A stretch of 32,000 nucleotides of DNA from Nitrosarchaeum sp. Its GTDB lineage: Archaea; Thermoproteota; Nitrososphaeria; Nitrososphaerales; Nitrosopumilaceae. Position numbers and translations under genes: made by a program. A model generated the notes under the pieces. That model ran no database searches. It saw only the letters and a program-made list of their open reading frames with translations, and had not been told where the DNA came from. The stretch is taken from positions 536,391 through 568,390 of the forward strand of contig JAILWJ010000001.1 in NCBI GenBank assembly GCA_025699025.1. Direction: 5' to 3'. Shown piece by piece: positions 1-32,000 of the stretch; positions within the stretch are counted from its first letter, which is position 1; each line of letters begins with the position of its first letter.

Positions 1-50
1 AACGCAAAAGGTTGAACACTTAAATCTAAAATCAATAATTAGAAAACAGA

Positions 51-257
51 ATGTTCGGAGCAGGATTTGCCAATTTCATACAAGGGCAAGAGTGGATATT
101 CATCATAATTATTGCAGTTGTCTTTATCTTTGGCGCAAAGAAGATTCCAGAACTTGCAAAGACACTGGGCAAGGCCAAAGGGGAATTTGAGAAGGGCAAA
201 ATCGAGGGCGAAAAGGAGCTCAAAGACATCAAAGACAAAGAAGCAAAGTCAGACTAG
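51..257 (+). CDS. tatA: Twin-arginine translocase subunit TatA/E
   Basis: 68 aa. One N-terminal hydrophobic helix (WIFIIIIAVVFIFG), then the amphipathic FGAKKIPELAKTLGKAKGEFEKG block and a charged tail. This is the standard TatA/E layout. Confidence 0.75.
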   Translation: MFGAGFANFIQGQEWIFIIIIAVVFIFGAKKIPELAKTLGKAKGEFEKGKIEGEKELKDIKDKEAKSD

Positions 258-682
258 AGTTCAGCAACCCTTGTACATTCAGAGACAATATCAGAATAGT
301 CAGTTTCGATTTTGTGTTTTCCAAACAGATTTGAGATTTTCATACTTCCTTTAAGCTTGAAATCAACATCAACTGTCAATTTTGTAGAATTTGCGATTTG
401 ATCAAACCGCTCCACTATATGAGTGCCTTTGGCATCACCTCCAATGACGAAGACTTCGTGGCGCGAAGGTACCACAGTCACATGTTTTGTCATCATCACC
501 AACTCTCTGTCCCCAAGCATCAGGTGCTCTTCAACAACAGAGACATCGTCTCTGGTGGAAAGGATTCTTACCGACGGGAAATATTTGGGAAAAAGATTTT
601 GATAGTTTGAAAAATTAGTAAAAATCTCAAAGACTTTATCTCTTGGGGAGTTGATAGTTTTTTCAAGACGGAATTTTGGCAA
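254..682 (-). CDS. SRPBCC/START-like (polyketide cyclase/dehydrase-type) small protein
   Basis: 142 aa ORF. The N-terminal pattern EKTINSPRDKVFEIFTNFSNYQNLFP resembles the SRPBCC ligand-binding fold family. Assignment is by motif memory only. Confidence 0.45.
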   Translation of the reverse strand: MPKFRLEKTINSPRDKVFEIFTNFSNYQNLFPKYFPSVRILSTRDDVSVVEEHLMLGDRELVMMTKHVTVVPSRHEVFVIGGDAKGTHIVERFDQIANSTKLTVDVDFKLKGSMKISNLFGKHKIETDYSDIVSECTRVAEL

Positions 683-685
683 CGA

Positions 686-1243
686 CTAGAACGTGCCCCA
701 TCGCGGGTATAAATTGTGCTCCAGATCAAACTGATCAAGGCACTTTCCAACAGCATGATTGACAATGTCATCGATTGATTTTGGTTTGGTGTAAAATTCA
801 GTTACCGGGGGCAAGATGACGACTCCGATTCTAGACAGTTTCAACATGTTCTCCAGATGAATCGGCGACAGCGGGGTTTCCCTCACCATCAGAATTAGTT
901 TTCTTGATTCCTTTATGGTGACACCTGCTGCCCTTGCCACAAGTGTGTCATCGTATCCATTTGCAATTGCAGACAGTGTTTTCATGCTACATGGTGCCAC
1001 AATCATCCCGTCGACTTTGTGTGTGCCACTTGAGACGCTGGATGCCATGTTCCTTTCGTCAGACACATTTGTTGCAAGTGATTTGACATGCTCAATTTGA
1101 TAATCAGTTTCCATGCCAATGCACTTTGTAGCCCACTCAGACATGATAAGATGAGTTTCAACGTTTAGCTTCTTTAGAACTTCAAGCATCCTGATTCCAT
1201 AGATTACGCCAGTGCTTCCGGTTATTCCGACAATCAACCTCAT
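686..1243 (-). CDS. ubiX: Flavin prenyltransferase UbiX (flavoprotein partner of UbiD-type decarboxylases)
   Basis: 185 aa. N-terminal MRLIVGITGSTGVIYGIRMLEVLK flavin-binding motif, then MSEWA and CSMKTLSAIANGYDDTLVARAADV-like blocks typical of UbiX/Pad1. Confidence 0.85.
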   Translation of the reverse strand: MRLIVGITGSTGVIYGIRMLEVLKKLNVETHLIMSEWATKCIGMETDYQIEHVKSLATNVSDERNMASSVSSGTHKVDGMIVAPCSMKTLSAIANGYDDTLVARAAGVTIKESRKLILMVRETPLSPIHLENMLKLSRIGVVILPPVTEFYTKPKSIDDIVNHAVGKCLDQFDLEHNLYPRWGTF

Positions 1244-1307
1244 GAGTAGACTAGACTTTTCACTGTATTTTATCTATTGTACATGGAATGCGATTTATCA
1301 CTAGAAA

Positions 1308-1505
1308 TCAGATGCTTGCAGACTCGTCATTGTGTACATGCTCAGATTCTTGCCTTGCCTTTCTTCGCTTTAGCCACAAAGAGATGCCACCAATAGCCAT
1401 GGCAGACAACAGAATAACACCTGCAAGTTGCAATTCAAAATGATACAGCACGCAAGATGTGTTTTTTCTTTTGAGAAAAATCTTTTGGTCTATCGATCCA
1501 AGCAA
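1308..1505 (-). CDS. Small hypothetical membrane protein
   Basis: 65 aa ORF with one hydrophobic helix (LAGVILLSAMAIGGISLWL) followed by RRKAR. No recognisable family. Confidence 0.3.
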   Translation of the reverse strand: MLGSIDQKIFLKRKNTSCVLYHFELQLAGVILLSAMAIGGISLWLKRRKARQESEHVHNDESASI

Positions 1506-1546
1506 TTGAAAATTAGCTATATTAGATCCCAGTTTCTAGCCAGTAT

Positions 1547-2638
1547 GTGATAAAGAGCTCTGAGATCAAAAAAATCATCAATGATTATTCAGATGTAAAG
1601 ATAGGTGTGCTTGGAAGTCACTCAGCACTTGAAGTGATGGATGGTGCAAAAGAAGAAAACTTTCAGACAGCGGTGTTTTGCCAAAAAGGAAGAGAGGAGC
1701 CGTACAGGAGATTCGGGCGAATCGCAGATGAAATCATAATACTGGACAAATTCAAAGACATGGCATCCCCAAGCATTCAAAAAAAGATCAGAGAATCAAA
1801 TACAATTATTGTTCCGCACAGATCATTGACAGTATACCTTGGATACAAGACCCTTGAGAACTCGTTTAAGGTTCCAATCTTTGGAAACAGGAAATTATTT
1901 CAAGCAGAGGAGAGAACTGCAAAGCGCAATCAGTACTATTTGCTGGAAAAAGCAAGAATAAAGTTCCCCAAACTGTTCAAAAATCCAAAAGACATCAACA
2001 AGCCGTGTATTGTCAAGGTTCAGGAAAAAGACAGGCCTCTTGAAAGGGCGTTCTTTACAGTCTCATCATACAAAGACTATAAAGAAAAATCAGATGCCAA
2101 AATCAAGCAGGGGTTGATTTCAAGAAAAGATCTTGAAAGGGCAAGCATAGAGGAACTGGCAATCGGCACGTACATGAATTTTAATTTCTTTCATACGCCA
2201 ATCTCAGATCATGTTGACTTTATTGGAATCGAAAGAAGGCTGCAGACAAACGTTCATGATTTTAACGCGCTGCCTGCAAGACAGCAAATGGACATTGACA
2301 TTGATTTGCAGAACATAGAGGTAGGACACACGCCTGCAAGCATCAGAGAGTCGCTTCTAGAAAAAGTATTCAAGATGGGAGACAAGTTTGTCGCAGCTGT
2401 AAAAAAGGAATATGCACCCGGGATAATAGGTCCGTTTTCTCTTCAAAGCGTGATCACAAAGGACTTGGAACTGGTCGTATATGACGTATCACTAAGAGTC
2501 CCAGGAAACCCAATAGTGGCCACTACCAGCCCGTACACAAAGTACCAGTACGGCAAAACGTTTGGTGTGGGCAGAAGGATTGCAATGGAGATCAAGCGTG
2601 CACAAGAAGAAGGCAGACTGGATGAAATCGTAACATAG
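1547..2638 (+). CDS. purP: 5-formaminoimidazole-4-carboxamide ribonucleotide (FAICAR) synthetase PurP, archaeal purine biosynthesis
   Basis: 363 aa with a GTG start. The N-terminal IGVLGSHSALEVMDGAKEENFQT block and ATP-grasp-like remainder match archaeal PurP as I remember it. Confidence 0.85.
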   Translation: MIKSSEIKKIINDYSDVKIGVLGSHSALEVMDGAKEENFQTAVFCQKGREEPYRRFGRIADEIIILDKFKDMASPSIQKKIRESNTIIVPHRSLTVYLGYKTLENSFKVPIFGNRKLFQAEERTAKRNQYYLLEKARIKFPKLFKNPKDINKPCIVKVQEKDRPLERAFFTVSSYKDYKEKSDAKIKQGLISRKDLERASIEELAIGTYMNFNFFHTPISDHVDFIGIERRLQTNVHDFNALPARQQMDIDIDLQNIEVGHTPASIRESLLEKVFKMGDKFVAAVKKEYAPGIIGPFSLQSVITKDLELVVYDVSLRVPGNPIVATTSPYTKYQYGKTFGVGRRIAMEIKRAQEEGRLDEIVT

Positions 2639-2908
2639 ATGTGCGACATGGCAAAGTCAGTATACATCAAAGAAATAGTCTTGTCATCAACTGAGCCAAG
2701 ACTGTGCCCCACATGCCAAAAAGAAGACAGGCTGGAAAGGAACATAGTTTACGAGCGGAGGTCAGATGGGAAAACCGTCCTTTGCAGCAGGTGCGAGACG
2801 CTAATAATAGTAACAAATCAAAACCTGAAGCAAGTTGAATTAGAAGGGGTCAAAGACTGCTCAGTCATGCTAAAAGAGCCATACCTAATCAGAAGAATCA
2901 CTTACTAG
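2639..2908 (+). CDS. Small Zn-ribbon protein (hypothetical)
   Basis: 89 aa. Start abuts the purP stop (TAGATG). Two CxxC pairs (CPTC ... CSRC). Confidence 0.45.
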   Translation: MCDMAKSVYIKEIVLSSTEPRLCPTCQKEDRLERNIVYERRSDGKTVLCSRCETLIIVTNQNLKQVELEGVKDCSVMLKEPYLIRRITY

Positions 2909-3155
2909 ACTGCAACTCTTGAATGAGATAAGATCTTACGTGTGCAATTTCCCAGTCCTTTAAATTCGCATTTTTGCATTCTTCTTTGATTATCAATCCG
3001 GCAAGGCCCTTGCTCCAGAAATGGCGCTTTACGTCATATACCTCAATGATGTTTCCATGCTTTTTTAGCTGGATGCTTCCATGGCACCGCTTGATTATTG
3101 CAGAGGCGACATTCTGGTATAATTTTTCAAGTTTGGCCATGCATAATGCCAGCAA
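2898..3155 (-). CDS. Hypothetical protein
   Basis: 85 aa ORF that fills the gap between flanking genes. No family recognised. Confidence 0.3.
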   Translation of the reverse strand: MLALCMAKLEKLYQNVASAIIKRCHGSIQLKKHGNIIEVYDVKRHFWSKGLAGLIIKEECKNANLKDWEIAHVRSYLIQELQSSK

Positions 3156-3298
3156 AACCTCACGAAAAAAGGTTCGCTTGGGAAATATAACCTAGGACTT
3201 GAACATCAATATAACAAAGAGGAATAAACCAAAAGCGCTGATGATTAATCAAAAAGCTATGTCTGAAAAATGATGAGTTTGCCGAATTATGAAGCATC

Positions 3299-3895
3299 AT
3301 GGAATTAATTAAACAAGGGTTGTACTCGATAGGGATGGAGGATTCAGAAAAGGCAAAAAATGCAAGAGACTTTGCACAAGAAAAACACAAAAACCAGAAA
3401 AGAGGCGACGGAGCCACGTCACACTTTGATCATTTGGAGGGCGTGGTGTACAGATTAAAGAGCATCGGCATCACTGACTCTAATGTAATTTGTGCTGCAT
3501 GGCTTCATGACATACTGGAAAAGACAGACGTGACATTAGATGAAATCATTCAGAGGTTTGGAAAAGAAGTAGCAGTTCTGGTTCTCTCGCTAACAAAAAG
3601 CAAAGACATTCCAAAAAAAGACATCGAGTCCCAGTACATCAAACAGCTAAGCGAATCTTCAATTGAGGCAAAAATAATCAAGTTGTGTGACATATCATCG
3701 AACATCAAAGACATATCAAATTCGACGTTGTCAAAGACGCAAAAAAACAAAAAGATTAGAAAAATTCTGCACTACCTAAAGGTGATCAGAAAAGACATTG
3801 CTGGAAAAAAATCAGAGCACCCAAAGATACAAGAGATCATAGACGGGATTAACTCAGTGTTGACAAAGATAAAGCAACCGACAATCACCATTTAA
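3299..3895 (+). CDS. HD-domain metal-dependent phosphohydrolase (SpoT/RelA-hydrolase-like HD_4 type)
   Basis: 198 aa. Blocks H..QKRGDGATSHFDHLEGV and AAWLHDILEKTDVTLDEIIQRFGKEVAVLVLSLTK give the H...HD...D pattern of (p)ppGpp-hydrolase-like HD domains. Confidence 0.7.
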   Translation: MELIKQGLYSIGMEDSEKAKNARDFAQEKHKNQKRGDGATSHFDHLEGVVYRLKSIGITDSNVICAAWLHDILEKTDVTLDEIIQRFGKEVAVLVLSLTKSKDIPKKDIESQYIKQLSESSIEAKIIKLCDISSNIKDISNSTLSKTQKNKKIRKILHYLKVIRKDIAGKKSEHPKIQEIIDGINSVLTKIKQPTITI

Positions 3896-3936
3896 TTCCG
3901 GACTGGAAAGTCCCAAAGATAGATAGTCAGTGATGA

Positions 3937-4152
3937 TCAACTGTGATGCTCATGGCCACAGTCGCATTGGTTCTCATGGCCATTAGAAGACATTAGTTTC
4001 TCAACCATGTCGTCACGCACCTTAAGCAAGTCTCCAATCTGTTGCTTTAAAGAACCAGAATCCCAATTTTCTTGTTGCAAGTCCCTTACTGTGTCAATGA
4101 TTTCAAGGTCTATGTTTAGAAGGTTGTCCATTAGCTGTTCCTGTTCGTTCAT
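3937..4152 (-). CDS. Hypothetical small acidic protein with C-terminal Cys/His cluster
   Basis: 71 aa. The C-terminus HENQCDCGHEHHS suggests metal binding. No family recognised. Confidence 0.4.
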   Translation of the reverse strand: MNEQEQLMDNLLNIDLEIIDTVRDLQQENWDSGSLKQQIGDLLKVRDDMVEKLMSSNGHENQCDCGHEHHS

Positions 4153-4198
4153 GATTAGTTACAAATGCACTCTGAAAAAAACCATTCTATTGAAACTG

Positions 4199-4624
4199 CT
4201 AGGCTTCCATGCTTTCCTTTAGGAGGTTTTTTCTAACCAATATCGGAATGTTGTAAAATGCCCCCAATGCCATTGCATCAGAAGCGCGATAGTTTCGCAA
4301 TACCATGTCTTTTTTTCCTGTAAAGTACAGATTTGCCCGCAAGACTTCGCCGCTTTCATAAATTTTCACCTTGACAAGAAACATTTCATTCTCCTCGCAG
4401 ATCTCCTCGATCATTTTGTAGATAGAAGGCACTGAATCACGTGCACTCTCATTAAAACTTGAGATGTGACGCGCCACCTCGCCAGAAAATGCCCTCATGT
4501 GAAATTCCCTGCCATCTGCGGATTTTAAAACAACCATGCCTTCGACAGCATACGGATCCACAAACCCAACATAATCGATTTTTACGGATTCATAGTCGGG
4601 CTCTTGTGCTTGATTGATTTCCAT
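4199..4624 (-). CDS. Bifunctional nuclease family (DUF151) protein
   Basis: 141 aa. The pattern VKIDYVGFVDPYAVEGMVVLKSADGREFHMRAFSGEVARHISSF ... VPSIYKMIEEI matches the DUF151/BFN layout. Confidence 0.55.
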   Translation of the reverse strand: MEINQAQEPDYESVKIDYVGFVDPYAVEGMVVLKSADGREFHMRAFSGEVARHISSFNESARDSVPSIYKMIEEICEENEMFLVKVKIYESGEVLRANLYFTGKKDMVLRNYRASDAMALGAFYNIPILVRKNLLKESMEA

Positions 4625-4760
4625 TTCTACGCATCAAGTACTAGTTTTATGCTTATAAAGATACTAAAGCAATTTGGTTGAATTTGTGTTAATTTTTTTA
4701 AAACGATCATAATTGAAACAAAAACCCAAATTATTTAAAATCAACAGCCAAGAATATTTC

Positions 4761-6575
4761 ATGTCAACCAATCCAGAACGATCCGTATCATACGTTCTGA
4801 CAAAGTACGTTACAGTGTATATGAGCAAGGACATTCTGCTGTTGGATCAGCACACCTCAACCAGGGAGGCAGCACGAATGCTCAGGCATCATGAAACTGA
4901 CGACATAATTGTAATGGATGATAATAAGCAGCCAATAGGGATAGTCACCGACGAGGACATTTTAAGCAAGGTTAGCGATGTGACGGTTTTTGCAGAGACC
5001 ACAGACTTGAAAGACATCATGAGTACGCCACTGATAACAATCAATGAAAAAGCCACACTTCAGGAAGCCCTTCACAAGATGAGGGACAACAACATAAGAA
5101 AGCTTCCAGTTGTTTCCAAAAAGAACGAGGTACTTGGGATGATATTTCAGTCAACCATTGCAGATGTCATACGAGACGCCACTGCAATGCCATCAAGATT
5201 GCTCAGCCCTCCAGTAAAGGCAATACTTGGCAACTTGGGGTTTGTACTACAGTTTGCAGGGGTTTTGCTGATTGTACCTGCAGTTTTAGCCACAATTCTT
5301 AACGAGACGGCTACTGCCACAGGAATTTATCTTACAACTGTTCTCTTGTTGGTCACCGGGTTTTTTCTGAATTCATACGGTGAAAAAGCCAGCTTAAACT
5401 TGCACCAGGCATCGATACTGGTATTTTCCAGCTTGTTCTTGCTGACATTGTTTGGTACGATTCCGTATCTGTACGTCAGTTCTGGCGAGGAGACAAATGT
5501 AGAGGCGTTTGCAAATGCGTTTTTTTCAAGTGCTGCCGGATTCACAACTGGAGGCATATCCATAATCGACGAGCCTGAAAACCTGCCACAGAGCTTTACG
5601 TTCTATCGAAGCTTTACGCAGCTAGTTGGAGGAATGAGTTTCATCTATTTGGTCATCACGGCATTTTATCCAGAGTCAAAGCTGCAGTCAATGCGCGGTT
5701 TTATTTCAGGAAGAACGCTGCACATGAGGGAATTGTTTGGGACAATCACGGTAATCTTCACAATATACATTGTAATCATTGCACTGCTGCTGTATTTCTT
5801 TGGAGAGCAGAACATGATTGACAACTTTTCTTTGGCAATGAGTACTATTGCTACTGGAGGGTTTTTGCCAAACTCTACGATTCTTGATGGCATGGTATGG
5901 CAGGAGCACGTAATCTTGATGGCAGGCATGATTCTAGGTGCGTTGCCATTTACTTTTCACTATGCGTTTGTGAGAAAGAAATTTCTTGCGCCAAAGCTTG
6001 GAAGAGAGGTAATCACATACTTTGCAATACTGAGTGGAGCTACTCTGTTGTTTGTAGGAGTCAGCGGATTAGACCCCTTTAGCAGTGTGTTTTATTCAAT
6101 ATCAGCAAGCAGTACGGCAGGGCTGCAGCAAAACAGTCTGGAAGGGCTGAATTCAGCAGCCCATACAATACTGATCATTTTGATGGTCATAGGTGGGTGT
6201 GGGTTTTCCACTGCTGGAGGCATCAAAATTTTCAGGCTGATACACCTGAAGGATTTGAGAAAATACTGGAACAAGGCGACGCGAATGGAGTTGCAACCAC
6301 ACACCAGAAAGGAGATCAAATCGACAATCATCATTATTGCGCTACTACCACTAATTGCATCAATTACTGCTGTCCACCTATCTGCAGCAGAAGATGTCTC
6401 ATACGAGAATGCTTTCTTTGAGTCAATTGCAATAATTACCACTGCTGGATTGACTGCGGACGTGATTGATGCAGATACAGACCCGACAACAAAGATAGTA
6501 CTAAGCTTTCTTATGATCTTTGGAAGGCTGGAGATCATAGCCATAATCTACATCTTTGTTCCAAGACTGGGCTAG
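4761..6575 (+). CDS. trkH: Trk/Ktr-type K+ transporter membrane subunit (TrkH family) with N-terminal CBS-pair domain
   Basis: An ATG at 4761 is preferred over the TTG at 4713. The N-terminal ~150 aa look like tandem CBS domains (IIVMDDNKQPIGIVTDEDIL ... KLPVVSKKNEVLGMIFQSTI). Four pore-loop-like glycine motifs follow (AAGFTTGGIS, IATGGFLPNS, GGCGFSTAGGIK, ITTAGLTAD), typical of TrkH/KtrB. Confidence 0.75.
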   Translation: MSTNPERSVSYVLTKYVTVYMSKDILLLDQHTSTREAARMLRHHETDDIIVMDDNKQPIGIVTDEDILSKVSDVTVFAETTDLKDIMSTPLITINEKATLQEALHKMRDNNIRKLPVVSKKNEVLGMIFQSTIADVIRDATAMPSRLLSPPVKAILGNLGFVLQFAGVLLIVPAVLATILNETATATGIYLTTVLLLVTGFFLNSYGEKASLNLHQASILVFSSLFLLTLFGTIPYLYVSSGEETNVEAFANAFFSSAAGFTTGGISIIDEPENLPQSFTFYRSFTQLVGGMSFIYLVITAFYPESKLQSMRGFISGRTLHMRELFGTITVIFTIYIVIIALLLYFFGEQNMIDNFSLAMSTIATGGFLPNSTILDGMVWQEHVILMAGMILGALPFTFHYAFVRKKFLAPKLGREVITYFAILSGATLLFVGVSGLDPFSSVFYSISASSTAGLQQNSLEGLNSAAHTILIILMVIGGCGFSTAGGIKIFRLIHLKDLRKYWNKATRMELQPHTRKEIKSTIIIIALLPLIASITAVHLSAAEDVSYENAFFESIAIITTAGLTADVIDADTDPTTKIVLSFLMIFGRLEIIAIIYIFVPRLG

Positions 6576-6620
6576 CATTAACAAGAATAGAATTTAATTC
6601 GTCGATTTTTTACTCACAGC

Positions 6621-7448
6621 ATGGAAGAGGGGGCTGTCAAAAGAGGTCAGAACGGCAAGCGGCTAATCATGATTGGGTTTGTGGCAATTGCGGTTCTGTT
6701 TGTAATGTATTCAAGGTATCAAGACCCCGAGCTAATCACACCAGGAGCATTTGATTCGATTCAGAGAATTGCAAACGGATTCTATGTTATAATGCTGGCA
6801 TCCATAGGTGCAATAACATATGGAATCTATCTTTTTCACAAATACAAGGTAGAGAAAAAGGGCAAAGACCTGCTATCAATAATTGCACTCACCACATGGA
6901 ATTCAAAATCAAGAAAAATATTTCTTGCCGTTTTTATCGGATATGGTGTCTTCTTTTCATTGGCATCAGGAACGCTTGTGTACCAGCCCGAAGTAAATTT
7001 TGTGACCCATTACGGGGCAACCATCCCATCAGGGTTCATTGCGCCTTGCTGTGATCAGCCAGGATACATGCCAAAGGTCATCATATACTTGACTGAGCAT
7101 GTGGGATTGCAAATAATTCCAATCAACCTGCTTTTGCAGATAATCGTATCTTATCTGGTGGGGCTAAACTCATCCATAGCAATTAGCGCATACGCAATTT
7201 CAAAAAAAGAGAGAGGTGCAAGTACAGTAGGGGCAGCTGCAGGGCTGTTCATAGCATGCCCGACTTGTGCTGGCACGTTCCTGTCAGTTTTTGTGGGCAC
7301 TGCAAGCGGGATTGCGCTATCTGTTGCGCTTGCGCAGCTGCAGACGCTGTTTATTGCAGTATCGATTCCAATACTGGTAGCAACGCCGTTTATCATGGCA
7401 AAAAAACTGCAAAATGCAGACGGAAGCTGCAAGGTAAATGTCAATTGA
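6621..7448 (+). CDS. Polytopic membrane protein with CC and CPTC motifs (hypothetical)
   Basis: 275 aa with about 6 hydrophobic segments. Cysteine motifs APCCDQPG and ACPTCAG are present. No family recognised. Confidence 0.5.
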   Translation: MEEGAVKRGQNGKRLIMIGFVAIAVLFVMYSRYQDPELITPGAFDSIQRIANGFYVIMLASIGAITYGIYLFHKYKVEKKGKDLLSIIALTTWNSKSRKIFLAVFIGYGVFFSLASGTLVYQPEVNFVTHYGATIPSGFIAPCCDQPGYMPKVIIYLTEHVGLQIIPINLLLQIIVSYLVGLNSSIAISAYAISKKERGASTVGAAAGLFIACPTCAGTFLSVFVGTASGIALSVALAQLQTLFIAVSIPILVATPFIMAKKLQNADGSCKVNVN

Positions 7449-7761
7449 GAAATTTTTTAACTTCAGGCACTTTGTGGTTGCCTATGTCATATCCGTCTCG
7501 GCGTAAGAATTTCAGGGTAAGTTTGTAGATTAGCTCATCATGGTCGACCTGCTCTAAGATTTCCGTCCAAAGAACTTTTCCCCGCTTTTCAATCTGCCTT
7601 TTGAAATCCGGATTTTTTGCCTCGGCAATGTCTCGGCACTGATCAAAAGTCTTTCCGTTTTTGTAAGCCCTGACGCGCCTATCACAACTATCCATATGAG
7701 AAAGACACAGTATTTCTAAATAAATCAGATCATCCAAAAAGCAAACACATGATGCAACCAC
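7441..7761 (-). CDS. Hypothetical protein
   Basis: 106 aa ORF. The true start may be the internal Met at MDSCDRR. Confidence 0.4.
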   Translation of the reverse strand: MVASCVCFLDDLIYLEILCLSHMDSCDRRVRAYKNGKTFDQCRDIAEAKNPDFKRQIEKRGKVLWTEILEQVDHDELIYKLTLKFLRRDGYDIGNHKVPEVKKFLN

Positions 7762-7817
7762 ATCGTACAGACATCATATCTCATACAAGTCAAATACAAG
7801 TTAATACAAAAATCAGC

Positions 7818-8048
7818 ATGGGGATAAGGACGGGTACAGATTATGTCAGATTCTACCTGAATCTGGAGATGAAAGACGTAAGCCTGATTAGTTTTGTAAA
7901 CAATGAAAAGATGGTTCTAAAAAGCAAGATGGAAAACAAAAATTTGAACAAGTCAAGGCTGCAAGAGGGGATTGCAATTCTAGAGCAGCTGTCACAGGAG
8001 ATCAGCCAGATTGGAGAAAAAGGAGTGCTGGAAAGATATGGAGCATGA
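7818..8048 (+). CDS. Hypothetical small protein (start uncertain)
   Basis: The ORF is open from 7749, but its 5' end overlaps the divergent gene, so the internal ATG at 7818 is chosen. The stop overlaps the start of the next gene (ATGGAGCATGA). Confidence 0.3.
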   Translation: MGIRTGTDYVRFYLNLEMKDVSLISFVNNEKMVLKSKMENKNLNKSRLQEGIAILEQLSQEISQIGEKGVLERYGA

Positions 8049-8604
8049 CTCAGAGATAATACGAACGGAAATAATTCGGGTTTTAAATGAGAATGGAAAG
8101 ACAAGAGGCTCTGAATTGCTCAGCAGGGTGCTCAAAAAAGCAGGAAACGAGAAAATGATCTACAGGGAGATAAGCTCCCTGGTAGAGTCAGGGCAAGTGG
8201 AAAAGAGGATTCACAGCAAGTCACACATCGAGTACGAGTTGATCAATCTCTCCGAATCTGTAAACAACCAGCTAAAGAGCCTGCATAATGAATTGGAGTC
8301 GCACCTAAACCAGCTTGCGATATTTCAAAAGGAGTCAGAGCAGGCCCGCATCAGCCACCATCAAAGGATTAGAACCGTCATTCATTTTATCCACGTGGTG
8401 CAGTCAGTTGAGGGCATCATGAAGCTGCTTTCATACTATCCGACATTTAAAAAAGACAAGATGTTCTCGCAGATCAACAGGAAGACTGGGGATTATTGGG
8501 AAAAGATCATGGACTTTATCAGTCACCAGGCAGAGGAGGAATTCTTCAATGACGTGCTTTCCACCATCAGAATAACGCAGATAAATTCAGAGAACGTCAA
8601 CTAG
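8038..8604 (+). CDS. Putative winged-helix DNA-binding protein
   Basis: About 188 aa from the ATG at 8038. The N-terminus IIRTEIIRVLNENGKTRGSELLSRVLKKAGNEKMIYREISSLVESGQVEK looks like a wHTH. Size and layout are similar to the ORF at 15067-15645. Confidence 0.5.
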   Translation: MEHDSEIIRTEIIRVLNENGKTRGSELLSRVLKKAGNEKMIYREISSLVESGQVEKRIHSKSHIEYELINLSESVNNQLKSLHNELESHLNQLAIFQKESEQARISHHQRIRTVIHFIHVVQSVEGIMKLLSYYPTFKKDKMFSQINRKTGDYWEKIMDFISHQAEEEFFNDVLSTIRITQINSENVN

Positions 8605-8900
8605 GAACAGTTGACAATTTTTACAAGATAGATGGGCCTGTCTGCCTTGTGCTCGTAGACAAATTCAGATATCTGGACATTTTTTATCCTCTTGTCTGTG
8701 AAAAAGTGGACGTATGCGCGATTGTCTGCAGTCAATAGTTCGCAGCAGTTATCCATGCAGAAGGTCGCCAGGTTTTCGTCATACTCGCGCTGCTTCAAGT
8801 CTTCTCCAACTATAAAGATCTCATCGTATTTTTGCAGCAGAGATTTGCTATCCTCGTTTGCAAGCCATTTGCAGTTCTGATCAATTAGGACATTTGCCAC
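8601..8900 (-). CDS. Hypothetical protein (possible PIN/Mut7-C-like fold)
   Basis: 99 aa. The pattern VLIDQN ... DE ... ELLTADNRAY is reminiscent of small PIN-like domains. Weak evidence. Confidence 0.35.
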   Translation of the reverse strand: MANVLIDQNCKWLANEDSKSLLQKYDEIFIVGEDLKQREYDENLATFCMDNCCELLTADNRAYVHFFTDKRIKNVQISEFVYEHKADRPIYLVKIVNCS

Positions 8901-8994
8901 GATATTGATTGTACGAATCCGGATATTTAGTTCATTATTTTATCTAAAAAAACTAAAAACATCATTATATTTTTCAAAATGCGCATACTTGTAA

Positions 8995-9201
8995 ATGATA
9001 AAACCAGGCGAGAAGAACCACAACAAGCATTTGGACATGCTGCAAGACTACAAGAACTACCTTGTCAGGTATATCCACGAGCTGGAAAAGATGGACAACA
9101 CGTCAGAGTTTGCCAAAAGATGGAATGAAAATACAATCAAGGAGAGAAGGGAAGAGGTAGAAGTGATCAGCAAAATAATCAAAAACCTGATCAGATTTTA
9201 A
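8995..9201 (+). CDS. Hypothetical small protein
   Basis: 68 aa charged ORF in an otherwise empty interval. Confidence 0.35.
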   Translation: MIKPGEKNHNKHLDMLQDYKNYLVRYIHELEKMDNTSEFAKRWNENTIKERREEVEVISKIIKNLIRF

Positions 9202-9557
9202 ACCATCATGTGATATTTTTGGGACAGATCATACAAGGATTCACAAAATGCAGCCAGCCGGGCAGGAACAACGCCATCGACCCAGGAGAGTTCCTTGTCA
9301 ACAGAGTAAGAGGCAAGGCTTGCTTTTGGGTTTGGTTTTAGGTGCCTGGTTTCATCCTCAAATAGGTTCTTTAGATGTTCCAGTCCCTCTTCGGAGAAGA
9401 CATAGTCGCATGGCATCAGGTCGATTTGGACGTGGTAGTAGCCGTTGGCAGGATTGATCTTTGCCTTGATGAACGGCTGGTTGCTCTGGGTGCACTCGCG
9501 GTAATGCCTGTCATACTCGAACATCTTAGAGTCGGCAATGTATTTTTTATGTGGCAT
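9198..9557 (-). CDS. Hypothetical protein
   Basis: 119 aa ORF with non-repetitive composition. The overlapping plus-strand ORFs look spurious. Confidence 0.5.
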   Translation of the reverse strand: MPHKKYIADSKMFEYDRHYRECTQSNQPFIKAKINPANGYYHVQIDLMPCDYVFSEEGLEHLKNLFEDETRHLKPNPKASLASYSVDKELSWVDGVVPARLAAFCESLYDLSQKYHMMV

Positions 9558-9563
9558 TTGTGT

Positions 9564-9944
9564 CTAGAGGTTTGTCGTGATTTTTTTGATTTTTGTGATT
9601 ATCTTGATTTTTTGGTCAATTGGCATCTCTGGCTCCATGGTAAAATAAACAATGTTTCTCTTAGTGTAAATTACCATCTGCGATACTTTTTCTCTTTCAA
9701 CATGGACATAGCGGACCTTGCCAAGTGACTTGTCAAACTCTTTTCTCATGGTCCTGCGCTGGGCTACCTGCTGGCAAAAATGCTCCTCCTCCTTTTGGGT
9801 CTTGAGGCTGGTTTTTCCTGCCTTCATTATTGCCTCGCGGATGTTGCCTTTGGGATCAATGATTGCTGCAAACCTCATTTTAGGATCAAGGTTGATTATT
9901 TGCTGGACGAGTTTTAACAGATCGACTTTTCGTTTTTCTGCCAT
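9564..9944 (-). CDS. Hypothetical protein
   Basis: 126 aa ORF tightly spaced with the downstream gene. No family recognised. Confidence 0.5.
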   Translation of the reverse strand: MAEKRKVDLLKLVQQIINLDPKMRFAAIIDPKGNIREAIMKAGKTSLKTQKEEEHFCQQVAQRRTMRKEFDKSLGKVRYVHVEREKVSQMVIYTKRNIVYFTMEPEMPIDQKIKIITKIKKITTNL

Positions 9945-9990
9945 GAGTAGAATTTGTCACGGGTTGGCAAATATAATCTATTGAAGCATT

Positions 9991-11514
9991 TTACACACGT
10001 ATAATTCCGGCATTTATCAGATATTCAATTGCATTGACAAATTCCAGATCGGAGACCAGTCCGTCTGCCCACCATTTGGCAGAATTTTTTATCCAGTAGG
10101 GAATCGGGGATTCGGGGAGAGGTTGGCCTTGGCCCAATGTCGGGATTGTGATTATCTTTTCTTTAATCATGTATTCTATGCCGTTGGTAAAATCATCATC
10201 GCTGATTTTGTTTTCAGACCACCACTTTGCATTGTTTCGAATCCAGTCAGGGATTATTATGATAGACTCGGATGGTACCGGCTCGCCGAAAATATTGAAA
10301 AGCGCAGATGACACTACAGTCCCATACTGCACATGTACCTTCCATGGCCCTACCCCAGAGCCGGATGGAATGGTGTAAGGAATCGTAAATTCTCCAAATG
10401 CAGGAGGCGTAAAGAAGAAAGTGTCGCTTTGTTTGCCTGACGAGTCCTCAAGCCAGTAGTGTATCTGGTTTTGAATTAACTTGCTTGGGATGACCCTGAT
10501 GCTCATTGCTTCGCCTGGTCGGTACTGGGTCTTGTCTAGTACCATGTCAATTTTTAGGTCGTCAACCTTTGGCTTTTCCAGTGTCTCAGATAAAACATCA
10601 AAGGTTTTTGAGGCACGGTTGTTTCCATACTGAAACTCGTAAACAAAAGTTCCAAACTCGGATGCCGTGATATCATCAAGTGTGACTCGCGTCAGCGATG
10701 CAGATATCGGAACCGTCTTTGTCGTGACTTTCCCAGACGGGAATGTAACAGTCAGCAGTCCAGAGTTTGCAGTCAGTTGTGGAAGTACGATGTTTATCTC
10801 AACTGCATCGCCTGGATCATAGAGGTCTTTGTCGTGCCCCAAGAAGATTGAATTGTTGGAGTTTGGGTTGATCACATCAAAGGGGACATCTGTCTCAATT
10901 CCGAAATAATTTACAATTGCATGAAACGTTCCGTACGAGCTGTATTTTAGCAAGTCATCGACTGGAAATATCTGAGCGATGTTGGGCTGGGAAACCTTGA
11001 TTTGGACTTGGTCTGACAGCAGCGCATTCTTGCCTTGGCTGTCAACTAGCCTTATTGAGAGGGGCTGGGCCTTTGCCGCATTTAGCTCAAAGTAATTGGT
11101 AGTGAATTGGACTGCAATCTTCTCGCCAGAAAAGTAAGACGGCTTGTCGGTAGTGACAGACACGACAAGCGGTTCGACTTGTATGTCAAGTGATTTGGTT
11201 GCGTTTTTGTACTGGTAGTTTATTTGCCACACACCAAACTGGTGATCAAAGGCATTGCGGTTAATGGTATGAGTCACTTTGGAGGCCTGGATGTTTTCAA
11301 AAGAGCCAGACGCAAAAGTTCCGTCAGGCTTGGTCGCATTCCAGGTTATTGGGCCGCCTGAATAGCCGTCAACTTTGAGGAAGATCTTTATCCAGTCGTT
11401 GGGTCCCACATGCTCATTTTCAGGAACGGCAAGTATCTCGGCTGCAAACACAGTCTGCGGGACAAGCATACATGCAGCAACAAGCAAAATGAAAAATCTC
11501 ATTATCAAGATCAA
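9991..11514 (-). CDS. Secreted/surface protein with beta-rich repeats and a duplicated C-terminal W-rich module
   Basis: 507 aa. N-terminal signal peptide (MRFFILLVAACMLVPQTVFAAE). Long Ig-like-looking beta-rich body. The C-terminus carries two copies of IP.WI+N.AKWW......SD..F.N.IEY+I...II. Confidence 0.7.
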   Translation of the reverse strand: MILIMRFFILLVAACMLVPQTVFAAEILAVPENEHVGPNDWIKIFLKVDGYSGGPITWNATKPDGTFASGSFENIQASKVTHTINRNAFDHQFGVWQINYQYKNATKSLDIQVEPLVVSVTTDKPSYFSGEKIAVQFTTNYFELNAAKAQPLSIRLVDSQGKNALLSDQVQIKVSQPNIAQIFPVDDLLKYSSYGTFHAIVNYFGIETDVPFDVINPNSNNSIFLGHDKDLYDPGDAVEINIVLPQLTANSGLLTVTFPSGKVTTKTVPISASLTRVTLDDITASEFGTFVYEFQYGNNRASKTFDVLSETLEKPKVDDLKIDMVLDKTQYRPGEAMSIRVIPSKLIQNQIHYWLEDSSGKQSDTFFFTPPAFGEFTIPYTIPSGSGVGPWKVHVQYGTVVSSALFNIFGEPVPSESIIIIPDWIRNNAKWWSENKISDDDFTNGIEYMIKEKIITIPTLGQGQPLPESPIPYWIKNSAKWWADGLVSDLEFVNAIEYLINAGIIRV

Positions 11515-11585
11515 TAAAGGATGAATTTATTTCAAAATTAAGGGTTGACTTGGGCGACAGAATAGTGAATGTTCACAATAGGACA

Positions 11586-13049
11586 TCAAGTCTTTGTCTT
11601 TTTTGCAGCTGGCTTTTTTGCTGCTTTTTTGCCAATGGACTTTAGTTTTTTGTCTTTTTCAGAGATTTGTTTTTTGACCAGTTGCTGTTTTTGTTTTATC
11701 TTTTCGTTTTTCTTTTTAATCTGTTCGTCAAGCTTCTCTCGCTGTCGTCTTAGCTTTTCGTAGAGCTTTTCTTCTTTTTTTAGCTGTTTTGAGAGCATCC
11801 TTTGGGACGCCAGTTGCGCTTTTTCCTCTGCTGCCTTTTTGGCAATTGCCTCTTTTTCTTTTGATATCAGGGTCACCAGTTTCAGTCGCTCTTCTTTTGC
11901 TCGGATTAGTCCCTGCTCTTGCAACTGTATTGATTTTTTTAGCTTTTCAGCTTTGGCAAGTTTTTCTTTTTCCTGGTTTACCTGGGACACAATCTCGTCA
12001 TACTCGTTTTGTGCTTGTTCCAGGTCAACCTGTTTTTGTTTAATGTCATGCGCTATTTGGGCCTGTTTTAGGAGGCGGCTTTTTTGCTCTGCTGTCATCT
12101 TGGCAAGAAGTGACTGCTCCTTGTTGATTTGTATCTCAATTTCTTCCTGCTCCAGCTGTGCCTGTGCAAGCTGCTTTTTTTGCTGCTCCAAATCCCTGGT
12201 GACCTTTTCCTTTTCTTCGGAGATTTTGCGCAAAATGTCACTGCGCTCGGATTTTATTTTTTCTAGTTCCTTTTTTTGAGTCATGATTGCTTCGGAGAAC
12301 TGGGTCTGGCTGGCAATCTTTTCGTGCTCTTCTCTTATTTGCGATGCCAGTCGGGACTGCTCCAGCTTGACCTGCTTTTCATACTCTTGTCTGTCCAGGA
12401 TTAGCTGCGACAGCTTGGAGCGCTGTATGTTTATCTCGTCATACATTCTTTTTTGGTCCTCCAGCTTCTGCTCCTCTGTTTTTATTTTTTCATAGATTCC
12501 GGTGAGGTCAGTAGAGTCCGATGGCGGAACCCAGCCCTTTGGCATGGAGCCGCGGAGCTTGTCAGACAGCTGTGCGGGTTTTTCAGGAATTGGCTTGGGC
12601 TGTACGGTATCTTTGGGAGTGAAGGTTGCAGGTTCTTGTTTGTGTTTTGGTGGCGGCATGGAATCAGTGTCAGGTAAAATTTGTGCATGGGAGTTGGGAT
12701 GTGCAAGCGAGTCTAGTTTTTGCTCCAGATATTTTTGATCAGAGTGGTACAAAGTCTTGTTGTTTGATATCATGTCGTAAATGTGCTGCAATCGTCCGGC
12801 ATCGCCTAGTCCGGATTCAATCATCAGGGTTATTTTTTGCAAAAGATCACTTGGCGTGTGGCTTGGCTCATCTTTTAGCGAGAATTCTGCATCTAGTTTT
12901 GATTTAAGATATGTGCGGTCAGAGCGGTACAAAGTTTTGTTGTTCTTTAATGACTCCAAGATATGATACAGCCTGCCAGAGTCGCCGTTTCCAGTGTCTA
13001 TCATATTTTCTACTTTTTCAATTGTTTGGGATAATGTTAGCGAGGTCAC
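11586..13049 (-). CDS. Long coiled-coil protein with duplicated N-terminal module and Lys-rich tail
   Basis: 487 aa. The N-terminal motif GD(S/A)GRL.HI......NNKTLY.SD..YL..KLD occurs twice. A Pro-rich linker follows, then about 300 aa of E/K/Q-rich heptad-like sequence and a KKAAKKPAAKKTKT tail. Confidence 0.7.
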   Translation of the reverse strand: MTSLTLSQTIEKVENMIDTGNGDSGRLYHILESLKNNKTLYRSDRTYLKSKLDAEFSLKDEPSHTPSDLLQKITLMIESGLGDAGRLQHIYDMISNNKTLYHSDQKYLEQKLDSLAHPNSHAQILPDTDSMPPPKHKQEPATFTPKDTVQPKPIPEKPAQLSDKLRGSMPKGWVPPSDSTDLTGIYEKIKTEEQKLEDQKRMYDEINIQRSKLSQLILDRQEYEKQVKLEQSRLASQIREEHEKIASQTQFSEAIMTQKKELEKIKSERSDILRKISEEKEKVTRDLEQQKKQLAQAQLEQEEIEIQINKEQSLLAKMTAEQKSRLLKQAQIAHDIKQKQVDLEQAQNEYDEIVSQVNQEKEKLAKAEKLKKSIQLQEQGLIRAKEERLKLVTLISKEKEAIAKKAAEEKAQLASQRMLSKQLKKEEKLYEKLRRQREKLDEQIKKKNEKIKQKQQLVKKQISEKDKKLKSIGKKAAKKPAAKKTKT

Positions 13050-13482
13050 AAGTTATCACCTGTCATTGGTCATTTTGCAATAGGATTGCATTACTATAAA
13101 AAAACTCTTGAAAATTTTTTACTTTTTCATGAATTTTAACCAATTAAACAATTCACACAATCAGAAAAAATGTATGCAGTAGGTTGTGATGTTCCCATTA
13201 CAGTCCATTACTCTGTACGGGCCATGCAACCGTTGTCGCTTGGTTTCACATTCATCACATGTTGATCAATTTTCTGATCCGCGTTCCGTACTGCATCCCA
13301 CTTGAATTGCTTCAAATAGTAATTATAATACGTCGTTGTAATATTTATTATTTATCTACTAAAACTATATAATTACTATATAGAAAAATAAATCTATTGT
13401 AAATATCATATCTTTTTATTGAATTTTATAAATATTTTCCGGTTCAAATTGGAAAAATACGGTTTGGAAGGCATCTAGGCCG

Positions 13483-13516
13483 TAAAATAGTCTAAAATAG
13501 TCTAAAATAGCTAAAA
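13483..13516. repeat. 10-bp tandem repeat (about 3.3 copies of TAAAATAGTC)
   Basis: The direct reading is cgTAAAATAGTCTAAAATAGTCTAAAATAGCTAAAActg, inside a 530-bp AT-rich intergenic region. Confidence 0.8.
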
Positions 13517-13581
13517 CTGTTTTTTTGCACGCACAAAATGGCAGATTTTGAATTTATTAGAAAGAGTGGATACAAAACAGC

Positions 13582-13818
13582 ATGAAAGGCGAGACTGCAA
13601 TTATCATGACAGGCATTGCCATGGTAGTTTCCGGATTGGTGTCGTTTTACTCCATCCAGACCAGCCCGGATCTTGATTCGGTACTAAGGTCAATCAAGCA
13701 TGCAGGGACGTTTGTGGGGCTGATGGGGATTGGCGTGACAATGGCAGGAATTCTGCTTTATCTGATAAATAGAAACCAGCCAAAGATTCAGGAAAGCTTT
13801 GATGCAGACATGAGATAA
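13582..13818 (+). CDS. Small two-helix membrane protein
   Basis: 78 aa with two hydrophobic segments (AIIMTGIAMVVSGLVSFY, FVGLMGIGVTMAGILLYL). Confidence 0.5.
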   Translation: MKGETAIIMTGIAMVVSGLVSFYSIQTSPDLDSVLRSIKHAGTFVGLMGIGVTMAGILLYLINRNQPKIQESFDADMR

Positions 13819-13824
13819 TCTACA

Positions 13825-14016
13825 TCAGGTGCCAGAAAGAATTTTTTTGAATTCATTTACAGGGATGAGGAACTTGCAGAGTTTGCAGAACAGCACCTCC
13901 TTGTTTACCAATGAACGAATCGATGTTGGAATCTTGCCGCAGTATAGCGAGTCTTTTTCGCAGTTGGGGCACCTTGCCAGCAGCTGCTTCATGCCGTATT
14001 CATCACTTAGATTCAT
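13825..14016 (-). CDS. Small Zn-ribbon protein
   Basis: 63 aa with CPNC ... CKLC pairs. Confidence 0.45.
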   Translation of the reverse strand: MNLSDEYGMKQLLARCPNCEKDSLYCGKIPTSIRSLVNKEVLFCKLCKFLIPVNEFKKILSGT

Positions 14017-14113
14017 GGTTAGAATATGCGTTTGTCATATATTAGAAGAAAGTAGGAATCATACTAGTGCCAAATTCAGAATTTATAATAATGAATGTAA
14101 TGTAGGTCATAAA

Positions 14114-14533
14114 TTGGCAAAGGTCTGGATTGGGGGAATATTTCTCAAAGACGAGGGCGGATACGAGATAGTTCTAAAGTCGCTTGAGCATTACAAAAAA
14201 AGGCTGAAAACCATAGGGAACAGCCCAGAGCTGAAAGACTCGGCTGCAATGTTTGCATCGGTGCTGCACCAGGAGGCAATGAGGATGGTTCCAAAGATAG
14301 ATGATGCAATAAAAAAAATCAAGGAGTGTTTGTCTGGAGAAATTCCAGTTGATGCGCTAAGTGAGGAGGTGCCGTTTTTGCAAAAAGCCCTTGCATGCTA
14401 CGAGTCTGACATCAACAAGGCGCAAGATATTGGACACGAGTATTTCCTGAAGCTTGTCGGCGACATGAGGGAGGCAAAAAACGACAAGGATTCAATCAAG
14501 GATGCGCAAGAGAAGATAGACCAGTTTGCATAG
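14114..14533 (+). CDS. Hypothetical helical protein (start uncertain)
   Basis: The ORF is open from 13829, but its 5' part is antisense to the Zn-ribbon gene. A TTG at 14114 or a nearby start is more plausible. Helical, charged composition. Confidence 0.4.
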   Translation: MAKVWIGGIFLKDEGGYEIVLKSLEHYKKRLKTIGNSPELKDSAAMFASVLHQEAMRMVPKIDDAIKKIKECLSGEIPVDALSEEVPFLQKALACYESDINKAQDIGHEYFLKLVGDMREAKNDKDSIKDAQEKIDQFA

Positions 14534-14764
14534 TCAGACGCCCTGCAGATACCAGTCAAGGTATGGGACGAGGTTCTTGCACAGTGTTTTTCTTTCTTCC
14601 TCTGTCTTGGATTCTTTGATGGTTTGTATCTTGCCATCAAGATAGTCTCTAGTCAGATTGCTCTTGAAGTGGGTTTGAATCTCAGCAAGTACAGATATGA
14701 TTTTTTCAGAGGGGGTGTTTTCAAAATCATTTAGGACTTGTCTTGCTTGCTCTTCTAGTGTCAT
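14534..14764 (-). CDS. Hypothetical small protein
   Basis: 76 aa ORF convergent with the previous gene. Confidence 0.4.
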   Translation of the reverse strand: MTLEEQARQVLNDFENTPSEKIISVLAEIQTHFKSNLTRDYLDGKIQTIKESKTEEERKTLCKNLVPYLDWYLQGV

Positions 14765-14798
14765 GATGTGAGAGAAATGTCAGGCATTATAATTTTTT

Positions 14799-15026
14799 TC
14801 AGATAATGTCATTGTCATCCCACGTAAGGCGAAACTTGCCTACTACGCGAAACATCTGCAGCTTGCCGCCTTTTTTGAATTTTAGCTTGTACGTGTTCTG
14901 GGATGTGTCATCTATATCCAGGACAACATTGTCATCGGTTGCCTGAAATATTATGGGGTTTGTCGAGACTTGCTTCCACTGATCAGGGGCAAAGTCCAGA
15001 TAGAATTTGGTGTACAGCAGACCCAT
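14799..15026 (-). CDS. Hypothetical small protein
   Basis: 75 aa ORF with beta-rich composition. Confidence 0.4.
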   Translation of the reverse strand: MGLLYTKFYLDFAPDQWKQVSTNPIIFQATDDNVVLDIDDTSQNTYKLKFKKGGKLQMFRVVGKFRLTWDDNDII

Positions 15027-15066
15027 GACGTATCCACTGCAAGACTAGAATAAAAAACTACACAAG

Positions 15067-15645
15067 TCACACATCCAGAAAATCCTTTGGGAGCAATCCT
15101 CCAAGGTTGCCAACTATTGAAGGGTAGATGTTCTCAAAATCCTTGTCATCGCAAATTACTTTGAAGACATGAAAGATCAGCTGCTGGATTTCCAGGTGCT
15201 CGTCTCGGTACAATGTCTTTTTTGGATTCTTTGTAGAATCCAACAAAGTAAACCCGGTATCTGTCTGGAGCAGGTTTCTAAGAAGTAAATTGGATATGTG
15301 TATTTTTTCATCTGCATCCTTGTGATGGTAATCTGCTGCAAACCGTCGGATAAAGTTCTTCAGGTTATGAAACGATGTGTTGGTCACCTGCTCAAAGTGG
15401 ACAAGCGTCTTTGATTCATAGTTGGGAGTAGGGGCGTAAAACTTCATGTTCCCGTCAACGTTTACTGTGATCAGGTTCTTTTCGACAAGCGAGTCGCGCG
15501 TTTTTTCAAACGTTGTTTTTGCCATGAATTTGGGAACAATCATCTTTACCAGCGCGTTATGGTGCAGATTTGGGTTGTTTCGGATGTGCTCCATCACAGT
15601 CCTTTCACGCCTGATGATCTCTGAATTGGGCTCGTATTGACTCAT
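15067..15645 (-). CDS. Putative winged-helix DNA-binding protein
   Basis: 192 aa. The N-terminus VMEHIRNNPNLHHNALVKMIVPKFMAKTTFEKTRDSLVEKNLITVN looks like a wHTH. Architecture resembles 8038-8604. Confidence 0.5.
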   Translation of the reverse strand: MSQYEPNSEIIRRERTVMEHIRNNPNLHHNALVKMIVPKFMAKTTFEKTRDSLVEKNLITVNVDGNMKFYAPTPNYESKTLVHFEQVTNTSFHNLKNFIRRFAADYHHKDADEKIHISNLLLRNLLQTDTGFTLLDSTKNPKKTLYRDEHLEIQQLIFHVFKVICDDKDFENIYPSIVGNLGGLLPKDFLDV

Positions 15646-15813
15646 GTTATCTAGGTCGACCTATAGTTAGTGGGTCAAATATATAAAACTTGAAAACAAC
15701 ATGTTTGATATCTGGATGGAAAAAATGGACACAAGGTATGGTTTTAACAATTTTCGCATTTTGTATAAACTTGTAGCCTAATCGGATAATGAATCAACAA
15801 TCAGACTGGAACC

Positions 15814-15939
15814 ATGGATGATTTGGCGTGCGAGCACTATTGGGCTCCAAACGGATCTTACTATTGCATTCACTGTGGCATGGACATTAGCAAAAAGCCG
15901 GACTTTTACGCAATGCAGGACAGAGCCAGCCTAGGCTAA
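15814..15939 (+). CDS. Possible 41-aa Cys/His mini-protein
   Basis: ATG-initiated ORF below the 60-aa track cutoff: MDDLACEHYWAPNGSYYCIHCGMDISKKPDFYAMQDRASLG. It has a C.H ... C..C arrangement. Confidence 0.25.
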   Translation: MDDLACEHYWAPNGSYYCIHCGMDISKKPDFYAMQDRASLG

Positions 15940-16030
15940 GACCGATGTGTAAATTTATTCACATCAGTTGATCAAAAAATTCATGTAAAGATCTTTTAGT
16001 TTTTTAAATAGAGTTCAGAGCGAGAGGGAA

Positions 16031-16195
16031 TTGTCACACACATGCATTGGATGCGGAATTGAACTAGAGGGAAATGAAAAGTTTTGCTCCAGTCAATGCC
16101 AGGACCACCACTTGAAAAGACTCAAAGAGATTATGGTAAATAGCGTTAGAAACGACTCTAACCATACAAACAGCCTGGCACAATATACCGTATAA
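16031..16195 (+). CDS. Possible 54-aa Zn-ribbon protein (C..CG ... FCS..C type)
   Basis: A TTG start would be required. The peptide SHTCIGCGIELEGNEKFCSSQCQDHHLKRLKE resembles the small archaeal Zn-ribbon family with the FCS..C signature. Confidence 0.3.
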   Translation: MSHTCIGCGIELEGNEKFCSSQCQDHHLKRLKEIMVNSVRNDSNHTNSLAQYTV

Positions 16196-16278
16196 GCAGA
16201 TATTCTGGCATCCGCCAAGATAGGAGGACACCACATTTTGTGTTTACAAAATGACGTACACGATGTTATGATGTGATA

Positions 16279-16725
16279 TCATAGCAGGTTCTTGCTAAAG
16301 GACAGACCTGACTGCTCAAATCCAAGGGACTTGTAAAACTTGTGGGACTCGGTTCTTTGGTTGCCTGATTCCAGACGTATTCTGTAGCAGTTGTTGTTTT
16401 TGCCAAGTTCTATGCAGCTGCTGACCAGCTTTTTGCCAATCCCGGAATACCTGAAATCCTTTTTTACCACCAGCTCGGGGATGTACATCTCAAACTTTGC
16501 GTGGTTGAGTCTTCGAATAAAGATGACGCTGACCAGTCCGACTATGATGGAGTCATGCTCTGCCACAAGGAGCCGCTTTGATGGGTCTACAAAATAGTCC
16601 CTGACCTTGTTTTCAAATATCTTCAGATCATCGTCATCAATTGGCTTTGGTCTGTCCAGCTCGTAGAGTAGCTCCAGGATTTCCCGGATGTCGTTTTCGG
16701 TGGCGTTTCTGATTGATGGTTCCAC
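16279..16725 (-). CDS. GNAT-family N-acetyltransferase
   Basis: 148 aa. Acetyl-CoA motif A is present: LVVKKDFRYSGIGKKLV (R..G.G). The C-terminal HKFYKSLGF block is typical of GNATs. Confidence 0.85.
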   Translation of the reverse strand: MEPSIRNATENDIREILELLYELDRPKPIDDDDLKIFENKVRDYFVDPSKRLLVAEHDSIIVGLVSVIFIRRLNHAKFEMYIPELVVKKDFRYSGIGKKLVSSCIELGKNNNCYRIRLESGNQRTESHKFYKSLGFEQSGLSFSKNLL

Positions 16726-17130
16726 GTGTTTTCATACGCTTTAGAATTTTTAAGGAATTCTAAAGCATAAATTGAAAAAACAGATAGAATGGATAATTCA
16801 TCTAATTACGAACTAGGTGTTATGGGCGAATACAGACGGGATAAAACAATCGAGTAAATTTCTCACAAACACGCATTTCGTGTTTTGATAACTTGAGATG
16901 TATGAAATTCTTTTCTTGACAAACATCAGATAAACAAGATATTTAGAATTTCTAATGATAATATCAGTCTTCACCGACTGACAGTTGTTTCTTTGAGATA
17001 GAATCGGCTTTTTGTATGCTAAACCACTCTTTTATACTAGAATGACGTATACAAGATAGGTTTTGTTGTTAGTATGATGTATGATCAAAAGAAAAAATAT
17101 GAGAAATCCTGGGTTTCGGTAAAACAATAA

Positions 17131-17712
17131 ATGAATTTAACACGTGGTTTTCTTGTTCTGACAGTTTCTGCATTATTCATGATGAGTTTTGGTTCGTATG
17201 TGTTTGCTCAAGAAGTTACAATTCAGAAACCACCACTAAGTTTAGGCGGCAACCACTTTGGTTCAATGATAAAGACCCAAACAGTTTCATCTGATGGCTC
17301 TATCTGGATATTTCTTACCACCACAGAACCTGTAGAAAGAGAACACATGACAATCAATGTAAGATTTACCGATGAGAATGGCAAACAGGTCAACGGTATC
17401 AACTATGACATCATAGCAACTCAGAATGAACAGATTATTTTGTCAGAAACAATGGTTCATCAGCGCATAGGCATTGGAGATCACCTCACACAAGCATTGC
17501 CAAGCGATGATGCAGTTAACGTAAAGATCACACTACAAGGCATAGGGACAAATCCTCCATTCACAGGACCGCAAGGGGAATCCATCCAGATTATTGCAGT
17601 TCCTGAATTTGGAACAGTTGCAATGATCATCCTCGGCATATCCATTTTGAGCATAGTGATGATCAGCAAAAAGGGCACCCTGTCATTTCTAAGCCAGAAA
17701 TATACGGTCTGA
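17131..17712 (+). CDS. Secreted protein with PEFG-CTERM archaeal sorting signal
   Basis: 193 aa. Signal peptide (LVLTVSALFMMSFGSYVFAQE). The C-terminal AVPEFGTVAMIILGISILSIVMISKKG gives PEFG, a TM helix and a basic patch. Confidence 0.75.
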   Translation: MNLTRGFLVLTVSALFMMSFGSYVFAQEVTIQKPPLSLGGNHFGSMIKTQTVSSDGSIWIFLTTTEPVEREHMTINVRFTDENGKQVNGINYDIIATQNEQIILSETMVHQRIGIGDHLTQALPSDDAVNVKITLQGIGTNPPFTGPQGESIQIIAVPEFGTVAMIILGISILSIVMISKKGTLSFLSQKYTV

Positions 17713-17935
17713 TCAGCACAATAGGAAATTGGTTCATGTTCTTAAGACCCAGTAATTTTGAGAATTTTATGTGATCTTGGGTCTATTTGGATTTTTAGAT
17801 CATATTTCTGAGCATCAAGGTTTTGCCTTGAAATTCTTTGCTACATAGTGGAACTTGTCTGTGTTTTTTTGATGCGAGATAAACTGTTGATCCATAGTAC
17901 CTTAGATCATAGGAAAGAAAATCGATTAATTTTTC

Positions 17936-18619
17936 TTATATCCTAATAAAGAAAAACAACACAGTTCCTGCCAGCACACCAAAGGTTATTGCTTTTAAAA
18001 CATACTCTTTCTTTTTAGCCTGCAACACATTTGAACTCTGCATAAAGTGCTTGTACTTTCTTGAAGTAATAACTAGCAAATAGGTAATAATGCCAGATAT
18101 TGCTGAGAGAAGCAACGTTTCTAGTGATATTGAATTTGACTGAATCGCAGATCCAGCAAAAACGGGCAGCATTCCCCACGAAAATACTGTTGATGCATTA
18201 TTATGAAATTTTCCTCCAAACAATTCCATATTATATGCAAAAAGAAAAAACCCCTCGGCGATCCCAATTGGAATTAATAATAGAGAATCAAGTACAGCAT
18301 AAAAAATTCCAATGCTAAATGATATCCCAAGTGCAGTCAACGCAATAATGACTAGTTTTCTTTTTGGGAGTTCGCCCCAAGGTTTTGTTTTTCCACAAAC
18401 TGCATCAAGAAGATGCGCAGACACACCCACTGCAAGAAAGTAAATTATGGCAATGGCGACGGTTCTTTCTATTGCAAACCCATCTATCAGCGAGCCCCAA
18501 ATTGCAAAACACATCACAATGCCAGTATAAGGCAAAAACAAAATCCCCACACTGGTTTTAAATTTTCTTGAACCAAACTTTGGCACAAACCATTCCCCAG
18601 TTCTGTCTTTTTGCACCAT
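17936..18619 (-). CDS. Polytopic membrane protein (hypothetical)
   Basis: 227 aa with about 6-7 hydrophobic segments. No family recognised. Confidence 0.55.
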   Translation of the reverse strand: MVQKDRTGEWFVPKFGSRKFKTSVGILFLPYTGIVMCFAIWGSLIDGFAIERTVAIAIIYFLAVGVSAHLLDAVCGKTKPWGELPKRKLVIIALTALGISFSIGIFYAVLDSLLLIPIGIAEGFFLFAYNMELFGGKFHNNASTVFSWGMLPVFAGSAIQSNSISLETLLLSAISGIITYLLVITSRKYKHFMQSSNVLQAKKKEYVLKAITFGVLAGTVLFFFIRI

Positions 18620-18686
18620 ATCAATTGGAGTTTATCGCTTATATCCTTCAGTTGTGGATTCAAAGCGGCATATTTTATAGTAAAAA

Positions 18687-19097
18687 ATGCCAACCCAAAC
18701 TATGGGCGTGTATAAAAAATTTATAAAAAAAGGCGTCAGCGAACCTTTAGAAAAAATCAGTTTTCATAAAAAGGCACCCATAAAGCGTCTATTGATGCTT
18801 GATAACAAACTAATTCCAGAATCTGATACCCACATAGCGGTTCATTTTGTAAGCGCAAATGGGAAAAAGATTTCCGAGTACAGTGAGTCGCACAAGCATG
18901 ATGCAGATGAGATTAACCTGATCTTGTCTGAAAACGGCAAATTAGCATATGAAATTCAACTTGAAGATGAAATTTACAAAGTTTCTTCGCCATCTACGGT
19001 GTTCATACCCAAAGGAGTCAGGCATCGGGCAAGAGTCTTGTCAGGTAGTGGGATCTTTGTATGCATAATTCTGTCAAGCAAGTACAAATCATCATGA
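18687..19097 (+). CDS. Cupin-fold protein (putative)
   Basis: 136 aa. The block SPSTVFIPKGVRHRARVLSGSGIFVCI resembles cupin motif 2 (P.G..H). Weak evidence. Confidence 0.45.
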   Translation: MPTQTMGVYKKFIKKGVSEPLEKISFHKKAPIKRLLMLDNKLIPESDTHIAVHFVSANGKKISEYSESHKHDADEINLILSENGKLAYEIQLEDEIYKVSSPSTVFIPKGVRHRARVLSGSGIFVCIILSSKYKSS

Positions 19098-19292
19098 AAT
19101 TAGCTTGATTGAAAACACTGTCAACTCACCCTTGTTTGAGGATAGAACTGCCAGTTTTGCCAATAACCTCCGTTTCTTCTTAATATCTCCAAACTGATGT
19201 GTTTTTTGTCTAGTTTGTCCAGAGTCACAATTGCCATAAAGCAAAGTCACCAATTAAACTACAAAAATATACTCCAATTGCCCGATTATACC

Positions 19293-19916
19293 ATGGATGA
19301 AAAAATTGCAACTGTTTTGGACAGATTGGAAAAGCAGGAAAAATACGAGCTTGATAATCATGACAAGGTCCCGCATCAAGAAAGAATGCTTGCAATTACT
19401 CCAAGCATAGGAAAGTTTTACAATATTTTACTACGTGCTGCCAAGGCAACCTCGGTATTGGAGATTGGGACATCTGTAGGATATTCTACAATTTGGTTTG
19501 CAGATGCCCTAAGAGAATCATTGAGTTCAAGCATCACGACAATCGAGGTTGATCAAAATAAAATAAAGCAGGCAAGAAAAAACTTTGCAGATTCCGGGGT
19601 GGATGATATCATAGAAATACGGCAGGGTGACGCATTGGATGTATTAAATAAGATTTATCAGGAAGCAGATCATAAATCAATTTTTGATTTTGTCTTCATT
19701 GATGCAGACAAGGAGAGATATCGAGAGTATTTTGATTTAAGTTTTAAGCTAGTTAAAGTGGGTGGAATAATCGCTGCCGATAACATTTTGAAGCCAGAAA
19801 GATTTGGAGATATGATGAGAGACTATCAGGAGCATGTCAGAAAAAATACAAAAATTCTTTCAGTAACAGTGCCAATTGATAATGGCGAAGAAATTTCATT
19901 CAAACTTGATGACTAG
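19293..19916 (+). CDS. Class I SAM-dependent O-methyltransferase (family 3, caffeoyl-CoA OMT-like)
   Basis: An ATG at 19293 is preferred over the upstream start. SAM motif VLEIGTSVGYST is present. Later blocks are ITTIEVD, FDFVFIDADKERYREYFDL and VKVGGIIAADNIL. Confidence 0.8.
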   Translation: MDEKIATVLDRLEKQEKYELDNHDKVPHQERMLAITPSIGKFYNILLRAAKATSVLEIGTSVGYSTIWFADALRESLSSSITTIEVDQNKIKQARKNFADSGVDDIIEIRQGDALDVLNKIYQEADHKSIFDFVFIDADKERYREYFDLSFKLVKVGGIIAADNILKPERFGDMMRDYQEHVRKNTKILSVTVPIDNGEEISFKLDD

Positions 19917-19924
19917 TTGCTTTG

Positions 19925-20026
19925 ATCTATTGTTTTAAAATAGTAGGCTGCCACTTATTTGTAGATGGTTTGTGTCTGATTTTCTCCATGCGTGTATGTT
20001 TTTGACACGGAAACGACATAATTCAT
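19925..20026 (-). pseudogene. Truncated homologue of the casposon Zn-ribbon basic protein (intact copy at 25050-25316)
   Basis: Minus-strand translation MNYVVSVSKTYTHGENQTQTIYK* compares with MKYVVSVSKTYTHRGNHRHKSTT in the intact gene. There is a premature stop at 19955-19957. Residual nucleotide similarity continues to about 19938. Confidence 0.7.
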
Positions 20027-20204
20027 GATACTATGCTACTGCAAACTAATAAGAACAGATTATGATGTTATTTTTTGTCTGGAAATGGCTTGCATAAAAC
20101 CACATAGATGGATCTATTGATTCAATGAGAGGTTGATAGAATACCAAAATATTGATGTGAGGAGAAGTTTATGGAGAAATTTCATGCCTGCGTAATTATT
20201 ATAT

Positions 20205-20705
20205 GTGTTTCCAGTGAAACTACTTTCTACGTTAAACAGACTCAAAAGGCACAAAATTGAGTGAGATGTTGTGGCTTTTGCTACTGACTCTGTATGCACT
20301 ACCAGAAAGGTAGCAAGTAGCTCAAATGAGCTAGGTCAGTTTAGTTTGGACAAGTCAGGAGATGACGTATTTTTCTTGCAAAACGGCATTTACCGGGTAA
20401 ACGGTAAATGGAAACAGAGAGGTTTGGGACATTTGGGAACAAAAGAGATTGAGCATCTTGATACCGTGGAAAAAGATGGAAAACTGTATTACAAGTTTAA
20501 GGTGTTACGTGCAGGGCAGTTGCGCTCTTCAATTATTCAAAATGACATTGATAATATCGGCAAGTTCTCAGAGATGACCAGACAGATTGATCTTAATGCG
20601 GATAAAAAGAGAACATGGCTGGGTCAGATCAAAACTGTCGATTGTAAAACAATAAATGATTCGATACCCATATCATTGAATCACATTAATAAAGAAAATC
20701 TCTAA
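20205..20705 (+). pseudogene. Family-B DNA polymerase fragment (C-terminal part, internally deleted, in-frame stop)
   Basis: 20265-20705 encodes VVAFATDSVCTT...GDDVFFLQNGIYRVNGKWKQRGLGHLGTKEIEHL...SLNHINKENL. By eye this is roughly 60 percent identical to residues about 449-594 of the intact PolB. 20205-20250 (VFPVKLLSTLNRLK) resembles PolB residues about 332-347. A stop lies at 20262-20264, and about 100 codons plus the whole N-terminal half are missing. Confidence 0.85.
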
Positions 20706-21022
20706 ATGATTTGTTTCTTCTTTAATTCGCTTATTACGGCTTCAGTTATTTCAGACGTCAATTGTTCAAGTTTATCTTTATATTGCATCATCACATTGTC
20801 AATTACTTCTTGGATTTTTTCTTGAGATTCTATCTTTTGTTGTGTATTTGTTTCGATGGCTCTGGCTATCGGTTCTATTTGATTTCTAACTTCTGAGAAT
20901 GCATCACGTACTGAATAATACACTTTATCAGAAACACCTCCTAGCTGCTCCTCTAAGTCTTGTTTCATTTTTTTCATTTTCTCTTCAATTTGATTAGAGA
21001 TATTTTCACCAGATGAATTCAT
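20702..21022 (-). CDS. Hypothetical coiled-coil protein (cargo of the decayed element)
   Basis: 106 aa E/K/Q-rich ORF between the PolB pseudogene and the terminal repeat. It has no counterpart in the intact element. Confidence 0.4.
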   Translation of the reverse strand: MNSSGENISNQIEEKMKKMKQDLEEQLGGVSDKVYYSVRDAFSEVRNQIEPIARAIETNTQQKIESQEKIQEVIDNVMMQYKDKLEQLTSEITEAVISELKKKQII

Positions 21023-21154
21023 CTATAAATAATTGAATTTGAACTAAATAAATATGATGATTCCAAATAAAATTACGTCAGAATTTTAGTTAGTATCACA
21101 CAGTTTTACTATTTTATGATCTTAAAGTCTTACGACAACTGTCATAATTTTATT

Positions 21155-21174
21155 CGTAAAAGGGGGGCGTTGCC
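21155..21174. repeat. Right terminal repeat of the decayed element (variant TIR with G6 tract)
   Basis: cgtaaaaggggggcgttgcc sits directly before the direct repeat. The intact right end reads cgaaatggggggattctatt. The G6 run lies 12 vs 11 nt from the shared ACTCTCTG core. Confidence 0.6.
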
Positions 21175-21195
21175 TTTTTACTCTCTGTCGATAAA
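21175..21195. repeat. Direct repeat, middle copy (target-site duplication; orphan copy of the aEF-2 3' end)
   Basis: tttttactctctgtcgataaa is identical 21/21 to 29998-30018. Its reverse complement encodes FIDRE-stop. Because of the A/T runs at the junctions, the true TSD is between about 13 and 21 bp. Confidence 0.9.
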
Positions 21196-21218
21196 AATAG
21201 AATCCCCCCATTTCGTGC
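21196..21218. repeat. Left terminal inverted repeat (perfect core)
   Basis: aatagaatccccccatttcgtgc is the exact reverse complement of 29977-29999. Imperfect similarity (blocks tgct, tttt, ggacta) continues to about 21250 vs 29945. Confidence 0.9.
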
Positions 21219-21312
21219 CTGAGTTTGTGCTAGTTTTGGTAATGGACTAGAACATAACGAAGATTATGATTTGTTGGAGAATAGTTATAACGAAATTACA
21301 AATCGATAATGT

Positions 21313-21561
21313 ATGTCTGATGATTATGACTTTCAAAAGAAATTAGCAAAGTATCAGTTAAAGGCTACTGCGATTTCGATTTTTGGAAGTACAATAATTG
21401 CATTAGGAATTGCTTTGGCTTCGATTTCTGTAACTATTGAAAATCAAGGAATGTCAATTTTAATTCTCACAATAGGAATAATGCTAATTCTATCCTCGTT
21501 ACTTATAGTTGTGATAAACTTGTGGCGAATCAGTAAACACATAGATAGAATCAACAAATGA
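21313..21561 (+). CDS. Small two-helix membrane protein, translationally coupled to cas1
   Basis: 82 aa with two hydrophobic helices. The stop overlaps the Cas1 start (ATGA at 21558-21561). Confidence 0.55.
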   Translation: MSDDYDFQKKLAKYQLKATAISIFGSTIIALGIALASISVTIENQGMSILILTIGIMLILSSLLIVVINLWRISKHIDRINK

Positions 21562-22562
21562 CCATTAAAGGAAAACAAAACCATTACAACGTAAAGTTTC
21601 TCAAAGGATACGGTCATTCAATTTCTGTAAAAGACTCCAGAATAATTCTAAAATCCAATCATGACCCATTCTCAGAGCCTGAGATTGAATCATGGTATGT
21701 CAAAAATATGCCATACGAAAAGATAATCCTTTCAGGTAAAGGCTACGTCTCAACTGAGGCATTATCAATACTATCTCAGAACAACCGTAACGTCATATTA
21801 TTAGACAATCACGGAAAACCTGTAACTTTCATGAATGGCATGATGGATTCACTCACTACAACAAAATATCGCATGGCTCAATATGATACATTTCGAGATG
21901 AATCAAAGTGTGAGTATTTGCGTCAGCAAATCATACAAAGTAAGAAAGAATCACAATTGAAACTTCTCAAATTAATTGGAAGTGATGTTACTGAACTGCC
22001 AGATTCAGAACACCTTTCTGCCAAAGTCTACTGGTCTGAATTCGCTAAATTCATTCCTGAAAAATATCAGTTCCATTCCAGAAATCAGAGTTTCATCAGA
22101 ACTAGCAAAAATAATGCAACTGATGTAATCAATGCTTTATTGAATTATGGTTATTCCGTTTTAGCTGGAGAAATCTCAAAATTTGTTTGTGGAATGGGAT
22201 TAGACCCATACTTTGGATTCATGCACAAATCTCATACGGGTTTTCAACCGTTGGTCTATGATATCATAGAGCCGTTTAGGTGGTTGGTCGATTATTCTGT
22301 GTATCAAATAGCAAACAATGGCAGTGACAGGCAGAAAATAAAACTAAAAGAGTACAGTTACACAAAAGATGGAACTGTGGTTATGGAATATTCTCTGATC
22401 AAGAGGTTTTTGGAAATGCTGGAAAGACAATTTCAAAAGGAGAGAAAATATGATTTTAGACATGGGAAGAAGACAAAGGATGGTTTGAAATCTGTACAGG
22501 AAATTACGATTGTAAAGACCATGATTCAGAATTTAGTAGAGTTTTGTCAAAAACATGTTTAG
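21558..22562 (+). CDS. cas1: Cas1-family integrase (casposase), stand-alone
   Basis: 334 aa. Cas1 signature blocks are NALLNYGYSVLAGE (E205, nt 22170), GLDPYFGFMHKS (H223, nt 22224) and PLVYDIIEPFRWLVD (D235/E238, nt 22260). These supply the conserved E-H-D metal-binding triad. The N-terminal beta-rich part (ILSGKGYVSTEALSILSQNNRNVILLDNHGKPV) fits the Cas1 N-domain. Confidence 0.9.
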   Translation: MTIKGKQNHYNVKFLKGYGHSISVKDSRIILKSNHDPFSEPEIESWYVKNMPYEKIILSGKGYVSTEALSILSQNNRNVILLDNHGKPVTFMNGMMDSLTTTKYRMAQYDTFRDESKCEYLRQQIIQSKKESQLKLLKLIGSDVTELPDSEHLSAKVYWSEFAKFIPEKYQFHSRNQSFIRTSKNNATDVINALLNYGYSVLAGEISKFVCGMGLDPYFGFMHKSHTGFQPLVYDIIEPFRWLVDYSVYQIANNGSDRQKIKLKEYSYTKDGTVVMEYSLIKRFLEMLERQFQKERKYDFRHGKKTKDGLKSVQEITIVKTMIQNLVEFCQKHV

Positions 22563-22589
22563 TACATTTCCAGTTTGATTTATAATAAT

Positions 22590-23300
22590 TCATTGCTCAA
22601 ATGACGGGATATTTTGGATGATAATTATCTCATTTGCTTTGACTATTGATTCAAGCATATCGTGTACGTCTTCAACTAGATTAAGATAATTATCCCATGT
22701 ATCAAAGGACATGTTTTTTCCATCAATAAAGTCAAACTGTTTATTTTTGTAATGTATTGTTGTGTTTCCCGGATTATCTGGAAGATATACTCCATTATTA
22801 TGAAACGAATTTCTGTAAAGTCTTAGAATATCTAACAATTTTTCATATTCATTTGAATCTAATGTGATATGTCTTGGACTTAACAACCAACTATACATAT
22901 TTTTGAAACTTCTCTTTGTATTTTCATATGCTGTATGATCCATAGATTTCACTATGGCTCTGAATGAGCTTTCTATCATTGAAAATAAAAAGAACACCAA
23001 ACTGAAACGAAGTGTTTTGTTAAAAGATTCTAATGTTTCATCAATTATGATTTTTGTTTCATTATTTGTAATGTCTCCAAATTGTTTCCACCAATCTTTT
23101 TGTTGTGCATGGTCTCTAGTTAAAACTGCACCCAATTCGGTTGAACGCAATACATTTTTGCATTTTATAAAAATTGCCAATCTTGCATCAGTTTTTTTCC
23201 AATTTGGATTTTGTTGTTGTAATGAAAAATATGTATCACAATATTTGTTTTTAATTTTTTCAAGTCTAATAGTTACAGATTTCCATTTTATGTCAGTCAT
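22590..23300 (-). CDS. Hypothetical cargo protein (possible HEPN/Abi-like helical domain)
   Basis: 236 aa. The block LLDILRLYRNSFHNNG resembles the R(N)xxxH helix of HEPN/Abi proteins, but the spacing is non-canonical. Confidence 0.5.
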   Translation of the reverse strand: MTDIKWKSVTIRLEKIKNKYCDTYFSLQQQNPNWKKTDARLAIFIKCKNVLRSTELGAVLTRDHAQQKDWWKQFGDITNNETKIIIDETLESFNKTLRFSLVFFLFSMIESSFRAIVKSMDHTAYENTKRSFKNMYSWLLSPRHITLDSNEYEKLLDILRLYRNSFHNNGVYLPDNPGNTTIHYKNKQFDFIDGKNMSFDTWDNYLNLVEDVHDMLESIVKANEIIIIQNIPSFEQ

Positions 23301-23312
23301 ACAAAAATGAAA

Positions 23313-23340
23313 ATTTATATGAACTTAAGCATATTGATTA
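23313..23340 (-). promoter_or_regulatory. Repeated promoter-like block, copy 1 (upstream of 22590-23300)
   Basis: atttatatgaacttaagcatattgatta. On the minus strand it reads ...caatatgcttaagttcatataaat, with a TATA-like box about 15-25 nt before the ATG. Confidence 0.45.
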
Positions 23341-23354
23341 GAACCGAATATGTT

Positions 23355-23699
23355 CTACTGAGGAACAAATTGGAGAAGTAAAAGATATCCTACAATCCAA
23401 CTAATACCGTAAATCAACAATCCTACTATCCAATGACCAAAAATTCGTATTGGAGCAAATATGGATACAAGAAAAGCTATTATAGATATCGCAATTAACC
23501 AGTTTCTCATCACATCACAATTGTACTGAGTTTGTTCATTATCCAATAATTCCAATTCACAGAATTCATCTAGGACAAAATTTGCAATAGCATATTGATT
23601 TGTGGGCACTTCAAATGTGGTTGAAATTCCAAATAGAATTCCTGCAATAAACCCTGCTTTAAAAACAAGAATACCTGTTGCAATTACACCTTTTGCCAT
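23355..23699 (-). CDS. Small membrane protein (cargo)
   Basis: 114 aa with 3-4 hydrophobic segments. Confidence 0.5.
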   Translation of the reverse strand: MAKGVIATGILVFKAGFIAGILFGISTTFEVPTNQYAIANFVLDEFCELELLDNEQTQYNCDVMRNWLIAISIIAFLVSIFAPIRIFGHWIVGLLIYGISWIVGYLLLLQFVPQ

Positions 23700-23707
23700 A
23701 ACATTAC

Positions 23708-23740
23708 AAATTTTTGTATGAACTTAAGCATATTGCACAT
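23708..23740 (-). promoter_or_regulatory. Repeated promoter-like block, copy 2 (upstream of 23355-23699)
   Basis: aaatttttgtatgaacttaagcatattgcacat. The core tatgaacttaagcatattg (23717-23735) is identical to 23318-23336. Confidence 0.45.
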
Positions 23741-23863
23741 CAAGATTAAATACAAATTTTGCAATCATACCCATGCTCGAAGAAGCAATCCAAGAGTTCA
23801 TGGCATTTGTAGGCAGGTTCTGTCTGGATAATCTGCCATATCTTACATGCAGTTCATAAAATT

Positions 23864-24076
23864 CTATTTTTTCTTTTTTTGAATCTTTGGTTTTGCTAAA
23901 ACCTTACCAAGAAAAAGCGATCCAAATATGATTGGAAGTATTCCAAAACCCCAAAATTCGTATGCTGTAAGTGGGTTTACATCTTCATACGAAACTAGAA
24001 TATTTGCAATTACGATTAATCCAATACACACTAAACCAAAGTTAATACAAATCGAGATAATTTTAGAGAGTTTCAT
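23864..24076 (-). CDS. Small two-helix membrane protein (cargo)
   Basis: 70 aa with two hydrophobic helices and a KPKIQKKKK tail. Confidence 0.45.
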   Translation of the reverse strand: MKLSKIISICINFGLVCIGLIVIANILVSYEDVNPLTAYEFWGFGILPIIFGSLFLGKVLAKPKIQKKKK

Positions 24077-24099
24077 TCTTACTCATTAAATAACATATA

Positions 24100-24128
24100 A
24101 AATTTGTTTATGAACTTAAACCTGTTGG
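24100..24128 (-). promoter_or_regulatory. Repeated promoter-like block, copy 3 (divergent region 24077-24162)
   Basis: aaaatttgtttatgaacttaaacctgttgg. This is a degenerate version of the same block (tatgaacttaaacctgttg). Confidence 0.4.
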
Positions 24129-24162
24129 AAAATGAAATAAATCAGTATTCAGTGGTTTGATT

Positions 24163-25053
24163 ATGAAATGGATTTTTTTGTTAATTGCATTTGGTTTTTT
24201 CAGTCCTGTATATGCAGAAGAATCTACGTTAAATGACATCCAAACACAATTAGATAATCAGATAAATCAGCAAAATCTAAAGAAATTAGAACAAAGAGTT
24301 TCAAATCTAGAAAACCAATCATCATTTGAAGACCAGTTTGTTTCAAGCGAAGAATATACTAAATTAATGAGTCGATTACATATTTTAGAAAATAATGATC
24401 AATTGAAAAATGAACTGATTTCTTTGAAAACCGTTCTTGATACAGAACTATCAGAAATGAATAGTTCAATGACAATTGCACAAAAAACTGCCACTGATTC
24501 ATTTTTGTTAGGAATTTACATTTCGATTGGGTTTGCAGGAATCGCAATAGGAGCTACAATGCTGTATTCTAGAAAAATGGAAATACAAACAGAATTGATA
24601 AAAACAGACATCAAAACACGGATTAGACCAATTTTAAGCAGAAAAGAATTAGAAAAAAAAGTTAGGAATTCAAATGAACAATTAGTAAAACATGTATTCA
24701 CTCTAACTCGACATAAAGCATTATTTCATTTTCAAAACACTGGAACATTGCCAGCCGTAAACATTTCACGAAATTATTATGCAGAGATCAGAGAAACACC
24801 ATCAGATGTAATCAAATTGAATCCTAAAGAATATGTTGATGTGATTAAAATGGCAACCTTAGCTCCAAATGAATATTATAGTACAGATGTTTTTTGGTTA
24901 GACCCATGTTTTGATAATGCCGTTGATAGAAATAATTGCTATTTTGGATTAGTTATTTGGTATCACGATTCCAAAGGGACAAGATATTATTATCATATCG
25001 AAGGATTTTTTGATCATGGGGAATTGATGATAACTCATGTTGATATGAATTAA
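24163..25053 (+). CDS. Membrane-anchored coiled-coil protein (cargo, hypothetical)
   Basis: An ATG at 24163 is preferred over the TTG at 24157. Signal/anchor MKWIFLLIAFGFFSPVYA, then a Q/N/E-rich coiled coil, a central TM (FLLGIYISIGFAGIAIGATMLY) and a C-terminal globular part. Confidence 0.55.
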   Translation: MKWIFLLIAFGFFSPVYAEESTLNDIQTQLDNQINQQNLKKLEQRVSNLENQSSFEDQFVSSEEYTKLMSRLHILENNDQLKNELISLKTVLDTELSEMNSSMTIAQKTATDSFLLGIYISIGFAGIAIGATMLYSRKMEIQTELIKTDIKTRIRPILSRKELEKKVRNSNEQLVKHVFTLTRHKALFHFQNTGTLPAVNISRNYYAEIRETPSDVIKLNPKEYVDVIKMATLAPNEYYSTDVFWLDPCFDNAVDRNNCYFGLVIWYHDSKGTRYYYHIEGFFDHGELMITHVDMN

Positions 25054-25316
25054 AATTCACAATACGGACATTCTAATTCTTCTTTACTAGATTTCACAAA
25101 TCCCAAAAACGCATTTCCACAATCAGTACAAAAATACTTTAATCGTTTTCTCTTCTGAGCCTTGTAGTACAATGCCTGCAACCAACTAACTCTCTGAGTT
25201 CTAAAATTTCCATCTTCATCATAGTAATAGATATGCCATCTCTTCTTAGTTGTTGATTTGTGCCTGTGATTTCCACGATGTGTGTAAGTTTTTGACACTG
25301 AAACAACATACTTCAT
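25050..25316 (-). CDS. Basic Zn-ribbon protein conserved in both casposon copies
   Basis: 88 aa, rich in K/R/H/Y. C-terminal CTDC ... CPYC Zn ribbon. The N-terminus and upstream region are homologous to 19938-20065. Confidence 0.6.
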   Translation of the reverse strand: MKYVVSVSKTYTHRGNHRHKSTTKKRWHIYYYDEDGNFRTQRVSWLQALYYKAQKRKRLKYFCTDCGNAFLGFVKSSKEELECPYCEF

Positions 25317-25327
25317 GATACCTCAAT

Positions 25328-25358
25328 GCTACTTCAAACTAATAAGAACAGATTATGA
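25328..25358 (-). promoter_or_regulatory. Highly conserved non-coding block upstream of the Zn-ribbon gene
   Basis: gctacttcaaactaataagaacagattatga matches 20035-20065 (gctactgcaaactaataagaacagattatga) at 30 of 31 positions. This is far above the similarity of the flanking coding DNA. On the minus strand, cttattag lies about 25-30 nt before the ATG (TATA-like). Confidence 0.45.
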
Positions 25359-25916
25359 CTATTCTAAATTCTCAATCGTGCCTTTACTTAACAAAGAATC
25401 AGGAGCATGAACAAAAGGAACTTGTTTTTTTGAACCAGTATTTTTTGTAAACTTTGCAATTGATTGCATCAACAAAAGTGTATCACGTAGCTGTTCCCGT
25501 ATGTGCCATTTGAATTCTTCTGGCATTAGCTTCATCAGACCTTCTAATCCAATGTTAAAGAAATTATAATACATGATAAATGAGAATATTTTGTCAGGAT
25601 CCTCGTCAGATTGTTTTTGATCAGCAATTGATGAAGCATATTTTAAAGTGGTCATAAAATCTTCAAAACTTCTACTTGATAGAATTTTTGCTTTGTAGGA
25701 ATTAGGCAAGGGTGAAAAGGCATAATGAAAATCTGAAAATGACTGTTCGATCTTTGATTGAATTTCTCGATAAAACCTATATTTGTTTGAAATTGGAAAA
25801 ACTTCTGGATTCCAAAGATTAGCATATTCGTCATGACTAATCAAAGTTAGTTTTGGATTTGTCTTTTTTATTTCATTCATAATCTTTTCTTGCTTTGCAG
25901 TTTGTCTTTTTTTCAT
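25359..25916 (-). CDS. Hypothetical protein (cargo)
   Basis: 185 aa ORF. No family recognised. Confidence 0.5.
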   Translation of the reverse strand: MKKRQTAKQEKIMNEIKKTNPKLTLISHDEYANLWNPEVFPISNKYRFYREIQSKIEQSFSDFHYAFSPLPNSYKAKILSSRSFEDFMTTLKYASSIADQKQSDEDPDKIFSFIMYYNFFNIGLEGLMKLMPEEFKWHIREQLRDTLLLMQSIAKFTKNTGSKKQVPFVHAPDSLLSKGTIENLE

Positions 25917-25950
25917 TATTATTATTCTATTTTAGACAAATTTAAGCATA

Positions 25951-26199
25951 ATGTTCGTATATACAGTAATGAAGTCAAAAACAAACCAAAAACAAAGAGC
26001 AGACGAGCCAATCGAGACAGACTTTGGCAACAGGCAGGTATCCCACCAGAATTTTTCAAGAATTGTGGCACTGCCTAAAATTGCTCTGCAAAACTGTGGG
26101 ATAACGTCACAGGTATCTGTGAAACTAGTCCTGCAAAACGGAGAAAAATTTCTCAAAATTACTCCGGCAAAAACAAAAGGAGGTGAACATACTGAGTGA
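25951..26199 (+). CDS. Putative AbrB/SpoVT-like DNA-binding protein
   Basis: 82 aa (alternative start at 25969). SRIVALPKIALQNCGITSQVSVKLVLQNGEKFLKITP fits the looped-hinge-helix pattern (v.iPk.i...lgi..g..v.....g..i.i.P). It is the first gene of the plus-strand block that ends with PolB. Confidence 0.4.
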   Translation: MFVYTVMKSKTNQKQRADEPIETDFGNRQVSHQNFSRIVALPKIALQNCGITSQVSVKLVLQNGEKFLKITPAKTKGGEHTE

Positions 26200-26527
26200 A
26201 ACTACCTATCCTCCATTTTTGAAATGGGGAGAATATGCCTCTGATGATCCAGAAAATCCAGATGTACTAGAACTCAAGGTTGCAGATACTGAGACATTTG
26301 AGACGGAATTTTCAATCAATGTAATGGCATTGATCAAGGAAAAGAAATCATGGATAGAATACAACATCCCACTGAAGAGCCACGAATCAAAGAATTCATC
26401 ACTGCTAAACCAGTGGAACAGATTCTCAAAGAATCTCAAGAAAGGAGACAGACTAGTTCTAAAGACGTGGCTTGGAACATCAAAGAACTCTAGGAAGATC
26501 AGGAGGTACAGTCTAGAGAAACTCTAG
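26183..26527 (+). CDS. Hypothetical protein (replication-module neighbour)
   Basis: 114 aa with a GTG start preceded by aaaggagg. No family recognised. Confidence 0.45.
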   Translation: MNILSETTYPPFLKWGEYASDDPENPDVLELKVADTETFETEFSINVMALIKEKKSWIEYNIPLKSHESKNSSLLNQWNRFSKNLKKGDRLVLKTWLGTSKNSRKIRRYSLEKL

Positions 26528-26530
26528 ACA

Positions 26531-26545
26531 TTTTTTTCTTTTTTT
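26531..26545 (+). terminator. Oligo-T tract (archaeal-type terminator candidate)
   Basis: tttttttcttttttt lies immediately after the stop at 26525-26527. Confidence 0.35.
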
Positions 26546-26555
26546 GGTGATTGTG

Positions 26556-26873
26556 ATGATGGAGGATAAAGACAAGCTTGTAAAACAATTGGATGCCCTA
26601 AAGATTTTTCCAAACAACAGACTAGTAAGAGATCTAAAGAATCAGATTAAAAATAAATTAAAAAAATTAGAAACTGTAAAACCTGCAAAACCAAAGAGAG
26701 ACCCAAACGTCTCACGGTCAAGCAAGCTCAAGAGATATCACAACTACATGAGACAGATAAGAAACAACTTTCCAAATTTATCATACAGCCAGATAAGAAA
26801 ACAGTTCTCAAAAAGAAAGCGTGGCGATGACGTATCCATCCCTGATGCAGTATGGCAGAACCCATCCCCGTAA
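26556..26873 (+). CDS. Small highly basic protein overlapping the PolB start (DNA-binding or terminal-protein candidate)
   Basis: About 105 aa from the ATG at 26556. KPAKPKRDPNVSRSSKLKRYHNYMRQIRNNFPNLSYSQIRKQFSKRKRG is loosely HMG-box-like (PKR...aromatic...P.LS). It overlaps the polB start by 22 nt in another frame. Confidence 0.5.
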   Translation: MMEDKDKLVKQLDALKIFPNNRLVRDLKNQIKNKLKKLETVKPAKPKRDPNVSRSSKLKRYHNYMRQIRNNFPNLSYSQIRKQFSKRKRGDDVSIPDAVWQNPSP

Positions 26874-28636
26874 CTGACTGCAAGAGCCTCAGGCGAGTCT
26901 TTACAAAAAAGCCTCAGAACAGAGACCCTGCAAAGTCGCACAAGAGAAAAGTCTATGCAATAGACACCGAGACGTATCAAGGAAACATCTTTCTGATTGC
27001 AGATTCAGACGGCAGATTCTTGGATAAGATCACGCCTGAATCGTGCCTAGACTGGCTATTTTGCAGGAAATACGAGGGAAATTGGTGCTTTTTTTACAAT
27101 CTTGGCTATGATGCAGAAGTCATACTCAAACTATTGGGTTCGGAACTATTCAGGTATAGAAACACTGGCAAGCTCAAATTTTCATTTCAAAAATATACCA
27201 TAGAGTATCATCCAAACAAGTGCCTCAAAATCTCAAAGGGTCACCACTCTGTGATATTTTACGATGTAGCACAGTTTTATCATGCAAGTCTGGCAGATGC
27301 ATATCAGAACAACATCAAGAAATTACCAAAGAAATATCTGGAAACAAAATCCAAGAGAAACCAGTTCTCTGTAACATACTACAAGAGAAACACAAGGCAG
27401 GTAAGAGACTATTGCATACAGGATTGCAAGCTGACAAAAGAACTAGCCATCCACTGGATCAAACTATTTCATGACGCATTTGGGTTCTATCCTGCAAGAT
27501 GGGTTAGTTCAGGATACTTGGCTGAAAAAGTCTTGATCAACAACAACATAGAGTTTCCAAAGTTTGATGATACGCCATATGAGGTGCAGGAGATGGCATT
27601 TGCCTCATACTATGGGGGAAGATTTGAGATTACAAAGCGTGGATATATTGGGACTGCATACAAGTATGACATAAACTCTGCATATCCATACTCTCTGACA
27701 AAAATTCCAGACCTGACAAAAGGAAGATGGATTAAGAGAAAGTCAATCCACCCAAAAGCAGAATTGGGTTTTTTCAGAATTATCGCAGACGTTCCAGACT
27801 GCAAGTACATTCCTCCATTTCCGTTTCGTACCAATGGACTCATTATTTTTCCCAGTGGGAAATTTGAGACATACGTTACATTAGATGAACTCAAAGTTGC
27901 AGACAAGAGATACTACAAAATTCTAGATTCCTACCAGTTCATTCCAGATGGAAAAATAACGTATCCTTTCAAAAAATTTGTAGAGTCAATGTATGAGAAA
28001 AGATTACAATTAAAGAAAGAGGGCAATCCGTTGCAACTGCCAATCAAGATAATACTGAATTCCATATATGGCAAGACTGGTCAGAAAACAAACAGAATAA
28101 TGGGAAATCTGTTCAATCCCGTGATATTTGGTACCATTACAGGCATGACCCGTGCGTATCTCTATGACTTTGTCATGAAAAATGCCATAGAAAACCAAGT
28201 GGTGTTTTTTGCAACAGATTCAGTATGCACTACTGTTCCACTGGATGTTGATTCAGACAGACTGGGAGAGTTTTCTTTGGAAGAAAAGGCAGACGATGTA
28301 TTTGTGTTGCAGAACGGATTCTATCGGTTTAATGGCAAATGGAAGCAGAGAGGTATTGGCAAACTAGGCAGTAAAGAGATCGAACATCTTGAGACATTTG
28401 AGAGAAATGGAAAGTTGTACTATCGATTCAAGGTTTTGAGAAACTCTAGGTTGAGATCATCAATATTGCAGGATTCAATATCTCAGATTGGTAGGATTAG
28501 AGAGCATGTTAGGGAGGTTAATTTGAACGCAGATAGGAAAAGGTTATGGTTAAATCAACTAGACAACATTAATTCAAAAAAATATTTAGATTCATTTCCA
28601 CTTTCTTTAAACCATTTAAACAAAAAGAACATTTGA
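26852..28636 (+). CDS. polB: Family-B DNA polymerase (compact, protein-primed-like type)
   Basis: 594 aa. ExoI YAIDTET (D38/E40), ExoII FFYNLGYDAEVIL, ExoIII YCIQDCKLT. Pol motif A YDINSAYPY (D273, nt 27668), motif B KIILNSIYGKTGQ, motif C FFATDSV (D456, nt 28217). Confidence 0.9.
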   Translation: MAEPIPVTDCKSLRRVFTKKPQNRDPAKSHKRKVYAIDTETYQGNIFLIADSDGRFLDKITPESCLDWLFCRKYEGNWCFFYNLGYDAEVILKLLGSELFRYRNTGKLKFSFQKYTIEYHPNKCLKISKGHHSVIFYDVAQFYHASLADAYQNNIKKLPKKYLETKSKRNQFSVTYYKRNTRQVRDYCIQDCKLTKELAIHWIKLFHDAFGFYPARWVSSGYLAEKVLINNNIEFPKFDDTPYEVQEMAFASYYGGRFEITKRGYIGTAYKYDINSAYPYSLTKIPDLTKGRWIKRKSIHPKAELGFFRIIADVPDCKYIPPFPFRTNGLIIFPSGKFETYVTLDELKVADKRYYKILDSYQFIPDGKITYPFKKFVESMYEKRLQLKKEGNPLQLPIKIILNSIYGKTGQKTNRIMGNLFNPVIFGTITGMTRAYLYDFVMKNAIENQVVFFATDSVCTTVPLDVDSDRLGEFSLEEKADDVFVLQNGFYRFNGKWKQRGIGKLGSKEIEHLETFERNGKLYYRFKVLRNSRLRSSILQDSISQIGRIREHVREVNLNADRKRLWLNQLDNINSKKYLDSFPLSLNHLNKKNI

Positions 28637-28642
28637 ATTATT

Positions 28643-29923
28643 ATGATTTTAACATTAGAAAACTGCGCACATTATTTAGATGCAATAGAAAACTTTGTTG
28701 ATTCTGAATGGTTAAAAATACAAACTGATAAAATAATTGAGTATTATAATACAGTAAACAATACAAGCATTTTAGGAAAATTAGAAGATTATTCAAATCC
28801 ATTGGCATTGTTAATTTATCAAGCAGACAAAACATTATCTCGATTAACAGATGATAAACACGCGCATTCATCTGTTGAATTAATTAAAGCAGTTTCATTA
28901 GGAATGTATTTGGAAAAATTAACTGAAGCAAATCTTGATTTTAAAGATAAATTAACTGATTTGACATCCTCGGATAAAAAATCATTTGAAAAAATAATTT
29001 TTGAGTTAGACATAGCAACTGCATTTTTGAATTCAGGACATTCTGTTGAATTTATCAAAACAGACTCCACACACAATAATCGTACTGCTGATTTACGAAT
29101 AGACGGAACAATAGAAGTAGAATGTAAGAAAAAAGATAAACTCACTAAATTCGACATTCAAAACCAAGATCGATGGAACACATTAAATCGTAAACTCCGA
29201 GCATTTTTTAATGAACAAAAAAAATATCCATTCATCTATATTTTTGTAAAAAATGATCTTTCTCATGAAATTATTCAGAAAATTCTAAAACAAATTAGAA
29301 AAATGACGCATAACAATGAAACCGCATATTCAGATTCAGAAATAAAAATCATGATTGAAGAGTTGTGTAAAAATGACGAAATCATGTCATTAGGATTTCA
29401 AGCAAGAAATAGTGATGAGTTGATGGGAAGAATCAATCCCAAAATAATTGACACCATAATAAAATCCAAGATAAAATACACTCATTTGATGGATTATGAA
29501 TTAATACATCCAGATCATTTTTCAGATGATTCAAAAATTCAAATTGTAAATGAGAATGTGTTTGTAAGTGAACTAAGACGTTATGTTTTCAAATCTTTGA
29601 GAAATGTTCATCGAATGAATGGCATTATATCATCAATTAAAAATGCAAGAAACCAACTTTCTGGAGATACATGTGGTATTATTTGTGTGAATTTTACTCA
29701 TTTAACCGATACTATGATAGAACAAGATTACAAAAATTTGACAAGTTTGATAAATCAGTTTCTTAAAAATAATTCAAAAGTTTCAGCAGTTATTGTTTCT
29801 TCAGAATTCTATTCCACTTCTAGAGATATGAGATTTATTCATAAAGCGCTAATAATTCGAAATCCATTGGCACGCCATAAACTCCCAGATAATTTTCAAT
29901 TCCTTAATGATGTTAGCATGTAA
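28643..29923 (+). CDS. Hypothetical 426-aa cargo protein with PD-(D/E)xK-like motif
   Basis: Very AT-rich ORF. IIFELDIATAF...HSVEFIKTD...TADLRIDGTIEVECKKK gives an E ... D(150) ... E(158/160).K(162) arrangement, like restriction-endonuclease-fold nucleases. Confidence 0.55.
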   Translation: MILTLENCAHYLDAIENFVDSEWLKIQTDKIIEYYNTVNNTSILGKLEDYSNPLALLIYQADKTLSRLTDDKHAHSSVELIKAVSLGMYLEKLTEANLDFKDKLTDLTSSDKKSFEKIIFELDIATAFLNSGHSVEFIKTDSTHNNRTADLRIDGTIEVECKKKDKLTKFDIQNQDRWNTLNRKLRAFFNEQKKYPFIYIFVKNDLSHEIIQKILKQIRKMTHNNETAYSDSEIKIMIEELCKNDEIMSLGFQARNSDELMGRINPKIIDTIIKSKIKYTHLMDYELIHPDHFSDDSKIQIVNENVFVSELRRYVFKSLRNVHRMNGIISSIKNARNQLSGDTCGIICVNFTHLTDTMIEQDYKNLTSLINQFLKNNSKVSAVIVSSEFYSTSRDMRFIHKALIIRNPLARHKLPDNFQFLNDVSM

Positions 29924-29976
29924 TTTTCATAATATTCGATAATTTTTAGTCCTAACGAAAAACAGCAGTGAGTTAC

Positions 29977-29999
29977 GCACGAAATGGGGGGATTCTATT
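29977..29999. repeat. Right terminal inverted repeat (perfect core)
   Basis: gcacgaaatggggggattctatt is the exact reverse complement of 21196-21218. Confidence 0.9.
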
Positions 30000-30018
30000 T
30001 TTACTCTCTGTCGATAAA
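29998..30018. repeat. Direct repeat, right copy (target-site duplication; functional 3' end of aEF-2)
   Basis: tttttactctctgtcgataaa is identical to 21175-21195. It covers the aEF-2 codons F-I-D-R-E and the stop (30001-30003). Confidence 0.9.
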
Positions 30019-32000
30019 CTCGTTGGCAGTTGGTGGGTCTGGTGCAAGTCCCTTTCTCTTCCTAATGTCTGCAACGGCAGCTGCCAGCATTGACTTTGGA
30101 ACTTCAGTCCATGCCTTAAATGACGTATTCCAGGTTGCACGTCCTGCAGTCTGGCCCCTCATCTCCTCAGATAATGTAAATGTCTCTGAAGCTGGAATCT
30201 CGCCGACAATGATGCTTGATGCGCCCTTTTGTGCCATGTCAAGTACCTTGCCCCTCTTGCCTGAAAGAACGGTAGCGACGTTTCCAACCAGGTCAGTTGG
30301 CACACGAACCTCGATTGCCAGTGTAGGCTCTAGCACTGCAACGCCTGCAGTGAGCAGTGCGCCCATGCATGCCCTGCGTGATGCAGGCCCTAGCTGAGAC
30401 AGTCCCCTGTGTGCAGTGTCCTCGTGTGGTACAAAGTGGGTAAATGTAAACTTGCAGTCCCTCATCTGCTCTTTGCACAGCGGACCTTCCTTCATGACCT
30501 CCTCAAATCCTGAATTAATAGAATCAGTAGACTCTTGCACAAACTGGACACCCTTGGTGCCGTTAATCAAAACATTTCCGCGAGAGTCAAACTTCATGAC
30601 GCGCTTAATGGTATCAGTGTCCCAGCCGGCGCCCTTTAGCAACTCGGCTACAACCTTCTTGTCTTTCATATCGCTTATTTCGCCTGTTCGCAACATGTTT
30701 GCAATTTTTGGCTCTAGTGGCTCTACTTTCATGAATATCTTGTTGTGTCTGTTTGGAGACTTTGACATGATTGGCTCACATGTGCCCTTTACTGTCTCCC
30801 TGTAGTTGATCAGCGGCTCTGATGTCACGATATCTACTTTGGCATCCTGGATACGGTGTGTTGCAACATCAAGGTGCAAGACGCCCATTCCTGCCATGAT
30901 GGTCTCGCCGCTTTCTTCATCAATCTTTACTACCAGGTTTGGATCCTCAATGGTGAGTTGTTTTAGCACTTCGACTAGCTTTGGCAAGTCTTTGGGGTGC
31001 TTTGGCTCTATTGCAACCTGAACCACGGGTTCGGACACGTACTTTACCCCCTCAAACATTTGAATTCCCTTAATTGAAGAGATGGTGTTTCCTGCCCGAG
31101 CTTCGGTCAGCCCCAACAGTGCGGGAATGTTTCCGGCTCCAAGTTCTGCGACCTGCTCTCTCTGGTTTCCCATGAAAAAGTTGACAGACTGGACCCTTCC
31201 CTCTCTTTTTGAATCAATAATGTTAATTGTTTGCCCGTCTTTTATTGTGCCAGAGAACAGTCGTCCGATTGCAACCGGTCCTGCCGCAGGATCCAGCACC
31301 ATGTTTACAATCATCATGATTGTTGGCCCATCATCGCTGCATGCAAGCAGTGCCTTTCCGACATCAGATTCCAAGTCTCCCTTCCAGATTTGCGGGATTC
31401 TATACTTTACTGCCACGTGTGGAGGCGGATGGTGCTTTACAACCATTCCCAAGACGGCATCGGCCAGAGGCGCCTTTTCTACAAGGTCCTGGACCTTTTC
31501 GTTTTGGTATGCGTCAATGACATCCTTGAATGTAATTCCTTTTTCTTTCATCACGTCAATGTTGATTGCCCACCTGTCTTTTGCAGAGCCAAAGGTGACG
31601 CTGGCATCCTGAATCGAGACACGCCACTTGTCCTTGTATTCAGGTTCTGCATATGTGTCAATTAATTGGTTAAAGTTTGACACCACTTCTGCCAGCTGCT
31701 GCTGCATCTTTTCAGGGGTGAGTCTTAGTTCTTTGATGAGCCTGTCTACCTTGTTGATAAACAATACAGGCCTTACCCTTTCCTCAAGTGCCATCCTGGT
31801 TACAGTCTCAGTCTGAGTCATGATTCCCTCAACAGAGTCACATACCACTACTGCTCCATCAATTGCCCTGAGGCTGCGAATGACCCTGCCACTAAAGTCC
31901 ACGTGTCCGGGGGTATCAATCATGTTAATGACGTATTCTTTTCCTTTTTGTGAAAAGTGCAAAGTTACATTTGCCTGATAAATTGTAATTCCTCTTGCCT
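30001..32000 (-). CDS. fusA: Translation elongation factor aEF-2 (5' end outside window)
   Basis: The reading frame stays open to the window edge (ARGITIYQANVTLHFSQKGKEYVINMIDTPGHVDFSG). GTPase G-motifs, domains II-V and the H...G diphthamide-region style sequence (HEDTAHRG) are present. The ORF ends ANEFIDRE-stop. Confidence 0.95.
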   Translation of the reverse strand, partial: ARGITIYQANVTLHFSQKGKEYVINMIDTPGHVDFSGRVIRSLRAIDGAVVVCDSVEGIMTQTETVTRMALEERVRPVLFINKVDRLIKELRLTPEKMQQQLAEVVSNFNQLIDTYAEPEYKDKWRVSIQDASVTFGSAKDRWAINIDVMKEKGITFKDVIDAYQNEKVQDLVEKAPLADAVLGMVVKHHPPPHVAVKYRIPQIWKGDLESDVGKALLACSDDGPTIMMIVNMVLDPAAGPVAIGRLFSGTIKDGQTINIIDSKREGRVQSVNFFMGNQREQVAELGAGNIPALLGLTEARAGNTISSIKGIQMFEGVKYVSEPVVQVAIEPKHPKDLPKLVEVLKQLTIEDPNLVVKIDEESGETIMAGMGVLHLDVATHRIQDAKVDIVTSEPLINYRETVKGTCEPIMSKSPNRHNKIFMKVEPLEPKIANMLRTGEISDMKDKKVVAELLKGAGWDTDTIKRVMKFDSRGNVLINGTKGVQFVQESTDSINSGFEEVMKEGPLCKEQMRDCKFTFTHFVPHEDTAHRGLSQLGPASRRACMGALLTAGVAVLEPTLAIEVRVPTDLVGNVATVLSGKRGKVLDMAQKGASSIIVGEIPASETFTLSEEMRGQTAGRATWNTSFKAWTEVPKSMLAAAVADIRKRKGLAPDPPTANEFIDRE

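Follow-up and report, generated by a model that had tools for sequence, protein, structure and literature searches.

A probable remnant of a second family-1 casposon lineage and an intact element in tandem at the aEF-2 3′ end in Nitrosarchaeum

Family-1 casposons are self-synthesizing transposons that combine Cas1 with a protein-primed PolB. Tandem family-1 casposons at ef-2, as well as decayed tandem partners of casposons, have already been published (PMC6563490, PMC4779613, PMC4046053). The elements NitNF5-C1 and NitNF5-C2 lie in tandem in ef-2 of Ca. Nitrosopumilus adriaticus NF5, and three or four conserved small genes directly upstream of PolB are characteristic of the family (Krupovic et al. 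2019, PMC6563490). Tandem family-2 casposons, one copy inactivated, are present in Methanosarcina sp. 2.H.T.1A.x, and M. mazei has solo-TIRs (Krupovic et al. 2016, PMC4779613); for M. psychrophilus, an adjacent remnant casposon was described (Krupovic et al. 2014, PMC4046053). The family-1 casposase of N. koreensis uses a 13-bp TSD (ATTGATAAAGAGT), and a minimal TTT leader suffices in vitro; the apparent 22-bp repeat of this species is made up of the leader, the TSD and TIR bases (PMC8464041). Tn7 islands at attTn7, downstream of glmS, likewise arise by repeated site-specific insertion past the 3′ end of an essential gene, with some array members decayed, an analogy that the casposon papers themselves have drawn (PMC4046053, PMC4779613); the Tn7 machinery, TnsABCD, is however unrelated to the Cas1 casposase and PolB.

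Here we describe a locus of this kind in a stretch of 32,000 nt (hereafter the window) of contig JAILWJ010000001.1 (positions 536,391-568,390), which belongs to the Nitrosarchaeum sp. MAG GCA_025699025.1. The source contig is 776 kb long and its locus tags have the form K5785_03xxx. The layout, in window coordinates, is as follows.

Up to ~15.65 kb: conserved host genes.
15067-15645: g192, a Penicillinase_R-like regulator, the host gene left of the inserted DNA.
15.7-19.9 kb: 4.3 kb of non-syntenic genes (GNAT, PEFG-CTERM protein, membrane protein, cupin, O-methyltransferase).
~19940-21174: probable decayed casposon (the wreck, or 'old' element).
21175-21195: middle copy of a 21-nt repeat.
21188-30005: intact family-1 casposon (the 'new' element), a few outermost bases of both ends overlapping the apparent repeat.
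29998-30018: aEF-2-proximal copy of the repeat, comprising the last five codons of aEF-2 together with its stop.
30001-31962, minus strand: aEF-2 ORF, whose product ends in NEFIDRE.

The arrangement is like that of NitNF5-C1 and NitNF5-C2 in that two unrelated family-1 elements sit in tandem at the same ef-2 3′ target with a common TSD. The NF5 elements both have their own genes, whereas the partner in Nitrosarchaeum, a different host genus, is a 1.2-kb wreck without Cas1 and a left TIR and with a truncated PolB. As in Methanosarcina and M. psychrophilus, a preferred site has kept remnants and solo-TIRs, the family-1 equivalent being the footprints at 29 of 77 aEF-2 loci described below. In contrast, those elements are of family 2, use tRNA or intergenic targets and have closely related tandem partners, while the partners in Nitrosarchaeum represent different lineages, with PolBs that are ~60% identical.

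The intact element has the Cas1, full-length pPolB, TIRs, TSD and small conserved genes of a family-1 casposon. Its TIR arms (21192-21240 and 29955-30003) are 49 nt long and 82% complementary, and the TIR contains a TTCTA motif. Three small genes (orf82, orf114 and orf109) lie upstream of PolB, as in other family-1 casposons, and their homologues sit upstream of PolB in many metagenome casposons. Its remaining landmarks are listed here.

21558-22562: Cas1 (Pfam Cas_Cas1, E 1.6e-42).
25050-25316, minus strand: Zn-ribbon gene.
26852-28636: PolB (DNA_pol_B_2, E 1.2e-28), full length against the family profile.
Between PolB and the right TIR: a 426-aa ORF.

To the left of the middle repeat, six consecutive parts can be told apart.

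19940-20026, minus strand: 5′ stub of a Zn-ribbon gene, ~aa 1-32 of ~90, frameshifted and cut off.
20027-20065, minus strand: conserved upstream region of the Zn-ribbon gene, with ATGATAC/ATGCTAC repeats and the 24-nt CAAACTAATAAGAACAGATTATGA.
20066-20234: 169 nt without detectable homology, in the place of a missing ~2.8 kb.
20235-20705, plus strand: C-terminal remnant of PolB, covering profile positions 440-592 of 592, with the natural stop at 20703-20705.
20702-21022, minus strand: orf106, a small cargo gene of the wreck lineage, intact and coiled-coil-like.
21129-21174, plus strand: right TIR of the wreck, type B, 46 nt, with the outer end ...AAAAGGGGGGCGTTGCC.

For the PolB remnant, a profile of 15 full-length family-1 PolBs matches 20235-20693 with E 6e-68, and 20265-20702 can be aligned gap-free with residues 449-594 of the intact PolB, up to the same stop, with identities of 60.0% (aa) and 59.3% (nt); a tblastx comparison of the two gives 58.7% over 155 aa. 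The figure of about 60% estimated by eye in the initial annotation is therefore accurate. The frame is interrupted by one in-frame TGA (20262-20264) and is otherwise open to the natural stop. Homology to PolB runs contiguously through this TGA (20235-20261 corresponds to profile positions 440-448), and nothing resembling PolB lies upstream of 20235. A further PolB piece, which had been proposed at 20205-20250 beyond a deletion of about 100 codons, disappears on this analysis: in Smith-Waterman comparisons of the peptide of 20205-20261 with the upstream part of PolB, 758 of 1000 shuffled sequences score as well. Judged by its sequence, the fragment, positions 440-592 of 592 with a TGA inside, derives from a family-1 pPolB gene.

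The suggested truncated homologue of the Zn-ribbon gene is also real. Its translation, MNYVVSVSKTYTH, can be compared with MKYVVSVSKTYTH of the intact gene up to the frameshift, which appears in the DNA alignment as a 2-nt indel, and the homology that starts at 20026 ends at ~19940-19954. A profile of five Zn-ribbon proteins matches from 20026 to 19940 (E 2.5e-4), with a second frame from 19998 to 19945; the CxxC motifs are missing because the stub is frameshifted and cut off. At the DNA level, 19954-20065 is 82% identical over 112 nt to 25242-25358 of the intact element, and the 33-nt core (20033-20065 against 25326-25358) is 97% identical. Family-1 casposons in general conserve the 5′ region of the Zn-ribbon gene. 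The 24-nt CAAACTAATAAGAACAGATTATGA is the same in both elements; while the ATGATAC repeats are kept in four other family-1 casposons, this 24-mer is common only to the two neighbours.

The terminal sequence that abuts the repeat, previously noted for its likeness to the right TIR of the neighbour, is the outer end of the 46-nt TIR at 21129-21174. The order and orientation of the blocks are the same in the two elements, as had been stated; the missing internal block, however, corresponds to 25359 to ~28168 of the intact element and not to an interval ending at 27845. This block of ~2.8 kb includes orf185, the three small conserved genes and PolB residues 1-439. Equally without equivalent is 21196-25241, with the left TIR, Cas1 and cargo. 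The 169 nt at 20066-20234 gave no match by blastn, tblastx or profile search. The place of orf106 is taken in the intact element by the unrelated 426-aa ORF, and nothing similar to orf106 is present there.

Searches for the other parts of a casposon were negative within their range. A profile of nine family-1 Cas1 proteins found nothing in 15600-20300 (best iE 6), and neither did the orf82, orf114 and orf109 profiles; tblastx of 19900-21200 against the intact element yielded no Cas1 block. Fuzzy searches for an inverted partner, i.e. a left TIR of the wreck, gave none in the window at up to eight mismatches, 15600-20100 being searched as well, and scans of the region with Rfam and for tRNAs, promoters and terminators returned nothing informative. 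The wreck has thus neither the Cas1, the TIRs at both ends, the flanking TSDs nor the small genes upstream of PolB that mark a family-1 casposon, and of its TSD there is the right-hand copy only, common to both elements. What it does have is the position: it lies at the 3′ end of aEF-2 without disruption of this gene, and its TIR borders directly on an exact copy of the sequence that ends aEF-2.

The repeat copies at 21175-21195 and 29998-30018 are identical at 21 of 21 positions. The initial annotation had proposed a direct repeat on either side of each element, the leftmost one with a question mark; the other two hold, while a third copy is absent from the window at up to six mismatches (fuzzy search). 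The middle repeat reads as TTTTT (the final five bases of the wreck TIR), ACTCTCTGTCGAT (the presumed 13-bp TSD, 21180-21192) and AAA, the last being part of the new left TIR and matching the TTT leader of aEF-2 on the opposite strand. In the orientation of aEF-2, the repeat is TTT, ATCGACAGAGAGT and AAAAA, the five bases with which both TIR types begin, and the stop codon TAA of aEF-2 consists of the last T of the presumed TSD and AA from the TIR. This division into leader, 13-bp TSD and TIR bases is inferred, following the N. koreensis experiments (PMC8464041). The same parse applies to NitAR1-C1 of Ca. Nitrosopumilus koreensis AR1, with a 21-22-nt repeat composed of the TTT leader, the 13-bp TSD and TIR bases (Wang et al. 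2021, PMC8464041). The two differ in the TSD (ATTGATAAAGAGT in NitAR1-C1, ATCGACAGAGAGT in Nitrosarchaeum); TTCTA is found in the TIR of the intact Nitrosarchaeum element and is absent from that of the wreck. The elements are immediately adjacent: the wreck TIR ends at 21174, the repeat occupies 21175-21195 and the new TIR enters from 21188-21196.

We fetched 80 species-representative aEF-2 loci out of 326 aEF-2 relatives found; 77 were informative. Empty sites were seen at 11 loci, where a g192 homologue follows 86-311 nt past the aEF-2 stop and TIR-like sequence is present in 0 of 11; the site is also empty in the closest aEF-2 relative (L001, 96% aEF-2 identity). Compared with the arrangement in empty-site genomes, all of 15.65-30.0 kb is an insertion, and the segment of the wreck is not conserved host DNA. 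The O-methyltransferase gene to its left falls inside the inserted DNA and is not an established host flank; the left boundary of the wreck is soft because the adjoining 15.7-19.9 kb is likewise non-syntenic.

A clear casposon TIR start directly after the stop codon was found in 18 of the 77 loci and a degenerate version in 11, with none in the other 48; overall, TIR footprints are present at 29 of 77 loci. Two types of start are found, type A of the intact element (AAATAGAATCCCCCC) and type B of the wreck (AAAGGCAAAGCCCCCC), and related type-B starts follow the aEF-2 stop in L003, L007, L017, L032 and L061. Truncated Cas1 or PolB genes lie beside aEF-2 in eight loci, both genes in none, and no element there is intact; the end retained at these eight loci is always the aEF-2-proximal one. 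Among metagenome contigs, L118 and L121/L122 contain further intact-plus-remnant arrays, and L097 and L112 internally deleted elements. Casposon wrecks are common at the aEF-2 site.

The two neighbours belong to different lineages by several measures. In the PolB C-termini, identity at codon positions 1, 2 and 3 is 63, 79 and 36%, dN is 0.34, dS is saturated and 146 codons are open. The saturation of third positions, the conservation of second positions and the 146 open codons show that both PolBs diverged while under purifying selection and that the fragment was disabled only afterwards. The TIRs are of different types, each of which occurs in other genomes; the type-B TIR of the wreck (...GGGGGGCGTTGCC) has no TTCTA motif. 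It is identical at 45 of 46 positions to aEF-2-proximal sequence in Nitrosopumilus piranensis D3C (CP010868.1); blastn gives 93.5% over 77 nt, and similarity drops sharply at the inner TIR edge. N. piranensis has a PolB stub that is 71% identical (aa) to the wreck, with codon-position identities of 78, 88 and 48% between the two stubs, compared with 60% (aa) between wreck and intact PolB; it carries the cargo AAA_15, NYN and HEPN_AbiV (6 kb between PolB and TIR) and no Cas1. In an NJ tree of the C-terminal 146 residues (a short alignment, without bootstrap support) the wreck PolB groups with the N. piranensis stub, and the intact PolB with a metagenome contig, L092, at 77%.

For orf106, only two to three homologues exist in a collection of 5.8 billion proteins. 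The PolB tail, orf106 and type-B TIR end recur, 87% identical in nucleotide sequence, in L082/L083, at the 3′ end of a Pyr_redox_2 gene and not at aEF-2. As the homologues lie within the same block, orf106 is cargo of the wreck's casposon lineage, which uses a second target too. The dN/dS of orf106 is 0.35, and the flanks are conserved as much as the coding sequence. The possibility that orf106 is a host gene was rejected, given that the L082/L083 homologues carry the same PolB tail and TIR end. Scans of viral contigs for the type-B TIR and the 24-nt motif upstream of the Zn-ribbon gene gave no matches.

Two other candidates were set aside. The idea that PolB C-terminal stubs represent a conserved or domesticated gene found no support, as the short matches start at variable points, are often lesioned and in many cases lie on very short contigs. 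A link of orf227 to casposon remnants through L131/L134 was dropped, the context there resembling ordinary host genes.

Very probably, then, ~19940-21174 is what is left of the right-hand part of a family-1 casposon that came from a lineage distinct from that of its intact neighbour, used the same aEF-2 target and later decayed. The initial annotation had proposed as much in speaking of a second, diverged casposon of related kind, in tandem and with one target repeat common to both. The casposase would have made both junctions, by two site-specific integrations into one 13-bp target at the aEF-2 3′ end (ATCGACAGAGAGT preceded by TTT), and the same orientation of both elements would leave an array with a single common target duplication. 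The wreck would then have lost by deletion its left TIR and Cas1, with everything left of Zn-ribbon residue ~32; an internal deletion of ~2.8 kb would have taken the part from orf185 to PolB residue 439. It has also gained a frameshift and an in-frame stop.

That the older wreck was there when the newer element inserted next to aEF-2 had been presented, too confidently, as part of the same reading. This order is likely, though unproven, and cannot be deduced from the geometry, which fits either order of arrival because the bases of a TIR end provide a new TTT leader for the inner repeat. We consider it likely that the wreck was inserted before the intact element, because several lesions are found in the wreck and none in its neighbour. 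The reverse, with the intact element arriving first and a type-B element entering the distal target copy later to decay faster, is rather doubtful, even if the final geometry would be the same for both orders. The TTT leader and 13-bp TSD are enough for the N. koreensis casposase in vitro (PMC8464041), a leader is supplied by the TIR end of the intact element, and the inner repeat, preceded by ...CTATTTTT, is 21/21 identical to the aEF-2 copy. The count of at least four inactivating lesions in the wreck against 0 in the neighbour speaks against this reverse order, as does the expectation, by analogy with leader-proximal spacer insertion, that the gene-proximal copy is the target; neither is decisive.

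If one casposon had copied itself next door and the copy had diverged by decay, the same site and orientation and the 82-97% identity of the Zn-ribbon upstream block would follow naturally; yet 59% nucleotide identity in PolB, with saturated third positions, second positions at 79% and an open frame, implies long divergence under selection, the TIR types and cargo differ and each element has nearer relatives elsewhere. The codon-position pattern of PolB together with the tree effectively refutes such an in-situ duplication, which we give hardly any credence. The previous argument that the divergence is too large for a recent duplication is borne out by the same data: third positions are 36% identical, dS is saturated, the two PolBs are not each other's nearest relatives and the TIR types differ. 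It is improbable, to a lesser degree, that the wreck is an ancient, vertically inherited remnant common to N. piranensis and other Nitrosopumilaceae. At the same site, N. piranensis does carry a stub of PolB as well as a TIR that is nearly identical, an in-frame stop lies just before the FATDS motif in both stubs, third-position identity of the stubs (48%) is near that of host aEF-2 (52%), and TIR footprints are present in 29 of 77 related loci. However, the two stubs do not begin at the same point on the left (PolB residue ~393, with a frameshift, in N. piranensis, 440 in the wreck), the cargo between PolB and TIR is wholly different (6 kb with AAA_15, NYN and HEPN_AbiV as opposed to orf106), the N. 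piranensis stub is a mosaic and the nearest aEF-2 relative has an empty site. In addition, a non-coding TIR with 45 of 46 positions identical is much too similar for neutral co-divergence when host aEF-2 third positions are at 52%, and the 78/88/48% codon-position pattern of the stubs indicates divergence while functional. Finally, the MAG contig might artificially fuse two populations, one with the wreck and one with the intact casposon, at the 21-nt repeat. The source is indeed a MAG, casposons break or confuse assemblies (PMC4779613), and the related contigs L006, L007 and L032 end right at the TIR. Against this, the contig is 776 kb long, assembly usually works with k-mers or overlaps longer than a 21-nt repeat, published tandem arrays have exactly this structure, and L118 and L121/L122 show such arrays independently, which makes an artefact highly improbable.

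Two observations concern the exchange of sequence between lineages. The PolB stub of N. piranensis is a mosaic, which matches the intact PolB at 90% identity over its first 60 codons and the wreck at 89% over its last 55 (Fisher p 3e-10). Separately, the Zn-ribbon region is far closer between the neighbours (82-97%) than PolB is (59%), which needs recombination or strong constraint beyond a simple history of two independent elements. The stub mosaic and the shared Zn-ribbon 24-mer are hints that casposon lineages recombine with one another, and tandem arrays could give the opportunity. In a wider and tentative reading, the 3′ flank of aEF-2 in Nitrosopumilaceae may long have served casposons as landing pad and graveyard, where different lineages recombine and tandem arrays yield new family-1 mosaics. 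Pointers in this direction are the N. piranensis mosaic, the Zn-ribbon promoter module at 97% beside PolB at 59%, the 29 of 77 loci with footprints and 0 with an intact element, and the consistent retention of aEF-2-proximal ends.

The locus adds a clear family-1 case of an intact casposon beside a decayed partner of another lineage, in Nitrosarchaeum, where casposon arrays were not previously described; the understanding of the casposon mechanism is unchanged by it. The aEF-2 target has been reused by different casposon lineages. Together with the survey, the finding suggests that at aEF-2 in ammonia-oxidising archaea intact casposons are far rarer than wrecks and solo-TIRs, and this imbalance bears on estimates of casposon activity, turnover and recombination.

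To determine how the aEF-2 target site is occupied among relatives, we scored the first 30 nt past the aEF-2 stop codon in the fetched species-representative loci (L001-L080), of which 77 species-level Nitrosopumilaceae loci were counted. A clear or degenerate start of a casposon terminal inverted repeat (TIR) lies immediately 3′ of the stop codon in 29 of the 77, and a truncated Cas1 or PolB is present at eight; none of the 77 has an intact casposon within 10 kb of aEF-2. In every remnant at the surveyed loci the aEF-2-proximal end is retained.

At one of these loci, L038, the aEF-2 target together with the TIR start recurs in inverted form (8026-8051), ∼1.6 kb downstream from the TIR nearest aEF-2. 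A distal target site duplication (TSD) would be expected to have the opposite orientation.

Three types of damage were found on metagenome contigs (L097, 9176-10420; L112, 625-1492; L118, 6454-10654): an internal deletion that joins the Cas1 N-terminus straight onto the PolB C-terminus, a rearranged Cas1/PolB remnant adjoining aEF-2, and several Cas1 and PolB fragments following an intact casposon. In Nitrosopumilus piranensis D3C (CP010868.1) a PolB stub (L081, 7852-8429) neighbours a 6-kb stretch of cargo resembling defence genes (AAA_15, NYN and HEPN_AbiV), with a type-B TIR, the kind seen in the wreck (the decayed family-1 casposon of the window), at aEF-2. The first 60 codons of the stub resemble the intact PolB of the window, while the last 55 resemble that of the wreck (p 3e-10); the stub is a recombinant.

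Left of the wreck, the ∼4.3 kb between it and the conserved host gene g192 (15067-15645) is inserted DNA:
15646-19916, block with two tiny Zn-ribbon ORFs and genes for a GNAT acetyltransferase, a PEFG-CTERM protein, a membrane protein, a cupin and an O-methyltransferase.
In none of 80 related aEF-2 loci does the block have a counterpart, the exceptions being weak paralogues of the O-methyltransferase and a single GNAT match. Its left edge shows neither TSD nor TIR. The block could be either cargo or an older, third element.

In the intact casposon, a 23-38-nt motif, TTTATATGAACTTAAGCATATTG, occurs in four copies, each directly upstream of a minus-strand gene:
23299-23336, motif copy
23698-23735, motif copy
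24090-24127, motif copy
25931-25953, motif copy
These repeats probably serve as a common 5′ element or promoter that includes a TATA-like box. Across family-1 casposons (window 20027-20065 versus 25317-25358, plus L101, L105, L107 and L108), ATGATAC tandem repeats just 5′ of the Zn-ribbon gene start are conserved together with its first 14 codons, and this conserved stretch may be a regulatory site.

The lineage of the wreck is not confined to aEF-2. On two further contigs (L082, 4950-5500; L083, 1530-2080) a remnant consisting of a PolB tail, the cargo gene orf106 and a type-B TIR end lies directly against the 3′ terminus of a thioredoxin-reductase-like (Pyr_redox_2) gene. The flanking sequence, ACAGAAAATTCCT, is similar to the aEF-2 TSD at its ends only. 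The 3′ end of the Pyr_redox_2 gene is a second target site of this casposon lineage.

Follow-up and report, generated by a model that had tools for sequence, protein, structure and literature searches.

An apparently intact family 1 casposon at the 3′ end of aEF-2 in Nitrosarchaeum

Family 1 casposons were described in 2014 (Krupovic et al. 2014, PMC4046053), and three to four small uncharacterised genes before polB are a hallmark of the family (PMC4046053, PMC6563490). Their hosts are thaumarchaea, and they typically, though not always, insert at the 3′ end of aEF-2 and leave that gene intact. Their PolB has its nearest relatives in the archaeal viruses His1 and His2, and self-replication of casposons by their own PolB has been put forward as a hypothesis (PMC4046053). 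The biochemistry of the casposase of Ca. Nitrosopumilus koreensis AR1 was studied in vitro by Wang et al. 2021 (PMC8464041); a 13-bp target duplication (TSD), a TTT leader and requirements for A1, A11 and T13 were mapped experimentally for the AR1 site, and mutagenesis showed that R113, K117, K184, Y197 and Y234 matter in the enzyme (PMC8464041). Ca. N. adriaticus NF5 has tandem casposons (NitNF5-C1/C2) at ef-2 (PMC6563490). Solo inverted repeats (TIRs) and alternative orientations have been reported for casposons of Methanosarcina mazei (PMC4779613).

The DNA analysed here (the window) is a stretch of 32,000 nucleotides from Nitrosarchaeum sp. (GCA_025699025.1 JAILWJ010000001.1:536391-568390). 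Positions 21193-30002 very probably constitute an apparently intact family 1 casposon, placed at the 3′ end of aEF-2 by a proposed Cas1-mediated integration. The earlier note, made from the DNA sequence, had read this block as a casposon, and profile searches, 85% identity to a casposase, the TIRs, the aEF-2 site and empty sites in relatives all agree with it. This kind of element has been known since 2014 and the Nitrosarchaeum copy adds a member to it; the copy is none of the published elements, though it is a close relative of them and already lies in GenBank, and no paper describing it was found in the literature. Its termini and target are as follows.

21180..21192: distal TSD copy, most likely 13 bp, ACTCTCTGTCGAT
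21193..21218, plus strand: left TIR, 26 nt, perfect
29977..30002, minus strand: right TIR, 26 nt, perfect, AAAAATAGAATCCCCCCATTTCGTGC reading inward
30003..30015: aEF-2-proximal TSD copy, most likely 13 bp, ACTCTCTGTCGAT, which is ATCGACAGAGAGT in aEF-2 orientation, with the TTT leader on the gene side
30001..32000, minus strand: 3′ part of aEF-2, the target gene (ORF 30001-31962), six EF-G/EF-2 Pfam domains

A repeat scan allowing up to 3 mismatches returned exactly two matches for each repeat, with 0 expected from 100 shuffles: AATAGAATCCCCCCATTTCGTGC lies at 21196-21218 (+) and 29977-29999 (-) as an inverted pair, and TTTACTCTCTGTCGATAAA is present in direct copies at 21177-21195 and 30000-30018, within a full 21-mer that is identical at 21175-21195 and 29998-30018. 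The inverted repeat is perfect over 26 nt (21193-21218 / 29977-30002) and 82% complementary across 49 nt, so that the TIRs are identical at 26/26 positions; the TSDs are identical at 13/13 (21/21 with flanks). With 26 nt of perfect inverted repeat, the 21-bp direct repeat can be read as a 13-bp duplication plus TIR termini, which sets the element at 21193-30002 (8,810 bp). The TIRs of 23 bp and direct repeats of 21 bp noted earlier were correctly positioned, and their extents are revised to a 26-nt TIR and, most likely, a 13-bp TSD; the 26-nt perfect inverted repeat also corrects the former boundaries, 21196-29999. For the actual target duplication a length of 13 bp is the most likely, although the sequence alone fits anything from 13 to 21 bp equally; this length was chosen for its homology with the experimentally mapped site of NitAR1-C1, the casposon of strain AR1 (PMC8464041), and for a natural case among the related loci (L031), in which the TSD of a TIR-bounded element of 3 kb measures exactly 13 bp and then gives way to non-A sequence.

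The target gene shares 84% DNA identity with aEF-2 of N. koreensis AR1 and extends past the window end. Its stop codon, TAA at 30003-30001, takes its T from the final TSD base and its AA from the casposon terminus; the insertion therefore keeps the gene intact, with the stop codon rebuilt at the junction. The TTT leader and the A1, A11 and T13 positions are all conserved in the Nitrosarchaeum target. The AR1 "ruler" ATAA (TSD positions 5-8) is ACAG in this site, so that spacing control may differ from that in AR1. In the model that we propose, the casposase would recognise the last codons of aEF-2, made up of the TTT leader and then the 13-bp ATCGACAGAGAGT, and would attach the 3′-OH ends of the inverted repeats to the two target strands at points 13 bp from each other, after which gap repair would duplicate the 13 bp. 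The A5/T5 runs at the element termini would restore the stop codon of aEF-2 (T|AA) and, at the far end, recreate the TTT leader plus target, which would account for a direct repeat that appears 21 bp long. The element termini are symmetric and either orientation of insertion is therefore possible; in the Nitrosarchaeum copy the polB end adjoins aEF-2. Site-specific integration with a 13-bp TSD has been obtained in vitro with the AR1 enzyme, which is 85% identical to the window Cas1 (PMC8464041). The protein-primed-type PolB is presumed to copy the element, and the excision route, PolB replication and present activity of the copy at 21193-30002 are parts of the model that we infer. To our knowledge, PolB replication, a terminal protein and the excision mechanism have been demonstrated for no casposon, and no terminal-protein candidate was identified in the element.

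The element carries 13 ORFs, 11 of which have no detectable function. They are listed with a repeated motif and with identities to NitAR1-C1 and to NitAR2-C1 of Ca. Nitrosopumilus sediminis AR2.

21313..21561, plus strand: 82-aa ORF overlapping the cas1 start, element-specific, sub-threshold matches
21558..22562, plus strand: casposase, stand-alone Cas1, 334 aa, PF01867 Cas_Cas1 E=1.6e-42
22590-23300, minus strand: element-specific gene, 236 aa, no family match
23355-23699, minus strand: element-specific gene, 114 aa, no family match
23864-24076, minus strand: element-specific gene, 70 aa, no family match
24157..25053, plus strand: conserved protein, 298 aa, 57% aa identity over its full length to a 265-aa ORF of NitAR1-C1, no family match
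25050..25316, minus strand: zinc-ribbon-like core gene, 88 aa, 77% identity to NitAR1-C1 and 85% to NitAR2-C1, weak Zn_ribbon_8
25359..25916, minus strand: element-specific gene, 185 aa, no homology to the winged-helix gene (204 aa) that NitAR1-C1 has in this place
25951-26199, 26183-26527 and 26544-26873, plus strand: three small family 1 core genes upstream of polB, the last overlapping the polB start
26852..28636, plus strand: protein-primed-type family B DNA polymerase, 594 aa, PF03175 E=1.2e-28
28643..29923, plus strand: cargo gene, 426 aa, AF2 model pLDDT 84
23318-23336, 23717-23735 and 24109-24127: three copies of a 19-nt motif, TATGAACTTAAGCATATTG, 0 expected by chance

The presence of a Cas1 homologue with its catalytic triad, claimed earlier, is borne out by the profile search and by E205, H223 and D235/E238. 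The protein is compact, with a single Pfam domain and no HTH or Zn-binding fusion, and its motifs are NYGYSVLAGE (E205), GFMH (H223) and YDIIEPFR (D235/E238). It aligns without gaps to the AR1 casposase at 85% identity and shares 83-84% with that of N. sediminis AR2 and 80% with that of N. adriaticus; judged by these pairwise identities, it appears to belong to the family 1 Cas1 clade. R113, K117, K184, Y197 and Y234 are conserved in it, as are the catalytic motif residues, and 6OPM, a casposase of M. mazei, is the closest solved structure (E=1e-28). An identical Cas1 is present in GenBank from a Nitrosarchaeum MAG, annotated only as "CRISPR-associated endonuclease Cas1."

Motifs Exo I-III and Pol A-C of PolB, which had been recognised from the outset, are intact: AIDTETY (36), YNLGYDAEV (82), YCIQD (187), YDINSAYP (272), KIILNSIYG (399) and FFATDSV (452). 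Between the two candidate Pfam profiles the protein matched PF03175, and the same search gave no match to PF00136; it is thus predicted to be of the protein-primed type (PF03175 being organellar/viral). Its aa identity is 85% to the PolB of NitAR1-C1 and 83% to that of NitAR2-C1. The three small genes before polB share 58-84% aa identity with NitAR1-C1 and 81-87% with NitAR2-C1 (58-89% when a further relative, L084, is included), while the 236-, 114- and 70-aa genes have no homologue in any of these three elements. In family 2 casposons the Cas1 carries a C-terminal HTH, an HNH nuclease is present, PolB is not protein-primed and a tRNA gene is the target; the present element has no HTH or HNH domain, a PF03175 PolB and aEF-2 as its target, and membership of family 2 was rejected.

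Among the remaining genes, the 82-aa ORF may encode a membrane protein, given its weak sub-threshold matches to membrane-protein families, and an R-x6-H string in the 236-aa protein is a possible HEPN motif. The 426-aa protein has only 12 homologues in 5.8 billion proteins, and its invariant columns, P149-D150...E158-x-E160-C-K162, suggest that it may be a PD-(D/E)xK nuclease; no credible PDB fold match was obtained, and searches of Pfam, PHROG and PADLOC were empty. No recombinase or transposase was found among the other 11 ORFs in the Pfam, PHROGs or PADLOC searches, as the earlier note had held. Each copy of the 19-nt motif lies about 15-50 nt upstream of a minus-strand gene start. NitAR1-C1 also has three copies, two of them at 100% identity, next to non-homologous genes, and the motif is probably a shared promoter or operator.

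NitAR1-C1 likewise targets the 3′ end of aEF-2, and its junction, TTT | 13-bp TSD | AAAAATAGAATCCCCCC, has the architecture of the Nitrosarchaeum copy. The first ~20 nt of the TIR are as in the Nitrosarchaeum element, and seven genes (cas1, polB, those for the 298-aa and 88-aa proteins and the three small genes before polB) are common and collinear. Its TSD, ATTGATAAAGAGT, is 10/13 identical to that of Nitrosarchaeum with A1, A11 and T13 conserved, and the 3/13 differences track synonymous or near-synonymous aEF-2 codons of the host (FIDRE* vs FIDKE*). By contrast, NitAR1-C1 resides in Nitrosopumilus rather than Nitrosarchaeum and in the opposite orientation to aEF-2; 6/13 ORFs of the Nitrosarchaeum element are absent from it and the minus-strand cargo differs, with an SLFN/AlbA_2 gene in place of the 426-aa PD-ExK-like gene and with a 204-aa winged-helix gene that the Nitrosarchaeum copy lacks. 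NitAR2-C1 has the polB end beside aEF-2, as here, and all 26 nt of its TIR are identical, whereas its TSD variant is ATCGATAAAGAAT, its cargo differs and no homologue of the 298-, 236-, 185- or 426-aa ORFs was detected in it.

To the left of the intact element lies older inserted DNA.

16934..19938: older inserted block, not present at the empty sites that were checked; position 16934 is exactly where a genome 97% identical in the flank departs
17131-17712, plus strand: ORF in the older block
17936-18619, minus strand: ORF in the older block, with a homologue in AR1 in the corresponding place after NitAR1-C1
18687-19097, plus strand: cupin-like ORF in the older block, with a homologue in AR1 in the corresponding place after NitAR1-C1
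19197-19916, plus strand: O-methyltransferase in the older block
19939..21179: second, older casposon remnant in the same orientation, seen as fragments and a TIR-like terminus
19939-20076: remnant fragment of the Zn-ribbon gene region, by sequence match
20247-20711: remnant C-terminal fragment of PolB, 59% aa identity to the intact PolB
20702-21022, minus strand: remnant 106-aa ORF
21155-21179: remnant TIR-like terminus, AAAAAGGCAACGCCCCCCTTTTACG reading inward, of a TIR type unlike that of the intact element

The GC content of block 16934..19938 is 36.1% vs 41.7% for the host, and the block is probably the rest of the decayed casposon. The aEF-2 site has been used repeatedly, the older decayed casposon (16934-21179) lying distal and sharing a TSD copy with the intact one. 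The terminus of the remnant is of the GGCA/GGGA-CCCCCC TIR type, which bounds the intact casposon of L084 and in N. koreensis AR1 comes after the distal TSD; the AR1 and Nitrosarchaeum genomes both have a decayed GGCA-type casposon terminus at that place. Site reuse with shared TSDs, decay to solo TIRs and both orientations, known from NitNF5-C1/C2 and M. mazei, are all also seen here and among the 80 aEF-2 loci; unlike in the NitNF5 array, one array member here is decayed, and the M. mazei reports concern other casposon families, not family 1.

The site is variably occupied in relatives. No TIR-like sequence follows the aEF-2 stop in 51 of 78 related loci, and many relatives hold solo TIRs there. 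Empty sites, which the earlier note had proposed to look for, were found (e.g., L004, L034 and L036): in these three, and in L052, L062 and L027, a homologue of the window ORF 15067-15645 lies ~90-250 bp past the aEF-2 stop. L084 is 97.1% identical across window positions 8924-16934, yet the same TSD is occupied there by another intact casposon; its TIR type differs from that of the Nitrosarchaeum one, and Cas1 is 88% but PolB only 57% identical. The intact casposons of this pair of genomes, 97% identical in the flank, have TIRs of the TAGAATCCCCCC and GGGAAAGCCCCCC types, and in each genome the distal slot holds a decayed element with the TIR class of the other.

Three other readings of the block have to be weighed. 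If cas1 were the adaptation gene of a CRISPR-Cas system just outside the window, with the repeats a coincidence, the GenBank label on the protein would be apt, and the window spans only 32 kb and ends inside aEF-2; such a role is nevertheless extremely improbable. Domain, tandem-repeat and Rfam searches found no CRISPR array, Rfam CRISPR family, cas2 or cas4 in the 32 kb, as had been stated before, and no tRNA, other Rfam family or tandem array either. The gene is enclosed by 26-nt perfect TIRs and a duplicated target, repeats of which 0 are expected by chance, and these bounds make any CRISPR locus beyond the window irrelevant to it; moreover, the casposase with which the protein shares 85% identity works as an integrase without Cas2 (PMC8464041), the top solved-structure match of the protein is a casposase and the whole cas1-bearing block is missing from relatives. 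The likeness to Cas1-Cas2 adaptation is one of homology, in that the integrase is homologous, a leader-proximal recognition motif and a duplicated "repeat" are used, and stacking on the leader side is analogous; it differs in that the element has no Cas2, array or spacers, the integrated DNA is an element with its own polymerase and the target is the end of a protein-coding gene.

A casposon could also have been domesticated or have died, persisting as a fixed, immobile island inherited vertically. Relatives with casposon traces at aEF-2 mostly have solo TIRs or gene fragments, and the neighbouring remnant shows decay as the usual fate. Against a dead island, the TIRs and TSDs are identical throughout, the core ORFs are all full-length with catalytic motifs present and the GC content of the element is still 9 points under that of the host (element 32.9%, host flank 41.7%, aEF-2 48%). 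The perfect TIRs and TSDs together with the intact ORFs suggest a recent insertion, though they are no proof of competence, and the different intact casposon in a genome 97% identical in the flank implies gain or replacement after the lineages diverged; we therefore consider an immobile island unlikely. Less probable again, and distinctly so, is that the block is a virus or linear plasmid in integrated form, with a protein-primed PolB, an extrachromosomal phase and Cas1 as no more than its integrase. The nearness of family 1 PolB to His1 and His2 (PMC4046053) is in its favour, and the 11 ORFs without detectable function could hold virion or partition roles, but the PHROG search revealed neither a capsid nor a packaging ATPase nor any other family, apart from one weak match to a family of unknown function, the conserved core comprises only cas1, polB and small ORFs, and the cargo varies among relatives as in a transposon.

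With the block read as a family 1 casposon, it is tempting to speculate that such elements are currently mobile and that, in one and the same Nitrosarchaeum species, they compete for aEF-2 as a target site, a proposal to which we give slightly less than an even chance. Decay of the other TIR class in the distal slot would then mean that each newcomer is added at the duplication nearest the leader, in the manner of CRISPR spacers. The two elements appear modular as well, with identities of 88% for Cas1 and only 57% for PolB between the members of the pair, and the 19-nt motif, 100% conserved before non-homologous cargo, may act as a portable promoter or operator for exchangeable cassettes.

The block beside aEF-2 is a family 1 casposon and a new, well-preserved member of that family. 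Its ORF at 21558-22562 matches the Pfam Cas_Cas1 profile (PF01867, E=1.6e-42) and has the conserved motif positions E205, H223 and D235/E238, and its ORF at 26852-28636 matches DNA_pol_B_2, the protein-primed type (PF03175, E=1.2e-28), with recognisable Exo I-III and Pol A-C motifs and no match to the cellular-type PolB family in the profile search; the profile searches thus confirm the Cas1 and PolB that the earlier note had named. The minus-strand ORF adjoining the right repeat is aEF-2 (Pfam). As had been proposed, searches of Pfam, PHROGs and PADLOC gave no recombinase or transposase match for any other ORF, and no cas2, cas4, tandem array, tRNA or Rfam family was found in the 32-kb window. 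A CRISPR-associated reading was rejected because the 32 kb contain no cas2, cas4 or tandem array, and membership of casposon family 2 was also considered and rejected: no HTH or HNH domain was detected, PolB belongs to PF03175 and the target is aEF-2.

The named proteins among the 1,058 Cas1 homologues come from essentially nothing other than ammonia-oxidising archaea, and the window Cas1 is 80-88% identical to the named family 1 casposases. It aligns with zero gaps and 85% identity to the casposase of Ca. Nitrosopumilus koreensis AR1, whose site-specific integration has been dissected in vitro (PMC8464041), and the catalytic and DNA-contact residues are conserved, including all five reported as important in the AR1 enzyme (R113, K117, K184, Y197 and Y234; PMC8464041). 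The best match among solved structures is the Methanosarcina mazei casposase 6OPM. This kinship, together with the same junctions as in AR1, bears out the assignment to family 1. In the AR1 element, NitAR1-C1, Cas1, the 298-aa protein, the 88-aa zinc-ribbon protein, three small ORFs and PolB are collinear with their counterparts in the window casposon at 57-85% protein identity, whereas the remaining six ORFs are specific to the window element and the orientation relative to aEF-2 is inverted. The casposon of Ca. N. sediminis AR2 (NitAR2-C1) has the orientation of the window copy, a 26-nt TIR identical to that of the window casposon, and Cas1 and PolB that are each 83% identical. Among 80 related aEF-2 loci, the fragments that adjoin aEF-2 come from Cas1 where the orientation is one way round and from PolB where it is the opposite. 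An integrase that acts on two equivalent termini is compatible with both, and casposons in alternative orientations were reported earlier for M. mazei (PMC4779613).

The window contains the 23-mer AATAGAATCCCCCCATTTCGTGC once on each strand (21196-21218 and 29977-29999) and the 19-mer TTTACTCTCTGTCGATAAA at 21177-21195 and 30000-30018, with no further match to either at ≤3 mismatches and 0 expected in shuffled sequence, so that the repeats lie where the earlier note had seen them. Of what that note observed and concluded, only the 21-bp target duplication and the ends at 21,196 and 29,999 require correction. The inverted repeat is perfect over 26 nt, its outer ends being 21193 and 30002, and 82% complementary over 49 nt. 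The 21-bp direct repeat is composed of T5, ACTCTCTGTCGAT and A3, in which the T5 at the left is the terminus of a neighbouring remnant's TIR, and the A3 is the start of the window casposon's own TIR and mimics the complement of the TTT leader. In NitAR1-C1, an apparent 22-bp repeat likewise contains a true duplication of only 13 bp, the extra bases being a required "leader" (TTT) and sequence past the duplication (Wang et al., PMC8464041). At the AR1 locus (L002), the first junction reads GAGTTT, ATTGATAAAGAGT and then AAAAATAGAATCCCCCC..., and the second reads ...GGGGGGATTCTATTTTT, ATTGATAAAGAGT and then AAAAAGGCAG...; the junction architecture of the window is the same, with ATCGACAGAGAGT as the 13-mer in aEF-2 orientation. 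An element of ~3 kb in a Nitrosopumilus MAG (L031 10889-13905, OZ252092.1) lends natural support to this reading: it lies straight after the aEF-2 stop, carries ~30-nt TIRs and is flanked by a perfect 13-bp TSD, ATCGACAAAGTAT, beyond whose distal copy stands AGCAAG rather than A5. No Cas1 or PolB match was found in this element, which is a candidate non-autonomous mini-casposon. On the basis of the NitAR1-C1 duplication, the same repeat composition and the L031 case, the casposon is placed as follows, each end shifting by 3 nt.

21193-30002: window casposon, 8,810 bp, bounds by the 13-bp TSD reading
21180-21192 and 30003-30015: TSD copies, 13 bp each

The stop codon of aEF-2 is rebuilt from T, the last TSD base, and AA from the casposon end, and the gene is therefore left intact. 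TSD positions A1, A11 and T13, which are essential in vitro, are conserved in the window copy; three of the 13 positions differ from the NitAR1-C1 site, including the "ruler" at positions 5-8, which reads ACAG in the window and ATAA in AR1.

Empty sites, as sought by the earlier note, were found in related genomes. In the closest of them (L004, L034, L036, L052, L062 and L027) a homologue of the window ORF 15067-15645 follows ~90-250 bp past the aEF-2 stop; thus ~14 kb of the window is extra compared with these genomes. For the TIR count, 78 of the 80 loci compared were usable: at least 27 have a TIR-like sequence right after the aEF-2 stop (first 30 nt, L005-L083), and 51 loci of related species have none. 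These sequences fall into two classes, TAGAATCCCCCC and GG[GC]AAAGCCCCCC, and the loci bearing them are mostly devoid of cas1 or polB, being solo TIRs or fragments. Full-length cas1 plus polB occurs within 10 kb downstream in none of the 80 loci, several of which (L006, L020, L022 and L029) have contigs that break right at the TIR. Solo TIRs thus appear to be commoner than intact family 1 elements. Since tandem family 1 casposons at ef-2 are on record for N. adriaticus NF5 (PMC6563490) and solo TIRs for M. mazei (PMC4779613), these phenomena are already known, if less well documented for family 1.

The decisive evidence of mobility is that the same site is filled differently in a second Nitrosarchaeum MAG (L084, JAILWV010000002.1), which is 97.1% identical to the window over 8924-16934 and diverges exactly at 16934. 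Its casposon region, 8003-18596, compared here with window 16934-30015, holds a different intact casposon beside aEF-2 with the same TSD, ACTCTCTGTCGAT, and ~55-nt TIRs of the GGGAAAGCCCCCC class, and distal to it a remnant that ends in a TAGAATCCCCCC-class TIR. Reciprocal arrangements of TIR classes in two near-identical hosts require gain or replacement after the lineages diverged. Relative to the window casposon, Cas1 is 88% identical, PolB only 57% and the three small pre-polB ORFs 63-89%, which suggests that a Cas1 module and a PolB module have recombined.

In the window itself, a second, decayed casposon without cas1 lies to the left of the distal TSD.

21155-21179: TIR-like terminus of the other sequence class, AAAAAGGCAACGCCCCCC...
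20247-20711: PolB C-terminal fragment, 59% identical to the intact PolB
19939-20076: piece of the zinc-ribbon gene region, similar to the intact casposon
Remnant ORF of 106 aa

A fuzzy search of the whole window (≤6 errors) revealed no third TSD or left TIR for this remnant, and its outer boundary was set at 16934, where the match to the 97%-identical L084 stops; CATCAGATAA, the sequence at this point, bears only a weak resemblance to a TSD end and is not claimed as one. Base composition, foreign in the inserted DNA, drops in two steps: the host has 41.7% GC, interval 16934-21179 has 36.1% and the intact casposon 32.9%. Two genes of 16934-21179 also follow NitAR1-C1 in AR1, where they stand behind a TIR of the same class. 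From the L084 divergence, the GC steps and the empty sites, we read 16934-21179 as older inserted DNA, which would most simply be the carcass of an earlier casposon. The newest element would be the one nearest aEF-2; such polarity is not guaranteed, because the T-rich end of the casposon restores a TTT leader at the distal TSD too.

The 85%-identical AR1 enzyme integrates TIR-ended DNA into TTT+TSD targets by Cas1 alone, with a 13-bp duplication (PMC8464041). The window copy may be active, and its PolB may replicate the element by protein priming. No terminal protein was identified in the window casposon; one of the three small ORFs upstream of polB could fill this role, these being the obvious candidates.

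Among the cargo, the 426-aa gene that adjoins the right TIR has only 12 homologues among 5.8 billion proteins. Its product carries an invariant P-D...E-x-E-C-K motif, and a search of the PDB with its confident AF2 model returned no credible structural neighbour; a restriction-endonuclease-like nuclease would be our guess from the motif. No relatives of the three genes on the minus strand between cas1 and the 298-aa gene were detected in the compared casposons, and for ORF 22590-23300, considered as a HEPN protein, a Pfam search with a cut-off as lax as E=10 returned no relevant match. A quasi-palindromic 19-nt motif, TATGAACTTAAGCATATTG, precedes the start codons of cargo genes on the minus strand by ~15-50 nt.

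Window: 23318-23336, 23717-23735 and 24109-24127
L002 (AR1): 11435-11453, 11673-11691 and 12015-12033
L084: about 9153-9171

Between the window casposon and NitAR1-C1 the motif is 100% conserved, despite non-homologous adjacent genes and an identity of only ~79% in the coding regions. It probably serves as a promoter or operator specific to casposons.

The CRISPR adaptation machinery has been proposed to descend from casposons, and published descriptions of family 1 cover, to our knowledge, only a handful of elements. Whether the window copy was among them had been left undecided in the earlier note. Its sequence is already public: an identical Cas1 is deposited at NCBI from a Nitrosarchaeum sp. 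MAG (776-kb contig), annotated only as a CRISPR-associated endonuclease. No paper on this copy was found in the literature, in which the sole mention of a Nitrosarchaeum casposon concerns another strain. The concept is unchanged, since family, target, TSD and integrase chemistry are already published; family 1 was defined in 2014 (PMC4046053) and extended in 2019, and casposase biochemistry followed in 2021 (PMC8464041). The window provides a well-preserved Nitrosarchaeum example whose ends are perfect and whose enzymes are intact, with a new set of cargo genes and a naturally occurring variant of the target. The comparative set (empty sites, solo TIRs, the 3-kb element as a candidate non-autonomous derivative, and one site occupied by different intact casposons in two near-identical genomes) is directly usable for studies of Cas1 insertion targeting and array build-up. 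The by-products of greatest use are the polymorphism at aEF-2 within a species, the mismatch between Cas1 and PolB modules, the L031 candidate mini-casposon and the conserved 19-nt intergenic motif.

ORF 15067-15645 (minus strand) is a host winged-helix (Penicillinase_R-like) gene, the first after aEF-2 in empty sites. It is homologous over its whole length to the NitAR1-C1 gene at L002 13174-13788 (minus strand; 27% identity, E=3e-22) and shows no similarity to window casposon ORF 25359-25916 at the equivalent position (E=0.19); either a casposon captured the flanking host gene or a casposon gene was domesticated. Within the older inserted block, the O-methyltransferase gene 19197-19916 (plus strand, PF01596) also matches the PADLOC model "mad2" (E=1.7e-19). 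Because many relatives have paralogues (42-47% identity) a few kb past aEF-2, it may be either cargo or a displaced host gene. Between the winged-helix gene and the array boundary, 15646-16933 comprises a GNAT acetyltransferase gene (16279-16725, minus strand) and ~600 bp of non-coding sequence, present in L084 and missing at the clean empty sites that were checked, such as L004, L034 and L036. In L031 and in L040, another related locus, homologues occur 1-4 kb downstream of aEF-2. This segment may be a lineage-specific gene or an insertion of still greater age.

What the first reader, a model, noticed from the sequence alone, without database searches (positions are those of the whole stretch)
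21196..21250. Terminal inverted repeats: 23-bp perfect core with a C6/G6 tract and an imperfect extension to about 55 bp
Left end 21196-21218 (aatagaatccccccatttcgtgc) is the exact reverse complement of 29977-29999. Beyond the core, the two ends still share blocks (tgct, tttt, ggacta) out to about 21250 and 29945, with one indel. The homopolymeric C6/G6 run sits 6-7 nt from the tip. It is also the most obviously retained feature in the terminal repeat of the neighbouring decayed copy (21162-21167). This suggests it is a recognition determinant for the Cas1 integrase.
Basis: seen in the sequence. Interest (0 to 1): 0.7.

Follow-up and report, generated by a model that had tools for sequence, protein, structure and literature searches.

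The report
Casposon terminal repeats with conserved C-tract
These are the inverted-repeat ends of an intact Cas1-plus-polymerase transposon (a family 1 casposon) inserted at the end of the aEF-2 gene of a Nitrosarchaeum archaeon; the element is ordinary for its kind. Its C6/G6 tract is conserved across the family, yet published assays on a near-identical end show Cas1 does not need it to integrate DNA.

Summary
The perfect inverted repeat is 27 bp (21192-21218 / 29977-30003). Weaker homology runs to 21269 / 29927, matching 61 of 77 columns with one indel.

It bounds an 8,810-bp family 1 casposon at 21193-30002. The element carries Cas1 and a protein-primed PolB, is flanked by a 13-bp target duplication (ACTCTCTGTCGAT), and sits in the 3' end of aEF-2. 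The host is a Nitrosarchaeum MAG. Cas1 is 85% identical to the N. koreensis NitAR1-C1 casposase, and the end sequences are nearly the same.

The true tip is A5 at 21193, so C6 starts 11 nt in.

Across 55 unique family 1 termini, two blocks are near-invariant: the A5 tip and a C4-11 run starting at position 12-13. The 6-7 nt between them vary.

The Cas1 reading is not supported for integration. Wang et al. 2021 scrambled nt 1-25 of the 30-nt koreensis end without loss of integration. Here, end sequence follows the nearest PolB relative and not the nearest Cas1 relative.

My best guess is that the tract serves protein-primed replication or excision (about 0.4, inferred).

The neighbouring G6 belongs to a truncated second casposon with a different, well-preserved end subtype.

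This is a new member of a known kind.

The parts
19943..21179 (+). Truncated remnant of a second family 1 casposon, lying distal to aEF-2. It holds a PolB C-terminal pseudogene at 20247-20711. Its right TIR is at 21135-21179 (G6 at 21162-21167, T5 at 21175-21179) and belongs to the 'GGCAACG' subtype.
   Evidence: tblastx gives 59% aa identity between 20247-20711 and 28178-28642. 19954-20065 is 82% identical to 25242-25358. 21130-21180 is 90% identical to the L088 (N. adriaticus) TIR; nhmmer finds a terminus with its tip at 21179 on the minus strand, E=3.6e-6. The left boundary is approximate; homology to the host O-methyltransferase region ends near 19942.
21180..21192 (+). Left copy of the 13-bp target-site duplication, ACTCTCTGTCGAT (ATCGACAGAGAGT in aEF-2 sense).
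   Evidence: Searches show the exact direct repeat. The 13-bp length is taken from in vitro mapping for N. koreensis (PMC8464041) and from non-aEF-2 sites whose host flanks lack A5/T5 (L103, L106).
21193..21218 (+). Left TIR, perfect core: AAAAATAGAATCCCCCCATTTCGTGC. A5 tip at 21193-21197, variable block TAGAAT at 21198-21203, C6 at 21204-21209.
21219..21269 (+). Left TIR, diverged inner part ('alpha' form, CCTGAGTTTGTGCTAGTTTT...).
   Evidence: The same alpha form occurs in L116 and L101.
21558..22562 (+). Casposase: a Cas1 homologue of 334 aa with no C-terminal HTH domain.
   Evidence: PF01867, E=1.6e-42; 85% identity to the N. koreensis AR1 casposase. R113, K117, K184, Y197 and Y234 are conserved.
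25951..26873 (+). Three small overlapping ORFs just upstream of PolB. This is the conserved family 1 module; their function is unknown, and they are candidate replication accessory or terminal proteins (inference).
   Evidence: One search lists the ORFs; 80% nt identity to the same module in L082 and L086. Krupovic 2019 (PMC6563490) describes 3-4 conserved genes upstream of pPolB.
26852..28636 (+). [quoted passage not shown]
   Evidence: PF03175, E=1.2e-28; 85% identity to the NitAR1-C1 PolB; the best matches among viruses are the pPolBs of His1, His2 and ABV.
29927..29976 (-). Right TIR, diverged inner part ('beta' form, GCGTAACTCACTGCTGTTTTTCG...).
   Evidence: The beta form occurs on both arms of L082 and L086.
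29977..30002 (-). Right TIR, perfect core. G6 at 29986-29991 and T5 3' end at 29998-30002 on the + strand.
30003..30015 (+). Right copy of the 13-bp TSD. It encodes the last codons of aEF-2 (I-D-R-E plus the T of the stop codon).
30001..31962 (-). 3' part of the aEF-2 gene, which is the integration target. Its TAA stop codon is made of T13 of the TSD plus the first two A of the casposon tip.
   Evidence: EF-G/EF-2 domains; the protein ends ...TANEFIDRE*.

Best explanation
**What it is.** The feature is the pair of terminal inverted repeats of an intact 8.81-kb family 1 casposon at 21193-30002 in a Nitrosarchaeum genome.

**How it integrates.** The casposase (Cas1) joins the element's 3'-OH ends (...GGGGGGATTCTATTTTT-3') to two positions 13 bp apart at the 3' end of aEF-2. 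The target reads TTT | ATCGACAGAGAGT | AAA. This produces the 13-bp duplication.

**What the A5/T5 tip does.** It rebuilds the aEF-2 TAA stop codon in either orientation. It also re-creates TTT...AAA flanks around both TSD copies, which allows tandem arrays such as the one seen here.

**What the C6/G6 tract is.** It is one of two near-invariant blocks of family 1 termini, which follow the pattern A5, then 6-7 variable nt, then C5-7. It is therefore under selection.

**What the tract probably does.** It is not needed for Cas1-catalysed strand transfer; that was shown for the near-identical N. koreensis end. The most likely role (inferred, about 0.4) is as the subterminal recognition element of the replication origin used by the element's protein-primed PolB. 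In that model the T5 3' end provides the terminal reiteration needed for sliding-back initiation. A role in excision or end synapsis is the main alternative.
For: **Identity of the element.**
- Cas1, pPolB and aEF-2 were identified by Pfam.
- Cas1 is 100% identical to a Nitrosarchaeum MAG protein and 85% to the N. koreensis casposase.
- PolB is 85% identical to the NitAR1-C1 PolB.
- The koreensis ends are almost identical, and that element also sits at aEF-2.

**TSD length and tip position.**
- Wang 2021 mapped a 13-bp TSD with a TTT leader.
- At every tandem junction, exactly 13 bp separate a T5 from an A5.
- Non-aEF-2 sites have host flanks with no A5/T5.

**Conservation.**
- All 12 TIR pairs found without any motif assumption have the pattern.
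- There are 55 unique termini. Information content is 2.0 bits at positions 1-5 and 1.9-2.0 bits at positions 13-16, against 0.6-1.0 bits at most positions between (6-8, 11-12; 9-10 reach 1.3-1.6).
- The pattern includes elements whose Cas1 is only 38-63% identical, from Nitrosotalea, Nitrosotenuis and Nitrososphaera.

**Against a Cas1 strand-transfer role.**
- Scrambling nt 1-25 of ssTIR30 had no effect, and random oligonucleotides were integrated.

**Link to PolB.**
- The Cas1-proximal TIR is 75.7% identical to the TIR of the PolB nearest neighbour (permutation p=0.0005).
- It is 64.4% identical to the TIR of the Cas1 nearest neighbour (p=0.96). The mean over all pairs is 67.7%.
- The closest Cas1 pairs are window-L083 (88%), L086-L094 (90%) and L001-L104 (82%). 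In each pair the two elements have different TIR subtypes.
- Arms are kept identical over 46-179 bp in most relatives, as in protein-primed replicons.
- Beguin 2019 also concluded that casposon TIR conservation beyond 5 nt must serve excision or replication.
Against: - No experiment links family 1 PolB to the TIR, and no terminal protein has been identified.
- The C run is invariant, so covariation cannot show which protein reads it.
- Global Mantel correlations are weak and do not favour PolB: TIR-Cas1 r=0.22, p=0.03; TIR-PolB r=0.17, p=0.07.
- The sample is 14 elements and they are not independent.
- TIR and PolB could simply be inherited together while cas1 is swapped or homogenised among co-resident elements.
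- Related pPolB viruses (His1, His2, ABV) show terminal reiteration but not the A5-N6-C6 pattern.
- The in vitro assays used oligonucleotides ending at TTCTA rather than the natural T5. They tested integration only.
- PolB-less derivatives such as L089 keep the tract.
Confidence: 0.8

Rival explanations
1. One reading: the C6/G6 tract is a recognition determinant for the Cas1 casposase. It would act at a step other than strand transfer, for example end binding, synapsis, or cleavage during excision. It lies one helical turn in from the reactive 3' end.
For: - The tract is strictly conserved at a fixed distance (position 12-13) from the tip in every family 1 lineage.
- Cas1 is the only protein present in all elements, including PolB-less ones such as L089, L109 and L002.
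- Excision has never been assayed.
- The published assays used ends lacking the natural T5.
Against: - The koreensis casposase integrates TIR oligonucleotides with the G6 region scrambled, and also random DNA, at wild-type efficiency. Donor specificity is low.
- The family 1 casposase has no HTH domain.
- TIR subtype does not follow Cas1 relatedness.
Confidence: 0.3
2. The tract is the binding site of another factor. Candidates are one of the small conserved casposon proteins encoded upstream of PolB, or a host protein. The factor would organise the ends or regulate the element.
For: - A conserved module of 3-4 uncharacterised ORFs accompanies PolB in family 1 (Krupovic 2019; window 25951-26873).
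- Many 'type B' ends have a short dyad (GGxxxxCC) that overlaps the start of the C run.
Against: - The dyad is absent from the TAGAAT subtype found in this window.
- No DNA-binding domain was detected in the ORFs scanned (two of the three upstream ORFs were not scanned).
- No direct evidence exists.
Confidence: 0.15
3. The tract has no function of its own. It would be an inherited relic, or a product of homopolymer mutation bias.
For: Run length varies from 4 to 11, as expected from slippage.
Against: - The adjacent 6-7 nt have diverged almost completely (0.6-1.0 bits at most of those positions) while the run core stays at 2.0 bits. This holds across elements whose Cas1 is only 38% identical.
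- C6 runs are otherwise absent from the 32-kb window.
Confidence: 0.05

Closest known systems
NitAR1-C1, the family 1 casposon of Candidatus Nitrosopumilus koreensis AR1 (Krupovic 2014; Beguin 2019; Wang 2021)
   Same: - Cas1 is 85% and pPolB 85% identical.
- The end has the same tip, AAAAATAGAATCCCCCCATT.
- The target is the same: the last codons of aEF-2.
- The TSD has the same 13-bp frame, with A1, A11 and T13 conserved and a TTT leader.
- A 'GGCA..CCCCCC' TIR remnant follows the distal TSD copy in both genomes.
   Different: - The host genus is Nitrosarchaeum.
- The element is inserted in the opposite orientation relative to aEF-2.
- The TSD is ATCGACAGAGAGT rather than ATTGATAAAGAGT, so the proposed ATAA 'ruler' reads ACAG here.
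- The arms are perfect for only 26 bp, against 66 bp in koreensis. The two arms here carry different inner sequences, so the element is a mosaic.
- The cargo genes differ.
Tandem family 1 casposons NitNF5-C1/C2 of Ca. Nitrosopumilus adriaticus NF5 (Krupovic 2019)
   Same: - There are two casposons in tandem at the same ef-2 site.
- The remnant's TIR and PolB fragment in this window are 81-90% identical in nucleotide sequence to the adriaticus element.
   Different: Here the distal element is truncated to about 1.2 kb and keeps only one end.
Family 2 casposons (Aciduliprofundum boonei, Methanosarcina mazei)
   Same: - A Cas1 casposase integrates the element with a TSD of about 14 bp next to a leader-like motif.
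- An oligo-C/G motif is present in the TIR.
   Different: - In family 2 the C run (TCCCC-3') is the 3' terminus itself and is required by the casposase.
- In this element the run is subterminal, of opposite polarity (G on the transferred strand), and dispensable for integration.
- The family 2 casposase has an HTH domain, its PolB is not protein-primed, and its target is a tRNA gene.
Inverted terminal repeats of protein-primed replicons (phi29, PRD1, adenovirus, His1/His2)
   Same: - The polymerase is a pPolB.
- The two terminal repeats are identical.
- The 3' end has reiterated nucleotides (T5).
- A conserved subterminal block lies about one helical turn from the end. This resembles the adenovirus core origin at positions 9-18 (from my own knowledge, not tested here).
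   Different: - This element is integrated in a chromosome.
- No terminal protein is known and no linear form has been shown.
- The termini of His1, His2 and ABV do not share the A5-N6-C6 pattern.

Membership tests
Family 1 casposon | Cas1 homologue (casposase) without a C-terminal HTH domain, not linked to a CRISPR array or other cas genes | tested here: met
   PF01867, E=1.6e-42, 334 aa. 85% identity to the NitAR1 casposase. No CRISPR-like array in the window. No other cas domain among the ORFs scanned.
Family 1 casposon | Protein-primed type family B DNA polymerase | tested here: met
   PF03175 (DNA_pol_B_2), E=1.2e-28. 85% identity to the NitAR1-C1 PolB. Nearest viral homologues are the pPolBs of His1, His2 and ABV.
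Family 1 casposon | Terminal inverted repeats flanked by a target-site duplication | tested here: met
   27-bp perfect inverted repeat, of which 26 bp lie in the element. Perfect 13-bp TSD inside a 21-bp direct repeat.
Family 1 casposon | Thaumarchaeal host and insertion in the 3' end of a protein-coding gene, typically ef-2, without disrupting it | tested here: met
   Nitrosarchaeum MAG. The aEF-2 ORF ends ...FIDRE* with its stop codon rebuilt by the element tip.
Family 1 casposon | Conserved block of small uncharacterised genes immediately upstream of pPolB | tested here: met
   ORFs at 25951-26873. They are colinear with, and 80% identical in nucleotide sequence to, the module in L082 and L086.
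   12 of 12 unbiased TIR pairs. In 53 of 54 unique termini the C run starts at position 12-13.
   Published result for the near-identical koreensis end: scrambling nt 1-25 of the 30-nt TIR had no effect on integration (PMC8464041). That G6 lies within nt 19-24 is my inference from the genome sequence. Excision and end binding were never tested.
   TIR identity to the Cas1 nearest neighbour is 64.4%, below the overall mean of 67.7% (p=0.96). The closest Cas1 pairs have different TIR subtypes. The global Mantel correlation is weak (r=0.22, p=0.03).
Protein-primed replication origin (ITR type) | pPolB encoded by the element; identical inverted terminal repeats; reiterated nucleotides at the 3' end | tested here: met
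   A5/T5 is invariant in 52 of 55 unique termini; three have A6.
Protein-primed replication origin (ITR type) | TIR sequence co-varies with the polymerase | tested here: inconclusive
   The nearest-neighbour test is positive (75.7%, p=0.0005). The global Mantel test is weak (r=0.17, p=0.07). With n=14, co-inheritance cannot be separated from co-evolution.
Protein-primed replication origin (ITR type) | Terminal protein covalently linked to the 5' ends of a linear extrachromosomal form | not testable with these tools
   No terminal protein is recognisable. No related free linear contigs were found in IMG/VR.

The most novel reading that the evidence does not exclude
Family 1 casposons divide the labour between two proteins. 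The casposase reads only the chromosomal target (TTT plus the 13-bp site) and follows the host. The conserved A5-N6/7-C5-7 terminus is the origin read by the protein-primed PolB module, and it follows PolB lineages. Donor specificity in vivo would then come from replication or excision producing the only suitable DNA ends, not from Cas1. On this view the window's element, with different inner arms at its two ends, is a recent Cas1-side/PolB-side recombinant caught before its arms were homogenised.
Probability: 0.35. Interest if true: 0.6.

Novelty: new member of a known kind. Interest (0 to 1): 0.4.

Why it matters
Family 1 casposons are the Cas1 transposons thought to be closest to the ancestor of CRISPR spacer acquisition. 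How they are excised and copied is unknown. How the right DNA gets chosen for integration is also unknown, because their casposase is nearly indifferent to donor sequence in vitro.

This work adds three points:
- The termini carry a strictly conserved subterminal C/G run that the integration reaction does not need.
- The natural 3' end is T5 in all lineages. The TTCTA used in the published assays is specific to one lineage.
- TIR sequence travels with PolB rather than with Cas1.

Together these give a concrete sequence element and a clear experiment for the missing replication and excision steps. The element in this window is otherwise an ordinary new example.

Tried and rejected
1. **Hairpin or other ssDNA structure at the ends.** Six termini were folded as DNA. 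MFE was 0 to -3 kcal/mol and z-scores were -0.8 to +0.9. Rejected.
2. **A shared terminal pattern in pPolB viruses.** His1 starts GTGTGTTATAGC, His2 starts TGATGAATAGG and ABV starts TCCCCCCTTGGGGG. They show terminal reiteration only, with no A5-N6-C6 pattern.
3. **Free linear or viral forms in IMG/VR.** A PolB single-protein search found none. A PolB alignment found only distant hits. Exact end patterns gave 15 hits with no TSD-like flanks (the confirming profile and Cas1/PolB scans of these loci did not complete).
4. **Two metagenome contigs starting at the tip.** L093 starts T+AAAAATAGAATG and L111 starts AAAAGGGAAAG. This could suggest linear forms. It is equally what an assembler produces when the two inverted arms collapse, so I do not count it as evidence.
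5. **The genome-contig scan with a Cas1 alignment.** Close relatives were fetched by exact-protein look-ups instead.
6. **A clean split of PolB identity by TIR subtype.** First impression; it did not hold once more elements were added. One apparent 100% PolB match was an artefact caused by two overlapping loci from the same contig (L095/L097); it was corrected.
7. **Rfam scan of the window.** No match. There were no tRNA genes and no CRISPR-like tandem array.
8. **Oligonucleotide table of Wang et al.** The supplement is not held. The position of G6 within their ssTIR30 is therefore inferred from the genome sequence.

Full report
**1. The observation**

Positions 21196-21218 are the exact reverse complement of 29977-29999, as reported. 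Perfect complementarity extends four bases further out, to 27 bp at 21192-21218 / 29977-30003, sequence TAAAAATAGAATCCCCCCATTTCGTGC. It is the top inverted repeat between the regions flanking the Cas1 gene (BLAST E=1.6e-9). About 1e-7 such pairs would be expected by chance in 32 kb.

Homology continues beyond the core. Local alignment of the next 80 nt scores 32, against 14.9 +/- 2.6 for shuffles; 1 of 2000 shuffles reached it. The blocks TGCT, TTTT and GGACTA and the single indel are as described. Homology ends at 21269 / 29927, with 61 of 77 columns identical over the whole repeat.

C6 (21204-21209), G6 (29986-29991) and a third G6 (21162-21167) are the only C6/G6 runs in the window.

It overlaps the inverted repeat.

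**2. What the repeats bound**

Between the repeats lie these genes:
- a Cas1 gene at 21558-22562 (PF01867, E=1.6e-42);
- a protein-primed-type family B polymerase at 26852-28636 (PF03175, E=1.2e-28).

Immediately outside the right end, on the minus strand, is the 3' part of an EF-2 gene.

The Cas1 is 100% identical to a protein from a Nitrosarchaeum sp. MAG. It is 85% identical to the biochemically characterised casposase of Ca. Nitrosopumilus koreensis AR1, with R113, K117, K184, Y197 and Y234 conserved. The PolB is 85% identical to the NitAR1-C1 PolB. Its nearest viral relatives are the pPolBs of His1, His2 and ABV.

The window contains no CRISPR array, tRNA gene or Rfam match.

This is a family 1 casposon as defined by Krupovic et al. 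2014 (PMC4046053) and 2019 (PMC6563490). Those elements typically target the 3' end of ef-2.

**3. Where the ends are**

From sequence alone the boundary is ambiguous, because the inverted and direct repeats overlap.

For N. koreensis, Wang et al. 2021 (PMC8464041) mapped integration in vitro. The TSD is 13 bp (ATTGATAAAGAGT), preceded by a TTT leader. A1, A11 and T13 are critical.

The koreensis locus (L082) reads GAGTTT-ATTGATAAAGAGT-AAAAATAGAATCCCCCC ... GGGGGGATTCTATTTTT-ATTGATAAAGAGT-AAAAAGGCAGTCCCCCC. The window has the same layout with ATCGACAGAGAGT as the TSD.

Two genomic observations support the same frame:
- At every tandem junction, exactly 13 bp separate a T5 from an A5.
- At insertion sites outside ef-2 (L103, L106), the host flanks beyond the 13-bp repeat have no A5/T5. 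The A5 therefore belongs to the element.

The resulting coordinates are:

| Feature | Coordinates |
|---|---|
| Left TSD | 21180-21192 |
| Element (8,810 bp) | 21193-30002 |
| Right TSD | 30003-30015 |

The tip is AAAAA.

The aEF-2 stop codon TAA is made of T13 of the TSD plus the first two A of the element. The gene is therefore restored whichever way round the element inserts. Both orientations occur among relatives.

**4. Is the C/G tract conserved?**

Yes. I fetched the loci of eight close Cas1 relatives by exact-protein look-up. I also used 42 metagenome loci and a few more distant genomes.

- **Motif-free search.** Comparing the sequence upstream of Cas1 with the reverse complement of the sequence downstream found TIR pairs in 12 elements. 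All 12 read A5, then 6-7 variable nt, then a C run of 4-7.
- **Profile search.** A profile built from those arms found 70 termini, 55 of them unique.
  - The A run is 5 in 52 of them.
  - The C run starts at position 12 or 13 in 53 of 54.
  - Its length is 4-11, with a mode of 6.
- **Information content.** It is 2.0 bits at positions 1-5 and 1.9-2.0 bits at positions 13-16. At most positions between (6-8, 11-12) it is 0.6-1.0 bits; positions 9-10 reach 1.3-1.6.

The variable block falls into a TAGAAT-type group, which includes this window and koreensis, and a G-rich group (GGCAGT, GGGAAAG, GGCAAAG and others). The pattern holds in Nitrosotalea, Nitrosotenuis and Nitrososphaera elements whose Cas1 is only 38-63% identical.

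The profile search is biased towards the pattern. The inverted-repeat search is not.

**5. Does Cas1 read it?**

The published biochemistry says no for the integration step. With the koreensis enzyme, a 30-nt TIR oligonucleotide with nt 1-25 scrambled integrated as well as wild type. Random oligonucleotides were also integrated, and only GC-rich 3' ends performed poorly.

From the genome sequence, G6 occupies nt 19-24 of a 30-mer ending in TTCTA. This is my inference, because the oligonucleotide table is not held.

Beguin et al. 2019 drew the general conclusion that TIR conservation beyond the last five nucleotides must serve excision or replication.

Those assays used ends stopping at TTCTA. 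The comparison here shows TTCTA is specific to one subtype, whereas T5 is the universal 3' end. Excision and end binding have never been tested.

**6. What does the TIR follow?**

For 14 elements with Cas1, PolB and a defined Cas1-proximal end, I compared the first 45 nt of the TIR with protein relatedness.

| Comparison | Mean TIR identity | Permutation p | Same TIR subtype |
|---|---|---|---|
| PolB nearest neighbour | 75.7% | 0.0005 | 11 of 14 |
| Cas1 nearest neighbour | 64.4% | 0.96 | 5 of 14 |
| All pairs | 67.7% | - | - |

The three clearest close Cas1 pairs are window-L083 (88%), L086-L094 (90%) and L001-L104 (82%). In each pair the two elements carry different TIR subtypes, while their TSDs are similar (identical in window-L083).

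This fits a model in which Cas1 follows the host target and the ends follow the replication module.

The caveats are real:
- n is 14 and the pairs are not independent.
- Global Mantel correlations are weak for both proteins: r=0.22 (p=0.03) for Cas1 and r=0.17 (p=0.07) for PolB.
- Co-inheritance of TIR and PolB, with cas1 exchanged between co-resident elements, would give the same picture.

Because the C run never varies, no covariation test can say directly which protein reads it.

**7. The most likely mechanism**

*Shown:*
- This is an intact family 1 casposon whose ends match a biochemically characterised relative.
- The C/G run and the A5 tip are under purifying selection.
- The run is not required for Cas1 strand transfer in vitro.

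*Inferred (about 0.4):*
- The run is the subterminal element of the origin for protein-primed replication.
- The T5 3' end serves sliding-back initiation.
- Replication through panhandle-like intermediates keeps the two arms identical. Relatives have perfect or near-perfect identity between arms over 46-179 bp.

*Rivals:*
- a Cas1 role in excision or synapsis (about 0.3);
- another end-binding protein (about 0.15);
- no function (about 0.05).

A hairpin role is rejected.

**8. The neighbour**

The G6 at 21162-21167 belongs to the right end of a second casposon (tip at 21179; nhmmer E=3.6e-6). Only about 1.2 kb of that element remains. It holds a PolB C-terminal pseudogene at 20247-20711, which is 59% identical in amino acids to 28178-28642. 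It is joined to the host O-methyltransferase region near 19942.

Its TIR is AAAAAGGCAACGCCCCCCTTTTACGAATAAAATTATGAC... This is a different subtype, preserved over about 45 nt and 90% identical to the TIR of an N. adriaticus casposon. It is not a worn copy of this element's TIR in which only G6 survived.

The koreensis genome and a second Nitrosarchaeum MAG (L083) have the same arrangement, with the intact element next to aEF-2 and a remnant end beyond the distal TSD. In L083 the subtypes are swapped relative to this window.

**9. Novelty**

The element is a new member of a known kind. Tandem family 1 casposons at ef-2 were already described in Krupovic 2019.

I did not find three points stated in the papers I read:
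- the family-wide A5-N6/7-C5-7 architecture;
- the argument that the natural 3' end is T5 rather than TTCTA;
- the association of TIR sequence with PolB rather than with Cas1.

These points are modest but directly testable.

Noticed in passing
window 21219-21269 vs 29927-29976; Cas1 region 21693-22442; PolB module 25943-28692: The element is a mosaic. The inner part of the left arm is an 'alpha' form, also seen in L116 and L101. The inner part of the right arm is the 'beta' form, found on both arms of the N. koreensis and N. sediminis elements. The Cas1 region best matches L083/L116 (84-85% nt) and the PolB module best matches L082/L086 (80% nt). This suggests a recent recombinant between two casposon lineages whose arms have not been homogenised.
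   Followed up: partly
window 30003-30015 and 21180-21192: The 5'-ATAA-3' 'molecular ruler' proposed for the N. koreensis TSD (positions 5-8) reads ACAG in this element's TSD. Across relatives these positions read A[T/C]A[A/G]. A1, A11 and T13 are kept in nearly all elements (not in L009).
   Followed up: partly
window 23299-23336, 23698-23735, 24090-24127: Three copies of a 38-nt direct repeat, about 395 bp apart, lie in the cargo region. Each covers the start codon and upstream region of a consecutive minus-strand ORF (22590-23300, 23355-23699, 23864-24076). On the minus strand it contains ...TTCATATAAATTT..., which looks like a reiterated archaeal TATA-type promoter.
   Followed up: no
L086 (Ca. 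N. sediminis AR2) about 17045-17055: The aEF-2-proximal end of this casposon lacks the TSD and the tip. aEF-2 ...GTTAACGAATT runs straight into TCCCCCCATTTCG, and the gene is called at 739 aa instead of 730. It looks like a 24-nt deletion between GAAT(T) microhomologies, which would immobilise that end.
   Followed up: no
L089 (N. oxyclinae) 9295-13379; also L109 and L002: These are short, PolB-less casposon derivatives. The L089 element is 4.1 kb, with 179-bp TIRs that are 99.4% identical. It carries Cas1 plus a cyclase and PycTM pair (Pycsar-like defence cargo). The A5-N7-C6 end is retained.
   Followed up: no
L093 position 1-2; L111 position 1: Two metagenome contigs begin within one base of the predicted casposon tip. 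This could reflect linear forms, but it is equally explained by collapse of the two inverted arms during assembly.
   Followed up: partly
window vs L083 (Nitrosarchaeum MAG GCA_025698765.1): The two Nitrosarchaeum genomes share upstream synteny (GNAT, Penicillinase_R-like and 487-aa genes) and the same TSD, but they hold reciprocal arrays. The window has a GG-type remnant plus an intact TAGAAT-type element. L083 has a TAGAAT-type remnant end plus an intact GGGAAAG-type element.
   Followed up: partly
window 21001-30000 vs flanks: The casposon cargo regions are markedly AT-rich (GC 0.29-0.33). The upstream host DNA is at GC 0.40-0.45 and aEF-2 at 0.47-0.49. The PolB module is intermediate at 0.38-0.40.
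   Followed up: no

Follow-up and report, generated by a model that had tools for sequence, protein, structure and literature searches.

The casposon at the 3' end of aEF-2

The stretch of DNA analysed here (32,000 nt, referred to as the window) closes inside an aEF-2 gene on the minus strand, whose N-terminus is missing solely through the window edge. The ORF carries the full set of EF-2 domains (Pfam) and is 94% identical, across all 653 visible residues, to the full-length 730-aa EF-2 of Nitrosopumilaceae. It terminates in ...NEFIDRE*, with the stop codon at 30003-30001, and its last codons are spanned by one copy of a 21-nt sequence, TTTTTACTCTCTGTCGATAAA. This sequence occurs exactly twice in the window, both times on the plus strand and with no mismatches (21175-21195 and 29998-30018). 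No third match with two or fewer mismatches was found in the 32,000 nt, and 100 dinucleotide-preserving shuffles of the window yielded no match at all. The 21-bp direct repeat at the end of aEF-2 described in the initial annotation is therefore real.

Between the two copies lies an intact family 1 casposon, a type of self-replicating transposon that uses a Cas1 integrase, in a Nitrosarchaeum MAG. Its layout matches the definition of this family given by Krupovic et al. in 2014 and 2019. The features of the locus are listed below, with the evidence for each in brackets.

30001-32000, minus strand: aEF-2 gene, 3' end intact, 5' end beyond the window edge (ORF, Pfam, protein comparison)
29998-30018, plus strand: right, aEF-2-proximal copy of the 21-nt repeat (exact match; register from homology to the 13-bp target-site duplication, or TSD, of Ca. 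N. koreensis and from comparative junctions)
21175-21195, plus strand: left, distal copy of the 21-nt repeat (exact match; flanking older terminal inverted repeat, or TIR)
30003-30015, minus strand: probable proximal 13-bp TSD, ATCGACAGAGAGT (sequence, empty sites of relatives, published 13-bp TSD ATTGATAAAGAGT)
21180-21192, minus strand: probable distal 13-bp TSD, common to the intact casposon and the older remnant (sequence and comparative junctions)
21193-30002, plus strand: intact family 1 casposon, 8810 bp (composition, core genes, TIRs)
21193-21218, plus strand: left TIR, AAAAATAGAATCCCCCCATTTCGTGC, 26 nt perfect, imperfect to 21240 (inverted-repeat search)
29977-30002, plus strand: right TIR, GCACGAAATGGGGGGATTCTATTTTT, 26 nt perfect, imperfect from 29955 (inverted-repeat search)
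21558-22562, plus strand: casposase (Cas1 homologue), 334 aa, without a C-terminal HTH (Pfam, NCBIfam, structure match)
22590-25053, no strand assigned: element-specific cargo ORFs of 236, 114, 70 and 298 aa (repeat family D1/D2)
25050-25916, minus strand: two genes, for a zinc-ribbon protein (88 aa) and a protein of 185 aa (homologues in related locus L002, 72% and 56% identical)
25951-26873, plus strand: three small conserved genes of 82, 114 and 109 aa, directly upstream of PolB (ordered homologues)
26852-28636, plus strand: predicted protein-primed-type family B DNA polymerase (PolB), 594 aa (Pfam, PHROGs)
28643-29923, plus strand: cargo ORF of 426 aa between PolB and the right TIR (ORF only)
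16928-21179, no strand assigned: remains of at least one older casposon, ~4.25 kb, 35-37% G+C (TIR, fragments, synteny break)

The G+C content of the intact casposon (~31%) lies well apart from that of the host flanks (40-49%). Perfect inverted repeats adjoin the inner sides of the two 21-nt copies, 23 nt long at 21196-21218 and 29977-29999, or 26 nt with the A/T runs included; further in, the inverted repeat covers 49 nt at 82%. The right TIR contains a TTCTA motif, one studied in vitro. The suggestion of a mobile element between the copies is thus borne out by its TIRs, Cas1 and PolB. As to the host, the nearest aEF-2 relatives are Nitrosopumilaceae, and a 100% identical Cas1 protein at NCBI is labelled as Nitrosarchaeum MAG.

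The Cas1 integrase expected in the element was confirmed; Cas_Cas1 is the sole Pfam domain of the casposase (E=1.6e-42), NCBIfam gives TIGR00287 (4e-41), and the best match among solved structures is the M. mazei casposase (6OPM, 1e-28). It is 85% identical to the enzyme of Ca. Nitrosopumilus koreensis AR1, and aligned end to end with the AR1, NF5 and Nitrosarchaeum casposases it shows 79-88% identity. All five residues mutated in the 2021 study of the AR1 enzyme (R113, K117, K184, Y197 and Y234) are kept, as are E151, H223, D235 and E238, the acidic and histidine residues of the Cas1 active-site motif.

PolB matches PF03175 (DNA_pol_B_2, 1.2e-28) and the DNA polymerase family phrog_11768 (4e-67), and by these matches is assigned to the protein-primed type. 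It is 45-63% identical to the PolB of related casposons, and a PolB scan of viral contigs returned no relative. Family 1 casposons carry three to four small conserved genes before PolB (PMC4046053, PMC6563490); the three found here have homologues in the same order in L001, L002, L004 and NitAR1-C1. The 88-aa protein upstream of them has a weak Pfam match to Zn_ribbon_8.

The remaining genes are cargo. The ORFs at 22590-25053 have no match in Pfam, PADLOC or PHROGs, and the 426-aa ORF has none in Pfam, NCBIfam, PADLOC or PHROGs. A motif of ~38 nt with the core TTTATATGAACTTAAGCATATTG sits directly before the start codons of three consecutive minus-strand cargo ORFs (23299-23336, 23698-23735 and 24090-24127), with a weaker copy at 25931-25953. 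It is probably a repeated promoter for leaderless transcripts.

No CRISPR array (Tandem Repeats Finder) and no tRNA gene is present in the window. Other Cas domains, including cas2 and effectors, were absent from the ORFs submitted to Pfam and NCBIfam, which were those of 9991-31962 apart from several small ones.

Length of the target-site duplication

Both copies of the repeat are flanked by A/T runs that extend the inverted repeat, and the window sequence alone therefore permits a TSD of roughly 11-21 bp. The initial annotation had pointed to this ambiguity of the TIR/TSD boundary, and rightly so; its own range for the duplication was 13-21 bp. To place the boundary we relied on homology to the AR1 system and on a comparison of more than 20 junctions and empty sites. 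At the AR1 site, only the central 13 bp (ATTGATAAAGAGT) of an apparent 22-bp repeat are duplicated, as shown by the sequencing of in vitro products; the preceding TTT is the minimal leader, and A1, A11 and T13 of the target are critical (PMC8464041). Read on the gene strand, the window repeat is TTT-ATCGACAGAGAGT-AAAAA, in the AR1 register and with A1, A11 and T13 kept, and the aEF-2 3'-end target of the window element includes AACGAGTTTATCGACAGAGAGTAAACC. The true TSD is therefore most probably the central 13 bp, ACTCTCTGTCGAT (21180-21192 and 30003-30015), and homology to AR1 together with the comparative junctions would give this particular element a 13-bp stagger.

A duplication of the whole 21 bp, or most of it, is improbable. 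The two copies are indeed identical across 21 nt, and 'TSDs' of 21-27 nt have been published for NitAR1-C1, NitNF5-C2 and NitNF5-C1, but this reading would call for a stagger far above the ~13-15 bp that casposases are known to make. In vitro, an enzyme 85% identical to the one in the window left the outer 4+5 bp of the AR1 repeat unduplicated. Related junctions also bound the duplication on both sides. On the gene side, L002 and L004 read TAT in the gene-proximal flank and TTT in the distal one, which leaves at most one extra duplicated base; on the far side, the native AATTC after the distal copy in Nitrosopumilus oxyclinae (L022) differs after AA and leaves at most two. The published repeat of NitDev-C2 is exactly 13 nt in the same register (PMC6563490). 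Finally, the surplus bases are the element's own terminal A/T run, which also lengthens the inverted repeat. Of the range in the initial annotation, the low end of 13 bp is the probable length, on AR1 homology and the junction bounds.

With this register, each 21-nt copy resolves into three parts. The right copy, read on the plus strand, consists of the TTTTT terminus of the element (29998-30002), the probable 13-bp TSD (30003-30015) and 3 nt of native aEF-2, the closing AAA being the Phe codon TTT on the minus strand. The left copy opens with TTTTT (21175-21179), the T-run in which the inverted repeat of an older casposon ends, continues with the probable TSD (21180-21192) and closes with AAA, the first 3 nt of the left terminus of the intact casposon. 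On either side of the TSD, TTTTT and AAA belong to the A/T termini of the element and imitate the flanks of the target. The initial annotation had considered that the repeat might belong to the element termini rather than to a duplicated target; this holds for 8 of the 21 bases (TTTTT on the right, AAA on the left) but not for the core.

The same arrangement explains why the gene is unharmed. The proximal TSD contains the Ile-Asp-Arg-Glu codons and the T of the TAA stop, the far-side cut in our model falling between T and AA (T|AA). For the AA of the stop codon (30002-30001), the gene draws on the terminal A-run of the casposon, so that TAA and the aEF-2 C-terminus are preserved. The duplication was said to keep the native C-terminus, and it does, with the stop codon rebuilt from the element.

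At positions 5-8 of the TSD, the window has ACAG where the AR1 site has its ATAA 'ruler', and spacing control at the ACAG target may differ in detail from that at AR1. Across the collected junctions, these positions read ACAG, ACAA or ATAA. T2, G4, A5, A7, A11 and T13 are invariant at the aEF-2-linked sites, and G10 is C in N. oxyclinae. The window thus offers a natural target variant, with the ruler exchanged and A11 and T13 kept, for a close homologue (85% identity) of a characterised enzyme. The comparative junctions lend indirect support to a casposase that would integrate sequence-specifically at the end of aEF-2, with a stagger of 13 bp.

Reuse of the site and a proposed mode of integration

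The initial annotation took the repeat copy at 21175-21195 for an orphan footprint. It is instead the second TSD copy, common to the TIR of a decayed older casposon. The sequence directly upstream of it (21159-21179, AAAGGGGGGCGTTGCCTTTTT) is 84% like the right end of the intact element over 37 nt, and the older right TIR (21138-21179; gene strand, AAAAAGGCAACGCCCCCCTTTTACGAATAAAATTATGACAGT) is identical to the published NitNF5-C1 TIR at 38 of 42 positions. Further left, 20247-20702 encodes a C-terminal piece of PolB that matches residues 443-594 of the intact protein at 58% identity, and 19954-20065 holds part of the 88-aa gene region. Because the left copy is common to the decayed casposon, the two elements form a tandem array. 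Judged by their relative decay, new elements would enter at the gene-proximal copy.

The extent of the older material follows from a sister genome, the Nitrosarchaeum MAG GCA_025698765.1 (L024), whose flank is 97% identical to window positions 8924-16934. Synteny with it breaks at 16927/16928, which assigns the ~4.25 kb at 16928-21179 to old array material. Five remnant ORFs in this region (193 aa, 227 aa, a cupin-like 136 aa, an O-methyltransferase of 239 aa, and 106 aa) are without counterpart in the sister genome. No convincing left end of the older element or third repeat copy was found in the window by approximate 13-mer, 21-mer and TIR matching and a listing of G/C runs; the best candidate, at the synteny break (16915-16927), is a weak 6/13 match. 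In the flank, AT skew is strongly negative (-0.27 to -0.37) at 11000-13000, where the minus strand carries two large ORFs that the sister genome also has, one of 487 aa and one of 507 aa with an MG2 domain.

Relatives of the host show the site empty, occupied and scarred. Empty sites, which we located through aEF-2 homologues, were found in six loci (L013-L018; aEF-2 91-93% identical), with no Cas1 or PolB within 10 kb and with downstream genes syntenic with window positions 4221-15029. They read ...GAGT|AAACC or ...GAAT|AATCTG. The initial annotation had asked whether relatives lacking the element already carry two copies of the 21-mer; all six carry a single copy of the target. A metagenome scan with the exact gene-end 24-mer gave two matches, neither of them an empty site: one was occupied and the other an orphan. 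In the closest aEF-2 relative (L012, 94%), only a scar is left directly after the stop codon (12194-12420); it combines a degenerate TIR (AAAAATAGAAATCTTCCG...) with 47 aa of PolB.

Occupied sites are common. The order of gene end, 13-mer, AAAAA and TIR recurs at aEF-2 in eight loci (L002, L003, L004, L011, L020, L021, L022 and L024), with elements in both orientations. In the sister genome (8003-18594), the aEF-2 13-mer is the same as in the window, yet the intact casposon beside it is another one, with the TIR AAAAAGGGAAAGCCCCCC and a Cas1 88% identical to that of the window; the distal remnant also differs in its TIR. A different casposon at the identical 13-mer indicates that the aEF-2 site has been hit repeatedly and recently. 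Such a near-identical genome pair testifies to recent turnover of family 1 casposons in vivo. In the literature searched, we found no in vivo report of family 1 turnover, the in vivo translocation study there being of the M. mazei casposon.

Two of the occupied loci deserve separate description. The ~4.1-kb casposon at aEF-2 of N. oxyclinae (CP026994.1; 9294-13366) has Cas1 but no PolB, and its cargo includes a cyclase (PF00211) and PycTM gene pair, a Pycsar-type defence. In L004, six tandem 21-nt units (AGTGACAGACAATGACAAATT) lie inside the casposon near its aEF-2-proximal end (19068-19185) and partly resemble the 13-mer target.

We consider it very likely that the repeat is the TSD of a family 1 casposon inserted site-specifically at the aEF-2 3' end by its own Cas1-family casposase. 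The casposase would recognise TTT-ATCGACAGAGAGT-AA(A) at the gene end and attach each 3' end of the element to one target strand, at positions 13 bp apart; one would lie in front of the Ile codon, the other within the stop codon, between T and AA. Gap repair would then duplicate the 13 bp. The AAAAA.../...TTTTT termini would mimic the TTT and AA(A) flanks of the target, so that the visible repeat grows to 21 nt, TAA is rebuilt and aEF-2 is unchanged. The site has received at least two insertions; beyond the distal copy lie the decayed remains of an older casposon from another lineage. The newer element would have gone in at the gene-proximal copy, the pattern of published tandem casposon arrays and also of new spacers in CRISPR arrays. 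Sequence-specific site choice, proposed from the window alone, is borne out by the recurrence of casposons at the aEF-2 site in relatives.

Alternatively, a tyrosine or serine recombinase with its target at the aEF-2 3' end could have moved an integrative element here, and the two copies would then be its attL and attR. A location at the end of a conserved gene does recall the way integrases target tRNA genes, and related loci hold 22-45-nt copies of the aEF-2 3' end away from aEF-2, which are att-like lengths. We nevertheless regard this as very unlikely. No tyrosine or serine recombinase domain was found in the element ORFs scanned (Pfam, NCBIfam, PADLOC and PHROGs), perfect TIRs flush with the repeat are a trait of transposons and not of att sites, and the casposase is near-identical in key residues to an enzyme proven to integrate at this very sequence. 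A chance or pre-existing pair of 21-mers, unrelated to insertion, is less credible still; nothing beyond the low-complexity A/T runs at the ends speaks for it, and it is contradicted by the shuffles, by the single copy in relatives without the element and by the perfect inverted repeats of a Cas1 and PolB element that the copies abut.

Orphan aEF-2 ends and known systems

Copies of the aEF-2 3' end also occur in related loci beside casposon TIRs with no aEF-2 gene nearby. These orphans consist of 9-32 nt of leader followed by the 13-mer, and number six junctions in five loci plus one in L023:

L001, 9273-9311
L006, ~2365-2392
L007, ~1228-1257
L008, ~1327-1351
L010, 1236-1269 and 2125-2158
L023, ~18811-18835

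In L001, the orphan follows a leucyl-tRNA synthetase gene with no gap after its stop codon, and L023 is the complete isolate genome of N. ureiphilus. A further case may be NitEve-C1, whose published 'intergenic' TSD, GCGACAAAGAG, resembles the orphans.

A 13-bp duplication cannot produce such copies. Several other explanations were considered and rejected: MAG misassembly, as one orphan is in a complete isolate genome; chance similarity, as 14-15 of 15 leader bases are identical; a TSD with a long stagger, as no casposon end lies upstream; inversion between casposons, as aEF-2 would stay attached; and an integrase att site, as L001 and L023 have host core genes immediately before the orphan. 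Perhaps the aEF-2 3' end, as a 9-32-nt 'leader' with the 13-bp target, is copied along with casposons to new chromosomal places and forms portable landing pads that seed arrays. We put this forward tentatively, as a reading that is possible but more doubtful than not, drawn from the related loci and not from the window. If true, casposons would mobilise or regenerate their own target, much like the leader-repeat unit of CRISPR, and published 'non-ef-2' targets such as that of NitEve-C1 could be displaced ef-2 ends.

The casposon and tandem array in the window are a further example of a phenomenon described between 2014 and 2021, and the targeting of aEF-2 is not new. It was reported for thaumarchaeal casposons in 2014 (Krupovic et al., PMC4046053). 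EF-2 was later found to be their commonest target, with a tandem pair at ef-2 of Ca. N. adriaticus NF5 (Krupovic et al. 2019, PMC6563490), and an in vitro assay of the kind called for in the initial annotation showed the Ca. N. koreensis enzyme inserting at the end of aEF-2 and leaving a TSD of 13 bp (Wang et al. 2021, PMC8464041). For Nitrosarchaeum, family 1 Cas1 was noted in 2025.

The closest known element is NitAR1-C1 (AR1 locus L020), which has the same gene order and 78-80% nucleotide identity over Cas1 and the block from the small genes to PolB. Its published TIR is identical to the end of the window's element at 57 of 65 positions, including AAAAATAGAATCCCCCC. Both elements have the same target (the last codons and stop of aEF-2) and an apparent repeat of 21-22 nt in the same register, and in both a TIR remnant from another casposon comes after the distal copy. 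In the AR1 locus, the distal TSD copy is followed by AAAAAGGCAGTCCCCCC..., the TIR of another casposon type (GGCAG-type; 17548-17600), which makes the 'spacer' side of the natural target used in 2021 an old casposon end. The two differ in host (Nitrosarchaeum, not Nitrosopumilus), in their cargo genes, which are unlike, and in the 13-mer (ATCGACAGAGAGT vs ATTGATAAAGAGT). They also lie in opposite orientations relative to aEF-2, which is expected given the symmetric ends and a target flanked by TTT...AAA.

NF5 offers the nearest parallel to the array. NitNF5-C1 and NitNF5-C2 (PMC6563490), like the elements in the window, are a tandem of two casposon lineages at aEF-2 with one TSD copy in common, and their published TSD, TTTTTACTCTTTATCAATAAA, is the direct counterpart of the window 21-mer. 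A NitNF5-C1-type element is the distal one in both; in the window, an intact AR1-type element lies next to the gene. Unlike in NF5, the distal element of the window is reduced to fragments, without a left end or Cas1 and with only the C-terminal third of PolB.

Family 2 casposons (AciBoo-C1 of Aciduliprofundum boonei and those of Methanosarcina mazei) likewise use Cas1 for site-specific integration by the 3' end of a conserved gene, with a TSD of ~14-15 bp and a leader-like motif upstream of it, and they form tandem arrays in M. mazei. However, their target is the 3' end of tRNA genes, their PolB is of a different type, and their casposase has a C-terminal HTH (431 aa in 6OPM, 334 aa in the window).

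Two more distant systems share parts of this behaviour. CRISPR spacer acquisition by Cas1-Cas2 relies on a homologous integrase whose staggered attacks duplicate a repeat-sized segment, with leader-proximal preference and ruler-type spacing control. The window has no Cas2, array or interference genes in the ORFs scanned, and it is the 8.8-kb element itself that becomes inserted. Tn7 has a TnsABC+D transposition machinery unrelated to the casposase, makes a 5-bp duplication and inserts downstream of its target gene, whereas the casposon lies inside the stop codon. At attTn7, downstream of glmS, it too recognises the 3' end of an essential conserved gene and does no damage, a comparison drawn by Krupovic et al. 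2014 (PMC4046053).
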